This document shows, piece after piece, positions 1 to 64,000 of a stretch of DNA of 64,000 nucleotides. A model generated the notes under the pieces. The model saw only the letters and a list, made by a program, of their open reading frames with translations. It ran no database searches and was not told the DNA's origin. Numbering within the stretch: the stretch's first letter is position 1; each line of letters starts with the position of its first letter. The stretch spans positions 1 to 64,000 of the forward strand of contig CDMY01000315.1 of assembly GCA_001179505.1 (NCBI GenBank), written 5' to 3'. A program made the position numbers and the translations under genes. The DNA is from Vitrella brassicaformis CCMP3155. Taxonomy: Eukaryota; Protista; Chromerida.

Positions 1-742
1 GGGCGGTAAGTCCCAGAGTAAGAGTGCTTTTACTTTAATAAGACCGATGGACTGGCCAATCAGTCAAAGTTGTTTCTGTCCATGTATGGCATCATGAAGG
101 GTGGTCAACACAGATCTCACTTCGGTGATGGCTGATAAGATCGTGTCTCCTCAGAATGCTTTCCTTGTCTTTCCTTGTCTTCTCTCTCTCCACCCGTTAC
201 ACAGCAATATACCCTAGCTCACAAGCTCGCAGTGGTTCGTCTTGCCAAGCTGGCAATCCTGACAATAATCACATACATTGAGTGGGTCCGATCGAAGACA
301 GCATACAGACAGGCCACGCCACCGCAGCAACCGGTGAGATTTGGTGAAGCGTCATGACGTAGCAGCAGCATGGCAAACGCAGATTCCACAAAAGACACCA
401 CAGCCAGGCAGGCAGGCAGGCAGGCAGGCAGCCAGGCAGAAATAGGGAAGTGGCAGTTTCGCCTCTCACATATTTATTGATAAAGCACGTCGGTCGGCAA
501 ACACAGCACCAAAACACAACACGCTGACGAGCCCACGACAGCGACAGACAGACAGACAGCCAGGATGCCACGTACACAACGAACGTACATACAATCGACC
601 GCTAGCTACAATTGATGTACACAAATCTACTGACAAGACACAAGTACAGATGCCGTGCAGCACTTTCACCAGTAAACGAATTAAGCCCCGCCGTCGCACT
701 CAACCACCCACAGCCACCCACAGCCCCCTTGTGTGTTGGCTC

Positions 743-2985
743 CTACGCCTTGATGCCCTGGTCAGCCTCTCCCTGTCCCTCCTCCTCGCCATCCATCTCG
801 GCGGGCTGTCGCTCAGTGCCACGGCGATCCTGACAATGACCGACACAAACCACACATCGACGCACATCTGGCCATCTCCTGCAGTGGCAGTGTGTGGGGG
901 TTGATTGGCCGACCTGATCTGCGACTGTGAGCGTGTCGATCTTGAGGCGCAGGGCGTCTACCTCGCGCTGCCGCTCAGCGACGTCCTGCGTGCATCACCA
1001 ACACACATTCATATGAATGCACGATAGAGGAAGGTGAGTCTGGTACATTCAGGTGGCTGACCTTTGATGTGTGGTCGATGAGTGCGTCGACAAGCTCCTT
1101 GAGAAGCACTCCCTCGGAGTCATTATAGAAGAGGGCGTCCAGCAGGGCTTCCTTGACTGCGTTCTGGATGGCTGGGGTCAGCGAGGGCAGGAGGGGCAGG
1201 ACGATCGGCACGTCCCTGATGTTCTCGAGAATGGAGTCCTTCAGGTAAAACTTGATGGCGTCACAAGCGGGCCCGCACACATGCCCGATGGCGGCCACCC
1301 AGTGCAGGACGAGCGCCAGATGGTGCCGCTTGACGGCAGACAGGGCCGCCGCCATGTGGACAGCCACCTCGCGACGAATCGACCTGCATATTCAACGACG
1401 AGACCACCACCCAGGCACACACTCAGGGTGCAGGACGTGTCGGGTGCGTGCAGGTGCTCATTTCCACTTGCCTGGCCATCATCGAGATCTCCTCATAGCA
1501 GCCCTCAGCCACGCACATCCGCAGGTAGTGCAGGGCAAGTGCTCGCATCGGGAACGTGCAGATGGTCGTCTTCATTTTCACCTCCTTCAGGCACGCCCCC
1601 GCCTCCTCCAGTGCTGCAGCCGATATGCTCGGCTTGCAGATGTGCCCGCCCAGCGCTCCTGACAGCAGCACGACATGGAAACCGGCGACAGAGGCACTTG
1701 TCGACCCGCCGTCGCCCATGGGGATGCCCTTGGCCACGGCAATGGAGCCCTCATGCAGTCGGACCGCTGATTCCTCATCAGCTTTGCCGCCACTGCAGGG
1801 GATCGCCAGTGAGGCCTCGACGGTGAAGCACTTGACGGAGGACTCCGTCACGCCTTTGAGGCCGCCTTGGTCCGGCAACACCATGCACCAGCCGGCGACG
1901 TCACGCACTTTGGCATCGCCGTCGCTAATGGCGTTGGATGGGGGGAGAGGACAGCCGGGATGATCGGGGGTGTGGGGGGTGTAGGGGTGCGGCAGGCCAG
2001 CGACGCAGACGCAGAGGTCCGTGCACCAGAAGTCTCCGGTGTCGTTGCCCGAGAAGGGCCGCGCCGTGCTGGTGGATGAAAACGTGAAGATGTCCTGCTC
2101 GAAAACAGCCGCTGGGCAAGAACAGACAAGACAGACAGAGTACATCGCATGCCATCGCAGCCTGCCTCGTGTATTCTTCCTTACCGTGGGCCGTCGACAG
2201 CGACGGTGAGCCGTCGCATTCGAGAAGAATCGAGCCAACTCTTGACGCGACACGTCCACGAGACCGCACGAGATGGCGTCTCCCAGGTTGGCCACCAAGC
2301 TCACGGCTGCCATGATCCCGTCATCGTGAGTCTCTCCCCTCTCGCATCGCCGCCACTGCTCACGGATGACCTCAGGCATCTTGAGCAGGGACGGACGCAG
2401 CGCCGCGCGGATGCCAACGTGCTGGTGGATGAAGCGGGCGATGAAGGCGTAGCGGCCGAAGCTGTCCAACACCTTGACGGCCAGATTGTGGTCACTGAGC
2501 CATCCCTCAACCACGACCTGACGCAGACCAGAATACAGCAACAGTGGATCCGTGAAGTGAACGAGATCTCGTGCCCACCCCGCCATACCCATCGATGGAT
2601 GCGCCACAGGAGGCTCTGAGTGCTGCCGTTGGTGAAGATTTTGTCGGTGTCGAAGTGCAGGTAGTCGAGGGCCACCATCACAGGGAGGAAGTTGTCTTTG
2701 GTCAGCGAGCGCACGATGTCGGCCTCCTGCTGCAGCACCACCTCACCGATGGGCCGAGTGACGTTCTCGATGGACACCTGACGCACCTGGCCTTCCAAAA
2801 ACTCACCATCCAGCAGCTGCCCCCACGCACACAGACAGCAAGAAGACAAAGAAATGTGTGCCTGTCGTCTCTGACCGTGTGCGTGCTGTGTTGTGATCAT
2901 ATCCTACGTGGCTGAAGTACTTGAACAGCCGTGCGATGCCCTCCTTAACGACGAGTGGCTCAACTCCCTCTCCATCGCCCCTCAA
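743..2985 (-). pseudogene. BTB/POZ-like domain protein, paralogue A (about 7 exons; lacks own in-frame ATG; 1-bp deletion near 2213)
   Basis: Spliced peptide GDGEGVEPLVVKEGIARLFKYFSH|..LDGEFLEGQVRQVSIENVTRPIGEVVL..LTKDNFLPVMVALDYLHF resembles the BTB consensus (YF..M..G.F.E...V.I....T..N......DYL). It is colinear with the copies at 8135-10381 and 55610-57944. The last exon DRRGTERQPAEMDGEEEGQGEADQGIKA* ends at 743. Confidence 0.7.
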
Positions 2986-3265
2986 TGCCGCCCCCTCTGT
3001 CCACCTCAATTAGGCCGGTAAGCTGCTGCTGGGCGAGGGAGCTGGCGATGCGGCGCATCAGGAAGGCCTCATCGATGAGCCGAGCGCTATATGTCTTGCC
3101 GACCGCCCGGGCCCTCAGCGCATCGTCGACAGACAGAAAGGACGCGAATACTCGGCCCAGGACGTCAGCAGGAATCATCTCAACAGCAGAATGCCTTGAG
3201 GCGTCAGACTTTGGGCACTCGCTCGCAATGCTGACGCGCCATTTCCAAGACAGTAGCCAGCTCAT
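2960..3265 (-). pseudogene. F-box-like N-terminal fragment abutting BTB paralogue A out of frame
   Basis: ORF ..EMIPADVLGRVFASFLSVDDALRARAVGKTY..LTGLIEVDRGGG has an F-box-like pattern (P.D/E.L..IF.FL...D.LR.R.V). It stops at 2960, overlapping the BTB frame shifted by 1. Confidence 0.55.
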
Positions 3266-3844
3266 CACGGGCCTCACAGCCGTGGGATGACTGCAAACAG
3301 ACGAGGAAATAGAAGAGAATAGGGGCGTCATTGTGTCCTGCTGACTTTCGATTGACTCTCTCTTCCCACCTCTTCCCACCTGTGTTACGTTGTGGAAGGG
3401 CTCCAAATTCACCCCAATGTTGTGGAAGGGGGGTGCGAGCTCGAGGACGAAACTTTTTCCTGTTTCTTTTCCTCCGTTCGCTCACTGAATGGTCCTTTGG
3501 ACTCTCACTGGACAGTCTCGTGCACCAAAATCGCCAAAGAAATGTGTGAGCTTCGAGAAAAACGGCAATTCGATCGTCACTCGATCACCGACTTCGGCAA
3601 ATTCGTTTTGTTGTTTTATCACATCAATCGCTCCGCAATGAGCCCATTGACACGACCGGTGAGAGAAATAGCCGAAAGGAATGCGGCAAAGGCTGGGGGT
3701 CTGGCGGGGGCCTAAAACGCGAGCTCACCTTCCACCAAGGCAGTGAGGAGATGACTCTCACGCACAGACTTGGAGGGCTTCAGATCTTCCTTGCACTTGC
3801 TGCAGCTGACAAAGATCTCTACACGTAGATCTCTCGTGGCCGCA

Positions 3845-6800
3845 ATGTTCCTCCTGATGGTGAGCTTCTCGAGGCTCTTGTCCGACACCGACGGCTTCAT
3901 CGCCCACCCACCCCTCCACCATCATGCCATCGGCAGAGATCACTCATCCGACTCATCAGCACACCTCAACCACCAGCAGCGGCAGCTGGTCTTATGTCGC
4001 GGACGGTTGGCGAGAAGACGACCGTCACGGCAGCTCGGAAGGCGCCCTACTTCGGCAGTGCTATTGTCGGCAGCACGCAAGGCGGCATCGGTGTCATCGG
4101 AGAGTGTTCGTGTTTCCGATGACGTCGGTGTGGGTGCTGTGGTCGACTACGAGAGGGGCGGGGGCGAGGGAATGCTTGGCGTCGTGGCGGCGACAGACGG
4201 GAAGAAGAGCTGGAAGGTCGTGGACGCACTGACCGGCAGGACGCTCTCAGTGCCGCACAAACACATCAGGTGCGCTCCTCTGTCCACACACACAAAGGTC
4301 CATGTGTGCAGTCGACTGTGTGTGTGTGTGGTTGCGTAGGTATGTGGTGCCAGGCATCTCTATGGGCGCCGCAAGCGACGGTCGACTGAATGAGTTGGCG
4401 GCCTTCATGGAGAGGGCCAGGTCACGAGGATGCGACGCCGATCTGCCGACCGTCGAACTGGCCTGGGAAATGCTCAGAGAGGTGGGTAGCTGGTAATCGA
4501 CCGCACACTGACACACGCCAATCAGATCTGGCTGTGTGTGCAGGAGGGTGACTCGTTCACTGTGAGCGACTTTGCCCGTCTGGTGCATGACGACGCCAGC
4601 ACCGCTGAGGCGGCCTATGGCGCCTTCCTCACTCTCCACAGCGATATGGGCAAGGTGTGTTACAAAGACCACTGCACTGCCCACCATCCACTCACACCCA
4701 ACACACATCCCTGTCTGTCTGTCTGTCTGTCTGTGTGTGTCAGGTGTTCTTCAGGCCGACGCGTGACGGCCATTTCGAAGCCCGCGATCCGTCCGTAGTC
4801 GATGTAGCCAGGGAGGCCTTCGCAAGGCGGCAGCACGAGCAGCAAGAGGCCAGGCAGTTCGCCCAGTGGGTAGCCGACAAGCTGGCCGGGGGCGAGAGGA
4901 TCGATTTCGACCCGGATGCCACGAGCCCGTTCGACGCTGTGGATAGGGATGCCTGGAGGGGGCTGGTGGGAGTGGCCTGCCGTCTGGACGACAAGACATA
5001 CACCACACAGCACGATAAACAGGTCACACAGACAGACTCACAGGCAGCCGATGATAGATCATCTCTAGCGTCTTCATTCTGTGTGTGTGTGTGTGTGTGT
5101 GTGTGTAGGGTGAGGAGTTGCTGTCATTGCTGGGTCGTCCGAGTACGGCTGCTGAGGCCTTCGATGTGCTCGTCCGGCTGGGCGTCTTCCACAAACACGA
5201 AAACCTAATGAAACACCGCCTACAGGCACTCAGCCCCCCCCCCCCCCCCCCCCCCCNNNNNNNNNNNNNNNNNNNNNNNNNNNNNNNNNNNNNNNNNNNN
5301 NNNNNNNNNNNNNNNNNNNNNNNNNNNNNNNNNNNNNNNNNNNNNNNNNNNNNNNNNNNNNNNNNNNNNNNNNNNNNNNNNNNNNNNNNNNNNNNNNNNN
5401 NNNNNNNNNNNNNNNNNNNNNNNNNNNNNNNNNNNNNNNNNNNNNNNNNNNNNNNNNNNNNNNNNNNNNNNNNNNNNNNNNNNNNNNNNNNNNNNNNNNN
5501 NNNNNNNNNNNNNNNNNNNNNNNNNNNNNNNNNNNNNNNNNNNNNNNNNNNNNNNNCCCCCCCCCCCCCCCCCACACACACGCACACACACAGAGACAGC
5601 TTTGACGTATTTCTCTATTTGATGTGTGTGTGTGTGTGTGTGGACGTGCAGTTGGGAGAGCCGTTCTCTCGGTCCGTCCTTGATGCGGCGGCTTCTCTGG
5701 TGGCCGACCCGCCAGCCGACCCAGATGCCGCCATCCGGAGAGACCTCACGCACCTGAGGGCAAGCCAATCCACCCATCATCCCACCCATCCACTCCATCT
5801 CTCTGTGTGTGCAGGTGTACACGATAGACGAGCCGTCGACGGTTGAGGTGGATGACGGCATTTCCATCGAGCCGACGGACGACGGCCGTGACAGGCTGTG
5901 GATACACATTGCAGACGTCTCAAGATGGACACACAGGTAGCCATCTGTGTGTGTGTGTGGGCCACTGAAAGTGGGTGCTCTGTGTATGTGTGTGTGTGTG
6001 CAGGGGCGGTGTGTTGGATGCAGAGGCCGCGAGGAGGCAGTCGACTCTGTATTTGCCGGAGGCCACTTATCCCATGTTCCCAATGAGCGTCGCCGCCACA
6101 CTCATGAGCCTCACACAGGCAACTCACATCCACACCACACACAAACACATACCCACACACACACTTTATCTCTCTCTGTCTCTCTCTCTGTGTCTGTCGC
6201 AGGATGGCCCCCGTTATGCGATGAGTGTGGGTGTGGTGCTCAACGATGACGGCTCCATTGCTGCAGATGAGGTCACCCTCACGCCGTCCCGCATCCTCGT
6301 CACGCACAAGGCCACTCCGCAGATGGTCGCCCACACACTCAGCAATGACAGTGTAGCAGACGGAGAGGGATCTTGCCACGATGAGGAAATGCGAAAAGAC
6401 CTCAGTAGGGAGGCATGGGAGGAGGTCCACATGAATGCATTGGCTCTGTGTCTGCGTGTGGTGTGCGTGCAGGTCGTTTGGCTGACTGGGCTCCGCGGCG
6501 CCGCCAGTGGCGAAGGCAGCAGGGCATCCTGGAGCAGCTGCGGGCCGCCGAAGTGCCCTCGTGAGCCACCAACACACACGCACTGGACAGAGAGAGAGAG
6601 AGAGAGATGGTCTCCGTGTGATGTGTTGTGTTGTGTGTTGGTCCATCCATCCATCAGGTGCAAGGTCAGAGCAAAAAAGGACCAATCTGAGCCCGACGGG
6701 TACTTCGTCGACGTCAAGCTCGACGGCTGGGCGGACAGCATGACAGACGGAGAACGGGCGACCGACCCACAGGTGAGCAAAACGGTCCAGCACACCCACA

Positions 6801-7886
6801 CAGACGCTATATACCCCTATCCCTCTCTCTCTCTCTCTCTCTGTATGTGTGTGTGTGTGTAGGTGTTGGTATCTGAGATGATGGTCCTAGCCGGCGAGGC
6901 GGTGGCGCGGTTCTGCCATGCGCACAAGATCCCGGTGCCCTACAGAGGCCAGGACGCCCCCACCAGGATAACGGGTGACGAGTTGGCGGCCATCATGGCC
7001 CTCTCCCACCCCTACTGCAGGAGCTACGCCGTCCGCAAGCTCTACTCGCCGGCCGTCCTTCAACTGGTGCCGTATCGACATGCCGGTGAGTCCTTAGCTG
7101 ACTGAGGGGAGGGAGGCGCGCACAGTCGCTGGATGCCTTTATGTATGTGTGCAGGTCTTGGTTTGGAGGCGTATGTGCAGTTCACGTCGCCCATCCGGCG
7201 CTACAACGACCTGCTCATCCACTACCAAATCAAAGCGGCGCTGCATGCCAGGAGGGCAGATGGAGCGTCAGCATCCCCCAGTCTGCCCTTCACGGCCGAG
7301 GCACTGCGCGACACCATCGCCAATGACAGCACGGCGGCCATCAACAGGCTACAGGTGCGTGTGTGTGCCGAGAGGGAGGGAGGGAGGGAGGGAGGGGAGC
7401 ATTGTCACCAATGTGTGTGTGTCTCTCTCCCAATGTGTGTGCGTGTGTGTGTGTGCAGAGGTCATCCGAGCGGTATTGGACGTACGAGTATCTCCGGCGG
7501 CGGAAGACACAGCGGATGGAGGCCCTGGTGCTGGGCCGCGTGGGCCGGATGGGCTACCGGCTGCTGTTCCCCTCTGTCGGTCTCGAGCTGACGTACGACT
7601 TGCCAAGTCGAGAGGGGGACATCCAACCGGGAGACACCCTCGACGTGGGCACCCTTCTGCACCCATAAGCACACACACACAAACACACTTGTCTACTCTG
7701 TCTGTCTGTCTGTGTCTGTATGTGTGTCTGTAATGGTTGTAGGTGGGCATTGTGTCTGCCGACCCGCGTCAGGGCACTTTGGTGCTCGACGTGCGGCAAA
7801 TGGCGACTGACGATGGCTGCGATAATGTGACGGGCGACACGGAAGAGTTGGCTGATGAGTACAGTGATGGAGAGGATGAATACTGA
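3845..7886 (+). CDS. Ribonuclease II/RNB-family exoribonuclease, probably plastid-targeted, multi-exon
   Basis: Spliced motifs DLTHLR|VYTIDEPSTVEVDDGISIE (catalytic D-x7-DD), LWIHIADVS, EAARRQSTLYLPE, LVSEMMVLAGEAVA and HAGLGLEAYVQFTSPIRRYNDLLIHYQIKA. The leader MFLLMVSFSRLLSDTDG-FIAHP is hydrophobic and followed by an R/S-rich stretch. One intron contains the 5257-5556 gap. Confidence 0.93.
5257..5556. other. Assembly gap (300 N) flanked on both sides by poly-C, inside an RNase II intron
   Basis: N run with a C run of about 23 nt before it and about 17 nt after it. Confidence 0.99.
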
Positions 7887-8134
7887 CACACGCGGGCCTT
7901 TGGGAACGTATGGGTGCGTGCGCCGTGTGATTGATGGCATGGTTATAGTGTGTGTGTGTGTGTTTCTTGAATTGTTCATCTGTTGGTAATACTTGTATGG
8001 GGGAGGGAATCCAACCAACCAACGATCGACCGACGCACTTTGTCAGACTAAAACTAACGGACCGATGGGGCATGCGACAACACAGTGCATTCATAGGCAG
8101 ATGACAAGAGCGGGACGTGGGCACATAGTCGCGT

Positions 8135-10381
8135 CTATGACTTCATCCCACGGTCAGCGTCCCCCTTTTGCTGCTGCTGCTGCTGGCCCTCCATCTCATC
8201 GCGTGGCCGCTCCGTCCCACGACGCTCCTAAACCGACGAACCAACGAACCCACGACAGGCAGGCAGGCATGAAATGAAGGACTGATGCGTACTGGCTGAG
8301 CAAACATCCAGCTGACCTGTTCCTTGAGCGTGGCGTTCTCGTTGCGGAGTCGCTCATTCTCAGCCTCCAGACGATGCCGCTCGGCCGCCTCCTTGGCACA
8401 CTGCAGATCCACACAGACAGACCCAGATGTAGAAGGGGACGGGAGAATGGCGGAAAGAGGTCGGTGATATGCACTACCGTCTTGCTGCAACTGATGAGTT
8501 GGTCGTAGAGCTCGCCGAAGGCCGTGTCGTCTCGTGCGTCGACTGCCTTCTTCAGGGCGTTCTTGAATGCCGTCTGGATGGCTGACGAGAGGAGGGGCAC
8601 CACGGGAAGGACGGCCGGCACATCTTTGACGTCGAAGTCAGACTCCAGCGCGGATGAGACTTGGCCAGCACGAGACTGAGAGAGGCCCTCGATCGCCGCC
8701 GCCCAGTACAGCATCAGTGAGAGACGATGGCGCTGCACCAAAGTCATGTTGGTGATGAGGAACTTGGCAACGTCACGATGAATCGACCTGCACACACAGA
8801 CAATCACAGACAGAGAGAGAGAGAGTCAACACGCATTGTTTGTGTGCATGTGGTCATCTCCCCACTCACTTGGCCATCCTGGAGATCTCCTCATAGCACC
8901 CGTCAATGACGCACATCCGCAGATAGTGCAGGGCCAGTACACGCAGCGGGAAGTGGCGAGTCGTCATCTGCAGCACGACATCCTTGAGGCGGATGTCCCC
9001 CAGCCCCGCCAGCGCATCGGCAGCAATAACGAGGGGCCATACTGCCAGCATGACCGTCCCATAAACTTTGCGCCGAATTCACTGACAGAGGTGCCAGCCG
9101 ATGCTCGATCGCCCATGCGGATCTTGTCGTCGTCCATCAGCGTCGGGCTGTCGTGCAGTTGGACAGTGGGATGAGTGGCGTCGGAATCGCCGTGAGGATG
9201 AGCCACCTCCAGAGAGCCATCGGGCGCATAGCACGACATGAAAGACTCCCCCTCAGCTCGCCCTCCAACGAGTGGCCTGAACTTGACGTACCAGCCCGCC
9301 ATTTCCGTCAGCTTGGCATCGCCGTCGCGGATAGCATCAACTGGCAGGGTGGTGCCTGTGTGAGAGATGTAGGGAGGGGGAAGACCCACCACCTCGACAG
9401 CGAAGCCCATACATGTGACAGATCCCCGCTGGTTGCCGGCAAAGGGCCGCACCGTCGCCGTAGAACAAGATGAGAATTCGTCGGACTCGAAAGCGGCCGC
9501 TGAGATACACAGCGCAATAACAGACCGACCACAGACATACAGGGACCCCCGCCTGCTGTCTTTCTTACCATGTGCGGCCGGCAGTGACGGTGAGCCCGTC
9601 GCATTCGTGAGGAAGCCGGCCAGCTCGTGACGCGACATGTCAATTGTGTTATACGAGATGGCGTCTGCCAGGCTGGCCACCAGGCTTACGGCCGCCTTGA
9701 TGCCGTCATCCTCGGGCTTGCCCCTCTCGCGTCGCCGCCATTGATCACCGATGACGTCACACTTCCTGCGGACGGACTGGCGCAGCGCCGCGCAGATGTC
9801 GGGGTGGCAGTGGATGAATCGGGCCAGGAAGGGGTAGCGAGCGAAGCTGTCCAGCAAGTTGCTGGCCAGCTGATGGTCATCTAGCCAGTCCTCAAGAACA
9901 ACCTGAAAGAAGTCAAAGCGCACCAACGGTGACTCCGTCACCGAGACCTCTCTCATGCCGATTGCTCACCTTGCGATGGATGCGCCACAGGAGGCTCTGA
10001 GTGCTGCCTTTGGTAAAGATCTGGTCGACGTCGAACTGGAGGTAGTCCAGGGCCACCATCGCGTCGACCAAGTTGTCCTTGGTCAGCGATTTGACGATGT
10101 CGACCTCCTGCTGCAGCACCACCTCACCGATGGGCCGGCTGATCTTCTCGATGCACACCTGACGCTCCTGGCCCTCCTGAAACTCGCCGTCCATCACCTG
10201 CACACACACACACAGACAGACACATGGTGTGCATGTCACGTGTCTGTCATCTCTGCCGTGTGTGTACCTGATTGAAGTATTTAAAAAGCCGTATGACGCC
10301 CTCCTTGACGACGAGCGGCCTTGCGAGCGGCGCATCGCCCTCCCCATCGCCAGCGAACCGCACACTCACAGACGGCTCCAT
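8135..10381 (-). pseudogene. BTB/POZ-like domain protein, paralogue B, with C-terminal coiled coil; 1-bp deletion near 9035
   Basis: MEPSVSVRFAGDGEGDAPLARPLVVKEGVIRLFKYFNQ|VMDGEFQEGQERQVCIEKISRPIGEVVL..LTKDNLVDAMVALDYLQF. The frame switches at tatggcccctcg (ORF 8964-9956 to ORF 8866-9051). The C-terminus is EAAERHRLEAENERLRNENATLKEQ|ERRGTERPRDE..GMKS*. Confidence 0.75.
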
Positions 10382-10803
10382 AACACCGCTCATCGCAGCA
10401 GGACGACGACAGCAGACACCGAGGATGCGACGGCAGCACCTTCGACGAGAGTAGAGTAGACCGTGCGAGAGATGCACCGGCAGGACACAGCTCCTCAATC
10501 CTTCTCTTTTCCAAAAAAAAAGGCGATGGTCAAACGTCAGATGGCCTTCCTGGTGTCTATTCCTGCTGGTCTTGCTCCTCGACGACTCGATTCTTCGATT
10601 GAATCGCGGAATCGCGAATGACGCGAGCTCAGAGTGGAGATCTGCCAGCTTTTGCTTTCTGAGGGCCTTACTCATCGCCTGGGGGCCTTGCGTCATCCAA
10701 CATCTCGCTTCCGACCACCCGTCCACCAACGTCTACCGATTCCTGGGCCCTCAGCCTGCAGCCTTGTGGCCAGAGGGCGGCAGCTGATCCGACGAATGCA
10801 GAA

Positions 10804-11264
10804 ATGGCGGGGCAGGAGACCCAGGGAGGCAAGAAAGGGCCTGTCCAGCAGCAGTATGTGAAGCCGCAGCTGGGAGGAGCGCATGTGATCAACATGAAAC
10901 AGGTGCAGCTGGAAGACGACGTGACAGCCGATCACTCAATGCTCAACTGCGCAAAGGTAGGTGAGATACGCAGACAGACAGACAGATAAATGGATGGGCA
11001 GGGCAGGCCGAAGGAGTCAGCCTGTCCCCCTCGCAGACTCCTAGAATGAATGTGTCTGTCTGTCTGTCTGTGCAGATGTCGTGCGTCTTGTCGATATTCT
11101 TCCCCATCATCGGCTGCATCGCCTTCTGTCTGAATCTCGACGCCAAGAAGGGGTCCGAGAGGCATAAGTGGGCCCGCCGCTGCCTCTACACAGCCCTCGC
11201 CGCCTTCACTCTCGTCATCATTCTGCGGGTCATCATCTTGTCACTCTGGTTATCAGGGGTGTGA
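10804..11264 (+). CDS. Small two-exon membrane protein, CD225/dispanin-like topology (copy 1)
   Basis: MAGQETQGG..HSMLNCAK|MSCVLSIFFPIIGCIAFCLNLDAKKGSERHKWARRCLYTALAAFTLVIILRVIILSLWLSGV*. It has two hydrophobic segments separated by a short basic loop and a GT-AG intron at about 10957-11075. A near-identical copy lies at 45863. The family call is inference. Confidence 0.7.
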
Positions 11265-12277
11265 GCAAGGAGGGGACTCTCCGCGGCAGGCGCCTTCAGG
11301 AAGTCAGTCGTGTAGGATGAGTGGTTTCTGTGCCGGTGTTCTGCGTCGCTGGCGTTATCGACTGAAGCTGTGATTCCTCTCGAGGACATGGACGATGTTC
11401 GTTTGCCCCAATGTTGTTGTGTGGGCAGGGGGGACATGGTCATTCGCCTCGGAAATCAGTGGGTGCCTGTAGGGTAGGGTGCCTGATCTTTTTGTTTATT
11501 TATTCATTTGTCATCTCATCCCGTCTGTCTGTCGTGTACACTGTTACCTGCTGGCTCACAGTAGGCAGCTGTACGTACATATGAATGCTCTGCCTCTCCG
11601 TCCGTCCGTCTGTCTGCCTGTCTGTCTCGGTGGCTCTTTCGTCTTGTTGCGTCATTCCCTCTTGGAAAGGTCCATTTTGTGCCTTTCTTTACCCATCACG
11701 TGAGATGGTGAGGTCGGTGAAGAAGGCAAGTAAGGACTGTCGAGGTGTAGATGCATGGCGCTTGTGATTGGTTAGATCTGCTTGGTTGGCTGCACGCACG
11801 GACGATTGTAGGACGCTTGGCTTAAGATAAAACAGACCCAACGCCACGAGCCATGGAAAAGGTCACGCATATAGCCCTCCTTTCGATGACATACGAGCAA
11901 CACTGTCTTTCCTAGTCAAGGAATCCATCACAACACATCACTCAGACCATCACACACGTCACTCAGACATACGCACGACACGACACGAAGCTCCCCCTCT
12001 CTGCCTCCGATTGGTGGAGCAGCGCAGACGAATGCACGCAGTATTCACGTCACGCCACGCGCTCAACGATAGGCACAATCCACTTGTTGGACGACGTGAC
12101 AAACAGACGAAAGCAGTGAGTGAGCAAAATCACATGTGTGCTGTACAGCAAGGAAAGTGACAGATCGGGCATAGACAGGCGCAGTATTCGTGCCCTCAGG
12201 CACGCCATGCAGAGAGCAGCCACGCCAACTCCCACTTCATCCCCACTCACTCACTGCCCGCCCAATGGATGCTTCAG

Positions 12278-14035
12278 TCAAACCGAGTATGCAACACTGG
12301 CAGCATCGTGCTCTGTAATCCACTCCGTGCTCATCGTCTGACGTGTTTTGCTCATCTGCGGCTTGGTTTCTGCATTCGCTTGCACGTTCATTCCTGCACG
12401 CCGCTCCATGATGATTGTATGGAGCGTGGCGCCCCCTTTGACGGCTATTGTCGAGGTTGTGACCTTGATCGAGATAGCGGTTGTCAGGCGGTCAGTCGAT
12501 CTTGCTCCATACAGGATGGTGAGAACCAGAATGGGCACCTCGAGTAGCGACGCCGCGAAGAGAGATGCGTGCTGCCATAAGGTCGCCCTTATTCGGATGC
12601 CGTAAGCGATAGCAGCACTGATCGTGTCCACTTGGCAGAGGAGAAGGACTGCCACTCCAGGCAACACTACGCCATGAGTAATCATCCCCATTCCCACAGC
12701 TGCACAGACGACAAGAAAAACAACTGTGACAGCTGGCTTGTGAAGAACTCGATGCCCACTTACCCAGGTCCGACATGAAGTCTACAATGGTGAGCAGGAA
12801 GGTAATAGACTTGAGCACTCGATCGAAGTCTAACGCGTCCATCGCCCTTATAGACGGCACATACTTCCCAAGCAGAAAGAACAGTCGGCTGTGCTCCGCC
12901 CACATATGCTCCGAGGCCGTTAGCATGCGTGTGTGAGGGACATCCACCAAGCTGTACATGTGGTATATAGCTGATAGCCATCGACTCTCACGCAGCTTCT
13001 TCAGCATGTCCTCGTCAGTAAACAGTCGTGGCTGGGCATTGAGGGCAAAGGCGGGCGTGATCATTCCCACATAGATACACAAGACCAGCAGGGTAAGCGC
13101 ATAGCCGAACGCTGCAGACAAACGAAGGAACAGAAAAGGGTTAAGTGCGCCATGAGCCAAGGGCGAAAGCTTAAGGTTGCTCAGCTTTGAATTCAGCCAA
13201 GTGATCTGTTTGGCTGCCAAGTGATCTGTTTGGCTTCCTTACCCGTATAGAATAGGACGCCGGCCATTACAAGAACCCCATACATCAGTGCCAAGCATTG
13301 AGTAGCCAGACTCTTGTACGTGCCATAAGGAAACAGCAAATTGACGGCAACCAGCAGCAGGGGATCTCCCGCTGCAAACAAGCAAACGACCGCCAAACAA
13401 GTGACCAAAGAAAGGCTGACAACTCAAAACAGTGGTTGGCACCCACCAATGCCGCTCATAGCGTAGATGGCAGCCCACTTTGATTCGGGAGCACGAACAA
13501 TTGAGACCGCCCCAACCACAAAGAGCCACACACAGCCAAGAACTGTTCAAGGCAAAACACCAATCAGCACAAGCACATCCCCCTTCCCTTGTTATTTCTT
13601 ACAGCACGATATCCACTGGAATCGCATCTTGGCGGGCACATCGGGGAGATAGAACCTCAGTCTCGGGGACCCCCACACGTCCACCACAAGATCCATCACC
13701 AGATACTTGGCAGGGAAATCCGCGGTGGCCTCCTTGACGTCGTCATCCCCACACGAAGAGTGGCTGGGGCTGGGATCTTGGTCGCCGACGGCAAGGCTCA
13801 CTTGATGTGCGCGTTGCCGTAAGGGTAAGGGAAAGAAGGGCCCCCTTTTGCTTGGCTCAGCCGCTGCCGCGGTGGATGTTGCCAAGTCGAGCACGTCACT
13901 GACAGATCTCGATGGCATGCCTGTTGATGCTGCGCGAATGGCATCGATGTCGTCCAGGGGTGGCAGCACAGAATAGCGTGGGAGGGCGGTTGCCGAGAAA
14001 CAGGAGAGGATGCCATGCCCCAGGCGCACCAACAT
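12278..14035 (-). CDS. Multi-pass membrane protein of unknown function (copy 1), 5' end approximate
   Basis: Exons ..PAKYLVMDLVVDVWGSPRLRFYLPDVPAKMRFQW, GDPLLLVAVNLLFPYGTYKSLATQCLALMYGV, AFGYALTLLVLCIYVGM..LLTIVDFMSDLG and AVGMGMITHG..LLEVPILVLTILYG..AYSV*. All are conserved in the paralogue at 44.0-45.8 kb. Confidence 0.75.
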
Positions 14036-14622
14036 ATCTCATGCCCAGTCGTTGGAGATGTCACCAGGGTTTGGGGGTTACAGGGTACGGTCTCAAACCC
14101 TGAACCTAGCACGAAGGTCTAGGGTTTGGGGAGGAATAATCGAAGGAAAGCACCATACGCCGGGAACACGCCACCGGAACTGGAAGCAATACATGAAGCG
14201 TCGACAGCCCTTCAAAAGAGCCGTCTATTCCGAGACACAAGACAAGTCAGCATGTACAGTAACAACATCATGAACAGACACGAGAGCTGCTTATTCAGAC
14301 ACACAAGACACGCCACTATGTATAACACTACCATCATGGACAGACCCGCGAAAGCAGACACGCACTGCTTCTCTATTCAAGTCAAACTGTCTGGGGAATA
14401 GCATTATGAAGAGGATGAGACATGCATGGATGCATGGAGGCTCAACCGGGCCCCGCCCACCTCAGGTTAGTGGGCGTGGCCCGGCTGAATCCACACGTCG
14501 AGCTCTACTTATCCTTGCCTTGGCAGCTCGTCAAATGCAAAACGCCAGCTCCCATGGCGCATCCGATCGACACATGCATGTATCTTGTGTGCACACATAG
14601 AGAAAAACATATTTAATCGATG

Positions 14623-15802
14623 CTATCTGGGTATCCCCGCATGCTGAACCGTTTCATCCTCTTCATCCGTTTCGTCCTCCACCGGTCCGTCGGCAGTAAA
14701 CGGCATGTCACTGTGCGCGACGGGCACCGGCAGCGAACTCATCGTCCGCCGCCTCTTCTCCACACAACTCAGAAGGCCAAACGCCTCAGCTGACGGATCT
14801 TCAGGCGCACAGTCCAACGGCAGTTATCCACACATCCCATGCTGCCCATGACGGCTAATCGGGATATCGCTGATTGCGAGAACAGCGGCGTCACCAGCCC
14901 CGCGTGTAAGGGCTCGCCAGCCAAGTACAGATTGGGAGGGCGCCTGAAGCAACCTCGCGGGTCGAGTGTGACGACGAACGAGGGGATGGCAGCGCCATGG
15001 GGTCTGATCATAGTGCAATCGGAAGAAAGCTTGCACGTCGTCGTTGAGGAGTGGCATCCATTTTCTTACGTGCATGTGGGGCACCACCAGTTTTCCTCGG
15101 GCACGGCGGTCAGCCTGTGGTCCACCGGGACGCATGGCGGATGAATGGAAGCCGCTGTCGCATCTTTTACACAGCATGATGGTTGGCGGCTCCTTGTTGC
15201 TGCCGCACACGATGCACCCGATGTCGTCGCACCAAATCTGCAGAGCGTCCCTTAGTGCCCTCTGCCGCTAGTGCATTTCCACTTCCACCAAACGATCCTC
15301 GTCGTTGGCAACATCGTTTAGAGGCTGGCTCCTGCCGATACGCCTGCGCGAATGGGACGTAGTCTGTGCTAAACGGAATGAGATCAAAGTGCCGCGTGTG
15401 CCCACTGACAGACAGACAGACAGACAGACAGACAATCGATGCGATGCGTTCTTTTGTGTATAGTGCAGCTGTGCATACTACCGCCAGGATCTGAATAAGT
15501 ACAGGTTGGCGTTCTCCTGTCTGCGGGTCGCTGAAATCCACAACCTTGGCTGGCTCGGCGGTGACGTCATGCTGATCCGCGTCGTCGTCGGCACGTCGGG
15601 GCACAGCCCAGCACACCAACTGAATGCCAACACGGCCCACAGGAAACCACAGCACAGTAGATGAAACCTCGGTGAGCGAGAGCGAGTCAAGCACAATGAC
15701 TGATTGTCGGTTGTGTGCGGTGCTTCTGTACCAGTCGATGGGAAACTGTTGTCTGTCGGCGGTGAGCCAGCGCCAGACATTCTGAAACCGCTGAGGGAGC
15801 AC
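14623..15802 (-). pseudogene. Decayed PHD-finger-containing gene
   Basis: QIWCDDIGCIVCGSNKEPPTIMLCKRCDSGFH then a frameshift to HPPCVPVDHRLTAVPEENWWCPTC, which together make a C4HC3 PHD. There is an in-frame TAG 11 codons upstream and another stop downstream. Confidence 0.75.
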
Positions 15803-16392
15803 GAAAGGCTCAGACGATCACTCCTCTGAGCGCCGAGTGCATGCCGTATGGGTCGCACTCCACATTCTCCTCTAATCTCCCAACGAACAACGACTCAGAA
15901 CATTCGTTCCAATCGTAAACTTAGCTCGCACCCGTGGCCTTTGTCGATCACAAAAGATTTAGGGTTAGGGTTTGAGGTTATGAGCCTGGTGGTTTAGGAA
16001 CTACTCAGTGAGTTTTTCTTTCTCCCGAAACTCTATCGTGTCACGTCGAGATCGTTTTTATCTCCTGCGCCGACGGCTTCCGGTTAACGGCGCCGTCGGC
16101 CCTAACTCATTAGGCCGGGGACGGCATCGGGACTAGCAAATTGCAGAATAGAGCTGAGTCAGACAGCTGCTGAGGTGTCTGCGGTGGAAGCACGTCACCG
16201 AACGACCACAGCGAACTCATAGCAGGTATGCCCACTGCACAGAGAGAGCGATGGCAGGGCACTGCACTCGTCATTCATCGCATTTGCGCTGCTGCGTGTT
16301 GCCAGGAGCCTCGCCCTGCTGCTGCGGCAAGTCGCCTCTTACCTGACGGCATAGCATATATAGATACGAGACCAACGACCACCCCACGACCC

Positions 16393-17800
16393 ATGGCAGA
16401 CGCGTCCGATGACGACGGTCCCACATGCGCCGTCTGTTTCGACGGGTGGGAGGTAGATGGCGACCAGATGCCGATGAACCTCGGCAGATGCGGTGGGCGG
16501 ACGGACACACACGTCAACACACACAGGCGGGTGGACCTGTGGAATGCATTCCCTCTCGTCGTATGGGTGTTGATGCATGTGGTGGATGCAGGCCACGCCC
16601 TGTGCAATGGGGTGAGCGCACAGTACACACACACATACGTTATGAGTCGGCAAGGAGGCCAGCATTTTTGGCTGTGTGCCCTTCTGCAGTGTGTGAGGCG
16701 ATTGAAAGGAGCCAATGGTAGCATCATATGCCCCACCTGCAAGTAAATGAAGCTAAACACACATGCCATATGCTCACATGCCCTTCCCCACTCTTATCTC
16801 TCTCTGTCATGTGTGGCAGGGTGGTCAGCACGGCGGCCTGTATTACCAAGTCGTACGACATGATCAAAGTGCTCAAGTATCTGCGGAAGGAGAACGCCTC
16901 TACACGCATCGCCGAGTATGAGGGAGATGGAGCCAGCCATCACATCACGGCCGATCTGGTGTCTTCATTCTTTGCTTGCACTGTGCTGTTTGTGTGCAGT
17001 CTGCAGGGCCGTGTGGGCGAGCTGATAGCCGGCAAGGCCTCTCTGCAGTCGCTCCACAAGCCACTGGTGCGCACACACGCTTTCACCCACACACGAGCCG
17101 GCTGATGGATGAATGGATGGATGGATGATCTCTGGTGCGTATGGTGGTATTGATTGTGTGCAGGTGAATCTACCGGAGGGCACTTCACTGACTCAGTCGC
17201 AGTACTACGGCCTGCTAAAACTGATGGGCGACTACACCATGAAGTTGCGGTCGCTCTATCGGTAGGCAGCGCACGTTCTATCCATCCACTGCACTCCCGG
17301 ATGTGTGCCGAGTGTGGTGCAGCACATCTCTCCACGGCACGGCGTACGGCGACCTGCTCGACAGGGTCGGCGACAAGACGCGCCTGGTGTTCATCATCCG
17401 CAAAGACGAGTACGTCTTCGGCGCCTCAATCAGTGCCGGTCTGCGGCTGCCCGACGACCCGACTGACACCAACCACTACAAGTGTGACGTGTTGCGTTTC
17501 TCGCTGGCCGGCCACTTCGCGCAGCCCACCATCATAGAAGACATCCCACCAAGATATGGGCATGTAACGGTGGCGGGGAGGGAGGGAGGTGTGTTCGGTG
17601 AGAGAGTGTTCATCGGTGGGTTTCTGGCTTTGGGTCCATGGATGACGGCCGATATCCGCAGCTGCCAGCTGTTGACCCACAGGGACGATGTGCCTGCAGG
17701 CTACACTGGGGTGAGGGATAGGTTTGACCATGCACTGCTGGGGGGGTCGTTTGAGTTCCATGCGGATGAGATTGAGATACTGACAGTGGTGGCACAGTGA
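16393..17800 (+). CDS. RING (C3HC4) finger plus divergent TLDc domain protein
   Basis: CAVCFDGWEVDGDQMPMNLGRC|GHALCNG|CVRRLKGANGSIICPTCK forms the RING. The spliced KLRSLYR|TSLHGTAYGDLLDRVGDKTRLVFIIRKDEYVFGASIS..FSLAGH..GGSFEFHADEIEILTV is TLDc-like. Confidence 0.82.
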
Positions 17801-17945
17801 GTCAGTGAGGGGAAGGAGGGAGGGAGGGACGGGATGTACTTCTCCCTTTACCTATCTACCCATCGGTGAGCGTCTGGTGACCTCTGATGTCGTGTGTACA
17901 TACATACGTCCAGAGTCATTGACGCACGATAGTGACATGGAAAAG

Positions 17946-18245
17946 NNNNNNNNNNNNNNNNNNNNNNNNNNNNNNNNNNNNNNNNNNNNNNNNNNNNNNN
18001 NNNNNNNNNNNNNNNNNNNNNNNNNNNNNNNNNNNNNNNNNNNNNNNNNNNNNNNNNNNNNNNNNNNNNNNNNNNNNNNNNNNNNNNNNNNNNNNNNNNN
18101 NNNNNNNNNNNNNNNNNNNNNNNNNNNNNNNNNNNNNNNNNNNNNNNNNNNNNNNNNNNNNNNNNNNNNNNNNNNNNNNNNNNNNNNNNNNNNNNNNNNN
18201 NNNNNNNNNNNNNNNNNNNNNNNNNNNNNNNNNNNNNNNNNNNNN
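17946..18245. other. Assembly gap (300 N)
   Basis: N run in the intergenic region. Confidence 0.99.
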
Positions 18246-18783
18246 GCAGGAAAATTATCTGTTGCGCACTGCAATGCATGATTACTCACACTGCTGTGTC
18301 CATCGCTGTGGAGTGGGCCTGGGTGGTATGCCTGCCTGAGTGCCATCAAGCAGGGCCATCGTAGCTCGTTTTTCTGCCTGCCTGCCTCCCTGGCTGTGGA
18401 TGTGTGTGCGGCCGTATTTCCTTCCTTCCACCGCTGTGTGCCGACAAACAAAGATGAGCAATGAACGAGTGAATGGTGCGGCTGTCGGATTGCTTTATTG
18501 CGTTCATTGTGCACCTACATGGCCTGCTCTGGCGGATGGACACCCTCGCTGTGTGTGCATGGGACCGATCGTGGGTGTGCAGCTTAGTTCAATGCACTCG
18601 TTTGCTGTGCCTTCAATCATTCACACATCGAACAAATATCACTCACACGAGAGAGTCACCTCACCGACGCACACACACAGCGTCCAATCCAATAAAGACA
18701 CCCACCACCTCCCATCCACTCACTCACCCCAACGCCCGCCCAGAGAGAGAAACATGGCTGGCTGGCTACATGGCTAGGCTAGG

Positions 18784-19711
18784 CTAGCAGGTGGTGAGAA
18801 CGAGTTTGGGCATGATGCACATGGCCATGAGCTCCTGGAAGAGCAGCTTGCATGCGTAGGGCAGGCAGATCTGGCTGATGTTCGTCTTCTTCTGACACGC
18901 GCGGCACTCGTAATGGTGACGGTGCAAATTCGCCACCGCAAATGTCCCACACTGACACACACACACGCAGAGAGAGAGGGGGTGGATGGTAGGTGGGTGG
19001 GATGCTTCTGAGGGACTGACTGGACTCACTCACCTCGTCGCACACATGGACTCGGTAAGCGTCGCTCATGTCGAAGAGGCGCTCCTTAAGCATCTTGGCC
19101 GCCCCGTGGGAAATCATGCAGTCCCTCTCCATCTCACCAAACCTACCCAGACACAGGCACACGGAACGGACACACACACACACACAGAGGGTGGGGTGTG
19201 CGATGCGATGCGAGCGTCTGTCTGTGTGCTTGTTGCCAGCTTGCTTACCGAAGGCCGCCCTCTCTCGCCCGGCCCTCCATCGGCTGGCGCGTCAGCATCA
19301 CCTGCAAGTCAAGTGTGTGTATGTAGTGGGTCACAGACCTTTTTGTCTGGATGCCTGTGTGTGGATGTGTGTGCGTACCACCGGCCCTCTGGCTCGCGAG
19401 TGGATCTTGTCGTCGACCATGTGTTTGAGCCGCTGGTAGTAGGTGGGCCCGATGAAGACGCGCGCATTCAGCCGACGGCCGGTGTAGCCGTTGAACAACA
19501 CCTGAAGGCACACACACGGAGGGAGAACACACGTAGAGTAGATGGACGTCTGTCTGTCTGTGTGTCTGTGTGTGCGGCGGGTGCGACTGACCTCCATCCC
19601 GTGCTTCTGGTAGCCGAGTGCGTGGAGGTTGGCCGAGATCTGCTGCACCGTCAGCTGAATAGTGATGCCAACACGCACACACAGACAGACAGACAGACAC
19701 ACAGAGAGACA

Positions 19712-19747
<36 letters not shown>

Positions 19748-21226
19748 TGGTTTGCTCACTTTGGTGAATGGCGTAGCGTCACCCTCCATGCCGCCCACAC
19801 AGCACACCTTGCCCAACAGACACTCAATCAGATGACCTGCACACACATCCATCCATCCATCCACCTCAGCCTGTCTGTGGCTGTCGGTGGCTGTGCTGCG
19901 GGCCGATACCGATGGTCATTCGGGAGGGGATGGCGTGAGGGTTCATGATGATGTCCGGACAGACGCCGTCGCGCGTGAAGGGCATGTCCTCCTGGTTGAA
20001 GGTGATGCCGATGGTGCCCTTCTGCCCGTGGCGCGACGCAAATTTGTCGCCGATCTGCGGAATCCGGATTGAGCGCACCTGCACGCCACCACACACACAC
20101 ACACACACACATGTAGATAAAACCGTATTAACAGCATTGTTCTCTCTCTCTCTGCGTCTCTCTGTTTAGATTGACGTGACGCACTCGCTCACCCGGACTT
20201 TGGTGAACCTGTAACCCTTCTCGGAGAGGGAGAGCATCACGCGATCCACCACGCCGTTCTCAGACGGCCCTGGGCAATGAATGCACGCAACAGAGAGAGA
20301 GAGAGATGTCGATGTGCAAATGTTCGTCAGTGTGTCGCTCTCTCTCCCTCTCTCCCTCCCTCCCTCCCTCTGTCTGTCTCCGCTTAGCTATCTTACTGAG
20401 TCCCAGTGACGAGTCCTTTTTGGTTTTCCGCTGGATCTGCGCCTCCTCCTCAATGCCCCGCCGGCTCTCCTCCTCCTCACTCTCGCGGATGTCAGCAGTC
20501 TGACCACACAACACAGTCGTAGGTAGATAGAGATGTGCAAGTGAGCGGCTCCACTAGGTGTGTGTGTTTCGGGGAGAGAGAGGAAGGGGGCGCTATGCAG
20601 TACACAACGCAACCCACCTTGCCAATGATTATGTCCCCGCCAAGCACGCGGCTGCCGGGAGCGATGAGGCCGTCCTCGTCGAGCTTGGAGTAGTCGCCCC
20701 GCCGCATGCCGAGGGTGTTCTCGGGGTCGGGCTTCTCAAACCGATCTAGGTACACCTGCAGGCCATGTGTGGTGTGTGCACCTGATGATTGACCGATGGT
20801 GTCAGTGCGTGTGCTTGGGTGGGTGGTACCTCTCCGCCAGTTTTGCGCTCTTCAGCAGGATAAGACCTGTGCCCATCAGTGACGCGGGCAACCACACACA
20901 GACGTCAGTCATCCGCCATAATCAATTTATTGAACATATGTGTGTGTGTGTGTTTACCGACCGGTAGAAGGCCGATCGAAAGAGCCCTCGGTCGATGGAG
21001 GCCTGGTTCATGATGAGCGAGTCCTCCTGGTTGTACCCACTGCACACACACACACACAGGCATCGTGTAGGGTTCAGGGCTAGGGTTTGAAACCCTAGAC
21101 CCATGACCCCTCGGAAGCCCCGACCGCACCTGTAGCACATGATGGCGACGATGGCGTTGATGCCGGCCGGCAGCTTGTCGAAGAACAGATGCTTCATCGC
21201 ACGTGTCATGACGAGCGGTTTCTGCA

Positions 21227-21265
<39 letters not shown>

Positions 21266-22574
21266 TTGGCAGGGGAGGCGTGTGTGTGGGTGTGGGTGTG
21301 TGTGGGTGTGGGCGTCCCCTGGGCATTGCCTGTGGGTAGTAGAGGACATGGGCGAGGGTGTCCATCCGCAGGTTGTAGTTGCTCGCGTAGACGCCCATAG
21401 CCTTATGGTTTGTCGACACACACACACACACTTGCACACAATTGGACCTCGGCGGCATGGTATGGTCTCTCTGTGTGTGTCTGTCTGGGGGTCTGACCTG
21501 CTTCCCCATAGCGGACTGGTAGCAGTTCCTGGGCGACTGGTTGTGGTCGGGGAACGGGATGATGGACGCGCACACACCTGATCCATCCATCCATCTATGT
21601 GTGTGTGTGCCTCGCTCGGGTGGGCTGGCTGACGTGACTGACGCACCAAGGATCATCGATGGGTGTATCTCGCAGTGGGTGTAGGTGGAGCAGTAGGACT
21701 GGCCGTACTCGAGGTCGTCGAGAAACATCGCCACCATACAGGTCTCCTCCTACATCACCATAGACAGGCAGATAAATAACCAACGGACAGCACAGCCCCG
21801 GTGTAGAATTGAATTGCGATTGCAGAGGGTGGGTGCACTGCACTGACCTCTTCCGTGTCGATGTACTCGACGAGGCCCTGGCGGATAAGATCGTTTTCCT
21901 CCTCATTCTTGGAGTACCACCTGAGCAAACACACACACAGACCCAGGCGACAGACGGACGCCATATGTGGGAGGGAGGGAGAGCGAGGCGGTTTGTGCGG
22001 TAGGTACCTTACATACCTGATCTCTGGCGGGTCGCTCTGGATTTGCTCGATGTGCTTCTTCTTGATCGCAAGCCTGCACACACGCAGAGTTGTGTGTGTG
22101 TGCATATCTCTGTCTCTCTCTCTCTCTCTGTATTTGTGTGTGTGTACTTTTGGTTCTTATTGACAACGAAGAGCGGCCTCGATGCGCGGCCGCCATCAGT
22201 GAAGACCTTCACCTCCTGCACAGACACACACACGGGGATACACAGCTCTGTGTGGGTAGTGGTGGGGGAGGGGGAGGGGGTGGTTGCCTGGTTGTTGATG
22301 TCCCGGACGATGGAGATCTCAAAGTGTATGGTGCCCTGCCGCCGCATCTTTCTCAGCTGGTCGACCAGCTCCTTGCCGTCGCTGTGCATGCCGATCCAGT
22401 TGCCGTTGAGGAACACCTGGGGACAGGCACACCAACACAAGCAAGTGTCGCATCGATGGATGGATGGATGTGTGTGTGGGTGCCTTGGTTCGGTGTTTGA
22501 TCTCGGTGGGCTGCACTTCGTCCAACGAGTCGAGTCCTAGCTCCTGAAGGCACACACACACACAGACACATGCG

Positions 22575-22605
<31 letters not shown>

Positions 22606-25600
22606 GTGTGTGGGGTCGATACCTTGATACTGTCTTCGATGTCATCGGCTTTCTGGCCCACCGTGATGTAGGACATCAGCGCCAGATTCTTGACCAAACC
22701 AACAGCCTGGAGACCACACACACACAGCCACACAGATGGAGAACGGTCCGCTGTGTATGTGTGTGTGTGTGTGTGTGTGTTGCATTCGGTGCACTACTCC
22801 ACTCACACACCTACCTGTCCTTCTGGCGTCTCTGCCGGGCAGATCATGCCCCAGTGAGTGTTGTGCAGCTGACTGATGGGACAGACACCACACACGAAGG
22901 TCAATAGTACTCACACATAAGATGGGCAGGCAGGCAGGCAGCTGTGCGCACCGACCGTGGCTTGGCGAGTTTGCCCTCTCTGCCGAGCGGCGTGTTGAGC
23001 CGCCGCAGGTGGGAAAGCTGTGAGGCGAATGTGAGCCGGTTGAGCACCTGATTGAACACACACACAGAAGTAACGTGTTGATGCCCGGTGGGGCAGAATG
23101 GTGTTAATACCTGTGAGACGCCGGTCCTGACGGTCTGGCCCTCTCTGTTTTTGCCCCAGTTGCCCGTGGCCAGCTGGTACTTGAGGCCCCGCTCGATCTC
23201 CATGCCAGCATCCTTGACGATCTTGCCTGTCACCACACACACACACGCACACACACACACACATGGACACGCTGCTCTCCATCTGTTAAAGGGATCACCT
23301 AGGTCGAAATCGTCACCCAGATCGACCTTCCGCTGCACCTGCCGGCGCACATCCTTCGCCACACGCCTGTTATCACACACACAGACACACGAGAGAGAGA
23401 GACGCTCACGTGTAGTCGTGTGTGTGGGTGGTGCAGGGGGTGGTGGTGGTCACCTGAAGAGCTGCCCGAAGCTGGCGGCCATGAGGCTGCCGGTGAGGTC
23501 GAGCCGCTTCTTGCCGAAATGGTCGCGATCGTCTTCCTGAATCCTGCACCCACACACACAGCACCACATTACACCACTGACAGATGAATGCGAACCTTGA
23601 TAATCTCTCTCTCTCTCTCTCTGAGGGTACCGTCCGAGTCGCCCCAGGAGCATCCTGTGGACCATGTAGCCGATGTAGTAGGCCTTCCGGGCCAGCGAGT
23701 TGGCGTCAATGCCGAGGTGCGGCAGAAGCTCCTTGCACAGCAGCTCCCGAGCGTATTGGATGCGCTTCTCCTTCGTCACGGTTGTGGCGGGACCTGCACA
23801 CACCAGCCCAGCCAGCGACATGTGTGTGGGGGGGATGGATGGATGGCTCTGGAGGGGAGGGATGTGTGGAAGCGAAGCGCACCTCTGCGCCCGATCCAAT
23901 CGAGACAGACTTCCTCCTCGTCATAGTCTCTTGCGTGGTCGACCGAGGGCTTTAGCAAGTCCAGCATCGCCTGCCAGTCAGGTCGATCCCCCCCCCCCAC
24001 ACACACACGTGTGTGGCGATGCGTGTGTGTGTGTGTGTGTGGCTTACCCGGTCGTCGAAGTTGTAGACAATTCGCTCCAGGATGTCTTTCTCGCTGTTGA
24101 CCCTGTTGGCACACAATCATTGATTGGCACACACACACACACCGACCCGACACACATCATGATGATGAGGTGCTGTGCTATGGGGGCGCACACACCGACC
24201 CGCCAAACGTGCCAGCCGACCAGACCTGAGCGCGCGGAAAAGAATGACGATCGGCACTTCCGACCGGATGTAAGGGATGGTGGCCAGAATCTGCCAAGCC
24301 AAGCCAAGCCCCCCACCACACACACCGACCCCACACACATCACAATCACACACACACACACACACAAATATCTATCTCTGTGTCGGTCGGCATGCTCACG
24401 AACTAACCCGGTCAGAAGGGTTGTCCTTGGCTGCGCGTCCGCCGCCGCCGGTGGAGGGCGCCCGCATCTTGACGCTGAAGGGCGAGGTGGCCTGCATGCC
24501 CTCGGCGCAGCTCCGCACCTCGACGATCCATGACCTAAGAAAAAGCGCATGTGTGTGTTGGTGTGGTTGTGGGAGGAAGAGAGAGGGCAGAGAGGGGGAG
24601 GGGAGGTTACCATTTGGATGGCTGTTTCTTGTGGAAGGCGTATACGAAGTTGTTGGCCATCCTCTCCTGCGCCACCAGCACCTTCTCGCTGCCGTTGATG
24701 ATGAAGTAGCCACCCTGTTAATTGACAAAGTTAGTTAGCCACACACACACACAGACAGACACCCACAGCACATCACAGCCACGGTGTGTTGATGTGATGT
24801 GTGGGCGTGCGTGCCTGGTCGAAGATGCATTCGCCGCATTCGGCCCTCTCTTTGTCGGTGAGGGCGGAGAGCCAACAGAACTCACTCCGCAGCATCATCG
24901 GAACCTGCACACACACACACACACACACACATACACCACACACACACACAGGTGGTCTGTCTGAGCGAGCAGCGGACCCACCTTACCTTGCCACACTCGA
25001 GCTTCGAGTACGTCTTCTCCTCGACCTTGTCGTCGTCTGTGCACTCTGTGACCATTCACACCCACAACCACACACACACAGACAGAGAGAGGGAGAGAGG
25101 GATGGATGGATGGATGTGCGTGTTGTTCCGTTCCCTTTGTCACCTCTGCCGTCCTCCGGCACTCGGTAGACCTTCTGCACGATGTCGACATAGAGCTGCG
25201 ACGAGTACCTGCACACACAAAGCCGCAAGGCGCACAGGGGGTGAACGGGCGCTGTGTATCTGCCTGAAATGCGTCCTAACGTACGTGAGGTTTCTGAGCC
25301 TGGCGACGTTGGGCATGAGCTGCTCCTTCTGCTCGTCCTCTATCTGCCACACACACACACACACACACAGAGTCCGTCTGTCTGCCTGATGGATGGGCGC
25401 ATTGATCGCATTTGCCATTCACTGGCTGAGCTGACTGACCAGCTGCGGCTTGTTGAGCGAAAGCTGGCTGAACTTGAGCTCATACTTCAGCTGACCCGAC
25501 ACACACACACAAAACGTGCAGGCCAAGCAGATCCATGGGCGGACGGATGGCTGGGGGGGTGTTACCGATTCGTCGGTGCTGCTGGAAGGTCCGTACTGGC

Positions 25601-26817
25601 TCTGCGGCTTGATCTCTAACGCAGGATGCTCATCGACCAGCTCCTGTAAGATCAGACAATCGCGCACACAGGAGAGGGAGGGAGGGTTGGTGGCTGCACG
25701 GCACTGCACTCGTCTGTGTCTTTGCGCGGCAGAGACGCACCGACCGACCTGCATCTTGAACATCATGAAGTCGTTGAAGGACTCGGTCTGCTGGTACACC
25801 AGGCCCTTCTCGTGGAAGTACAAGTCGACCACGTGCCAAGGATCCTTTAAGGGACACACACACACACATCCATATCGATCCATCGATGTGTGTGGTCGCG
25901 AATCTCTCGCCGTTGTCCGTCCGGTGCGCTTACTTCGTTTTCGATCTCAGCTGAGTCGTCGATGCCCTCCTCCTCCTCGAGCTTCTCCTCGAGCAGGGTG
26001 GCCTCCAGGTCCTGGGCAGATAGATCAAATGCGATGGTGGGTTGGGAGGAGGGATACACACACACACAGCAGAGAGAGGGCCACTGCTTGCAGTGCGGTG
26101 GTCTGTTGCGTCATCACATCACGTAGACTCACCTCGTACTCCTCTTCCTCATCCTCTTCCAGATGATCCTCTGCACACACATCAACACAGACACACACAC
26201 ACACACGCATGGATCCCTCTGTCCTCTGTGACCAGACAGGTCAGACAGACGCGCAGTTTGCTGAGGCCGACTGACCTCGCTCTTGCTTGACATATTCGTC
26301 AGGCTGCAAGTCGTGCTGCTGCTCCCCGATGCCGCCGCCCATCTCCTGCTCGCCGAACAGGTCGTCGTCATCCTCATCACCGCCGCCACCCATACCGGGC
26401 TCACCACCTGTCGGACACGCACACACACCAGAATAGTCCCTCTCTCTCTCTCTCTCTCTCTCTCTGAGGGAGTGGCTGGGTCACCTGTTTGCTGCTGTTG
26501 CTGGTGCTGCTGGTGATCGCCATCTCCACCTCCATCACCGCCCTGCTCCTCCTCCTCACTGTCCAGCCTACACACACGCCAACACAACACAACACACAGC
26601 ACGTGACTGACGTGATACACACGCAGCACAGAAAGAGACAGACAACACAGACACCCATGACAGCCAGCCTCCGAGCTCACCCAAGGACGTCATGCTCCTC
26701 CTCTCCTTCATCTTCGTCCTCTTCATCTTCCTCGTCACCATGGCCGTACGGCGGCGGCACTGGCGGCGGGTAGCAGCCGCCTCCGCCGCCACCACCGGCG
26801 GCATAGGGATCAGCCAT
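18784..26817 (-). CDS. RPB2: DNA-directed RNA polymerase II second-largest subunit, about 30+ exons
   Basis: Spliced motifs [66 protein letters not shown]|[88 protein letters not shown] and [29 protein letters not shown]. Confidence 0.98.
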
Positions 26818-26888
26818 ATATATGCTCCGGACGCCACTACTTCCGCTTCTCTCGCCTTTACCTCAAGAGATCTCCTTCACCCTGACGT

Positions 26889-27172
26889 GGCGGACACGTG
26901 AACGGCCTCTGTTTGCTGATTAAGTTTTGCGAGCTTAGAGGTTTCAAGCTCGCGTCGAGTGAACAATCGGAAAGGCGTCTCGTGAATCAGACACAGCGTA
27001 CGAGCAGGGTCAGCAGCAGGGCAATATCCCGGCGGACACGTGAACGGCCTCTGTTTGCTGATTAAGTTTTGCGAGCTTCGAGGTTTTAAGCTCGCGTCGA
27101 GTGAACAATCGGAAAGGCGTCTGGTGAATCAGACACAGCGTACGAGCAGGGTCAGCAGCAGGGCAATATCCC
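26889..27172. repeat. Tandem duplication, 2 x 142 bp, upstream of RPB2
   Basis: The unit ggcggacacgtgaacggcc...cagcagggcaatatccc starts at 26889 and again at 27031, with about 3 substitutions. Confidence 0.95.
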
Positions 27173-27957
27173 AACCATCAACCGTATCCGACGGGCGAGA
27201 ATTTAAATTTTGGGAGACGGGACGGCGAGACTGCCGTTTTTTTTTCTTTCGTTCGGCAATACAAAAGAGGACCTCAGAACCGGCAACAACGACTTGCAGA
27301 GGCATCTGTGCCGCCGTCCTGCCAACCGGCTGTGGCTGGACTTGACCGACACGCCCGGCATCGACCGACTCGGAGCCCTTGAGGTGAGCTGAGCACAAAC
27401 ACACGGAGCTGGGTGAGATGTCCTTCATTTCTTGCGCGTCGGGTGGGGTGGATGGTTCAGGGCGAGAGAAGATGGCGACGACGACAAAACAGGCCGGCGA
27501 CCCAAATGCGCATTTGCCGCCCTCCTGCCCAGCGAGCCGCCACCTCTGCCATACCTGAGGGATCCCGGAGTTCTGCGGCGACCTGGGCATTGCATGCGGC
27601 ATCAAGCCGACCATCCAAGTACGGACACAAGCACACAACGCACGGAGTTCAGGGTCAATTGCTTTGTTTTCCTTTGTCTCAGGCTGACCGGTCGCCGCCG
27701 ACATTGCCCTCACGTGTTGAGGTGAGTGAGAATCAGAGCTTCCGTGTGCTTTGTGTGCGCACGTGTGGCGCGTGTGTTTGTGTCGTGTTTTTGTGCAGAC
27801 ACACGAGAACTTATCCAGAAGCAGAAACAGCGGGAGGGATCGGTCTGAGTTCGAGAAGGAGCGAGATTTTTTTTCGTCGACAAGGGCTTCACGCGAGCCG
27901 AAATGTTTTCAATTTTCGCCTTCCGACTGAAAATACCTTGAGTACGTGACCAAGACG

Positions 27958-28469
27958 ATGATGCGCATCGTTCGTCCTTCAACGCTGCTGGGCCGCAGAT
28001 GCGGACAACAGCATCCGGCAACGTGTAGGCCACCCGCCCGGGACGCACACAGATCAGGTACACGGCGATTTTGTCTTCCTGTCTTTGCTCATCAGTCTGT
28101 CGGATGTTCTCATCCGCAACGTCGGCTACAGAGACCGCCAAGGCGGCCACACGAGTTGGCATCCGGGGTCGCCTCCTGTGGGGATCGGTGCTGGTCGGCG
28201 GCACCACCGTGGGGTTGAGGTGAGGGACAGAGAGAGAGAGAGAGAGAGAGATGTGCACACACGCACGGGGAACCACACGAGCACGCGACGGATCTGGCGT
28301 GTGTGTGTGCAGTGCTGGGAAGGGCTCTTCATCCAAGTTGGCATCAGAGGCCCTGATGAGAAGCGGTCAGAAGCCGGCACGCGTCTGCAGACTGTCCATC
28401 GCCGCTAACATTTTATATTCGCTCGGCGTATTTCCCCCTTCGCCGCTTCGCATCGATATCAGGTGCTAG
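27958..28469 (+). pseudogene. Partial duplicate of the Mic60 5' end (presequence plus TM), copy 1
   Basis: MMRIVRPSTLLGRRCGQQHPAT|FCRMFSSA..RVGIRGRLLWGSVLVGGTTVGL|SAGKGSSSKLASEALMRSG. Introns are homologous to Mic60 introns 1 and 2. Confidence 0.7.
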
Positions 28470-28752
28470 CTTCCAGAGGACGCCGCCTAGCATCCGGGGA
28501 AGGACGGGTGAGTTCGGGCAGGCCGACAGACGAGAAAGACAGTTATGCTTGCAGCCGTCTCATTCTTGCCTCTTTTCTTATTCACTGTCGTGTCTCTGTG
28601 TGTCTCTTCTCTCATTTCAGTCGCCTGACTGCATCGCCGCCTACATTTTATATGTCGACGGCAAGTGATCACAATCACAACCGCACCACACAGTGCCCTG
28701 ACGCCCAGCGAAGGAACAGTCGCACTTCTCACGAGGTGCATAGGATGCACAG

Positions 28753-29027
28753 ATGTACGTGACCAAGGCGAGAATGCGCATCTCGCGTCGGCCAATCACG
28801 CTGTTGGCCCGCGGCCGCGCGCCTCAACATGGTCCAACGGGTAGGCCACCCGCCCGACGCACACAGGTCTGGTACAAGGCGATTGTGTCTTCCTGTCTAT
28901 GCTCATCAGTTTCTCGGATGTTCTCGACCGCCCCGTCCATGAAGGAGACCGCTAGGGCGGCCGCAAGAAGGTGAGGGACAGAGAGAGAGACAGAGAGAGA
29001 GACAGAGAGAGAGACAGAGAGAGAGAC

Positions 29028-29058
<31 letters not shown>

Positions 29059-29673
29059 TGTGACACACACACACGGGGAACCACACGAGCACGCCATGGA
29101 TCTGATGTGTGTGTGTGCAGTCCTGGAATTCGGGGTCGCCTCCTGTGGGGATCGGTGCTGGTCGGCGGCACCACCGTGGGGTTGAGGTGAGGGACAGAGA
29201 GAGAGAGAGAGATATGTGCGCACACACACGGGGAACCACACGAGCACACGATGGATCTGGCGTGTGTGTGTGCAGTGGCGGGACGGGGTCTGCATTTAAG
29301 TTGACCCAAGAGGCGCTGATCAAAAGCGGTCAGAAGACGGCTGGTCAGAAGCTCGGCCCACTGCAGTCGCCAGGTGGGAGCAAAACAACCGCCAACCCTC
29401 ACATCCATCCATCCATCCACTCACACCGTACCCTGTGTGTTCATGTGTATGTCTGCAGGGGTGGCGCGAGTGTGCGGCTTTGACTACAATGTCGACCTCT
29501 CGTGCAAGGTGAGCACAGATGATAGATGGCCCAGGTGGCATGCTGCCCTTGTGGATTACATAACGTCCTCATGTCTCCGCTTGCCCTCAGATATCGCTGC
29601 CTTCATTTTATATTCGATGGGCTGATGACAAGCCTTCAACCGCACTGATTTGTCCCGCCGCGTGCACATCGAA
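28753..29673 (+). CDS. Mic60-derived chimeric ORF (presequence plus TM plus unrelated C-terminal exons), copy 2; 3' end unresolved
   Basis: The frame stays open across canonical GT-AG junctions: MYVTKARMRISRRPITLLARGRAPQHGPT|VSRMFSTAPSMKETARAAARS|PGIRGRLLWGSVLVGGTTVGLS|GGTGSAFKLTQEALIKSG|VARVCGFDYNVDLSCK|ISLPSFYIRW.. Confidence 0.5.
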
Positions 29674-30798
29674 GGTGAGCTGTCAAACAGACTTATCAAC
29701 TCGCGTGGGCCGCCCAGCAACTTGCCGACAAAGCAGGCTACACACTCACACAGAGCTCTGACACCCTGACTGCGGTGGCTCACTCTTTTGTGTGTGTGTG
29801 TGTGTGTGTGATGCGCATGTGCGTGGTTTCAAGGAGGTCAGTATGGCTGCATCACATCACACACACACACAGACATCAACACACGGTCCATCTGTCTGTG
29901 TGTGTGCCGTCTGCTGCCTAGGCCGGGCACCTTCGTTGGCTTGGTGATGAACTACTTGTCCTTCCCCGGCTCGAGCACGCCGGACACCTGCGCCACGCGC
30001 TTCATGGGCTGGTCAGACACACACACACATGCGCACAGAGCCACACACACATGGATGGTTGTGTGTGTCGTTCTCGTAGGAACCAGGTGTATCGTGTGCT
30101 GATGTGTGTGGTCGGGTCGGCACCTTCCTGCTGGTCGCCGCGGTCGCACTCATCCGCGTCGACGTACAGAGAGAGGGAGAGGCAGGCAGAGGTGAGCGGC
30201 CGGTACATACCTGTAGTCGATCCTCGCCGCACACCTGCATTGAGCTGCTCAGCCGCACACACCACATGGATGGATGGATGGATGGTGAGGGCAGGGGCGG
30301 GAGGGTGAGAGGGCGGAAGGACGGACTGACTGACCGGTGGGGTGTTTTTCTTTCAATGTGAATGTGCACACTACCCATGGCATGGCTGTGTGTCCCACAC
30401 ACCGACCCCCGGCCATCCATCGTGTCGCCCCATGTGCACTGCAGCACACCCATCATCACATAACTGATTTCAGCATGTCAAGTACAGTATACACACAACA
30501 CAAAATGGTCATTCATTCATGACGTGTCATGTATGTATGTATGTATGTACTTAATTTGTGTCCGTCTGCATGGTCAACAACGGTTCATCCCCGCTGCATG
30601 CGACACACCGCTCTCTGCGCAGAATTCATGCAACTACAATATCTGCGTCGCGTTCACGAATGTCACTCGTGGTCACGCCACTCACAGTTGTCTCAAAGGA
30701 CACTCGTGACTCTACGGACGCGTGTCTTTTGGGAGGGGGGAGGAGCAGTTCGTCCTCAAGCAAAGCTCGCAAAAGAATGAGCTCGCAATGCTTTCGCG

Positions 30799-32989
30799 AT
30801 GATGCGCATCCCACGTGCCTCAGTGATGCTGTTGGCCCGCGGCTGCGGGCCACAGCACCATCCAACGGGTAGGCCACCCGCCCGTGACGCACACAGATCT
30901 GGTACAAGGCGATTGTGTCTTCCTGTCTATGCTCATCAGTTTCTCAGATGTTTTCCACGGCGTGAGGACAGAGAGAGAGAGAGAGAGAGAGAGAGATGTG
31001 GACACACGGGGAAACACACGAGCACACGATAGGTCTGGTGTGTGTATGTGCAGTGCTCGCACGGGGTCTGCATCCAGGTTCTCGCAAGAGCCCCTGATAA
31101 AAACCGGTCAGAAGACGGCCTCCCCCCCTCCCCCTCCCCCGACCCCTCCCCCACCGCGTGTGCGTCCATGTGTGTGCGGTGTTTAGGCACGGTTGGCATC
31201 CGAAGTCGGCTAATGTGGGGCTCGGTTTTGCTTGGCGGCACCACCGTAGGGCTGTGGTGGGCCACGGATCGGATGGCCTTCCTCCGCAAGTACATCCAAG
31301 ACGAGTGAGTATAAGTATAGGGGAGGGAGGGAGGGGAGGCACTTGACAAGTAAGTGTTTGATGTATGTGTTGATGGATGTGTTGACTGACTGACAGCTAC
31401 CCTGGCGTGGCTGCCTTCATCGACAAGCCGGTGGAGAAGACGCTGTGGCCGTTTATGCTGCCCGAACACGAAAGAGGTCTGTCTGGTGTGCGTCGGTGTG
31501 TCTGTCGTGCCTGTCAATGAACGAATCTGTGTGTGTGTGTGTGTCTGTGTGTGTATGCAGTGCCGGAACCGGAACAGCTGCCTGGGTGGAGCGGCCCGCC
31601 GACGATGGTAACCCGGCGAGCTCAGCGACTTTGTTGACCTTGTCAATATATGTATTGGGGTGTGTGTGTGTGTGTGCGTGTGTTCCAGTCGATTGAAGAA
31701 GAAGAAGTCGAGGAAACACCGCCGGTAAGAAACACACGCAGGGGGCGCAGTTAGACTCACGCCCACCCTCACTCTCTGTCTGTCTGTCTGTCTGTCTGTG
31801 TGTCAATCCACCAGCCCCCGCAGCAAGGCAATGTGGCCGCTGGTATCCCTCAAGAAGAAGCAGAAGAAGAAGAGCAGCCTGAGGAGGCTGAAGGGGAGGA
31901 GGCCGTGGAGGGTGGAGAGGAGGAGGCGGCGGAGGGACCGGTAGAAGGAGAGAAGAAGGAGCCGACGGAGGGAGAGGAAGGCGACAAGGACGACAAGGCA
32001 GAACTTCCGCCTGAGGAGGGCTTCGGCGCTGAAGAAGGCAAGGACTCGGTTGAGGAGATCACAGAAGAGAAGAAACTGCCTAAGGAGCCTAAGCAGGTCC
32101 GTTTACATGTCATATGTCATAGGCCCTCACACACACACACACACACACAAACAGAGAGAGAGGGAGAGAGGGAGAGAGGGGGTGTGTGTGTACTGATTGG
32201 TCAGTACACTGACGAGGAGTTGAAGGAGGAGATGGCCGAGGTGATTCGCATGTGCGACGAAATGGACGAGGACACCAAGGCAAGAAAACCCACCACACAC
32301 CCACACACCCACCACCAGACACGCCCCTGCACACACACACACGCGCCTGTCTGCCTGTCTGTCTGCAGATGATATTTGGCATCTCTGAGATCCCCGACCT
32401 GCTGGCCAAGTTCGAGGCTCTCCCGCCCGACCAGAAGTGGGGACTCGGCATGATCACCGACGAAGAGCTGCGGGCCGCCACACAGAAGAACGTAAGTGTC
32501 CTGGGGTGTGCTGTGCACACACAGACACCCAGACAGACAGACAGACAGTCACCGAAAGAGAGAGACAAAGAGAGAGTTCTGTGGATGGATGGGTAATGGG
32601 TGCAGGTTGAGTCGCTGGAGGGCGGGATGGAACCAGCGAAGAAGGAGGTGAGCCCGCCCGATGCCGATGCCGATGCTGGGGCTGGTGCGGCTGGCGGTGC
32701 TGCTGACGATTTCGCGGGAGAGCCTCCTGCAGACGACGAGTTCAAGTGAGAGAGTGAGTTTGGAAGCTATGGACAGATGGACATGTGTGTGTGTGTGCAC
32801 AGGGGGCCGGGCAAACCCATTAGCGCTCTCGTGCGAACCATCGGTACGCTTGCACCTTCGCCCGCGCATGTGTGTGTGTGTGTGTGTGTGCGTGCAGTGG
32901 TTGACGACCCCTACCGTGACATTGCCGTGGAGGACGCCATCGAGGCCGAGAAGAGAGCCCTGCAGGACAAGGACAGGTATCTTCATGGG

Positions 32990-33038
<49 letters not shown>

Positions 33039-35478
33039 ACGAACACGCAGAGAGAGAACGAACACGCGAAGGCACACCTCTCTGTCTCCCTCTCCCTCTG
33101 TGTGTGTGTATCTGATGTGTGTAGAGATGGCGTCTTCGACCGCCTCATCGAAGTGGAAACCGAGCTTGTGCAGCACCGGTGCACACACGCACACACACAC
33201 ACGCAGAGAGAGAGAGAGAGAGAGAGATCGACACCACCCGGCTCTGATATCTGTCTGTCATTCGTGTGTGCAGCAAGTTCGTGAACCTGAAGATCGCAGA
33301 GGAGGTCCAGGCCATGCAGGAGGCGATGGAGCTCAAGTACAACCGCCACTTCGAAAAGATCATCGGCCACGCGACGGAAGTGGTACGTGTGCCTCACTGC
33401 ATACCCATCTCTCTGTGTTTGCGTGTGCGAGACGTCTCTCTCTCACTCTCTCTCCCCCTGTCTCTCTCTCTGTCCATGTGTGTGTGTGTGCGTGTGTGTG
33501 CAGGCGAAGGAAGAAACCCAGAAGGTCATCGAACGCGAGTGTATCCAGAAAATGAACCGCATGGAGGTGCGTCCGTGTGTGTGTGTGGCACACTGCGAAA
33601 GACAGACACACGTGTCTGTGAGTGCATTCCTGACTGGGTCTGTCCATGGCATGTGTGTGCAGATCGAGGCGATCCGCGAGAGAGAGGAGGCCATCAAGCA
33701 GCTAGACCACCGGTGCGGTGCCCTCCCACTGACCCACTCAGCCACTCACCGGATCACCTGCACACACACTCACCAAAACACACGTACTGCCTGTTGCTTC
33801 GTCCCGCAGCCACATGGAGCAAATGGAGGAGACGAAAGAACACTTCAGACAGGTCAGTCACACCATACCCAGACAGACAGACAGACAGACAGGTGCATTT
33901 CTGTCACTCTCTGTGTCTCTGTGTGTCCCTGTGTGTCCTATCGTATGCAGGAGTTCGAGAAGGAGAAGATGGCCAACGCCGCGAACATCTGCTGGGTGAG
34001 TGCGAGGGTGTGACGGTCTCTGTCCATGTCTCCGCGTATCGTTGTTTCATCTCTCTCTGTTTCCTTCTCTCTCTCTCGGTCGGTTCGGTCAGATGGACGG
34101 CCGCATGAAGACAATGGAAGAGGTAAGAACCCCTATCTGACTGTCTGTCTGTCTGTCTGCCACGCACAGAGAGGGAGGGAGGGAGGGAGGGAGAGAGACA
34201 AACTCATGTGTGTGTCGTCTTGTGTGTTGTGTGCAGGCGTTTGAGAAGGAGGCGGCCTCCAAGACTCGCGTCTGCAAGCTCAACAAGATCATCACAATCG
34301 TTACCACACTGCAAGAGGTACACACACACACACACACACGCACTCACTCACTGTGTATCGATCGATCGATCCATCAGCGGCTGGCGTGTTACCGGCCCAT
34401 CCGGAGGGACCTGGATCTGGTCATGGAAGTGGGAAGCGAAGACTCCGTCCTCAGCAGGTCAGCCGGCGCACACACACATCAACCGCCAGACAACACGACA
34501 ACAACACAACACACACATGTGTGTGGTCTGTCTGTCTGTCTGGGTGTGTTGTGTGCAGTGTGTTCGCGGAGCTGCCGGCGTCGTGCGTGCAGATGTGCGA
34601 GGAAGGGGTGCCCACACTCTCCGACATGAGGGTCAGCCGGCCACCAAGCCGCACTGCTTGTTATGTATCCGTCCTGTGTGTGTGTGTGTGTGTAGATGAC
34701 GTTTGAGAGTACTCTGCAGCGCGACTGCGTAAAGGCGGCCTTTGTGGGATCTCGAGTGGGGCTCCCCTGGCACTTCGCAGGTACGCACCTGCATGGCATG
34801 TGCTTTGTGTGCACCCAATCGACACAGACACAGACACACACACACACACACATGTGCTCTCTCTCTCTCTGTGTGCCTCTGTGCCTGTGTGTATATGTGA
34901 CAGCCAACGTCTTCTCCACGTTCTACATGGTGCAGAAGCGGCCGAGAAGCCACTACGACATCGACGTCGAGACCGAAGGCAAGTTGTGTCGCTGCACACA
35001 CACACGCACAGAGAGAGAGAGAGAAAGAGAGAAAGAAGGAGAGACCACATTACACGCTGTGCGTGTCTGTGTGTGTGTGTGCCCTGCAGCCGGCGGTGGC
35101 GAGCTGCGCATGAACCTCGACAACCTCAGCTCGGCCGCCTACTGGATCCAGCAAGGTACACCAGACGCACACATGGCAGCGCGAGTGCATTCCCCCGTTT
35201 CCTTGATTGACTGATGGATTGATGCAGGGGACTTCGACCGCGCCATTCGCCACCTGGACCGCCTCTCGAACGACAAGGCCCGCGAGATGGCGCAGGAGTG
35301 GGCCGTGAAGGTCAGAGACGTCATCTGCCTGCACCGGGCGATGGAGGTACGCCGCACCGACCCACTCACTCACACACGCACACACACACACACACACGTG
35401 TGCCTGCCTGCCTGCCCGCCATGTGTGCAGGTGCTGATATCACGTGTGGAGTGCCTGAATGCGAGTGTCCTGAACTGA
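30799..35478 (+). CDS. MIC60: MICOS subunit Mic60/mitofilin, multi-exon
   Basis: R/S/A-rich presequence MMRIPRASVMLLARG..|VSQMFSTAARTGSASRFSQ, a single TM (LMWGSVLLGGTTVGLWWA), an acidic linker and coiled coils. The C-terminal mitofilin-like domain reads NLDNLSSAAYWIQQG|DFDRAIRHLDRLSNDKAREMAQEWAVKVRDVICLHRAME|VLISRVECL. Confidence 0.85.
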
Positions 35479-36201
35479 GCTACAGCTGCCTGACTTTGCT
35501 TTGCTTTGTGCTTGCTTTGCTTTGCTGGGGAGGGATTCGACGCGACGCGTGTTTTGGCGTGTTTGGGTACATAGTCAGTGTGAGTGGATGGATCGATTTG
35601 TCAGCCGAGAGTGAGAGCACAAGCACACACACACACACAGTGTTTAAACCCATCCATCCATCATCTTTTTCGGTGTCTCGGCGGGTAGGGAGTTTGGATG
35701 CTGATGGTGCTGTAAAGGTCGGTGTGCGTGAGGGAGGGTGGGAGCGAGGGAGGGTGGGTGTGGACAATTGTGAGAGCACAGAGACGCACCATAGCTATTG
35801 GGCAAGACGAGCAATGTATGGGTAATGCAGACAGACACACGCCTCTGCTGGGGCAAATCATGATGCTGGCGATCGCTTAATCGGTACTCTCTCTACCTCT
35901 GTGTGTCCGTGTCTGTGGCGTGCTTATTCCCTCTCTCGCTCCCAATACTCTCTCGAGGAGTATTCACGTCGGTCAGCCTGTACAGCTACCTACACGGACG
36001 TACACGCAGATCGCATGCAGCACATGAACGTCATAGCCACATCCACCGCAACAGCAACCTGACAAACAATCATAGAAACACAAGCGCACCACAGCAGCAG
36101 TTCAGGGTTTGACAGCAGCAGTTCAGGGTTTGTTTCGGCGTTAGGGCTCAGGGCTCACCGGAAGGGTGTTCCCTGCTCCTTGTCAGCCCTCCGCTGGCGG
36201 G

Positions 36202-39200
36202 ATGGATAGAAATGATACCGTCGAGGTACGAGAAAGATGCACCCATCGGGTGGATGGGCACGCCGCATCCATCCATCCGTCCATCCATATCCATCGCTTC
36301 CTGGATCTGACTGTGCCGCAGGAGATCTCAGAGCTGTACTATTGCGAGGCGCATGATCGGTATCACTGCACCGTCCAATGGAGCTCGGTGTGCAGAAATA
36401 CGAAAGAGCACTGCACTCGGCGGTTTGTGTGACTTGCACTGGTGTGGGTGGTGCCCGTCCATCTGCTGACGGATGCTTGCAGGGCAAGACTACGCCGCGA
36501 GTATCTGTCAAGGAGCTCATCTGTAGCTGCCCATCGCAGGATGTCAGGGCTCTGATCAATGACGCCAAGAAGCGGGGGCTCCCGCTCATACCCCTGTCGG
36601 CACATGATGCCACATACAACATCAACGTAGGTGACACAATAAGGGAGGCGTCACAAACTCCCATCGCTGCAGCAATGGATTGGGATCCATGTGTGTGTGT
36701 GTGGTGCAGCGTGTTCTCGATGTTGATGAGCGCCGCCAGAAGCTGAGGGTGCATTGGGTGGGGGACACGCCCACGTGGGAGCCCTTCTCATGCGTCGAGG
36801 AGTTCCACAGACTTTGGTGGGTGGATGGGTGGGTGGGTGGGTGGGTGGGCCGACACATGCACCCTCTGTGTCATCTGACGTGTACGTGTGTGTGGTGTGG
36901 TGTGGTGTGGTGTGGTGTCAGGGGTAGCATCAAAGAGATTTTGTCGCTCATGAGGGCCCCGGGCGACGGTCCCGAGGCACTGGACCAAGATGGCGACGGT
37001 CCCGAGGAGAGCGACCAGACCGGCCCCACGTGTGCAGCCGGCTTCGACAGATCCATCCGCCACTCCAGGGACCAGTCGGACAATCCCTCCCTGCAGCAGC
37101 ATACCAACATCAAGACCCTACTGGACCTCCCGTCGTTGCCGCAGCTGTGCCGCACCTGCTGCAGTGGACATCGTGCGGTGAGGGCAGGCCCCACTTGCGT
37201 CGTCTGCTTGAGCTCCTGCGAGAGGGGCGGCAAGCCACCTGTCAAGTGCTCTCAGGTAGCAAGGGACAAGGGGTGAGAAAGATGGACACAAATGACAACG
37301 GCCATTGTGGAGCTGTTTGTGTGGTGCAGGAGGGCTGCGTGAGGTACTGGCACCCGGAGTGCTACCAAGAGGTCGTCCCATCTTTCATGCACACCTCCTC
37401 GCGGCCGTTCTGCCCCTCCAGCATCCACGCCTTCCCCGAGCAGGACGCCCCCGCAGCACATGGCGCGAGCTCATCCGCAGCCGCAGCGTCAGCCTCGGCG
37501 GCCAGCGCCACCGCCGCCCCGCGCTCTGTCTGCACGTCGGGTGATGGTCTACCCGACCACATGCGGCATCAGTATTGGGTTGTCGGCCCCATTGGACGGG
37601 ACGGCTGCAAGATGGTCGTGGTGCGTCTACCAGAGGGTCTGACTGTGCGAGGGGTGGCCAAGGCTGGCGAGAAGGAGACGGCGACGGTCGACGTCGACCT
37701 GGTGTATGAGAGTGGCGTGATGTCGTCGCTGGTGAACCCCTCCTCGCCTCACCCCTTCCCTCCCCCGCCACAGCTCATCGACATGGAGACCGACAAGCGG
37801 CCCCGACCCTTGCTTGGCCACTCGCTCCCCAAGCCCATCAAGGTGTCCCCATCCCAGCTGCTCTTCCCTGTCGACATGCATCATTGCGCCTGTGGCAGCG
37901 TGCAGTCGCCCTGCTCCGCGCACATTCAGGCCCCTCATCCCGCCTCTTCGCCCTATCCGCTTCGCGTCTACTGCAAGACCGTCATGATCCACCAAGAGGA
38001 GCAGGGCCAGACAACCGGGGGGGAGGGGGCGCCCCGCCGCTCAGTGCGGCTCGCATCCTCCCCCATCGACAGCCCCGAGGGATTTCTGCCCCCACAGTGG
38101 CGCCACACGGGTGTCACAGGCCTGTCGGCGGATTTTCAGTGGTCTCCTCACAGTGAGGGCTTCACGGGCATCCCGCCCATCGTGTGCCCCTCAAAAGAGG
38201 CCATCGAGCTCCTCAACGGCGGGACGAGGGCGTGCGAGGGCAAGAGGATCGACACCGATGAGTCCGCCACCACTTTGGATATCTTCGGTGGCATGGGGAA
38301 CGTGAGTGAGGCGATGCTGCGGGCGAAGAGGGAGTTCGGCTCTGGGGGCAAGCACATAGCCATAGACAAGAAGACCGTCTGTGCGACAGTCATCAAGGTG
38401 GGCAAGGACACACCACGGAGGGAGGGAGGGAGGGAGGGAGGGATTTTTTGTGCATTGTACCGTCCTTTGCTCGATCAGGAGGATGTGAAGCGTGGTGGTG
38501 GTGGTGGTGATGGCGGTGGCGGTGGCGTGGAGGTGTGGGAGGACAATGCGTTGGACATGTTCCGCATCATGACTGACCTGGCCAGAGGCGGGCCGGCGCA
38601 CGACGATCTCGCCAATTTGGATCGCGCGAAGCGGCTCCTGCCTTCTGTTGGCGTAGCCGACAGCACTGACGGCACAAGCAGCAGCAGCAGCAGCAGCAGC
38701 AGCGCGGCGGAGAGCGACAAGGCCATGGTGAGGGTGGCTGCCGCATGCCCTCCATGCCAGGTCAGCCAACAGAAACAGATAAATGGAGTCCGTATCTTCC
38801 TGTGTGTCAGTATTGATGGGTTGATGGGATGGATGTGTTAGGCCTTTACGAGTTTTGAGGAGATGCGCCGGGACGCGCCTGTTCACCATCCGCAGCTGCG
38901 TGTGCTCTTCATCGAGACCGTGCAGGCCATGATCATGATCGGAGCGCCGGTCGCTGTCATCGGTGGGCAAGTACAGTCAGCCAGCCAACAGCATGACGCA
39001 CGGGGGCTTAGGAACGTTCGGTTGGTTGGCGGATGCTGTGTGGGCCAGAGAATGTCATGGGCCTGGCTGAGTCCCCAAGGAACCGCCCTCTCTTCGAGCA
39101 GTGCATCGCCGATATCCTATCCGCTGGCGTAAGCATAGCATCGAAGATGTGCACACACCCACGAGCATCGGCAGACTTCACGTGTGTCTGTCCGTGTACC

Positions 39201-41071
39201 CATTATCAGCTGCAGTTCCGTTGTCTGGTGGTAAATGCTTCGGAGCACGGCTCTGCGGCGCATCGCAGGCGACTCGTAGCCATCATGGCGCAGCCCGGCT
39301 ACCCACTCCCAGGTACCACACACACATCCACCACACACATGCCCACACACATCACACATACGGTGTGTGCATGTGTGTGCAGAGCCGACTGTCATTGCGC
39401 CGTCGTCAGCCGCCGCCAGAGGGGATTCCGTCCTACTCGACGCCATCAACACGGTGCTTCAGGTCTACATCCACATGTACAACACGGAGACTCCTGACGC
39501 CAAGGCGTTTGTGCTCGCCGAGCTGCAACACTGGCCGTGGAACGTGTTCCACTACACGCTAAAGGAGGCGTGTGAGCATCGGCTGGCGCATGGCGAGCAC
39601 CCGATGACGGCCAGATACGCCAAGCTCAGCGAGCTGCTGGAAGGGGTACTTACATACGTGTGGTGTGTGTGTGGACACAAAGAGGGAGGCATGGGGGCAA
39701 GTGTCATCCTTCTCTCTCTGTTCGGTCCTGTCATATCCATGCATCAGGTAGCAAAGCGTGTGTGGCCTGCGGACGGTTTCCAGAGGCCGAAATGCAAGCC
39801 ACGCAAAGGTAGGTGGGGTGGACAGGCAGGGAGCTGACACACAGAGAGACAGGCAAAGCGGGAGGCGCTCACTCTCGTGCCCTGCTGTGCTGTGCTGTGC
39901 CGTGTTGCTGGATGATGGATTGATCAGGGAGTGATTGGGGCTGGGAGGAGTTGTTGAGTCCTGCCAACATGTCGGCATTGTGCGCCGAGCTCGAGATGGC
40001 CGCCCCCACACTCACCCGGCAGCCCCTCTCGCTCTCGTGGGTCAACGTCGACACACACGCGGAGACGGCGGCGGCGAGCGGTGATGGGGCAGCCGTCAAG
40101 GGCGTCAAGAGAAGAAAGACCACCCACCATTCCGCGCAGAAGTGCAAACACCCAGAAGTGCCCATGTAAGGATGGACAGACAAATCACATGTGTGTGTCG
40201 GGATGTCGCATTGTGGTGCGTGCCTGCAGGGCCGTTTGTGCCCAGCTTCAGGGAGTGCTGCACCGTCTCCCCCCACTGATGGCCCTGCTGAACTCCCAGC
40301 GCTGCGCTAATCTCGACGGCTGTGCCAAGACCCTCCTGAGGGACCTGCTGGGCAACGCCGTCAACATGGAGACGGCCGTGGATGTGACTCGCCCGCTCTT
40401 CCACTCACTCGCCCGCCGCGACTGCATCAGCCCACCCCAGGAAGTGCTCAACCAGCGGCTGGGCATCGTCACGCCCCCCCACACCGTGCTGCCCCCCCTC
40501 GCCAGACACCAGCCGCCATCGGCCGAGGAGATCGCCGACATGATGATGTTGCGTATCCCTCACAACAAGAATTGGGATCGCATTGTCGACTCCTTCAACA
40601 GCGGCAGCATGACACGGCTCCAAGAGGAGGACGAGGACGAGGACGACATCACCACACCAGCAGCGGCGGCGGCAGCCGCAGCGATGCCGGCTGACACGCC
40701 CCCCATGCACGACTGGGAGAACGACCCCGTGGAAGGGATGGGAGCAGGTAGGTAACATACGGACGGGCATGCAGGCAGTCGGGCCATACATATCATACTG
40801 TGGTGTATGTGTGCAGATGGTATGATGGCGGTGGATGAGGAGGGAGGTGGTGCTGTGCTCCAGGAGCCCCCGGCGCCCCCATCGCCCGGCCCCCTGGCGT
40901 CGCCCATGCCCCATACCCATGGACATACAGAGCCACGAACCTGCTGCAGGTGCCTGCCTTGCCTGGACGGCTACTAGACCGCACCACACGGGCCTGTGTA
41001 TGTATGTATGTTCAGGTGATGGTGATGAGCAGGATGGCGGCATCATTGCAGAGTATCCCGAAGATGAGTAG
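36202..41071 (+). CDS. C5-cytosine DNA methyltransferase with N-terminal chromodomain(s) and PHD-like finger
   Basis: Motif I LDIFGGMG (38275-38298), II AIDKK, IV ACPPCQ|AFTS (38746-38760), VI AVI|ENVMGL (39049), VIII NASEHGSAAHRRRL (about 39235-39275), IX-like CAQLQG and X LLGNAV (40345-40362). The chromodomain reads TYNIN|RVLDVDERRQKLRVHWVGDTPTWEPFSCVEEF. The PHD-like finger reads CVVC..KCSQ|EGCVRYWHPEC..FCPSSIH. Both ends are approximate. Confidence 0.9.
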
Positions 41072-41552
41072 CCTAGCTGGCGGGAGAGACGCATGTGCAT
41101 AGCAGGGAAAGAAGAAGAAGGACGTGCGGTTGGCTGACATGGCTTTGGAATGGGACGGGGAACACTCACTCACTGTTGCTGCCCCTGCCTGCCCATTTGA
41201 TTCATCGGCAGCCGATTGTTGACCAGTACAGGGAGGGGGAGGGGAGGGGTGCCGCCTACCTTGTCTTTGTCTGAGATTCACTCACTCACTGCCTGTCTTA
41301 GCTGATTTCTCTCCTGTATGTTTGTTCGTCCCCGTCGGTCAAGGCGACGACAGGGGGACGGTACGGTACCATACATAAACAATGCATAGTCTTATTTGCT
41401 TCATTGATATGATTAGTGCGTCCTTCCGTGTGTGCAGGCGTGGACGTCTTGTGCAGTCAGCCGTGTACAATTAACAGCCAATGGCATGCCACTTGATGCA
41501 GCACACGAATCTCGTCTGCCCAATGAATGCCACCATCAACGCACACACACCC

Positions 41553-43737
41553 TCAGGGATTGCGCGTTGCGTTCAATCCCAGCCAGACACGGCTGACGTA
41601 TAGGATTGCGAAGCCCTCGATGCTCCCGCCGTCAGGGAGGGAGGTCTCGATGGAAGCGAGCTGCTTAGCTGGCACGTGGTCAGGGAACAGCAGATCGACA
41701 CGTTGTAGCCCCTTGACGTGTGGGATCGCCGATGAGAGGCGGGCGCGCACCAGACTGCCCACATCCTCCACATCGTCCGGCACTGAAGCCAAACACACAC
41801 ACACACACACACACACAAGCCAACAAAGGACATAAAGACATAAAGTCCCTCTTCTCTCTCGGCGTACGTGTCAGCTTGAAGTATAGGCTCTCGATCGTCG
41901 GCAACCGGCCAGCCGCCTGGCCCAGCTGTTGATCTAGTTGGTCGAAAACTACGCTGCGCATCAAGACCTCCCGCACCTCCCTCCCCCTTCCGAGCGCCCT
42001 CAACACGCCCACCATCTCCTCACCACCCGACACCTCTCGAATGTCCACCTCTCTCACCTTCTCGGGCATCTTGTCGGCCAGCAGCCGGGCTGCAGCACCA
42101 CCCAGGTTGCTCCGGACAGACAGCGTTGGGGCTCTCTGGAAGACGTTCTGGAAGGGCTTCAGGTGGTCGATGATGGTAGGGTGGGGCGATGGGGTGTTGG
42201 CCGGGGGATGGAAGCCAGCGGCATTCTTGACCTCCACCGTCTCGGCCTTGTCGAATGAGAGTGTCTTGGCCGTGTCGATGGCCGCCTGGCTGGGGCTGTC
42301 GAGGTTGTCGGTGAGGTCGTCCTGAGTGAAGATGTATCCCACCGATGTGGCCTGCTGTGCCAGCTGCTGGATCATGGTCTTCACTGAGGGCGACGGGCGA
42401 GTGGGAAAGTCGACGTGGTGGAAGAGGGAGCGGCCAAAGGTGGGGTCTGTGGCGTAGAAGCTGAGTCGCACATTTGGCCGGCAGCATGTGGTGACCAGCC
42501 CGTTCAGGGCCAGCAGCAAAGGCAACGTGGGGCGGCCGATCTCGTAGAAGAAATCAAATTGCACGTGCAGAAGTTTAAGCGACCGCCGGCAGCCACGCGC
42601 CACGAGGACAGCCTGCAGACAACCAGACACACCCAGATACAGGAATGACATCTTCAACCAACCCACTGGCGCTGCTGTGCATGCGTGTGTGTTCTTGTCA
42701 CCTGCAGCCGGTCGATGCCCTCGCGATGCTCATCGGGACGGATAAAGCCGATGCGCTCTAGCTTGGCGAGTGGCCCCACCTGCTGCCCAGCAGGTGCCTG
42801 AGGGATGTGGCCGAATAAGCGCGCCCACTCGTCACCCCTGAACGCCCCGTCGACGTGCTGCAGTGAGCCCGACGAGCTGATGAATCGGCCCAATCTGTCA
42901 GGGTCCCAGCCCCTCTGCCGCAAGACGGTGAGCGAGGGCATCACCCAGCCCCGGTCGGCCATCCCCTGATGTCCGCTGGTCAGATACTCAATGGTGGTGA
43001 GTGCGTCGAGAAGTGGGGGCGGGTCGAGAAGATCGGGAAGGGGTGGGTCTGTCCTTGCGACGATCTGCCTCTCCTTGATGGTCAGCTGAGCCCCTTCTCG
43101 GATGGTGATTGTCTTCAGGGTCCCGTCTTGAATGTTGGCTGCCCGTCGGCCGGCGACGTGGCCCTCTATCATGGCCACAAACACGTCGAGGCACCAGCGG
43201 GGGAAGCAAGTGGGGCAGCGGAGGGTGATAGAGGTGACCTGCCTGAGGTATGTGGCCCATTCCGTGACGAGGTCGGTGGTCGTTGTCTCCGCCTGCCAGA
43301 ACGACCGCTCATCTTCGTCGGCTGCACTGATTGTGAGGTGGTGCTGCTTGCGGGCGGCGAGCTGCCATGTCAGCGGCGGCAGCTGCAGCTGTATCAGCAG
43401 GTGGAAGGGGAGGAAGGCCATGACGCTGCTGAGGAGACCGGGCTGCACACAACCACACAGCACACAGAGTGAGTAAGAGATGTCCACCAGTGCCTTCATG
43501 GCCTCAGTGTGTGAGAGACTCACTCACCGGAAGGATGCTCCCCCAATCACCACCACCACCACCACCACCACCACTACCCGCAGCAGCAGCCGGCGCCTCC
43601 TCACGGCGGGACTTCTTAGCCTCCACCCATCCAGCCAGCAAACACACACACACACACACACAGAGCCGACATCCATCTGTGGCCATTCATTGCAAGCGGT
43701 GCTGTGATGCCCTCACCTGCCTACCGTCGCCCTCCAT
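41553..43737 (-). CDS. Lineage-specific hypothetical protein (F-box-like start, LRR-like body)
   Basis: MEGDGRQ|..EAKKSRREEAP..|..SSVMAFLPFHLLIQLQLP..EWATYLRQVTSITL..MPSLTVL..LAKLERIG. It has long ORFs (42654-43523 and 41680-42666) and canonical introns. The domain call is tentative. Confidence 0.7.
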
Positions 43738-44032
43738 AGCTGTAGATCCAGTAGATCCTGTCGACTATACTGCCTTCTGCTCACGCTGTCTCGAAGTCCC
43801 TCCCTGATGCACAGAGACACACGCAGACAGCCGACCCAACGTTGGAGCAGCGGTCTCAGGGAGCACCCTAGGCGGCCTGACGGCCAAGGTTCACTTGCGA
43901 GCTTAGCAGCGATTTCAGCGAGCTTAAGAATGCGAGACAGAGAGGAGAGGCCTCTCTCTAGGCACGCCAGCACGACTGGGAGGGTGCGTGAGAGGCGCTA
44001 TCATCGGCTGAGATGTGATTGATCATTTCCTG

Positions 44033-45760
44033 ATGAGATCTAAGCATGACATCCTTCCGCCGCCCTCGGCACCCCGGTCGGCCTCCCCGGCCCTCGACGA
44101 TATCGATGTCATTCGCGCAGCATCAGCAACAGCTATTTCATCGAGATCTGTCATTCATGTGCTCGACTTGGCAGTGCATGGACCAACAGCCCGTGAAGGC
44201 AGCGCCGGCCTCGTCGTTCCCTCCCAACATCCGCCGTCACGCCAAGCGTGTGCTGCCGTCGGCGATCAGGATCCCAGCCACTCTCTGTCTTCATGTTCGC
44301 ATGAGGGTGTGAAGGAGGCGACGAGCGGTTTTCCTGCCAAGTACCTGGTGATGGATCTTATGATGGACGTGTGGGGGAAGCAGCGTGAGCTGAGGTTCTA
44401 TCTCACCGATGTGCCCGCCAAGATGCGATTCCAGTGGATGTTATGTGGTGAGAAACAGGGATGAAGGGGAGGAAAGGCAGGGTGAAAACTGCTGTTGGTG
44501 TTTGTTGCGTCGACTGTGCAGCGCTCTCGGGTTTATGGCTGTTGGTGGCGGGGCCAATCTCGATTGTCCTTGTGCCCGACTCCAAATGGGCTGGGCTGGG
44601 ATGGACTATCAGCGGAATTGGTGGGTGCCAACCAGTTCACAGCCATTCTCTGCTCACTTGTTTGGTGCTTGTTTGTGTGTCTGAAGTGGGAGATCCCCTG
44701 CTACTGGCTGCCGTCGATATGCTATTTCCTTATGGGACGTACAAGAGTCTGGCTACTCAATGCTTGGCACTTATGTATGGGGTCCTCATAATGGCCTTCA
44801 ATCTCTTCTACGGACGTAAGCACTAAACGGAAAAAACACTTCGCGTCGCATAGCTTTCTGTTTCTTTCCGTTTCTGTCCAGCGATCGGCTATGCGGCTAG
44901 TATGCTAGTGTTATCTGTCTACATGGGACTTGCCGTGCCCCCTTTTACTGTCATTGCCCAGCCACGACTGTTCACAAATGATGATATGCTGAAGAGGCTG
45001 AATGATATTCGTTGGCTTCCAGCCGCATTCAAATTCAGCTTGGTAGATGTCCGCATTCAAATTCAACTTGGTAGATGTCCCTCATCCGCGCATGCTAACG
45101 GCTTCGGAGCATATGTGGGTGGAGCAGAACCGTTTGCTCTCTCTCGTTCGGAAGTATGTGCCGTTCATGAGAAAAGTGGACGAGTTGGACTTTTGCCGAT
45201 TGCTCAAGTATGTGTCCTATATGCTTACCATTGTGGACTACATGTCAGATCTAGGTACGTATGTGAGTGCGTTGGGTAGGGAGCTCTCTAGTTGGTCATC
45301 TTGACTTGTTGTTTTTTTCTTGTGCTACTGCTGCTCTCATGCAGCTGTGGGAATGGGGATGGTCCAACGCGGTATTGCTTTGTGGCCCGGGGTGTGCATT
45401 CTGCTCCTCTGCCAAGTGGACACGATCAGTGCGGCTATCTCTTACGGCATCCGAACGAAGGCCACACTCCGGCAGAACGCATCCCTCTTTGCGGCGTCCC
45501 TATTCGAGTTGCCCATCCTGATCCTGACCATCCTGTATGGAGCAAACTCGACTGATATACGGACGATCGTCATATCCATCACGGCCACTTCCTCCACAAT
45601 AGCTATCAAGGGAGTCGCCACGCTCCATAGCGTTATAACCGAGAGGCTGCGGAAGAGAATCGACTCGACCGTCTCCAAGACGAGCACAACGCGAGAAACC
45701 ATGAGCACAGAGGGGCCGACTAACCAGGATGGTACCAGTTGTGTAGACTTGCTCACTTAC
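44033..45760 (+). pseudogene. Multi-pass membrane protein (copy 2), frameshifted by a 28-bp tandem duplication, no stop before the downstream gene
   Basis: Exon-by-exon homology to 12278-14035. The sequence ccgcattcaaattca(g/a)cttggtagatgt is repeated at 45023-45050 and 45051-45078. Confidence 0.75.
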
Positions 45761-45862
45761 AACATCTCGCTTCCGACCACCCGTCCACCAACGTCTGCCG
45801 ATTCCTGGGCCCTGCAGCCTTCTGGCCAGCCGGCGCCAGCTGATCCGACGAATGCATCAGAA

Positions 45863-46321
45863 ATGGCGGGGCAGGAGGCCCAGGGAGGCAATGAAGGGCC
45901 TGTCCAGCAGCAGTATGTGAGGCCGAAGCTGGGAGGAGCGCATGTGATCAACATGCAGGTGCAGCTGGAAGACGACGTGACAGCCGATCACTCAATGCTC
46001 AGCTGCGCAAAGGTGGGTGAGATACACAGACAGACAGATAGATTGACGGGCAGGGCAGGGCACGCCGAAGGAGTCAACCTGTCCCCCTCGCACACTCCTA
46101 GAATGAATGTGTCTGTCTGTCTGTGTGTGCAGATATCGTGCATCTTGTCGATATTCTTCCCCATCATCGGCTGCATCACCTTCTGTCTGAATCTCGACGC
46201 CAAGAAGGGGTCGGAGAGGCACAAGTGGGCCCGCCGCTGCCTCTACACAGCCCTCGCCGTCTTGACTCTGGTCATCATCCTACGGGTCATCATCTTGTCA
46301 CTCTGGTTATCGGGGGTGTGA
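45863..46321 (+). CDS. Small CD225/dispanin-like membrane protein (copy 2)
   Basis: MAGQEAQGGNEGPVQQQYVRPKLGG..HSMLSCAK|ISCILSIFFPIIGCITFCLNLDAKKGSERHKWARRCLY..SGV*. It is highly similar to 10804-11264, including the intron. Confidence 0.7.
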   Translation: MAGQEAQGGNEGPVQQQYVRPKLGGAHVINMQVQLEDDVTADHSMLSCAKVGEIHRQTDRLTGRAGHAEGVNLSPSHTPRMNVSVCLCVQISCILSIFFPIIGCITFCLNLDAKKGSERHKWARRCLYTALAVLTLVIILRVIILSLWLSGV

Positions 46322-47015
46322 GCAAGGAGGGGAATCTCCGCGGCAGGCGCCTTCAAGACAGTCACTCGTGTAGGATGAGTGCTTTCTGTGCCGGTGTTCT
46401 GCGTCGCTGGCGTTGTCGACTGAAGCTGTGATTCCTCTCGAGGGCATGGACGATGCTTGTTCCCATGTTGTTCATACACATATACATCATGTGATTCATT
46501 CTTGCTCACACACTTTTTTCGTCTGTATGTCGCATGATAAGTGAATGCGACATATAGATGCGATAGATCGCGCGAGAGCGTGGCGCGGCGTGCAAACAGC
46601 GCATGAATGTGTTCATCTATTCTCTGCCTCAATCGGAGGCAGAGAGAGGGGAGTGTCGTGTGTGTGTGTCTGAGTGACGTGTGTGATGGTCTGAGTGATG
46701 TGTTGTGATGGATTCCTTGACTAGGAAAGACAGTGTTGCTCGTATGTCATCGAAACGAGGGCTATATGCGTGAAGTTCTCCATGACTCGTGGCGATGGGG
46801 ATGATATTGTATTGTGTGTGGGTGATGTGATGTGATGTGACGTGAAGTGCGACACTCACACGGATTTTCAGCTTTGCAGTGATCGGCCTGCCCAACAGAT
46901 CAAGCCAATGCATGCACGGACGATATCTATGTATGTACACACATAGCTCTGTCAATCCACATAGCTCTGTCAATCAATCAACGATGCACGTTCCTTCGGT
47001 GGATGATTCCGTGCA

Positions 47016-47794
47016 TCATTTGTCGGTCGCTGGCTGGCTGTCTCGTTGATGAATCTCCCTAAGCCACTCGGCCAGCAGGACGCCGCACGCACTGTGGTGG
47101 ATAAGGTGCTGGAAATACACAAAATTCGCATTGCCTACAGAGACACACACACACACACGGAGACACACACGGAGAGAGAGAGATGGGTGGCTGCACAATG
47201 AGTGTGTTATGGTGGGGTGTGTGTGTGTGTGTGTGTGTGTAGACCTACCTGTGTTTCTGTCCAGCCACAGACAGGCCATGACGGGCATGATCGACAGTGA
47301 CACACCTGGCCAGGTGCGGTGGGTGCACACAGCGGGACACACACACACACTGACATGTGGGCGCCCTCACGTGCTTACTTACTTGCCACGAGGACGATGA
47401 ACGAGAAGCTGCCGAGCCGACGGACGATGTCGTGATGCAGCAGCAGCAAACTCTGTCAACACACACCAAATGGACACACAGTGAGCTGTGTCGTCTTTGT
47501 GCAGATGTGCGCTTGGTTACTGACAATTAGATAAGCAAAGTCGCACACAGTGGGGTGCGGCTGGAACAGCACGACAATCTGCACACATAGTACAGTGCGC
47601 CGATCCGATCCGATCCACATGTGTGTGTCGTCCGTCCCGATCCAGCTCAGCTCACTTACGGCTATGTGCGCGGTGAGGAGTCCGTGCGGCTGGCGATAGA
47701 GATGCAGCCACAGAGGAATGACATACAAGTACACGTGACCCTGAACACACACACAAATGACACACACCGCATAGAATAGACAGGCGCCTGGCTC

Positions 47795-47827
<33 letters not shown>

Positions 47828-49544
47828 GGCCTTAATTGTCTGTCCACCAGCCAGCCATCGTTCCTGCCTGCCGTGCGTTGCGTTGCGTACGTTAAAGATG
47901 AAATGGAACATGTACTCGAAGCGATCGAATATCTGCGTGAAGAGGTACCAAAACAGACCGATGTTGGGCGTCAGCAAATCGACATCAGCGCCGCCTGCAG
48001 CCGCCCAACCATACACAACCAGAGCCATCCATCCATCCATCCACGAAGGCAGACGTTTCTGATCTCATCAGCTCTCTCTCTTGAGGTTCTGCGCACCAGG
48101 CCATGGTGTTGGTTTGTCCCCGAGTGTGTGTCTGATCCAGGCCTCGATCAGCGCGTAGAAGCCACACACGCCAATCAGGAAGCTCACTGACAGCAGACTG
48201 CACACACACACACACAGACGCAGAGACAGAGAGAGATCGAGATATACATGGGGAAATTCGATTCGTGTGTGTGAGTGCATCTACACTACACGGACATACA
48301 TGTATCTCTTCTCTGGGCCACAGGCAAATGTGTGCATGGCGGGGAGGACCACTGTGATGGCCATCAAGGGGTGAGACGACACCTGCAGCAGCACTGCCGC
48401 CTGCACACACAGACATCCATCCATCCATCCACAGGTAAGTGCAGATGGATGGATGTGTGTGTGTGTGGTGGGGTGGGGGGGAGGGGGCCGTACCAGTGGC
48501 ATGAGTATCCATCCGCTAGTGGCGAGCATCATCGAGTACACACATCGCGTAAAGGCCTGGAATGAAAGCGCCTGTGTTGACAGCACCTACGCACACGCAC
48601 ACACTTACACACGTGTGCATGCATCCACCTGTGCTCTGTCTGTCTGTGTACGAGGTGCATACTGTCAGTGGGTTGAGCAGATACGACGCAGCGACGAAGG
48701 ACGGGCCCAAATAGGGCACACCCTGCACACACACACACACGATGCACACACATCTCTGCTGTCTGTGTGTCGGCACACACAGGTCGTTCACAGAACAGGT
48801 GAGGGCGGGCGGGCAGGTCAGATTAGCATGGCTGTGTTGCGGTGTTTTCACCATATGCAGTGATGCATCAGACAGCAATTGAATTGAGAAGTTGGTGTTA
48901 TCATCATGTATGCCACGCCACGGCCCCCACACGCACTTGAGTGAGTGCACTGCTGACCTTTTGGTGCGCCCGGGCAGAGATCCACAGACACACGGCGATA
49001 CACACATCCACAGCTGACAGAACAACACAACACACACACAGGCATGCAACCAACATGCATTCATGTGTTCCTATGAGTGTGGTCACCGGTGAGCACCCAG
49101 AAAGTCATCTCTCTCTCCCCCTCTCTCTGCAAAGACACCCACACACAGGCCAACACATCCGGATGCATAAATCACTCCTTTTGTGTTGCTTGTATCGTGC
49201 TCACCGTATCCACAACACCCCCCGTGTGCTCAGAGAACCGCTCCAACGCCAGCAGCACTCGCGGAGATGACCCAATGACGGCCGACGCGACACCTGAGAA
49301 CACAAACTCAATCACAATCACACACACACACACACACAGAGAGGGATGTTGCCGGTGTGGGCTGACCGCCATGCTTTCTTGCGAAGGCGGTCTCCTTGAG
49401 CGAGTCGAATGTGTTGAGCCCGAAGAAGATGGCGCTGCCTGATGCCGACGCGCTGGAGTGGAAGAAGAGGAGAGCCCGGATGGCCACGCCGCATGCTGCA
49501 ATAGCCGCCAGGGACGCTGTGGACGATGACGCATTCATGCCCAT
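47016..49544 (-). CDS. PIGU: GPI transamidase subunit PIG-U (GAB1/CDC91), multi-exon
   Basis: Multi-TM protein with LLTPNIGLFWYLFTQIFDRF, HVYLYVIPL, FQPHPTVCDFAY and WLDRNTG|NANFVYFQ, matching the PIG-U PNxGLxWY and GNANF motifs. Confidence 0.9.
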
Positions 49545-49829
49545 CGATCTTCAAGATCTCTCGCTTTTCCACGCAGCCGAGCTTAGAAGGCAGGCCTTGC
49601 TGGCGTCCATTTCGGCTGTATACCTGCTGGAGGGAGGTCTCTCTGGGAGCTGAGCTTGCACGAAGCTCGCGCGAAACCGCTCTCTCTCTCCGCACCTCTC
49701 CGCGGCAAACCAGCCTCGCAGCGTCGCCCATCGCGTCTGGTCCTTGTTCTGCTCCGGCATCCCGCTTCGAGCCCATCGCCTTCGCCGCCCGCCTCTCTTC
49801 TGCCGCTGTTTCATCTCGTGTGCGTGGCC

Positions 49830-50682
49830 ATGTCGTCCTCATCGCGCGCCGCCAGCAGTCCGTCCAGCGCCATTGTGTGGCATCCCCACCAGGCGCTGCT
49901 CAAGGCGCTCTCCGGCGGCAACCTCATCCCGCTGCCCTCGCTCGACGGCATCGAAGGCGCGGCGGATCAGTGGCGGCGCATCAGCGAGGGCGTCACCATC
50001 ACCACCCGCGAGGGCAAGAAGGAGCCCATCATGCAGGGCGACAAGATCCTCCACCCGCTGCAGTCCATCGGGACGACCCCCATCAGCGGCTACCAGAAGA
50101 TCACCAACACGGAGCATCTACTACAGCAGCTACAGCAACCCCCACACGGACATCGACCCCAATGTCCATGTCGGCGTCGTGTCCGAGGATCAGAGCAGCA
50201 GCTACGGCAGCTACTCGGGCATGGTGTGTTTCATGCTGGTGGGGTGGCTACAGGAGACCAAGATGCACACGCTCGTCAAGGTCTTCACCACCGGCATCAC
50301 AAGCTGAGACGAGGACACCGACCCACTCTACCCTGCCTATGAGCGCGCCAAGGAGGTGACGAATTGCAGGAGTGACAAGGTGGTGTGTGGGGGTGGTGCC
50401 GTGTATGACCGGTACGACTGCTCCTATAAGGGGATCGATGGACTGACACACCAGCGCCTGATCATCCTCACCAGCCGGAAGGGGCTGGGGTGGGGCGAGG
50501 AGGGCGACTTCGTGGCCATCCTGCTCGAGTACTTCGCGGGCGAAGGGGGGGACGGTTCGATGGTCCAGGTCTTCACCAGCGAGGCGCGCCCCTGGGGCAA
50601 GACCGCCGTGGTGGTCAAGGGCGTGCTGGGCGAGGAGCTGGGCAAGGAGGTGTGGGCGGAGATGAGGGGCGGTCGGTTGTAA
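49830..50682 (+). pseudogene. Intronless lineage-specific gene with a frameshift (about 50115) and an in-frame TGA (50305-50307)
   Basis: ORFs 49656-50342, 49744-50307 and 50356-50682 join into one peptide (..GYQKITNTE / IYYSSYSNPH..GITS*DEDTDPLY..VWAEMRGGRL) with a GC-rich coding-like codon pattern. Confidence 0.65.
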
Positions 50683-51194
50683 GGCCCATAGCCTTTTGGA
50701 TGGATGGATGGATGGATGTCTAGTAGCTGTCTTATCACATGGCTGCCTAGCCCACACTGATGGTGCCGCTTTCTCACTGCATGAACGTCTGTTTGTGTAT
50801 AACGTACATACCTATCTCTCTGTCAGTCACTCGTCCGTCCGTCATCTCTATGGACCTATAGGCCAGTATGTGTATATATACGCCCTTCATGTGGATGACA
50901 GAGACATGACTGGATAGCCATCGTGCCTTGCCGTGCCGCCCACACAGATTTTGCTGCCCAGTGCCGACGACATGAGATGTCTTGGGGCGTTGTGTCTGGC
51001 CAGAGGTAGTCACATCGGTGTGTGCATGTCTGTGTGTGTGGAGGAATGATGACTTGAACGATAGATACGTCAGAGACAACAAAAGAGCTTGACTTATCTC
51101 AACGTCAACCGTCCAGAGAGTCCCGCAACACGCACCATGTCCCTCCCCTCTGATGTGTGCAATACCCACAGCTGTCCGCCTGTCTGCCCGGTGT

Positions 51195-52558
51195 CTATCG
51201 ATCAAACACCATGGCCGCGACAACCGGCCCCAACACCACTCGCGCCAGCCGAGTGGTCACGGGGAAGCGATGCTTGAAGGCGTCACCCACCCCACCGCCC
51301 ACGGCCGGCTCGGTGGTGAAGACCGAGACCACAGGCATCACTGCAGGCAGCCAGACAAACACACCGATGAATGACAGCAGAAGAAGCAGATGCATGTGCT
51401 GAGCTGTAGGTGCTGACTGACTGACTGACCTTGGTCGTTATTGGATCGTTCCCAGATGCGAACCCACGCGACGAATGAGTGGCTGTTCTTGTCGGTCAGC
51501 ACCAGACGCCGGAAGAAAGTTCTGCGGCCGGGGAGGCAGTGCGATGTGGTTGTGGTGCATCCCTCTACTGGCGCGTGAGGCGACTGCCTGAGGATTGTGT
51601 ACACCCGGTCGCTGCCACCATGCCTGGAAGACACACAGACAGAGGAAACCAAGGCAAACGGGACAAACACGTGCATATGACAGATACATACGTGCATCGT
51701 GTGTGTCCTGAATGAATGACCTGTCGATGTCATTGCTGATGGTCCTGCTCTGGTGAGTGAGCGCAAAATGGTCGAGGAGGGTGTTCTTGACAAACGAAGA
51801 TACCGACGCAGTCGTCACCGGACCAGCACCCGCCACCCAGCCATCGCCCAGACAACACTCGACTCGGCTGTTGACTGGGGGGTCATGCTGCCGTCGGTGT
51901 CGCTGGTATAGGTGGCCGGGGGGGAGGGGAGGGTCAACTTGCAACTCGAAGCCAATCTGGTCTCTGATGGCCCGCAGCCTCCCATTGTCGTGCTCGAACA
52001 GCTGGAAGGTCACGCCGTTGCCCATGTGGATGTGCCGGTCGACCATCTTGAGATGAGCCAACACACGCGGCTCGGCCAAATACGCCTGCACACACAATAC
52101 ACATGACCAGTAAGAACCCCATTATTCCGTTTCCTCCTCTGTCGGCTCACCATCTTGTTTGTGCGTTGGTGCAGATCATCAGCAGTGAGCCTCAAAGGCA
52201 GCTGGCAGCAGCCGCACTGCCCCGCCAGCTCGATCACCTCGCAGATCTCACCCCAGCCGCCCAACTCGATCACACACACGGCCGCCAGCAGCTCACGATC
52301 ACACATCTGCTCATCGTCCCATGTCAGCAGGTGTATTGTTGGCCGTCCATTGGCCGTTCGTCGCAGCCCCGCCTGTGTGCCGAGAGAGTGGCTGAGCCGC
52401 TGCCGCAGCTGAGGCGCTCTGAAGAGGTCTCTGAGCCATGTGCAAACTGCCCTCAGACGCAGCACGTCACCGATGCTGAGCAGATAGAAGCTGCGCCGGC
52501 CGACAAAGATATGAGTGAAGGGATGCTGCTGATGCTGCTGATGCTGCGTGTGCTGCAT
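51195..52558 (-). CDS. Lineage-specific F-box-like family protein, about 4 exons
   Basis: FTHIFVGRRSFYLLSIGDVLRLRAVCTWLRDLF (F-box-like), then ..LTADDLHQ|AYLAEPRVL..|..RRLVLTDKNSHSFVAWV..|..FPVTTRLARVVLGPVVAAMVFDR*. Confidence 0.75.
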
Positions 52559-52836
52559 CACGCCTGGGACGGAATGGATGGATCAGCGGCAGGAGAGGCG
52601 GCGGTCGGAGAAGGCGACGGGAAGCGAAACGCCGGAGCAAAAGAAGGGCCACTGCTGCGAGCTCAGTCCGCAACACGTACGCCTGTTCGCAGATTTGTGT
52701 CTTGACAGCAGGAGTGGACGCCAGCGAGGTCTTCTGATCGTCGCCTGACTGGAAAAGAGAGAGATTGAGGAGCTGTGTTTCTGCCGCTGCGGCGCATGTG
52801 TGTGTGTCGCGTGTTCAGGCCTGTCTGTTGCGATCA

Positions 52837-53363
52837 ATGCCAGTGGAAGGTGTTGGGCCTGTGCCTCACGAAGAGGATCTGTGGCTGACTGAGCCACAAT
52901 TGAATGAGGATGCTATTCAAGCGACTTCCATGGCCGACTTCGGCGTGGGGTACCTCTCGGAGGCGGCTCCCCCTTCGGAGAAACCCAACTCAAGGCCGGG
53001 CAAGGTCCTGGGTCCTTACGTGCGCCTCATGGTCCCCGTGGTGTGTCGGAAGTCGCCGCCACTCAATGTCCCACGTAACGGCAGCTCCGCAGAGCGCTCA
53101 ACGTGGTGTTCCTGGTCCACACGGGGACAGCGTTCAGCTACCTCAGCGAGAAGACGATGAGGGCGCTCGGCGCGGGAACGTTCCCTGACGGCACCATGCT
53201 GCGGGGCATGTGGGTGCGCATTGCAAAAGGTGCCGATGTGCATTGTAGCTCGCACGGACACTTCGCGGGCGTCAAGGTGCTGAGGATGACGGCGCTGCAG
53301 CAGCTGGGCTGGTCACCGGTCATCAACTGGGCGGAGCGGTCGTTTGTGCTGACCGCTCGTTGA
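52837..53363 (+). CDS. Retropepsin-like (single-domain aspartic protease fold) protein with catalytic Asp replaced by His
   Basis: RLMVPVVCRK|ALNVVFLVHTGTAFSYLSEKTMRAL..HGHFAGVKVLRMTAL..INWAERSFVL. It needs a 41-nt GT-AG intron (53052-53092) or a frameshift. Confidence 0.6.
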
Positions 53364-54203
53364 CGTGATGGATGGTGCGTGCTGACGAAGCGAGGACGGC
53401 AGGCAATGACACAGCTAGCCACACAAACGGTCGGCGTCATGTTGCAGCCGCCTGCCTGCCTGCCTGCCAAGATCCGATGGGCGTGTAGCCATGAAATTGT
53501 CCTTTATTGAATGCCGCTGTGTGCGGTTGGAGTGTGGGACGGCTGGCCGGTTTTATTTCTCGTGAGCATGGAAGTCTGTCAGTCAGGCTGGACGCCTCAT
53601 GAAGGTGTCTGTCTGAACTATTGGGTGTGGACTTGACACCCTACTCAAAACTTCTGGATGATATACACTGCTGCTAGCTATACGTGCAAAAGTGTGACTC
53701 GGCATCGCACCGCCCTCTCGACGCATCACGGTCTAACCAAAACACGACACCACAATGACAAGATACTCAAATCACATCCATCACATACCCACGTCAGGCG
53801 CGCCAGCCTGTCCGCCCTAATGAAGAAATACACATGTGCAGCAACAAAGCCGACCACTCGCACACGCCCTCCTCCCCTGGAAGACGTCTTGAAACAATGA
53901 CGGACGCCCAAAAGACTGAGTCAGTCGAAAATTGACGACGGCAGGCCCGTGTAGTGAGTACTCCACTGACTGCCGGTCAGTCAGTCAACGGAGCTCAGAC
54001 CGGCTGCTGCCGGGCCCTGCCGCAGCCGCAGAGAGTCCGCGACAACTGGGGCCGCTCCCATCACCACTGCTTGTATCATCCTCGGCTCTGGTGGTGACAG
54101 CGCCGCGTCCGTGTCGCGATGGCCGCCACAAGGAGGGCTCCGGTCATCTAAACGATTAGACAGCACGGGTGAATCGACCATTAGCCACAGACATATATGC
54201 CGT

Positions 54204-55070
54204 TCATTGCAGGCCTTTACCTGCAGCATCCGTCACTGCTGGGCAAGACTGGCTACGGCAAAGCGATGTCTTTCGCGGACCGAGGTCCACCAGCACAGCT
54301 CGCGGACGGAGGTCTACCTGCACAGCTGTGCTCACCTGCTGCGCAGCTTCCGGACGGGAGGTCACTTCCGCAGCTGTCGGATGGGCGGTCTCTTGCGGAG
54401 CAGCTGGAAGTAGATAAAGCAATGAACGCATTACGTACGTGTGGAGCATTCTTCTCTCTGTCTGTCTGTCTGTCTGTCTGTCTGTGTGTTGTGTGTCGTC
54501 CTGGCGTACCCGTCTGATTCGCCTGATTGAATTTGTAGATGGCGTACTCCAACCTGCTCAAGATCTGGTAGCACTCTTGCAAGCGGCCGTGGAGGAATTC
54601 GTAGTCGTCTGCAAAGAAGTCGTATCCCCACGGAAAGTCCTTGGCGTTTCGCTTCTTTTCCAAGCGGGCCCTCTCAATGCGGGCGCGGGCGTCCTCCTTG
54701 TACATGGAAACGTTGTGAAGGTCCCTCTCCAGGTAGGCGATAGACTCTCTGAGCCGTTTGGCCGACTCCCTCTTCCAGCGTGCGGCACTTGAAGCTTGCT
54801 CTCCACTGCCACAAGCGAAGGTCTCCGATGAGTCCCGTGTGAATGAGCAGTGGCACCCAGAGATGGCGATGCAGCCACTTTATCCAGCAGGTCGTCGATC
54901 GACGGGCATTTGCACACAAAGAGACACAAGGGAGAGATGGGATGGCTACACAGATGCACGCAACAGACAGGCCGCAGTGCTCACCCTCCTTCCTTCCGCA
55001 AACAGACAGACGATGACCACAACGATGACACACAGACAACACAGCCACTTGAGCAAGTCGACCACCATCA
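54204..55070 (-). CDS. Hypothetical protein, possibly disrupted
   Basis: Coding-like exon RWKRESAKRLRESIAYLERDLHNVSMYKEDARARIERARLEKKRNAKDFPWGYDFF..YKFNQANQT| and last exon AAPQETAHP..GKGLQ*. The upstream frame is not resolved. Confidence 0.45.
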
Positions 55071-55609
55071 TCTGACTGACTGACAGACACACCGACAGAC
55101 AGACACCCAGACAAACAGACACCCAGACAGACAGACAGACAGACAGACAGATACAGGTCGTGTACGTGTGAATCTGATGCAAACGTGTGATTCAGTGTTG
55201 CCTCGCTACACACCTCTGCTGCATGTAACTGCAAAGATCACACCAATTGGATCACACCTACCATGGGATGAGTCAGCACGCGAGGAAACGGCGGGCGGCG
55301 AAGGCGATGAGCACAACAAGGGCCAGAGGCGATGGTCGAGGCCCTCGGCCCTCAGAAGCGGGAGGAAGAAATAGCTAGCTGCGAGCTCAGCTTTGCAGCA
55401 GGAGAGATCTGAACCTGGTTCAGAGCGGCGTACGCAGGAGTGGGCACCAGCACAAGCCTTCTGATCGTCGCCTGACTGCGAAAGAGATTGAGGATCTGTG
55501 TTTCTGCCGGTGCGGCGCATCTCCGTCGTGGTGTCCTCTGCCCTCGTCGAGGGTGCTGCCGTCGCTCCTCGGTGTCTGCTGTCGTCCTTCTGCTGCGGTG
55601 AGCGGTGTT

Positions 55610-57944
55610 ATGGAGCCGTCTGTGAGTGTGCGGTTCGCTGGCGATGGGGAAGGCGATGCGCCGCTCGTCGTGAAGGATGGCGTCATACGCCAATACAAAT
55701 ATATGACTCAGGTACACACACGGCAGAGATGACAGACACGCGACATGGACACCATGTGTGTCGTCTGTGTGTGGGTGCAGGTGATGGACGGCGAGTTTCA
55801 GGAGGGCCAGGAGCGTCAGGTGTGTATCGAGAAGATCAGCCGGCCCATCGGTGAGGTGGTGCTGCAGCAAGAGGTGGACATCGTGGACTCGCTGACCAAG
55901 GACAATTTGCTGGATGCGTTGATCGCTCTCGACTACGTGCACTTCGACACGGACCAGATCTTCACGACCGGCAGCAACAAGAGCCTCCTGCGGCGAATCC
56001 ATCGCAAGGTGAGCAATGGGGAACAGAGAAACGAGGACGGTCAGCGGACTCTGTACACCACCTCTTTGTTGATGCACCTTGTCGTGTGTCAGGTTGTGAT
56101 TGAGGGATGGCTTGCCGACCACCAGCTGGCCAACAACTTGCTGGACAGCTTCGCCCGCTACCCATTCATCGCCCGATTCGTCCACTGCCACCCCGACATT
56201 TGCGCAGCGGTCCGTCCATTCCTGCGCAAGAAGCCTGACGTCATCGGCGAGCAGTGGCGGCGACGCGAGAGGGGCGAGGCCGAGAATGACGCCGTCAAGG
56301 CAGCGGTGAGTCTGGTGGCCAGCCTGGGAGACGACATTTCGTATGATGCATTCGACGTGTCGCGTCAAGAACTGGCCCGACTCCTCACGAATGCGACGGG
56401 CTCAACGACACTGTCGGCCGCATGTGGTAGGGAACAACAGAGGACTAAACAGGAAGGGGCTGCCGTCACTCACTACTTGTCTGTGGTCGGTGTGCTGTTG
56501 CGCTGTCTATCTCAGCGGCCATTTTCGAGTCCGACGAATTCTCGTCTTGTTCTACGGCGACGGTGCGGCCCTTTGCTGACGAGCGGGGGGGATCTGTCGA
56601 ATGTATGGGCTTCGCTATCGATGCGGTGGGTCTTCCCCCTCCCTACGCCCCCTATGCATCCGACGACTTGCCTGACAACGCCATTTCCGACGGCGATGCC
56701 AAGCTGACAGAGGTGGCGGGCTGGCACGTCAAGTTCGACCCACTCCTTGGAAGGCGAGCTGAGGGGGAGTCTTTCGTGTCATGCTATGCGCCTGATGGCT
56801 GTCTGCAGGTGGCTTATCCTCACGGCGATTCCGATGCCACACGCCCCGCGATCCGGCTGCATGACAGCCCGACGCTCATGGACGACGACAAGATCCGCAT
56901 GGGCGAGGAAGCGTCGGCTGGCGCCTCGGTCAGGTCGTTTGGCGCGAAGTTGATGGGAGGGTGGTCCTGGCTGTGTGGCAACGGCCGCATTATTGGTGCC
57001 GATGCGCTGGCGCAGCAGGGGCTGGGGGACATCCGTCTCAAGGATGTCGTGCTGCAGATGACGGTTCGCCACTTCCCGCTGCGTGTACTGGCCCTGCACT
57101 ATGTGCGGATGTGCGTCATTGACCGCGACTATGAGGAGATCTCCAAAATGGCCAAGTAAGGGAAAACACGACACATCCAGCACTCTCGGTGTTCGCGTGA
57201 GCGGTGTTTCTGTCGTTGTATGTCCGTCTGTGTGTGTGGTCGTTCCGGTTCGTGCAGGTCGATGCATCGTAAGGTCGCTGACTACGTGGTCTTCAACATG
57301 GCTTTGGTGAAGCGTCATCGCCTTCCACTGATGCTGTATTGGGCGGCGGGCATCGAGGGCCTCTCTCGGCATCGAGCTCAAGACATCTCATCCGCGCTGG
57401 AGTCTGACTTCTTTGACATCAGCGATGTGCCAGCAGTCCTTCCAGTGGTGCCCCTCCTGCCATCAGCCATTCAGACGGCCTTCAAATTTTTTAAAACGAG
57501 CTCAAGGGGGCCGTGGAGGATCAGGATGACGACGAAGAGGCCTTTGACTACCTCTACAAGCAACTCATCGACAGAGAGACAACACGCAAAAAGGTCAGTC
57601 GCACTACCCTCCCCAGCCAACTCCGCTGATCTTTCCATCCCATGTGTCAGCCTCTCTAACGGTCTCACTGTCTGTGTCTACGTGGCTGTTGGTTGCACAG
57701 GAGGCGGCCGATCGGCATCGTCTGGAGGCCGACAATGAGCGACTCAGAGAGGAAATCGCCACACTCAAGAGCCAGGTACAGAAACCAGACACACAGAAGA
57801 GCCAGCCACTTTGATCCTGATGCGTGTGATTCATTCAGGGGAGCCGTTGCGCGGATGGCGAGGGAGAGGAGGGAGAGGCAGGCCAGCAAGAACAGCCGCA
57901 CTGAGCAGCCCCTGTGTGGGAGCAATTGGGACGTGACTGCCTGA
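55610..57944 (+). pseudogene. BTB/POZ-like domain protein, paralogue C; 8-bp insertion near 57487
   Basis: MEPSVSVRFAGDGEGDAPLVVKDGVIRQYKYMTQ|VMDGEFQEGQERQVCIEKISRP... It is an inverted paralogue of 8135-10381. ttcaaa[ttttttaa]aacgag shifts the frame before NELKGAVEDQDDDEEAFDYLYKQLID. Confidence 0.75.
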
Positions 57945-58511
57945 CTAGCTGCCCGCTGAGTGACACGACACAGGAGTGGGTTTTGTGCCCACCCGTCCGT
58001 CCGTTATCTCTATGTCGCTGCGAGACCCAGTCAGTTTGGTATCTGTGTATATACCTTTTTCTGTCTGTATCGATCCCTCCGCTGGCACATGCGGTGGATG
58101 ACCGACCAATATGTCGATACGTACGTGGCGCGCGGCTGTGCATGCGCCGATGGATGGATGGATGGCTGGTGGTCTGATCCCTTCTGACTGTGCCTGCCTG
58201 CCCGATAGATAAGGCACAGTCAGGGATTTGGCACTCGCCCTCCCTCCATCCTATCCCCCTGCGACACTCTCTGTATCTCGCCTATGGCATCGGATGGATG
58301 GATGGCCGACAGTTTTGAGGACTCTCTCTCTCTCTCTTCTGCGTGTGTGAACGTTTGTGTGCATACGAACGTCCTTCATCTCAATGGAATGTCAGTCAAC
58401 ACAAAGAACATCAGAGCGACACACATGCATCCAGGCCATAGAGACACACATACAACACAGCCAACGATACATGACAGACAGACAGACAGACAGACAGAGT
58501 GACAGACAGCT

Positions 58512-60399
58512 TCATCCTCCCTCTTGCTGCTGCCGCAAAGCCACCCTGCCCTGCTCTCCCCCCTCCTCCCCATCTCCCCCTCCCTCTCCCTCTCCCTCGT
58601 GTGAGGCCTCCTGCCAGGCCCACGCAACACCCACCAACGACGACCGCTCACCGTCACCACCATTGTCACCAGCAGTATCGCTCGACGCCAGCAAATCGGC
58701 CGTGCTGCTGGCCGTGTTGGCCATCCGCCGACGCCTCTCGTCTGCCAGCGATGCCGCGACGTCGGTGGATATGCTGAACTGCGGCCGATGTACTGCGGGA
58801 AGCGCCAGTCGGAAGAGCAGCCAATCCGGGAGATCCGACTTCTGCTGCAGAAGCTGACACGAACACAGAGACACGGGAACAATGCAGTCTCAATGCCTGC
58901 CGCTTGTATGCTCTGTGTGCCTCCCTCCCCCTCACTCACTGACCTGCTGTTCGCATCTTCGTGACAGCTGGTCACACAGCAGCCGCACAGGGGACCTGTC
59001 GGCCAACCTGAACCCTCCCGCACTCACACCCGACGCTTCTGGCGGGAGTCTCCTCCGCTTCACCAGCCTGGGCGTGTTTGGTTGCGGTCGAGGTGCGCCT
59101 GTTGATGGCGATGGGGGCAGTGAGGTGAGCGCATGCGCTGTCTGCAGGAGCCGATAGATGTCGGTGGGGGGCAGAGGAGTGGGGTCATCAGAGGCCTGCA
59201 CGCACAAAACAGAAGTGCGATCCAACCCAGACATATATGGAGCGGCTCCTCCTGCCCCCGCTTACCTTCTGCAACAGCTTCGTGATGACCTCCTCGACCA
59301 TCATCGGACTGGTGCCATCCTCACCGCCCTGCCCATCCACTGTCATGGCCGCGTGTTTCGCCTGCAGCAGCCGGTAGACCTTGCCCTTCTTCCCCCACTT
59401 AACGCACACAGTGCCCCTCGGCGCATCCCTCTGTAGCTTCGGCGGCGCACGCGGCCGTGGAGGCGATGACGGTGGTCGGGCCTGCTGCGCGGGAGGCGGT
59501 ATGGTCGCCATTCTGACGTATGTGAGGGCAGCCAGGGGAACGGCTGATGGCGGGAGTGCGTCGGTGTGTCGGTCGAGCCAATGGGTGACGGCGTGAAAGG
59601 CCGTCTGCGGCTGTGGCTGTGTGGATGCGTTTCGGCTGGTGTAGGAGCGCATGAAGGACATGACGCACTCGACCGACGGCCTGTCGGCTGCTGTGACGGG
59701 GAGCAGCTCGGCCTGATGGAACCAGGCAATGAGACATCCACATGTGCGACGCATGTGCGACCTGATTGCCTTTGTCACGTGTGCCGAACAAATCGTACGT
59801 ACCACACGGGACTGGAGTGTGGCGAACACAGGCCGATCGGAGAGCCGCATCGAGGAGAGTGAGTGCACTGCAGGCAGCCAGCCAGCCACACACAATGACA
59901 ACCAATGCACTCAGTGCGCCTCTCCCCCTCCGCATGGCAACAGGCGTACGTGTCCGAGCGGTCTCCTCGAGCTGGAGTCGGTTGGCGTTCCGCTGGATGG
60001 CATCCTCCAGCGCATCCAACACCGCACACGAAGGCCGGTAGCCCAGAGGCGACCCACGATCCTACGCACACACACGAACACACACGCGTCAGCACACAGG
60101 TGATGTAAGGATACCACCCATATTCCCACAAACACTGGCCGACCTTTGCGGCATCGAATGCGCGGCGTCGCCGCCAGCCGCCCGGTGGCGAGGCGCCTCG
60201 TGTGGGGTTGTGTGGTTTGGCGTATCGGTGGATGAGCTTGGGGGGTATCAAGCGCTGGAGGCTGGCGGCAATCTTGACAAGACCCTCGCTCGGCACGGCG
60301 TCCATGTCTGTGGGAGTGACACAACCACAACGAAAGCACCGCACCCACATGAAGGATGGATTCATGGATGGATGGATGGATGGATGAATGGCACGTGCC

Positions 60400-60434
<35 letters not shown>

Positions 60435-61318
60435 GACCTACCGAGGATCTTGGTTGCGTGTGTGGCGAGCCCGTCAATCAGCCCCACCATCGCTCCCTCG
60501 CCCAGCACAAACTCGCCGTCGCCACCACTAGAGGCACCCTTGCCTTCATGGCCGTCGACAGGGATCATTGGGTAGGGCGTCCATGGCTTGGCTGCTCCTG
60601 CTGCCTCCTCGCTGCTGGCCTCTCGCTTTGACTTTGGCGGTGTGTGGAACAGCAGAGGATACAGCAGCGACATGCCGTTCAGCACGTCTGATGGCATCAG
60701 AGAGGAGAGAACCACACGGAGCGAGAGAGAGTGTGTCTTGTGTCTTGTGTCTTGTGGTGAATCCCTCTCTCCCTCCCTCCCTCCCTGTGTACCAGTGAGT
60801 GCTTTGGCGGTGAGGTCGAGGGTCCTTTCGTTGATGGCGGGCATGAGGGTGCGCAGCAGCCGCCGCCCGTCAGCAGGGCACAGCTGACCAACCCAACACG
60901 TCATCATACCACCACCACTCCACAAGATGGGATGGATGGCAGCAAAGGCTTACGAGGGATCGTTGGTGGATTTTGCCGAAGCCGTTGAGGCATGACGCCA
61001 GGTCGGTCACCTTCATGCCTACACGCACCGAGCCATCCATCCATCCACTCGTCAATTCAATGCCATTCCTCCTTCCCCTCAGTCACTTTCGTGTCTGTCG
61101 ATGACGCACTCCACCAGCTGGCTGACGTACCATCTCGCCTGCAGGGCAGACAGACAGAGCCACACACACGGCAACATAAAACCAGCATAGCATGCAGCGA
61201 CGCCGTCGGTGTTTGTGTGCTTTCACGTGTTTGTCGTCTTTGTGGCCCTTGATCCCGCCCCACACAGAGCCTCTCGACCGACCTGACACACACGCACACA
61301 CAAACACACACACAGACA

Positions 61319-61358
<40 letters not shown>

Positions 61359-64000
61359 CCCACAGGCAACCAACATGTTTGTGTGTGGAGTGCGATGAAA
61401 CGCCTTGTCTCAGCCCACTCACCGATGGCCGCACTTGGCGTGTAAGCGAGCCCGGCGCTGTCGAGAGCCGTCTGATTGACGTGGTAGGCCACCTGGCTGC
61501 TGCGGATGGTGTAGAGGAAGGACTTGAGCCGCTCGCGCGGCAGGTGCCACAAGACCGGCAGCCGGGCGCCGTCTGCACACACACACAAAGACAAAGACAA
61601 AGACACGGCAGCGCACACACGTGTCATCTCTGTCTGTGTCTGTGTCTGTGGATGTGCGCGTACACAGGCTCTTCATTGCAGAACGGTCTGTAGCAATGGC
61701 ATCTGCTGCCCTCCCGCCCGATGCAGCCTGTGTGGCCGAGAGAGGAGAGAGAGAATCGGCTGTGTGGTCTGTGTGATGGAGGGCACCTGTTGTTGCAGAT
61801 CCTCGGCCAAGGCTATCAGCTCACGACTGCGACGATCTGCACACCCACACAGGCACACGAATCAAATGTAATACTAGAGCGAAAAGCTCCGCTTCCCGTC
61901 CGTCAAAGGACTTACCCTTAACAGCGACCCGTTCAGCGTCCCTGCCGAAGACGCTGAAGTGCTCCAGGTACGTCAGCTTGCCCCTCTCCTCACCGTCACC
62001 ACCATTTCCACCCATGCTCTTCTCTCCCGCAATGGCAATGGCAATCGCAGTCTCACTACCAGCGCCACTGCTGCCTCGTGTGTGGTGGCCGCCAGTGACG
62101 ATGCGTTGAATGAATTCGGGCAGAGGGAGGGCAAACAGGGATGGGGCGTCGGAGTGGGTGGACCGTCTGCTGCTGCTGCGCTGTTTCCTATGTGGCTGGG
62201 CGGGTGGTGGTGGGGAGGACAGCTGCGAGTCGAGTGGGCGACAAACAGACACCACATGGCACATCAGATGGATGACCCAGGATGCATTTCGCCCTTCCTT
62301 CACCCACTCGGTCACTGACCTCTTGGAATATCCACTGCATGTGCTGCCAGCAGGGGTGCTTCATGACCTCCACCACCCTCCCCCGCTGACCGTCCGTCAT
62401 CCCGCTCCATCGCAGCGGCACCAACACACATCCAATGTACTCAACCAGACGCACAACGTCCCCCGACGGATAGCCCCATCCACCAGCAGCAGCAGCAGCA
62501 GGGGCCTCTTGGTCCATGCTCCTGCTGCTGGTGCTGCCCCTCCTGGCCACCGTTCTGCCACCTGTGGCGATGAGCGAACCGGACGGCTGTCCTTTTGTGG
62601 CTGCTGGTGGGAGAGTGGGGGCGCTGCGTGGCCGTGGGTTCGCCAGTGACTCGAGCAGCGACAGCACATGCAGGTTGTCGAAGGACGATGCGTTTCCGCG
62701 CAGGGCGGCCTCCAGGTAGAGCCAGAAAGATCGGTAGAGGGGCCCGTGGAGGCCGAGTGACGAGAGAGAGGGCGCGAGGGCGGCTAACTCCGACGCACTG
62801 CAACAGAGATGCAGAGAAGCCGTGTGTGCTGTGTCTGTCGTGTTCTGGCGCGTGGAGGTTGCAGGCAAGCGCCTACCTGTATTTCTTGTGCGTGTTGTCT
62901 TTGCGCGTGACGACGTGGCGCACGACGGCCTGGTAGACGTCCTCCAACTCGACCCTGCACACACATACAGAAGTCCATCCATACACACATGAAGGGATCG
63001 ATCTCTTTGTCTGGTCTCGCTCACCGGTATCCGACCAGGGCGTACTCCTTCATGGCGAAGACGACAAGAGGGTTGGCCCACATGTCTGATGAATGAATGA
63101 ATGAATGAATGAATGAATGAGATCCATACACACAGACAGATACACATTCGTTCACGCAGACCCTCTCTCTCTCTCTCTCTCTCTGTGCGCTGCGCTGCGC
63201 TGCGCTGTGCCGTTTGCCGACCGACCTTTGTCCATTTGGTGTCTGACGGCGAGCGACAGCCGCTTCAGGAGTGACCCGAACCAGCCACTCTCCAGCTCGC
63301 CTTTCTGCACTGCCAACTGATGCAGCACCACACCCGCACAGGAAGGGAGCTGTCCAGGTGGGGTGTAGTCCGCTGACTGACCCTTGTGAAGCAGAAGAGC
63401 AGCTGGGCGAGCTGGTCGGGGCTCTGACGCAATGCACTCTCCTGCAGACATCATACGCAGTGCGTTGTGCATCCGCCCACCACCGTGAAGGTGCGCAGTG
63501 GTTTTCCCTGACCTCGGTGGCCATGGCGAGGCTGCGCCACAGTGGCGCCATGTCGACCTGACGAGAGATCAGCTGCACACACACAAAGCCCGTGTGAAAG
63601 TCTGACTACGTGTGCTGGCTGCTCATCTCGTGTGTGTGTGTGTGTGTGTGTTTGTGATGTTTGATGTGATGGTCCTCACGGCCTTGACGAGTGGGCACAG
63701 CTTCGTCGGATGAATCCGCGACACCATCGGCTGCATCAATCACATCCCCACACACACCAGTCGAAACACACACATCCCGACAGACAGCCATCGCCTCTCT
63801 CCTTCGTCTCTTCCTTACCCACAGCTGGCCGATCTGCGTCACCTCCTGCCCGCCCGGTATGGCCATCGACGTCTGACCCCCCGACATATCCACAACAGGG
63901 CCAGCACCCGATCCACTGACGGCCGACACTGCACCTGCTCGCACAGGACAGTTCGCAAAATGACACCAGAGCTATCCATCGCTGGTCGCTGGCTGGCTGT
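58512..64000 (-). CDS. Large multi-exon, probably alpha-helical-repeat protein; 5' end lies beyond the window
   Basis: Many GT-AG-bounded coding exons, for example MKVTDLASCLNGFGKI, LMPSDVLNGMSLLYP, AVPSEGLVKIAASLQRL, LDALEDAIQRNANRLQLEET and FWLYLEAALRGNASSF. These are reminiscent of organellar helical-repeat RNA-binding proteins (inference only). Confidence 0.6.

What the first reader, a model, noticed from the sequence alone, without database searches (positions are those of the whole stretch)
36202..41071. Chromodomain + PHD-like 'reader'-fused C5 DNA methyltransferase in an alveolate
Seen: one spliced ORF carries the C5-MTase motifs in canonical order (FGGMG, PPCQ, ENV, HRRR, LQG, GNAV). 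Three are completed only by splicing at canonical GT-AG sites, which argues for a real eukaryotic gene and not bacterial contamination. Upstream are a clear chromodomain and a C4HC-type finger. Established: apicomplexans generally retain only DNMT2; plant CMTs embed the chromodomain inside the catalytic domain and carry BAH; DNMT1/3/5 use CXXC-BAH, PWWP-ADD or SNF2 partners. Inference: chromo-PHD-DNMT does not match these families and may be an independently evolved histone-mark-guided DNA methylation system.
Basis: partly seen in the sequence, partly recalled or inferred. Interest (0 to 1): 0.92.

Follow-up and report, generated by a model that had tools for sequence, protein, structure and literature searches.

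The report
Reader-fused cytosine methyltransferase gene, Vitrella
This is a real, intron-rich nuclear gene of the alga Vitrella brassicaformis, a close relative of malaria-type parasites, that joins two histone-reading-type modules to a very divergent DNA cytosine-methylating enzyme; the gene has no close relatives and a published survey missed it, but the design principle is already known.

Summary
The spliced gene exists. Sixteen GT-AG exons (36202-41019, + strand) translate exactly to the public protein CEM01987.1 / A0A0G4EU92 (1181 aa) of Vitrella brassicaformis CCMP3155.

- **Methyltransferase:** Pfam DNA_methylase passes its threshold for motifs IV-VIII only. Motifs I and X are supported by position-restricted shuffle tests and a 45-sequence alignment. 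All catalytic residues are kept.
- **PHD finger:** borderline (PHD_NSD 24.1 bits against a cut-off of 23.9).
- **Chromodomain:** not "clear". Pfam and PDB searches do not see it. Only a signature pattern and UniProt's name support it.
- **One gene:** a single 1068-nt exon holds both the second half of the PHD finger and motif I.
- **Relatives:** none close in billions of proteins. The best-scoring ones are ~370-aa bacterial "AACPPCQGFS" C5-methyltransferases (up to 43.7 bits), against Neurospora DIM2 at 23.9 and DNMT1 at about 12. Those bacterial enzymes themselves match DNMT1 best, so the domain belongs to the DNMT1-like class but is unplaced within it.
- **Precedents:** N-terminal chromodomain-DNMT fusions (Cryptococcus Dnmt5, diatom DNMT4) and a PHD-DNMT fusion (raphidophytes) are published.

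Verdict: a new variant of a known kind, of moderate interest, with function untested.

The parts
36202..41019 (+). Whole coding region. The 16 exons are 36202-36225, 36322-36387, 36483-36626, 36710-36816, 36922-37255, 37330-38397, 38479-38760, 38842-38962, 39049-39128, 39210-39312, 39383-39645, 39748-39808, 39928-40165, 40230-40747, 40817-40949 and 41016-41019.
   Evidence: The translation of these exons equals P0001 / CEM01987.1 exactly. All introns are GT-AG.
36609..36949 (+). Chromo-like module, residues 73-123, split by introns 3 and 4. The string is YNINRVLDVDERRQKLRVHWVGDTPTWEP followed by a predicted helix.
   Evidence: The loosened chromodomain regex matched in 0 of 20000 shuffles. UniRef names the protein 'Chromo domain-containing protein'. 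The single-sequence AF2 model shows beta-beta-helix here at pLDDT 54-64. Pfam Chromo and PDB searches are negative.
37148..37428 (+). PHD-type zinc finger, residues 190-258, split by intron 5. Ligand pattern: CVVC-x13-C-x4-C-x4-H-x2-C ... C-x4-H, with an extra CRTCC upstream.
   Evidence: Pfam PHD_NSD scores 24.1 bits (cut-off 23.9) on residues 185-275 and 19-20 bits in longer contexts. Weak PDB hits: a PHD finger (1wev) and a RING-CH domain. The C4HC regex matched in 4 of 20000 shuffles.
37429..38256 (+). Linker of about 275 aa, residues 259-534, with no recognisable domain. It lies in the same exon as the PHD C-terminal half and motif I.
   Evidence: No Pfam hit. The ORF is continuous over 37030-38841.
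38257..40428 (+). C5 cytosine methyltransferase domain, residues 535-1030, spread over exons 6-14, with large insertions.
   Evidence: Pfam PF00145 at 28-30 bits. Bacterial-subfamily HMM at 60 bits. Colinear alignment A5. AF2 with that alignment gives a core pLDDT of 70-94, and the Foldseek top hits are MET1, ZMET2, DNMT1 and DIM2.
38284..38298 (+). Motif I, FGGMG (F544-G548), the AdoMet-binding loop.
   Evidence: F544, G546 and G548 are invariant columns in A5. The sub-HMM hit at 535-553 was equalled in the window by 4 of 3000 shuffles.
38492..38703 (+). Low-complexity insertion between motifs I/II and IV. The poly-Gly run comes from a GTGGCG repeat and the poly-Ser run from nine AGC copies.
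   Evidence: Tandem repeat finder. pLDDT is below 50 here.
38746..38760 (+). Motif IV, CPPCQ (C671-Q675), with catalytic Cys674. It is the last codons of exon 7.
   Evidence: Pfam, DIM2 and HaeIII alignments. Invariant in A5.
38962..39056 (+). Motif VI, ENV (E716-V718). The Glu codon is split by intron 8 (G | AG).
39261..39272 (+). Motif VIII, HRRR (H760-R763). R761 and R763 correspond to the RxR arginines. The usual Gln is Ala759.
   Evidence: DIM2 alignment. A5 invariant columns and the list of changed columns.
40002..40016 (+). APTLT (910-914), aligned with the PSPTIT landmark of the target-recognition region in the bacterial relatives.
   Evidence: A5 alignment. T912 and T914 are kept.
40149..40254 (+). 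HPE (959-961) followed by motif IX, CAQLQG (967-972), joined across intron 13. A second candidate, CANLDG, lies at 989-994.
   Evidence: H959 and P960 are invariant in A5. The alternative placements are seen.
40351..40362 (+). Motif X, GNAV (1005-1008).
   Evidence: G1005, N1006 and A1007 are kept in A5. The sub-HMM hit at 1002-1021 was equalled in the window by 137 of 3000 shuffles.
40429..41019 (+). C-terminal tail, residues 1031-1181: acidic, Ala/Pro-rich, with no domain. The 3' end of the model is uncertain.
   Evidence: No Pfam hit. Alternative terminal exons give different ends.

Best explanation
The locus is one nuclear protein-coding gene of Vitrella brassicaformis (CEM01987.1, 1181 aa). 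From N to C terminus the product has a divergent chromo-like module, a PHD-type zinc finger, a linker of about 275 aa with no recognisable domain, and a highly divergent but catalytically intact-looking C5 cytosine methyltransferase domain of the DNMT1-like class.

Most likely mechanism (inferred, not shown): the N-terminal reader modules dock on modified or unmodified histone H3 tails. By analogy this would be methyl-lysine for the chromo-like module and H3K4 or another tail state for the PHD finger. Docking concentrates or activates the methyltransferase on marked chromatin, such as repeats or heterochromatin, where it transfers methyl groups from AdoMet to cytosine C5 through Cys674, Glu716 and Arg761/763.

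Origin: the catalytic domain is an orphan. Its best-scoring relatives are small bacterial 'AACPPCQGFS...ENVPGLA' methyltransferases, which are themselves the bacterial group most like DNMT1. It is therefore either an independent bacterial acquisition that later gained introns and reader modules, or an extremely fast-evolving offshoot of the eukaryotic DNMT1/DIM-2/DNMT4 stock.
For: Gene and architecture (shown):
- The exon model equals the public protein.
- There are 15 GT-AG introns.
- One exon links the PHD half to motif I.
- The neighbours are ordinary.

Methyltransferase (shown):
- PF00145 scores above its cut-off.
- The bacterial-subfamily HMM scores 60 bits.
- P0001 keeps 32 of the 60 columns that are at least 95% conserved in the bacterial relatives, including every catalytic one. 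It keeps only 17-23% of the weakly conserved columns.
- Motif I is supported at 4 of 3000 shuffles and motif X at 137 of 3000.
- The AF2 core is confident, and Foldseek returns only C5 methyltransferases at the top.

Class (shown):
- Single-sequence scores are L009 43.7 bits, DIM2 23.9, HaeIII 13.6 and DNMT1 about 12. 62 of 80 bacterial ORFs score above DIM2.
- The profile of the bacterial group hits DNMT1 best, at 209 bits.
- P0001 falls inside the starred clade of that group relative to Dcm-type outgroups, on a very long branch.

Readers: PHD_NSD at 24.1 bits; chromo-like signature and the UniProt name.

Precedents for the mechanism: CMT3/ZMET2, DIM2 and Dnmt5.
Against: - No activity, methylome or transcript data are available.
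- The chromo-like module fails Pfam and PDB sequence tests, and at the third aromatic-cage position it has Asp97 where HP1 has an aromatic residue (manual alignment from memory).
- The AF2 model of the N-terminus is low confidence (pLDDT 48) and its Foldseek matches are meaningless.
- The target-recognition region is largely unrecognisable. The Arg-Glu of motif IX and the Gln of motif VIII are changed.
- The AF2 model of the methyltransferase was guided by the alignment, so it is not independent evidence.
- There are no orthologues, so selection cannot be measured.
- The comparison between bacteria and eukaryotes is biased. The bacterial set was picked by similarity, PDB lacks DNMT4 and DNMT6, and my large-database searches could not see proteins shorter than 650 aa.
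Confidence: 0.6

Rival explanations
1. It is a very divergent member of the SAR 'DNMT4' group (the diatom and Vitrella CEM15752 clade). Some members of that group already carry an N-terminal chromodomain, so the architecture would be an elaboration (plus PHD) of a described family rather than an independent invention.
For: - Nine diatom DNMT4 proteins have N-terminal chromodomains.
- Vitrella has a DNMT4-type gene.
- DIM2, which is in the DNMT1 superfamily, is the best PDB hit and shares the 'A.PG.PLP.P' string after motif VIII.
- By eye, motifs IV-VIII of F. cylindrus DNMT4 OEU08290 are about 27% identical to P0001, including G.Q.R....NA.E.G.
Against: - Bacterial relatives score higher: 33-36% identity and up to 43.7 bits.
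- Vitrella's own DNMT4, CEM15752, is only about 18% identical by eye.
- A BLAST-based survey that recovered CEM15752 did not recover this protein.
- Motif IV (AACPPCQ) and motif VI (ENV.GLA, PLF) match the bacterial consensus rather than SPCQGSS / ENVLGM.
- This was not testable computationally here.
Confidence: 0.25
2. The methyltransferase domain is a decayed or re-purposed pseudo-enzyme. The protein would act as a chromatin scaffold or reader, or would methylate a substrate other than DNA cytosine.
For: - Extreme divergence: branch length about 10 and only 23-25% identity to its nearest relatives.
- Microsatellite-derived insertions lie inside the fold.
- The target-recognition region is mostly unalignable. 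Motif IX lacks Arg-Glu and motif VIII lacks Gln.
- It is a singleton with no orthologue.
Against: - Every residue known to be needed for catalysis and cofactor binding is retained: FxGxG, PC, ENV, RxR and GN.
- Retention is concentrated in the most conserved columns: 53% against about 20%. That is the pattern expected under continued selection for catalysis.
Confidence: 0.2
3. The gene model is an annotation chimera of two adjacent genes, a reader protein and a methyltransferase.
For: - No transcript data were available to me.
- The N-terminal exons are short.
- Exon 2 has two possible in-frame donors and the 3' end is uncertain.
Against: - Exon 6 (1068 nt, no stop) contains the PHD ligands C228/H233/C236 and also motifs I-II.
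- The first half of the PHD finger sits in the same exon (exon 5) as the end of the chromo-like helix.
- Phase is kept across all 15 junctions.
Confidence: 0.04
4. The methyltransferase is bacterial contamination or belongs to a transposable element.
For: The best-scoring relatives are bacterial. Chromodomains are common in Ty3/gypsy integrases (from my own knowledge).
Against: - The catalytic domain is interrupted by eight spliceosomal-type introns.
- GC content and microsatellites match the rest of the contig.
- No called gene within 10 kb has a reverse transcriptase, integrase or transposase domain hit.
- The protein cluster is a singleton, with no other member in the protein collection.
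Confidence: 0.02

Closest known systems
Bacterial C5 DNA methyltransferases of the 'AACPPCQGFS / ENVPGLA / VYGRM.WD.PSPTIT / GRFGHPE..R.ISLREAALLQTFP' type (about 370 aa; Alphaproteobacteria, Chloroflexota, CPR, Actinomycetota and prophage or viral contigs). This may be the M.NgoFVII-like group that Aravind and colleagues regard as the source of DNMT1; I did not test that identity.
   Same: - These are the best-scoring relatives of the catalytic core: up to 43.7 bits pairwise and 60 bits with an HMM.
- They are colinear over the whole domain.
- They share AACPPCQ.F, ENV.GLA, PLF, RRRL, PT.T, HPE and GNA.
   Different: - They are single-domain proteins without introns.
- P0001 has large insertions, a mostly unrecognisable target-recognition region, about 23% overall identity and N-terminal eukaryotic reader modules.
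- No specific donor lineage could be resolved.
Neurospora DIM2 and the DNMT1 superfamily (DNMT1, MET1, CMT/ZMET2)
   Same: - DIM2 is the best PDB sequence hit (E=7e-5), including the PG.PLP.P string after motif VIII.
- MET1, ZMET2, DNMT1 and DIM2 are the top Foldseek hits.
- Conceptually, all are enzymes coupled to H3K9 methylation.
   Different: - P0001 has no RFTS, CXXC or BAH domain.
- The chromo-like module is N-terminal, not embedded as in CMT.
- Pairwise scores to DNMT1 are only about 12 bits.
Diatom DNMT4 with an N-terminal chromodomain (for example Thalassiosira miniscula; Hoguin et al. 2023) and raphidophyte DNMT1-like enzymes with a PHD finger
   Same: - Both have a reader domain N-terminal to a DNMT1/4-type catalytic domain, in a SAR lineage.
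- Core identity to F. cylindrus DNMT4 is about 27% by eye.
   Different: - P0001 combines a chromo-like module and a PHD finger, and has a long linker.
- Membership of that clade was not testable here.
- Bacterial relatives score better.
Cryptococcus neoformans Dnmt5
   Same: It has an N-terminal chromodomain that reads H3K9me3, placed ahead of a C5 methyltransferase domain.
   Different: - Dnmt5 needs its C-terminal RING and SNF2 ATPase. P0001 ends after the methyltransferase and has no such domains.
- The Dnmt5 structure 7r76 is the weakest PDB match to the A5 profile, at 32 bits.

Membership tests
C5 cytosine methyltransferase (Pfam PF00145 / dcm superfamily) | Profile score above the curated threshold | tested here: met
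   PF00145 scores 28.1-30.1 bits against a cut-off of 22, on motifs IV-VIII only. NCBIfam TIGR00675 scores 23.4 bits, far below its full-length cut-off of 100.65.
C5 cytosine methyltransferase (Pfam PF00145 / dcm superfamily) | Catalytic Pro-Cys (motif IV), ENV (motif VI) and RxR (motif VIII) in order and at canonical spacing | tested here: met
   C674, E716, R761 and R763 are aligned in the Pfam, DIM2 and HaeIII alignments and in the 45-sequence alignment.
C5 cytosine methyltransferase (Pfam PF00145 / dcm superfamily) | AdoMet-binding motifs I (FxGxG) and X (GNxV) | tested here: met
   Motif I was equalled in the window by 4 of 3000 shuffles. Motif X is weaker, at 137 of 3000. Both are invariant columns in A5.
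C5 cytosine methyltransferase (Pfam PF00145 / dcm superfamily) | Methyltransferase fold | tested here: inconclusive
   AF2 with alignment A5 gives pTM 0.58 and a core pLDDT of 70-94. The Foldseek top 50 are all C5 methyltransferases. The model was driven by the homologue alignment, so this is not independent.
C5 cytosine methyltransferase (Pfam PF00145 / dcm superfamily) | Cytosine-C5 methylation activity on DNA | not testable with these tools
   Needs an enzyme assay or a methylome.
Chromodomain (PF00385) | Profile match | tested here: not met
   No Chromo hit at E<=10 on the full length or on residues 60-130. No chromodomain in PDB at E<=10. UniRef nevertheless names the protein 'Chromo domain-containing protein'.
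Chromodomain (PF00385) | Three-strand plus C-terminal helix fold with an aromatic cage | tested here: inconclusive
   Single-sequence AF2 gives beta-beta-helix at pLDDT 54-64, but the overall pLDDT is 48 and Foldseek is uninformative (SUV39H1 chromodomain at rank 25, E=3.7). By manual alignment Y75 and W94 are present and the third cage position is Asp97. The beta2-beta3 loop is 3 residues shorter than in HP1.
PHD finger | C4HC3 zinc-ligand pattern and a profile match | tested here: inconclusive
   The pattern C206-x2-C209-x13-C223-x4-C228-x4-H233-x2-C236 is present (4 of 20000 shuffles). The last ligand pair would be the atypical C253-x4-H258. PHD_NSD scores 24.1 bits against 23.9 on the isolated segment and 19-20 bits otherwise.
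Chromomethylase (CMT) | Chromodomain embedded inside the catalytic domain, plus an N-terminal BAH domain | tested here: not met
   The chromo-like module is at residues 73-123 and motif I is at 544. There is no BAH hit.
DNMT1 / DIM-2 | RFTS, (CXXC) and tandem BAH domains N-terminal to the methyltransferase | tested here: not met
   None is found by Pfam at E<=10. Only the catalytic core resembles DIM2, at 23.9 bits.
DNMT3 | PWWP and ADD domains, and a PC(N) type motif IV | tested here: not met
   No PWWP or ADD hit. Motif IV is PPCQ. No DNMT3 structure appears among PDB hits at E<=10.
DNMT5 | C-terminal RING and SNF2 ATPase | tested here: not met
   The protein ends about 150 aa after motif X and has no such hits.
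SAR-type DNMT4 (diatoms, Vitrella CEM15752) | Phylogenetic placement of the catalytic domain inside that clade | not testable with these tools
   No DNMT4 sequence could be obtained. By-eye identity is about 27% to OEU08290 and about 18% to CEM15752.
Transposon-borne DNMT | Reverse transcriptase, integrase or recombinase in the same element | tested here: not met
   No called gene within 10 kb has a reverse transcriptase, integrase or recombinase domain hit. Those with hits are Rpb2 and PIG-U.

The most novel reading that the evidence does not exclude
In the chromerid lineage a bacterial DNMT1-like methyltransferase was captured independently of DNMT1, CMT, DNMT4 and DNMT5. It then gained introns and was fused to chromo- and PHD-type histone readers. 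This would be a separate, convergent invention of histone-mark-guided cytosine methylation in the closest photosynthetic relatives of Apicomplexa, and it would be active in vivo.
Probability: 0.25. Interest if true: 0.7.

Novelty: new variant of a known kind. Interest (0 to 1): 0.5.

Why it matters
Chromerids are the free-living sister group of apicomplexan parasites. A published survey of DNMTs that included Vitrella listed only a DNMT4-type gene and one other accession whose family I did not determine, and it missed this protein.

If the enzyme is active, Vitrella would have a second cytosine methylation route that is coupled to chromatin. It would also be another example of the repeated wiring of bacterial-type methyltransferases to histone readers. 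Aravind and colleagues count more than 10 independent acquisitions of DNA methylases by eukaryotes.

The case also shows that BLAST-based inventories under-count fast-evolving DNMTs. The significance is limited because the gene is an orphan, so it says little about the apicomplexan ancestor, and because the design principle is already well known.

Tried and rejected
1. Pfam and PDB searches on single ORF pieces found nothing, because the domains are split by introns.
2. The word-index homologue searches (three regions) returned only the protein itself. They were limited to proteins of 332-1055 aa or 650-2067 aa and were probably swamped by low-complexity words. They could not have seen the 370-aa bacterial relatives or short eukaryotic DNMTs.
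3. The exhaustive phmmer search of 1.84 billion representatives with residues 226-675 found only the protein itself. It did not cover motifs VI-X.
4. A metagenome scan with unique peptides found nothing. A genome scan with Dcm-derived patterns also found nothing.
5. Pairwise phmmer against E. coli Dcm gave no significant alignment.
6. A five-sequence generic HMM did not make motifs I and X significant on their own. The subfamily HMM with a position window did better.
7. Single-sequence AF2 of residues 55-275 gave pLDDT 48, and its Foldseek hits were meaningless.
8. A tree of P0001 with bacterial and viral relatives put P0001 on a saturated branch (length 10) in an unresolved basal position, so no donor can be named.
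9. Searching the Funabiki alignment for 'CPPCQ' found nothing.
No tree with eukaryotic families could therefore be built.
11. Contamination, transposon and chimera readings were rejected, as set out under the rival explanations.

Full report
**What is there.** The window has about 57-60% G+C and is rich in (AC)n microsatellites. On the + strand between 36202 and 41019, short GT-AG introns of 56-119 nt join 16 exons into one open reading frame.

The translation is identical, residue for residue, to a protein that an exhaustive phmmer search of 1.84 billion representatives returned as its only hit. That protein is P0001 = CEM01987.1 = UniRef100_A0A0G4EU92, named 'Chromo domain-containing protein', from Vitrella brassicaformis CCMP3155, contig CDMY01000315.1. 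Window coordinates equal contig coordinates.

Among the called genes within 10 kb, those with a domain hit are an RNA polymerase Rpb2 gene and PIG-U; the rest are unannotated. None has a reverse transcriptase or integrase hit.

**The methyltransferase.** On the full protein, Pfam DNA_methylase scores 28.1 bits (30.1 on the isolated domain; cut-off 22). It aligns only residues 669-776, which are motifs IV to VIII. Pieces of the gene taken exon by exon match nothing, and E. coli Dcm does not align significantly. The domain is very divergent.

I seeded pattern scans with motif IV and motif VI. These recovered four bacterial-type methyltransferases from metagenomes, seven more from viral contigs, and 168 from bacterial genomes, of which 80 were kept. 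The genome and viral hits, and the best metagenome hit (L003), form a coherent family of about 370 aa. Its consensus reads AACPPCQGFS ... ENVPGLA ... VPQRRRRL ... VYGRM.WD.PSPTIT ... GRFGHPE..R.ISLREAALLQTFP ... IGNALP.

- An HMM of 44 of these sequences scores 60 bits on P0001 residues 657-804.
- In a 45-sequence MAFFT alignment, P0001 is colinear over the whole domain. It shares the invariant columns F544/G546/G548 (motif I), C671-P-P-C-Q675-x-F677 (IV), E716-N-V718 (VI), R761/R763 (VIII), H959-P960 and G1005/A1007 (X). It also aligns APTLT with PSPTIT.
- P0001 keeps 32 of the 60 columns that are at least 95% conserved in the bacterial sequences, but only 17-23% of the weakly conserved ones. 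Every catalytic residue is kept.
- In sub-HMM tests restricted to the expected window, the motif I hit was equalled by 4 of 3000 shuffles and the motif X hit by 137 of 3000.
- AlphaFold2 with this alignment gives a confident core (pLDDT 70-94) and disordered insertions. Foldseek returns only C5 methyltransferases, led by MET1, ZMET2, DNMT1 and DIM2. That model depends on the alignment.
- The insertions between motifs I and IV are partly microsatellite-derived poly-Gly and poly-Ser runs.
A second candidate, CANLDG, lies 20 residues downstream.

**The reader modules.** The PHD-type finger (residues about 190-258) has the pattern C-x2-C-x13-C-x4-C-x4-H-x2-C. Only 4 of 20000 shuffles reproduce it. 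Pfam PHD_NSD reaches 24.1 bits against a cut-off of 23.9 on the isolated segment, and 19-20 bits in longer contexts. PDB gives only weak PHD and RING-CH hits.

The chromodomain is the weakest part of the observation. Pfam Chromo does not match even at E<=10. No chromodomain in PDB matches. The single-sequence AlphaFold model has pLDDT 48 and its Foldseek hits are uninformative.

Three things support it:
- The string Y-x-I-x2-V-L-D ... L-x-V-x-W-x-G-x3-T-W-E-P matched a loosened chromodomain pattern in 0 of 20000 shuffles. The pattern was chosen post hoc.
- The model shows a beta-beta-helix arrangement at that place.
- UniProt's automatic name calls it a chromo domain protein.

By manual alignment to HP1 (from memory), two of the three aromatic-cage positions are present (Y75, W94). 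The third is Asp97, and the beta2-beta3 loop is three residues shorter.

**One gene or two.** Exon 6 (37330-38397) is a single stop-free stretch. It contains the last PHD ligands (C228, H233, C236) and motifs I-II of the methyltransferase. Exon 5 contains the end of the chromo-like helix and the first PHD ligands. The reader modules and the enzyme are therefore physically one reading frame, and only the exon 3/4 and 4/5 junctions depend on splicing. I had no transcript data.

**Which family.** With the same phmmer settings and database size, the scores against P0001 were:

| Comparison | Bits |
|---|---|
| Best bacterial relative (L009) | 43.7 |
| Median of the 80 bacterial ORFs | 26.9 |
| Neurospora DIM2 (best PDB hit) | 23.9 |
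| M.HaeIII | 13.6 |
| DNMT1 | about 12 |

62 of the 80 bacterial ORFs score above DIM2. No DNMT3, DNMT2, DNMT5, CMT or DRM structure was listed at E<=10.

The profile of the bacterial family matches mammalian DNMT1 best of everything in PDB (209 bits). It then matches MET1, a prophage enzyme, HaeIII and ZMET2. This fits the published view that DNMT1 descends from an M.NgoFVII-like bacterial methylase and that eukaryotes acquired DNA methylases from bacteria more than ten times. I did not test whether this bacterial family is that same group.

In a tree with bacterial and viral relatives and Dcm-type outgroups, P0001 lies inside the starred clade of this family. Its branch length is about 10 and its position is unresolved. 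The domain belongs to the DNMT1-like class in the broad sense, and I cannot place it further.

Two readings remain: independent capture of a bacterial gene, or a runaway offshoot of the eukaryotic DNMT1/DIM-2/DNMT4 stock. Motifs IV and VI look bacterial (AACPPCQ, ENV.GLA, PLF). The string after motif VIII (AQPGYPLPEP) looks like DIM2 and DNMT1.

By eye, from a published alignment, motifs IV-VIII are about 27% identical to F. cylindrus DNMT4, about 25% to human DNMT1 and about 18% to Vitrella's own DNMT4-type protein CEM15752. The tblastn figure for the bacterial relatives is 33-36%. These by-eye numbers carry little weight.

**What is known already.**
- The protein is in public databases and carries a weak precomputed PF00145 hit.
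- Neither of its accessions appears in any searchable paper.
- A 2023 DNMT survey that included Vitrella lists CEM15752 and CEM37813 but not this protein.
- Reader-fused DNMTs are well known. CMT3/ZMET2 have chromo plus BAH. DIM2 and DNMT1 read H3K9me3 and H4K20me3 through RFTS and BAH domains.
- Cryptococcus Dnmt5 has an N-terminal chromodomain that reads H3K9me3.
- Nine diatom DNMT4 proteins have an N-terminal chromodomain, and raphidophyte DNMT1-like enzymes have a PHD finger.
- I did not find the combination of chromo-like module, PHD finger and DNMT in an alveolate described anywhere.

**Verdict.** However, the chromodomain is weak, precedents for N-terminal reader-DNMT fusions exist, the family placement is open and function is untested.

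The most likely mechanism is reader-guided cytosine-C5 methylation of marked chromatin, at about 0.6 confidence. The architecture and the intact catalytic motifs are shown. Histone binding, DNA methylation and targeting are inferred.

I rate this a new variant of a known kind, with interest 0.5.

Noticed in passing
window 38398-38478, 38761-38841, 39129-39209: Introns 6, 7 and 9 of the gene are each exactly 81 nt. Intron 6 is in frame and has no stop codon, so retaining it would insert 27 aa between motifs II and III. This could be an alternative isoform or a coincidence.
   Followed up: partly
window 36388-36426: Exon 2 has a second in-frame GT donor 39 nt downstream of the annotated one. Using it would add 13 residues rich in Cys and His (VCRNTKEHCTRRF) after YYCEAHDRYHC. 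This may be a small extra zinc-binding motif that the annotation misses.
   Followed up: partly
window 36091-36132: A perfect 21-bp tandem duplication (ACAGCAGCAGTTCAGGGTTTG, two copies) lies about 70 bp upstream of the start codon. It could be a promoter-proximal element.
   Followed up: no
window 38492-38535 and 38677-38703: Coding microsatellites (a GTGGCG repeat and nine AGC copies) produce the poly-Gly and poly-Ser runs inside the methyltransferase fold, between motifs I/II and IV.
   Followed up: partly
window 40237-40320 (residues 967-994): Two motif-IX-like strings lie 20 residues apart, CAQLQG and CANLDG. Different alignments choose different ones.
   Followed up: partly
window ~20900-26800, - strand: An RNA polymerase second-largest subunit gene (Rpb2 domains 1-7; 1334 aa in the public annotation) with many introns. 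One exon at 20925-21749 matches Rpb2 domains 5 and 6.
   Followed up: partly
window ~47016-49538, - strand: A gene whose product matches PIG-U, a GPI transamidase subunit.
   Followed up: no
window ~41553-43737, - strand, and ~27958-35478, + strand: The flanking annotated genes (609 aa downstream; 287 aa and 728 aa upstream) have no Pfam family. They are lineage-specific unknowns next to the methyltransferase gene.
   Followed up: no
window ~5100-5700 and ~17900-18300: Runs of N (scaffold gaps) in the assembly.
   Followed up: no
L007-L093 (bacterial and viral loci): The bacterial 'AACPPCQGFS' methyltransferase family is spread across Alphaproteobacteria, Chloroflexota, CPR, Actinomycetota and viral or prophage contigs. 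As a profile it matches mammalian DNMT1 (209 bits) better than any bacterial enzyme in PDB.
   Followed up: partly
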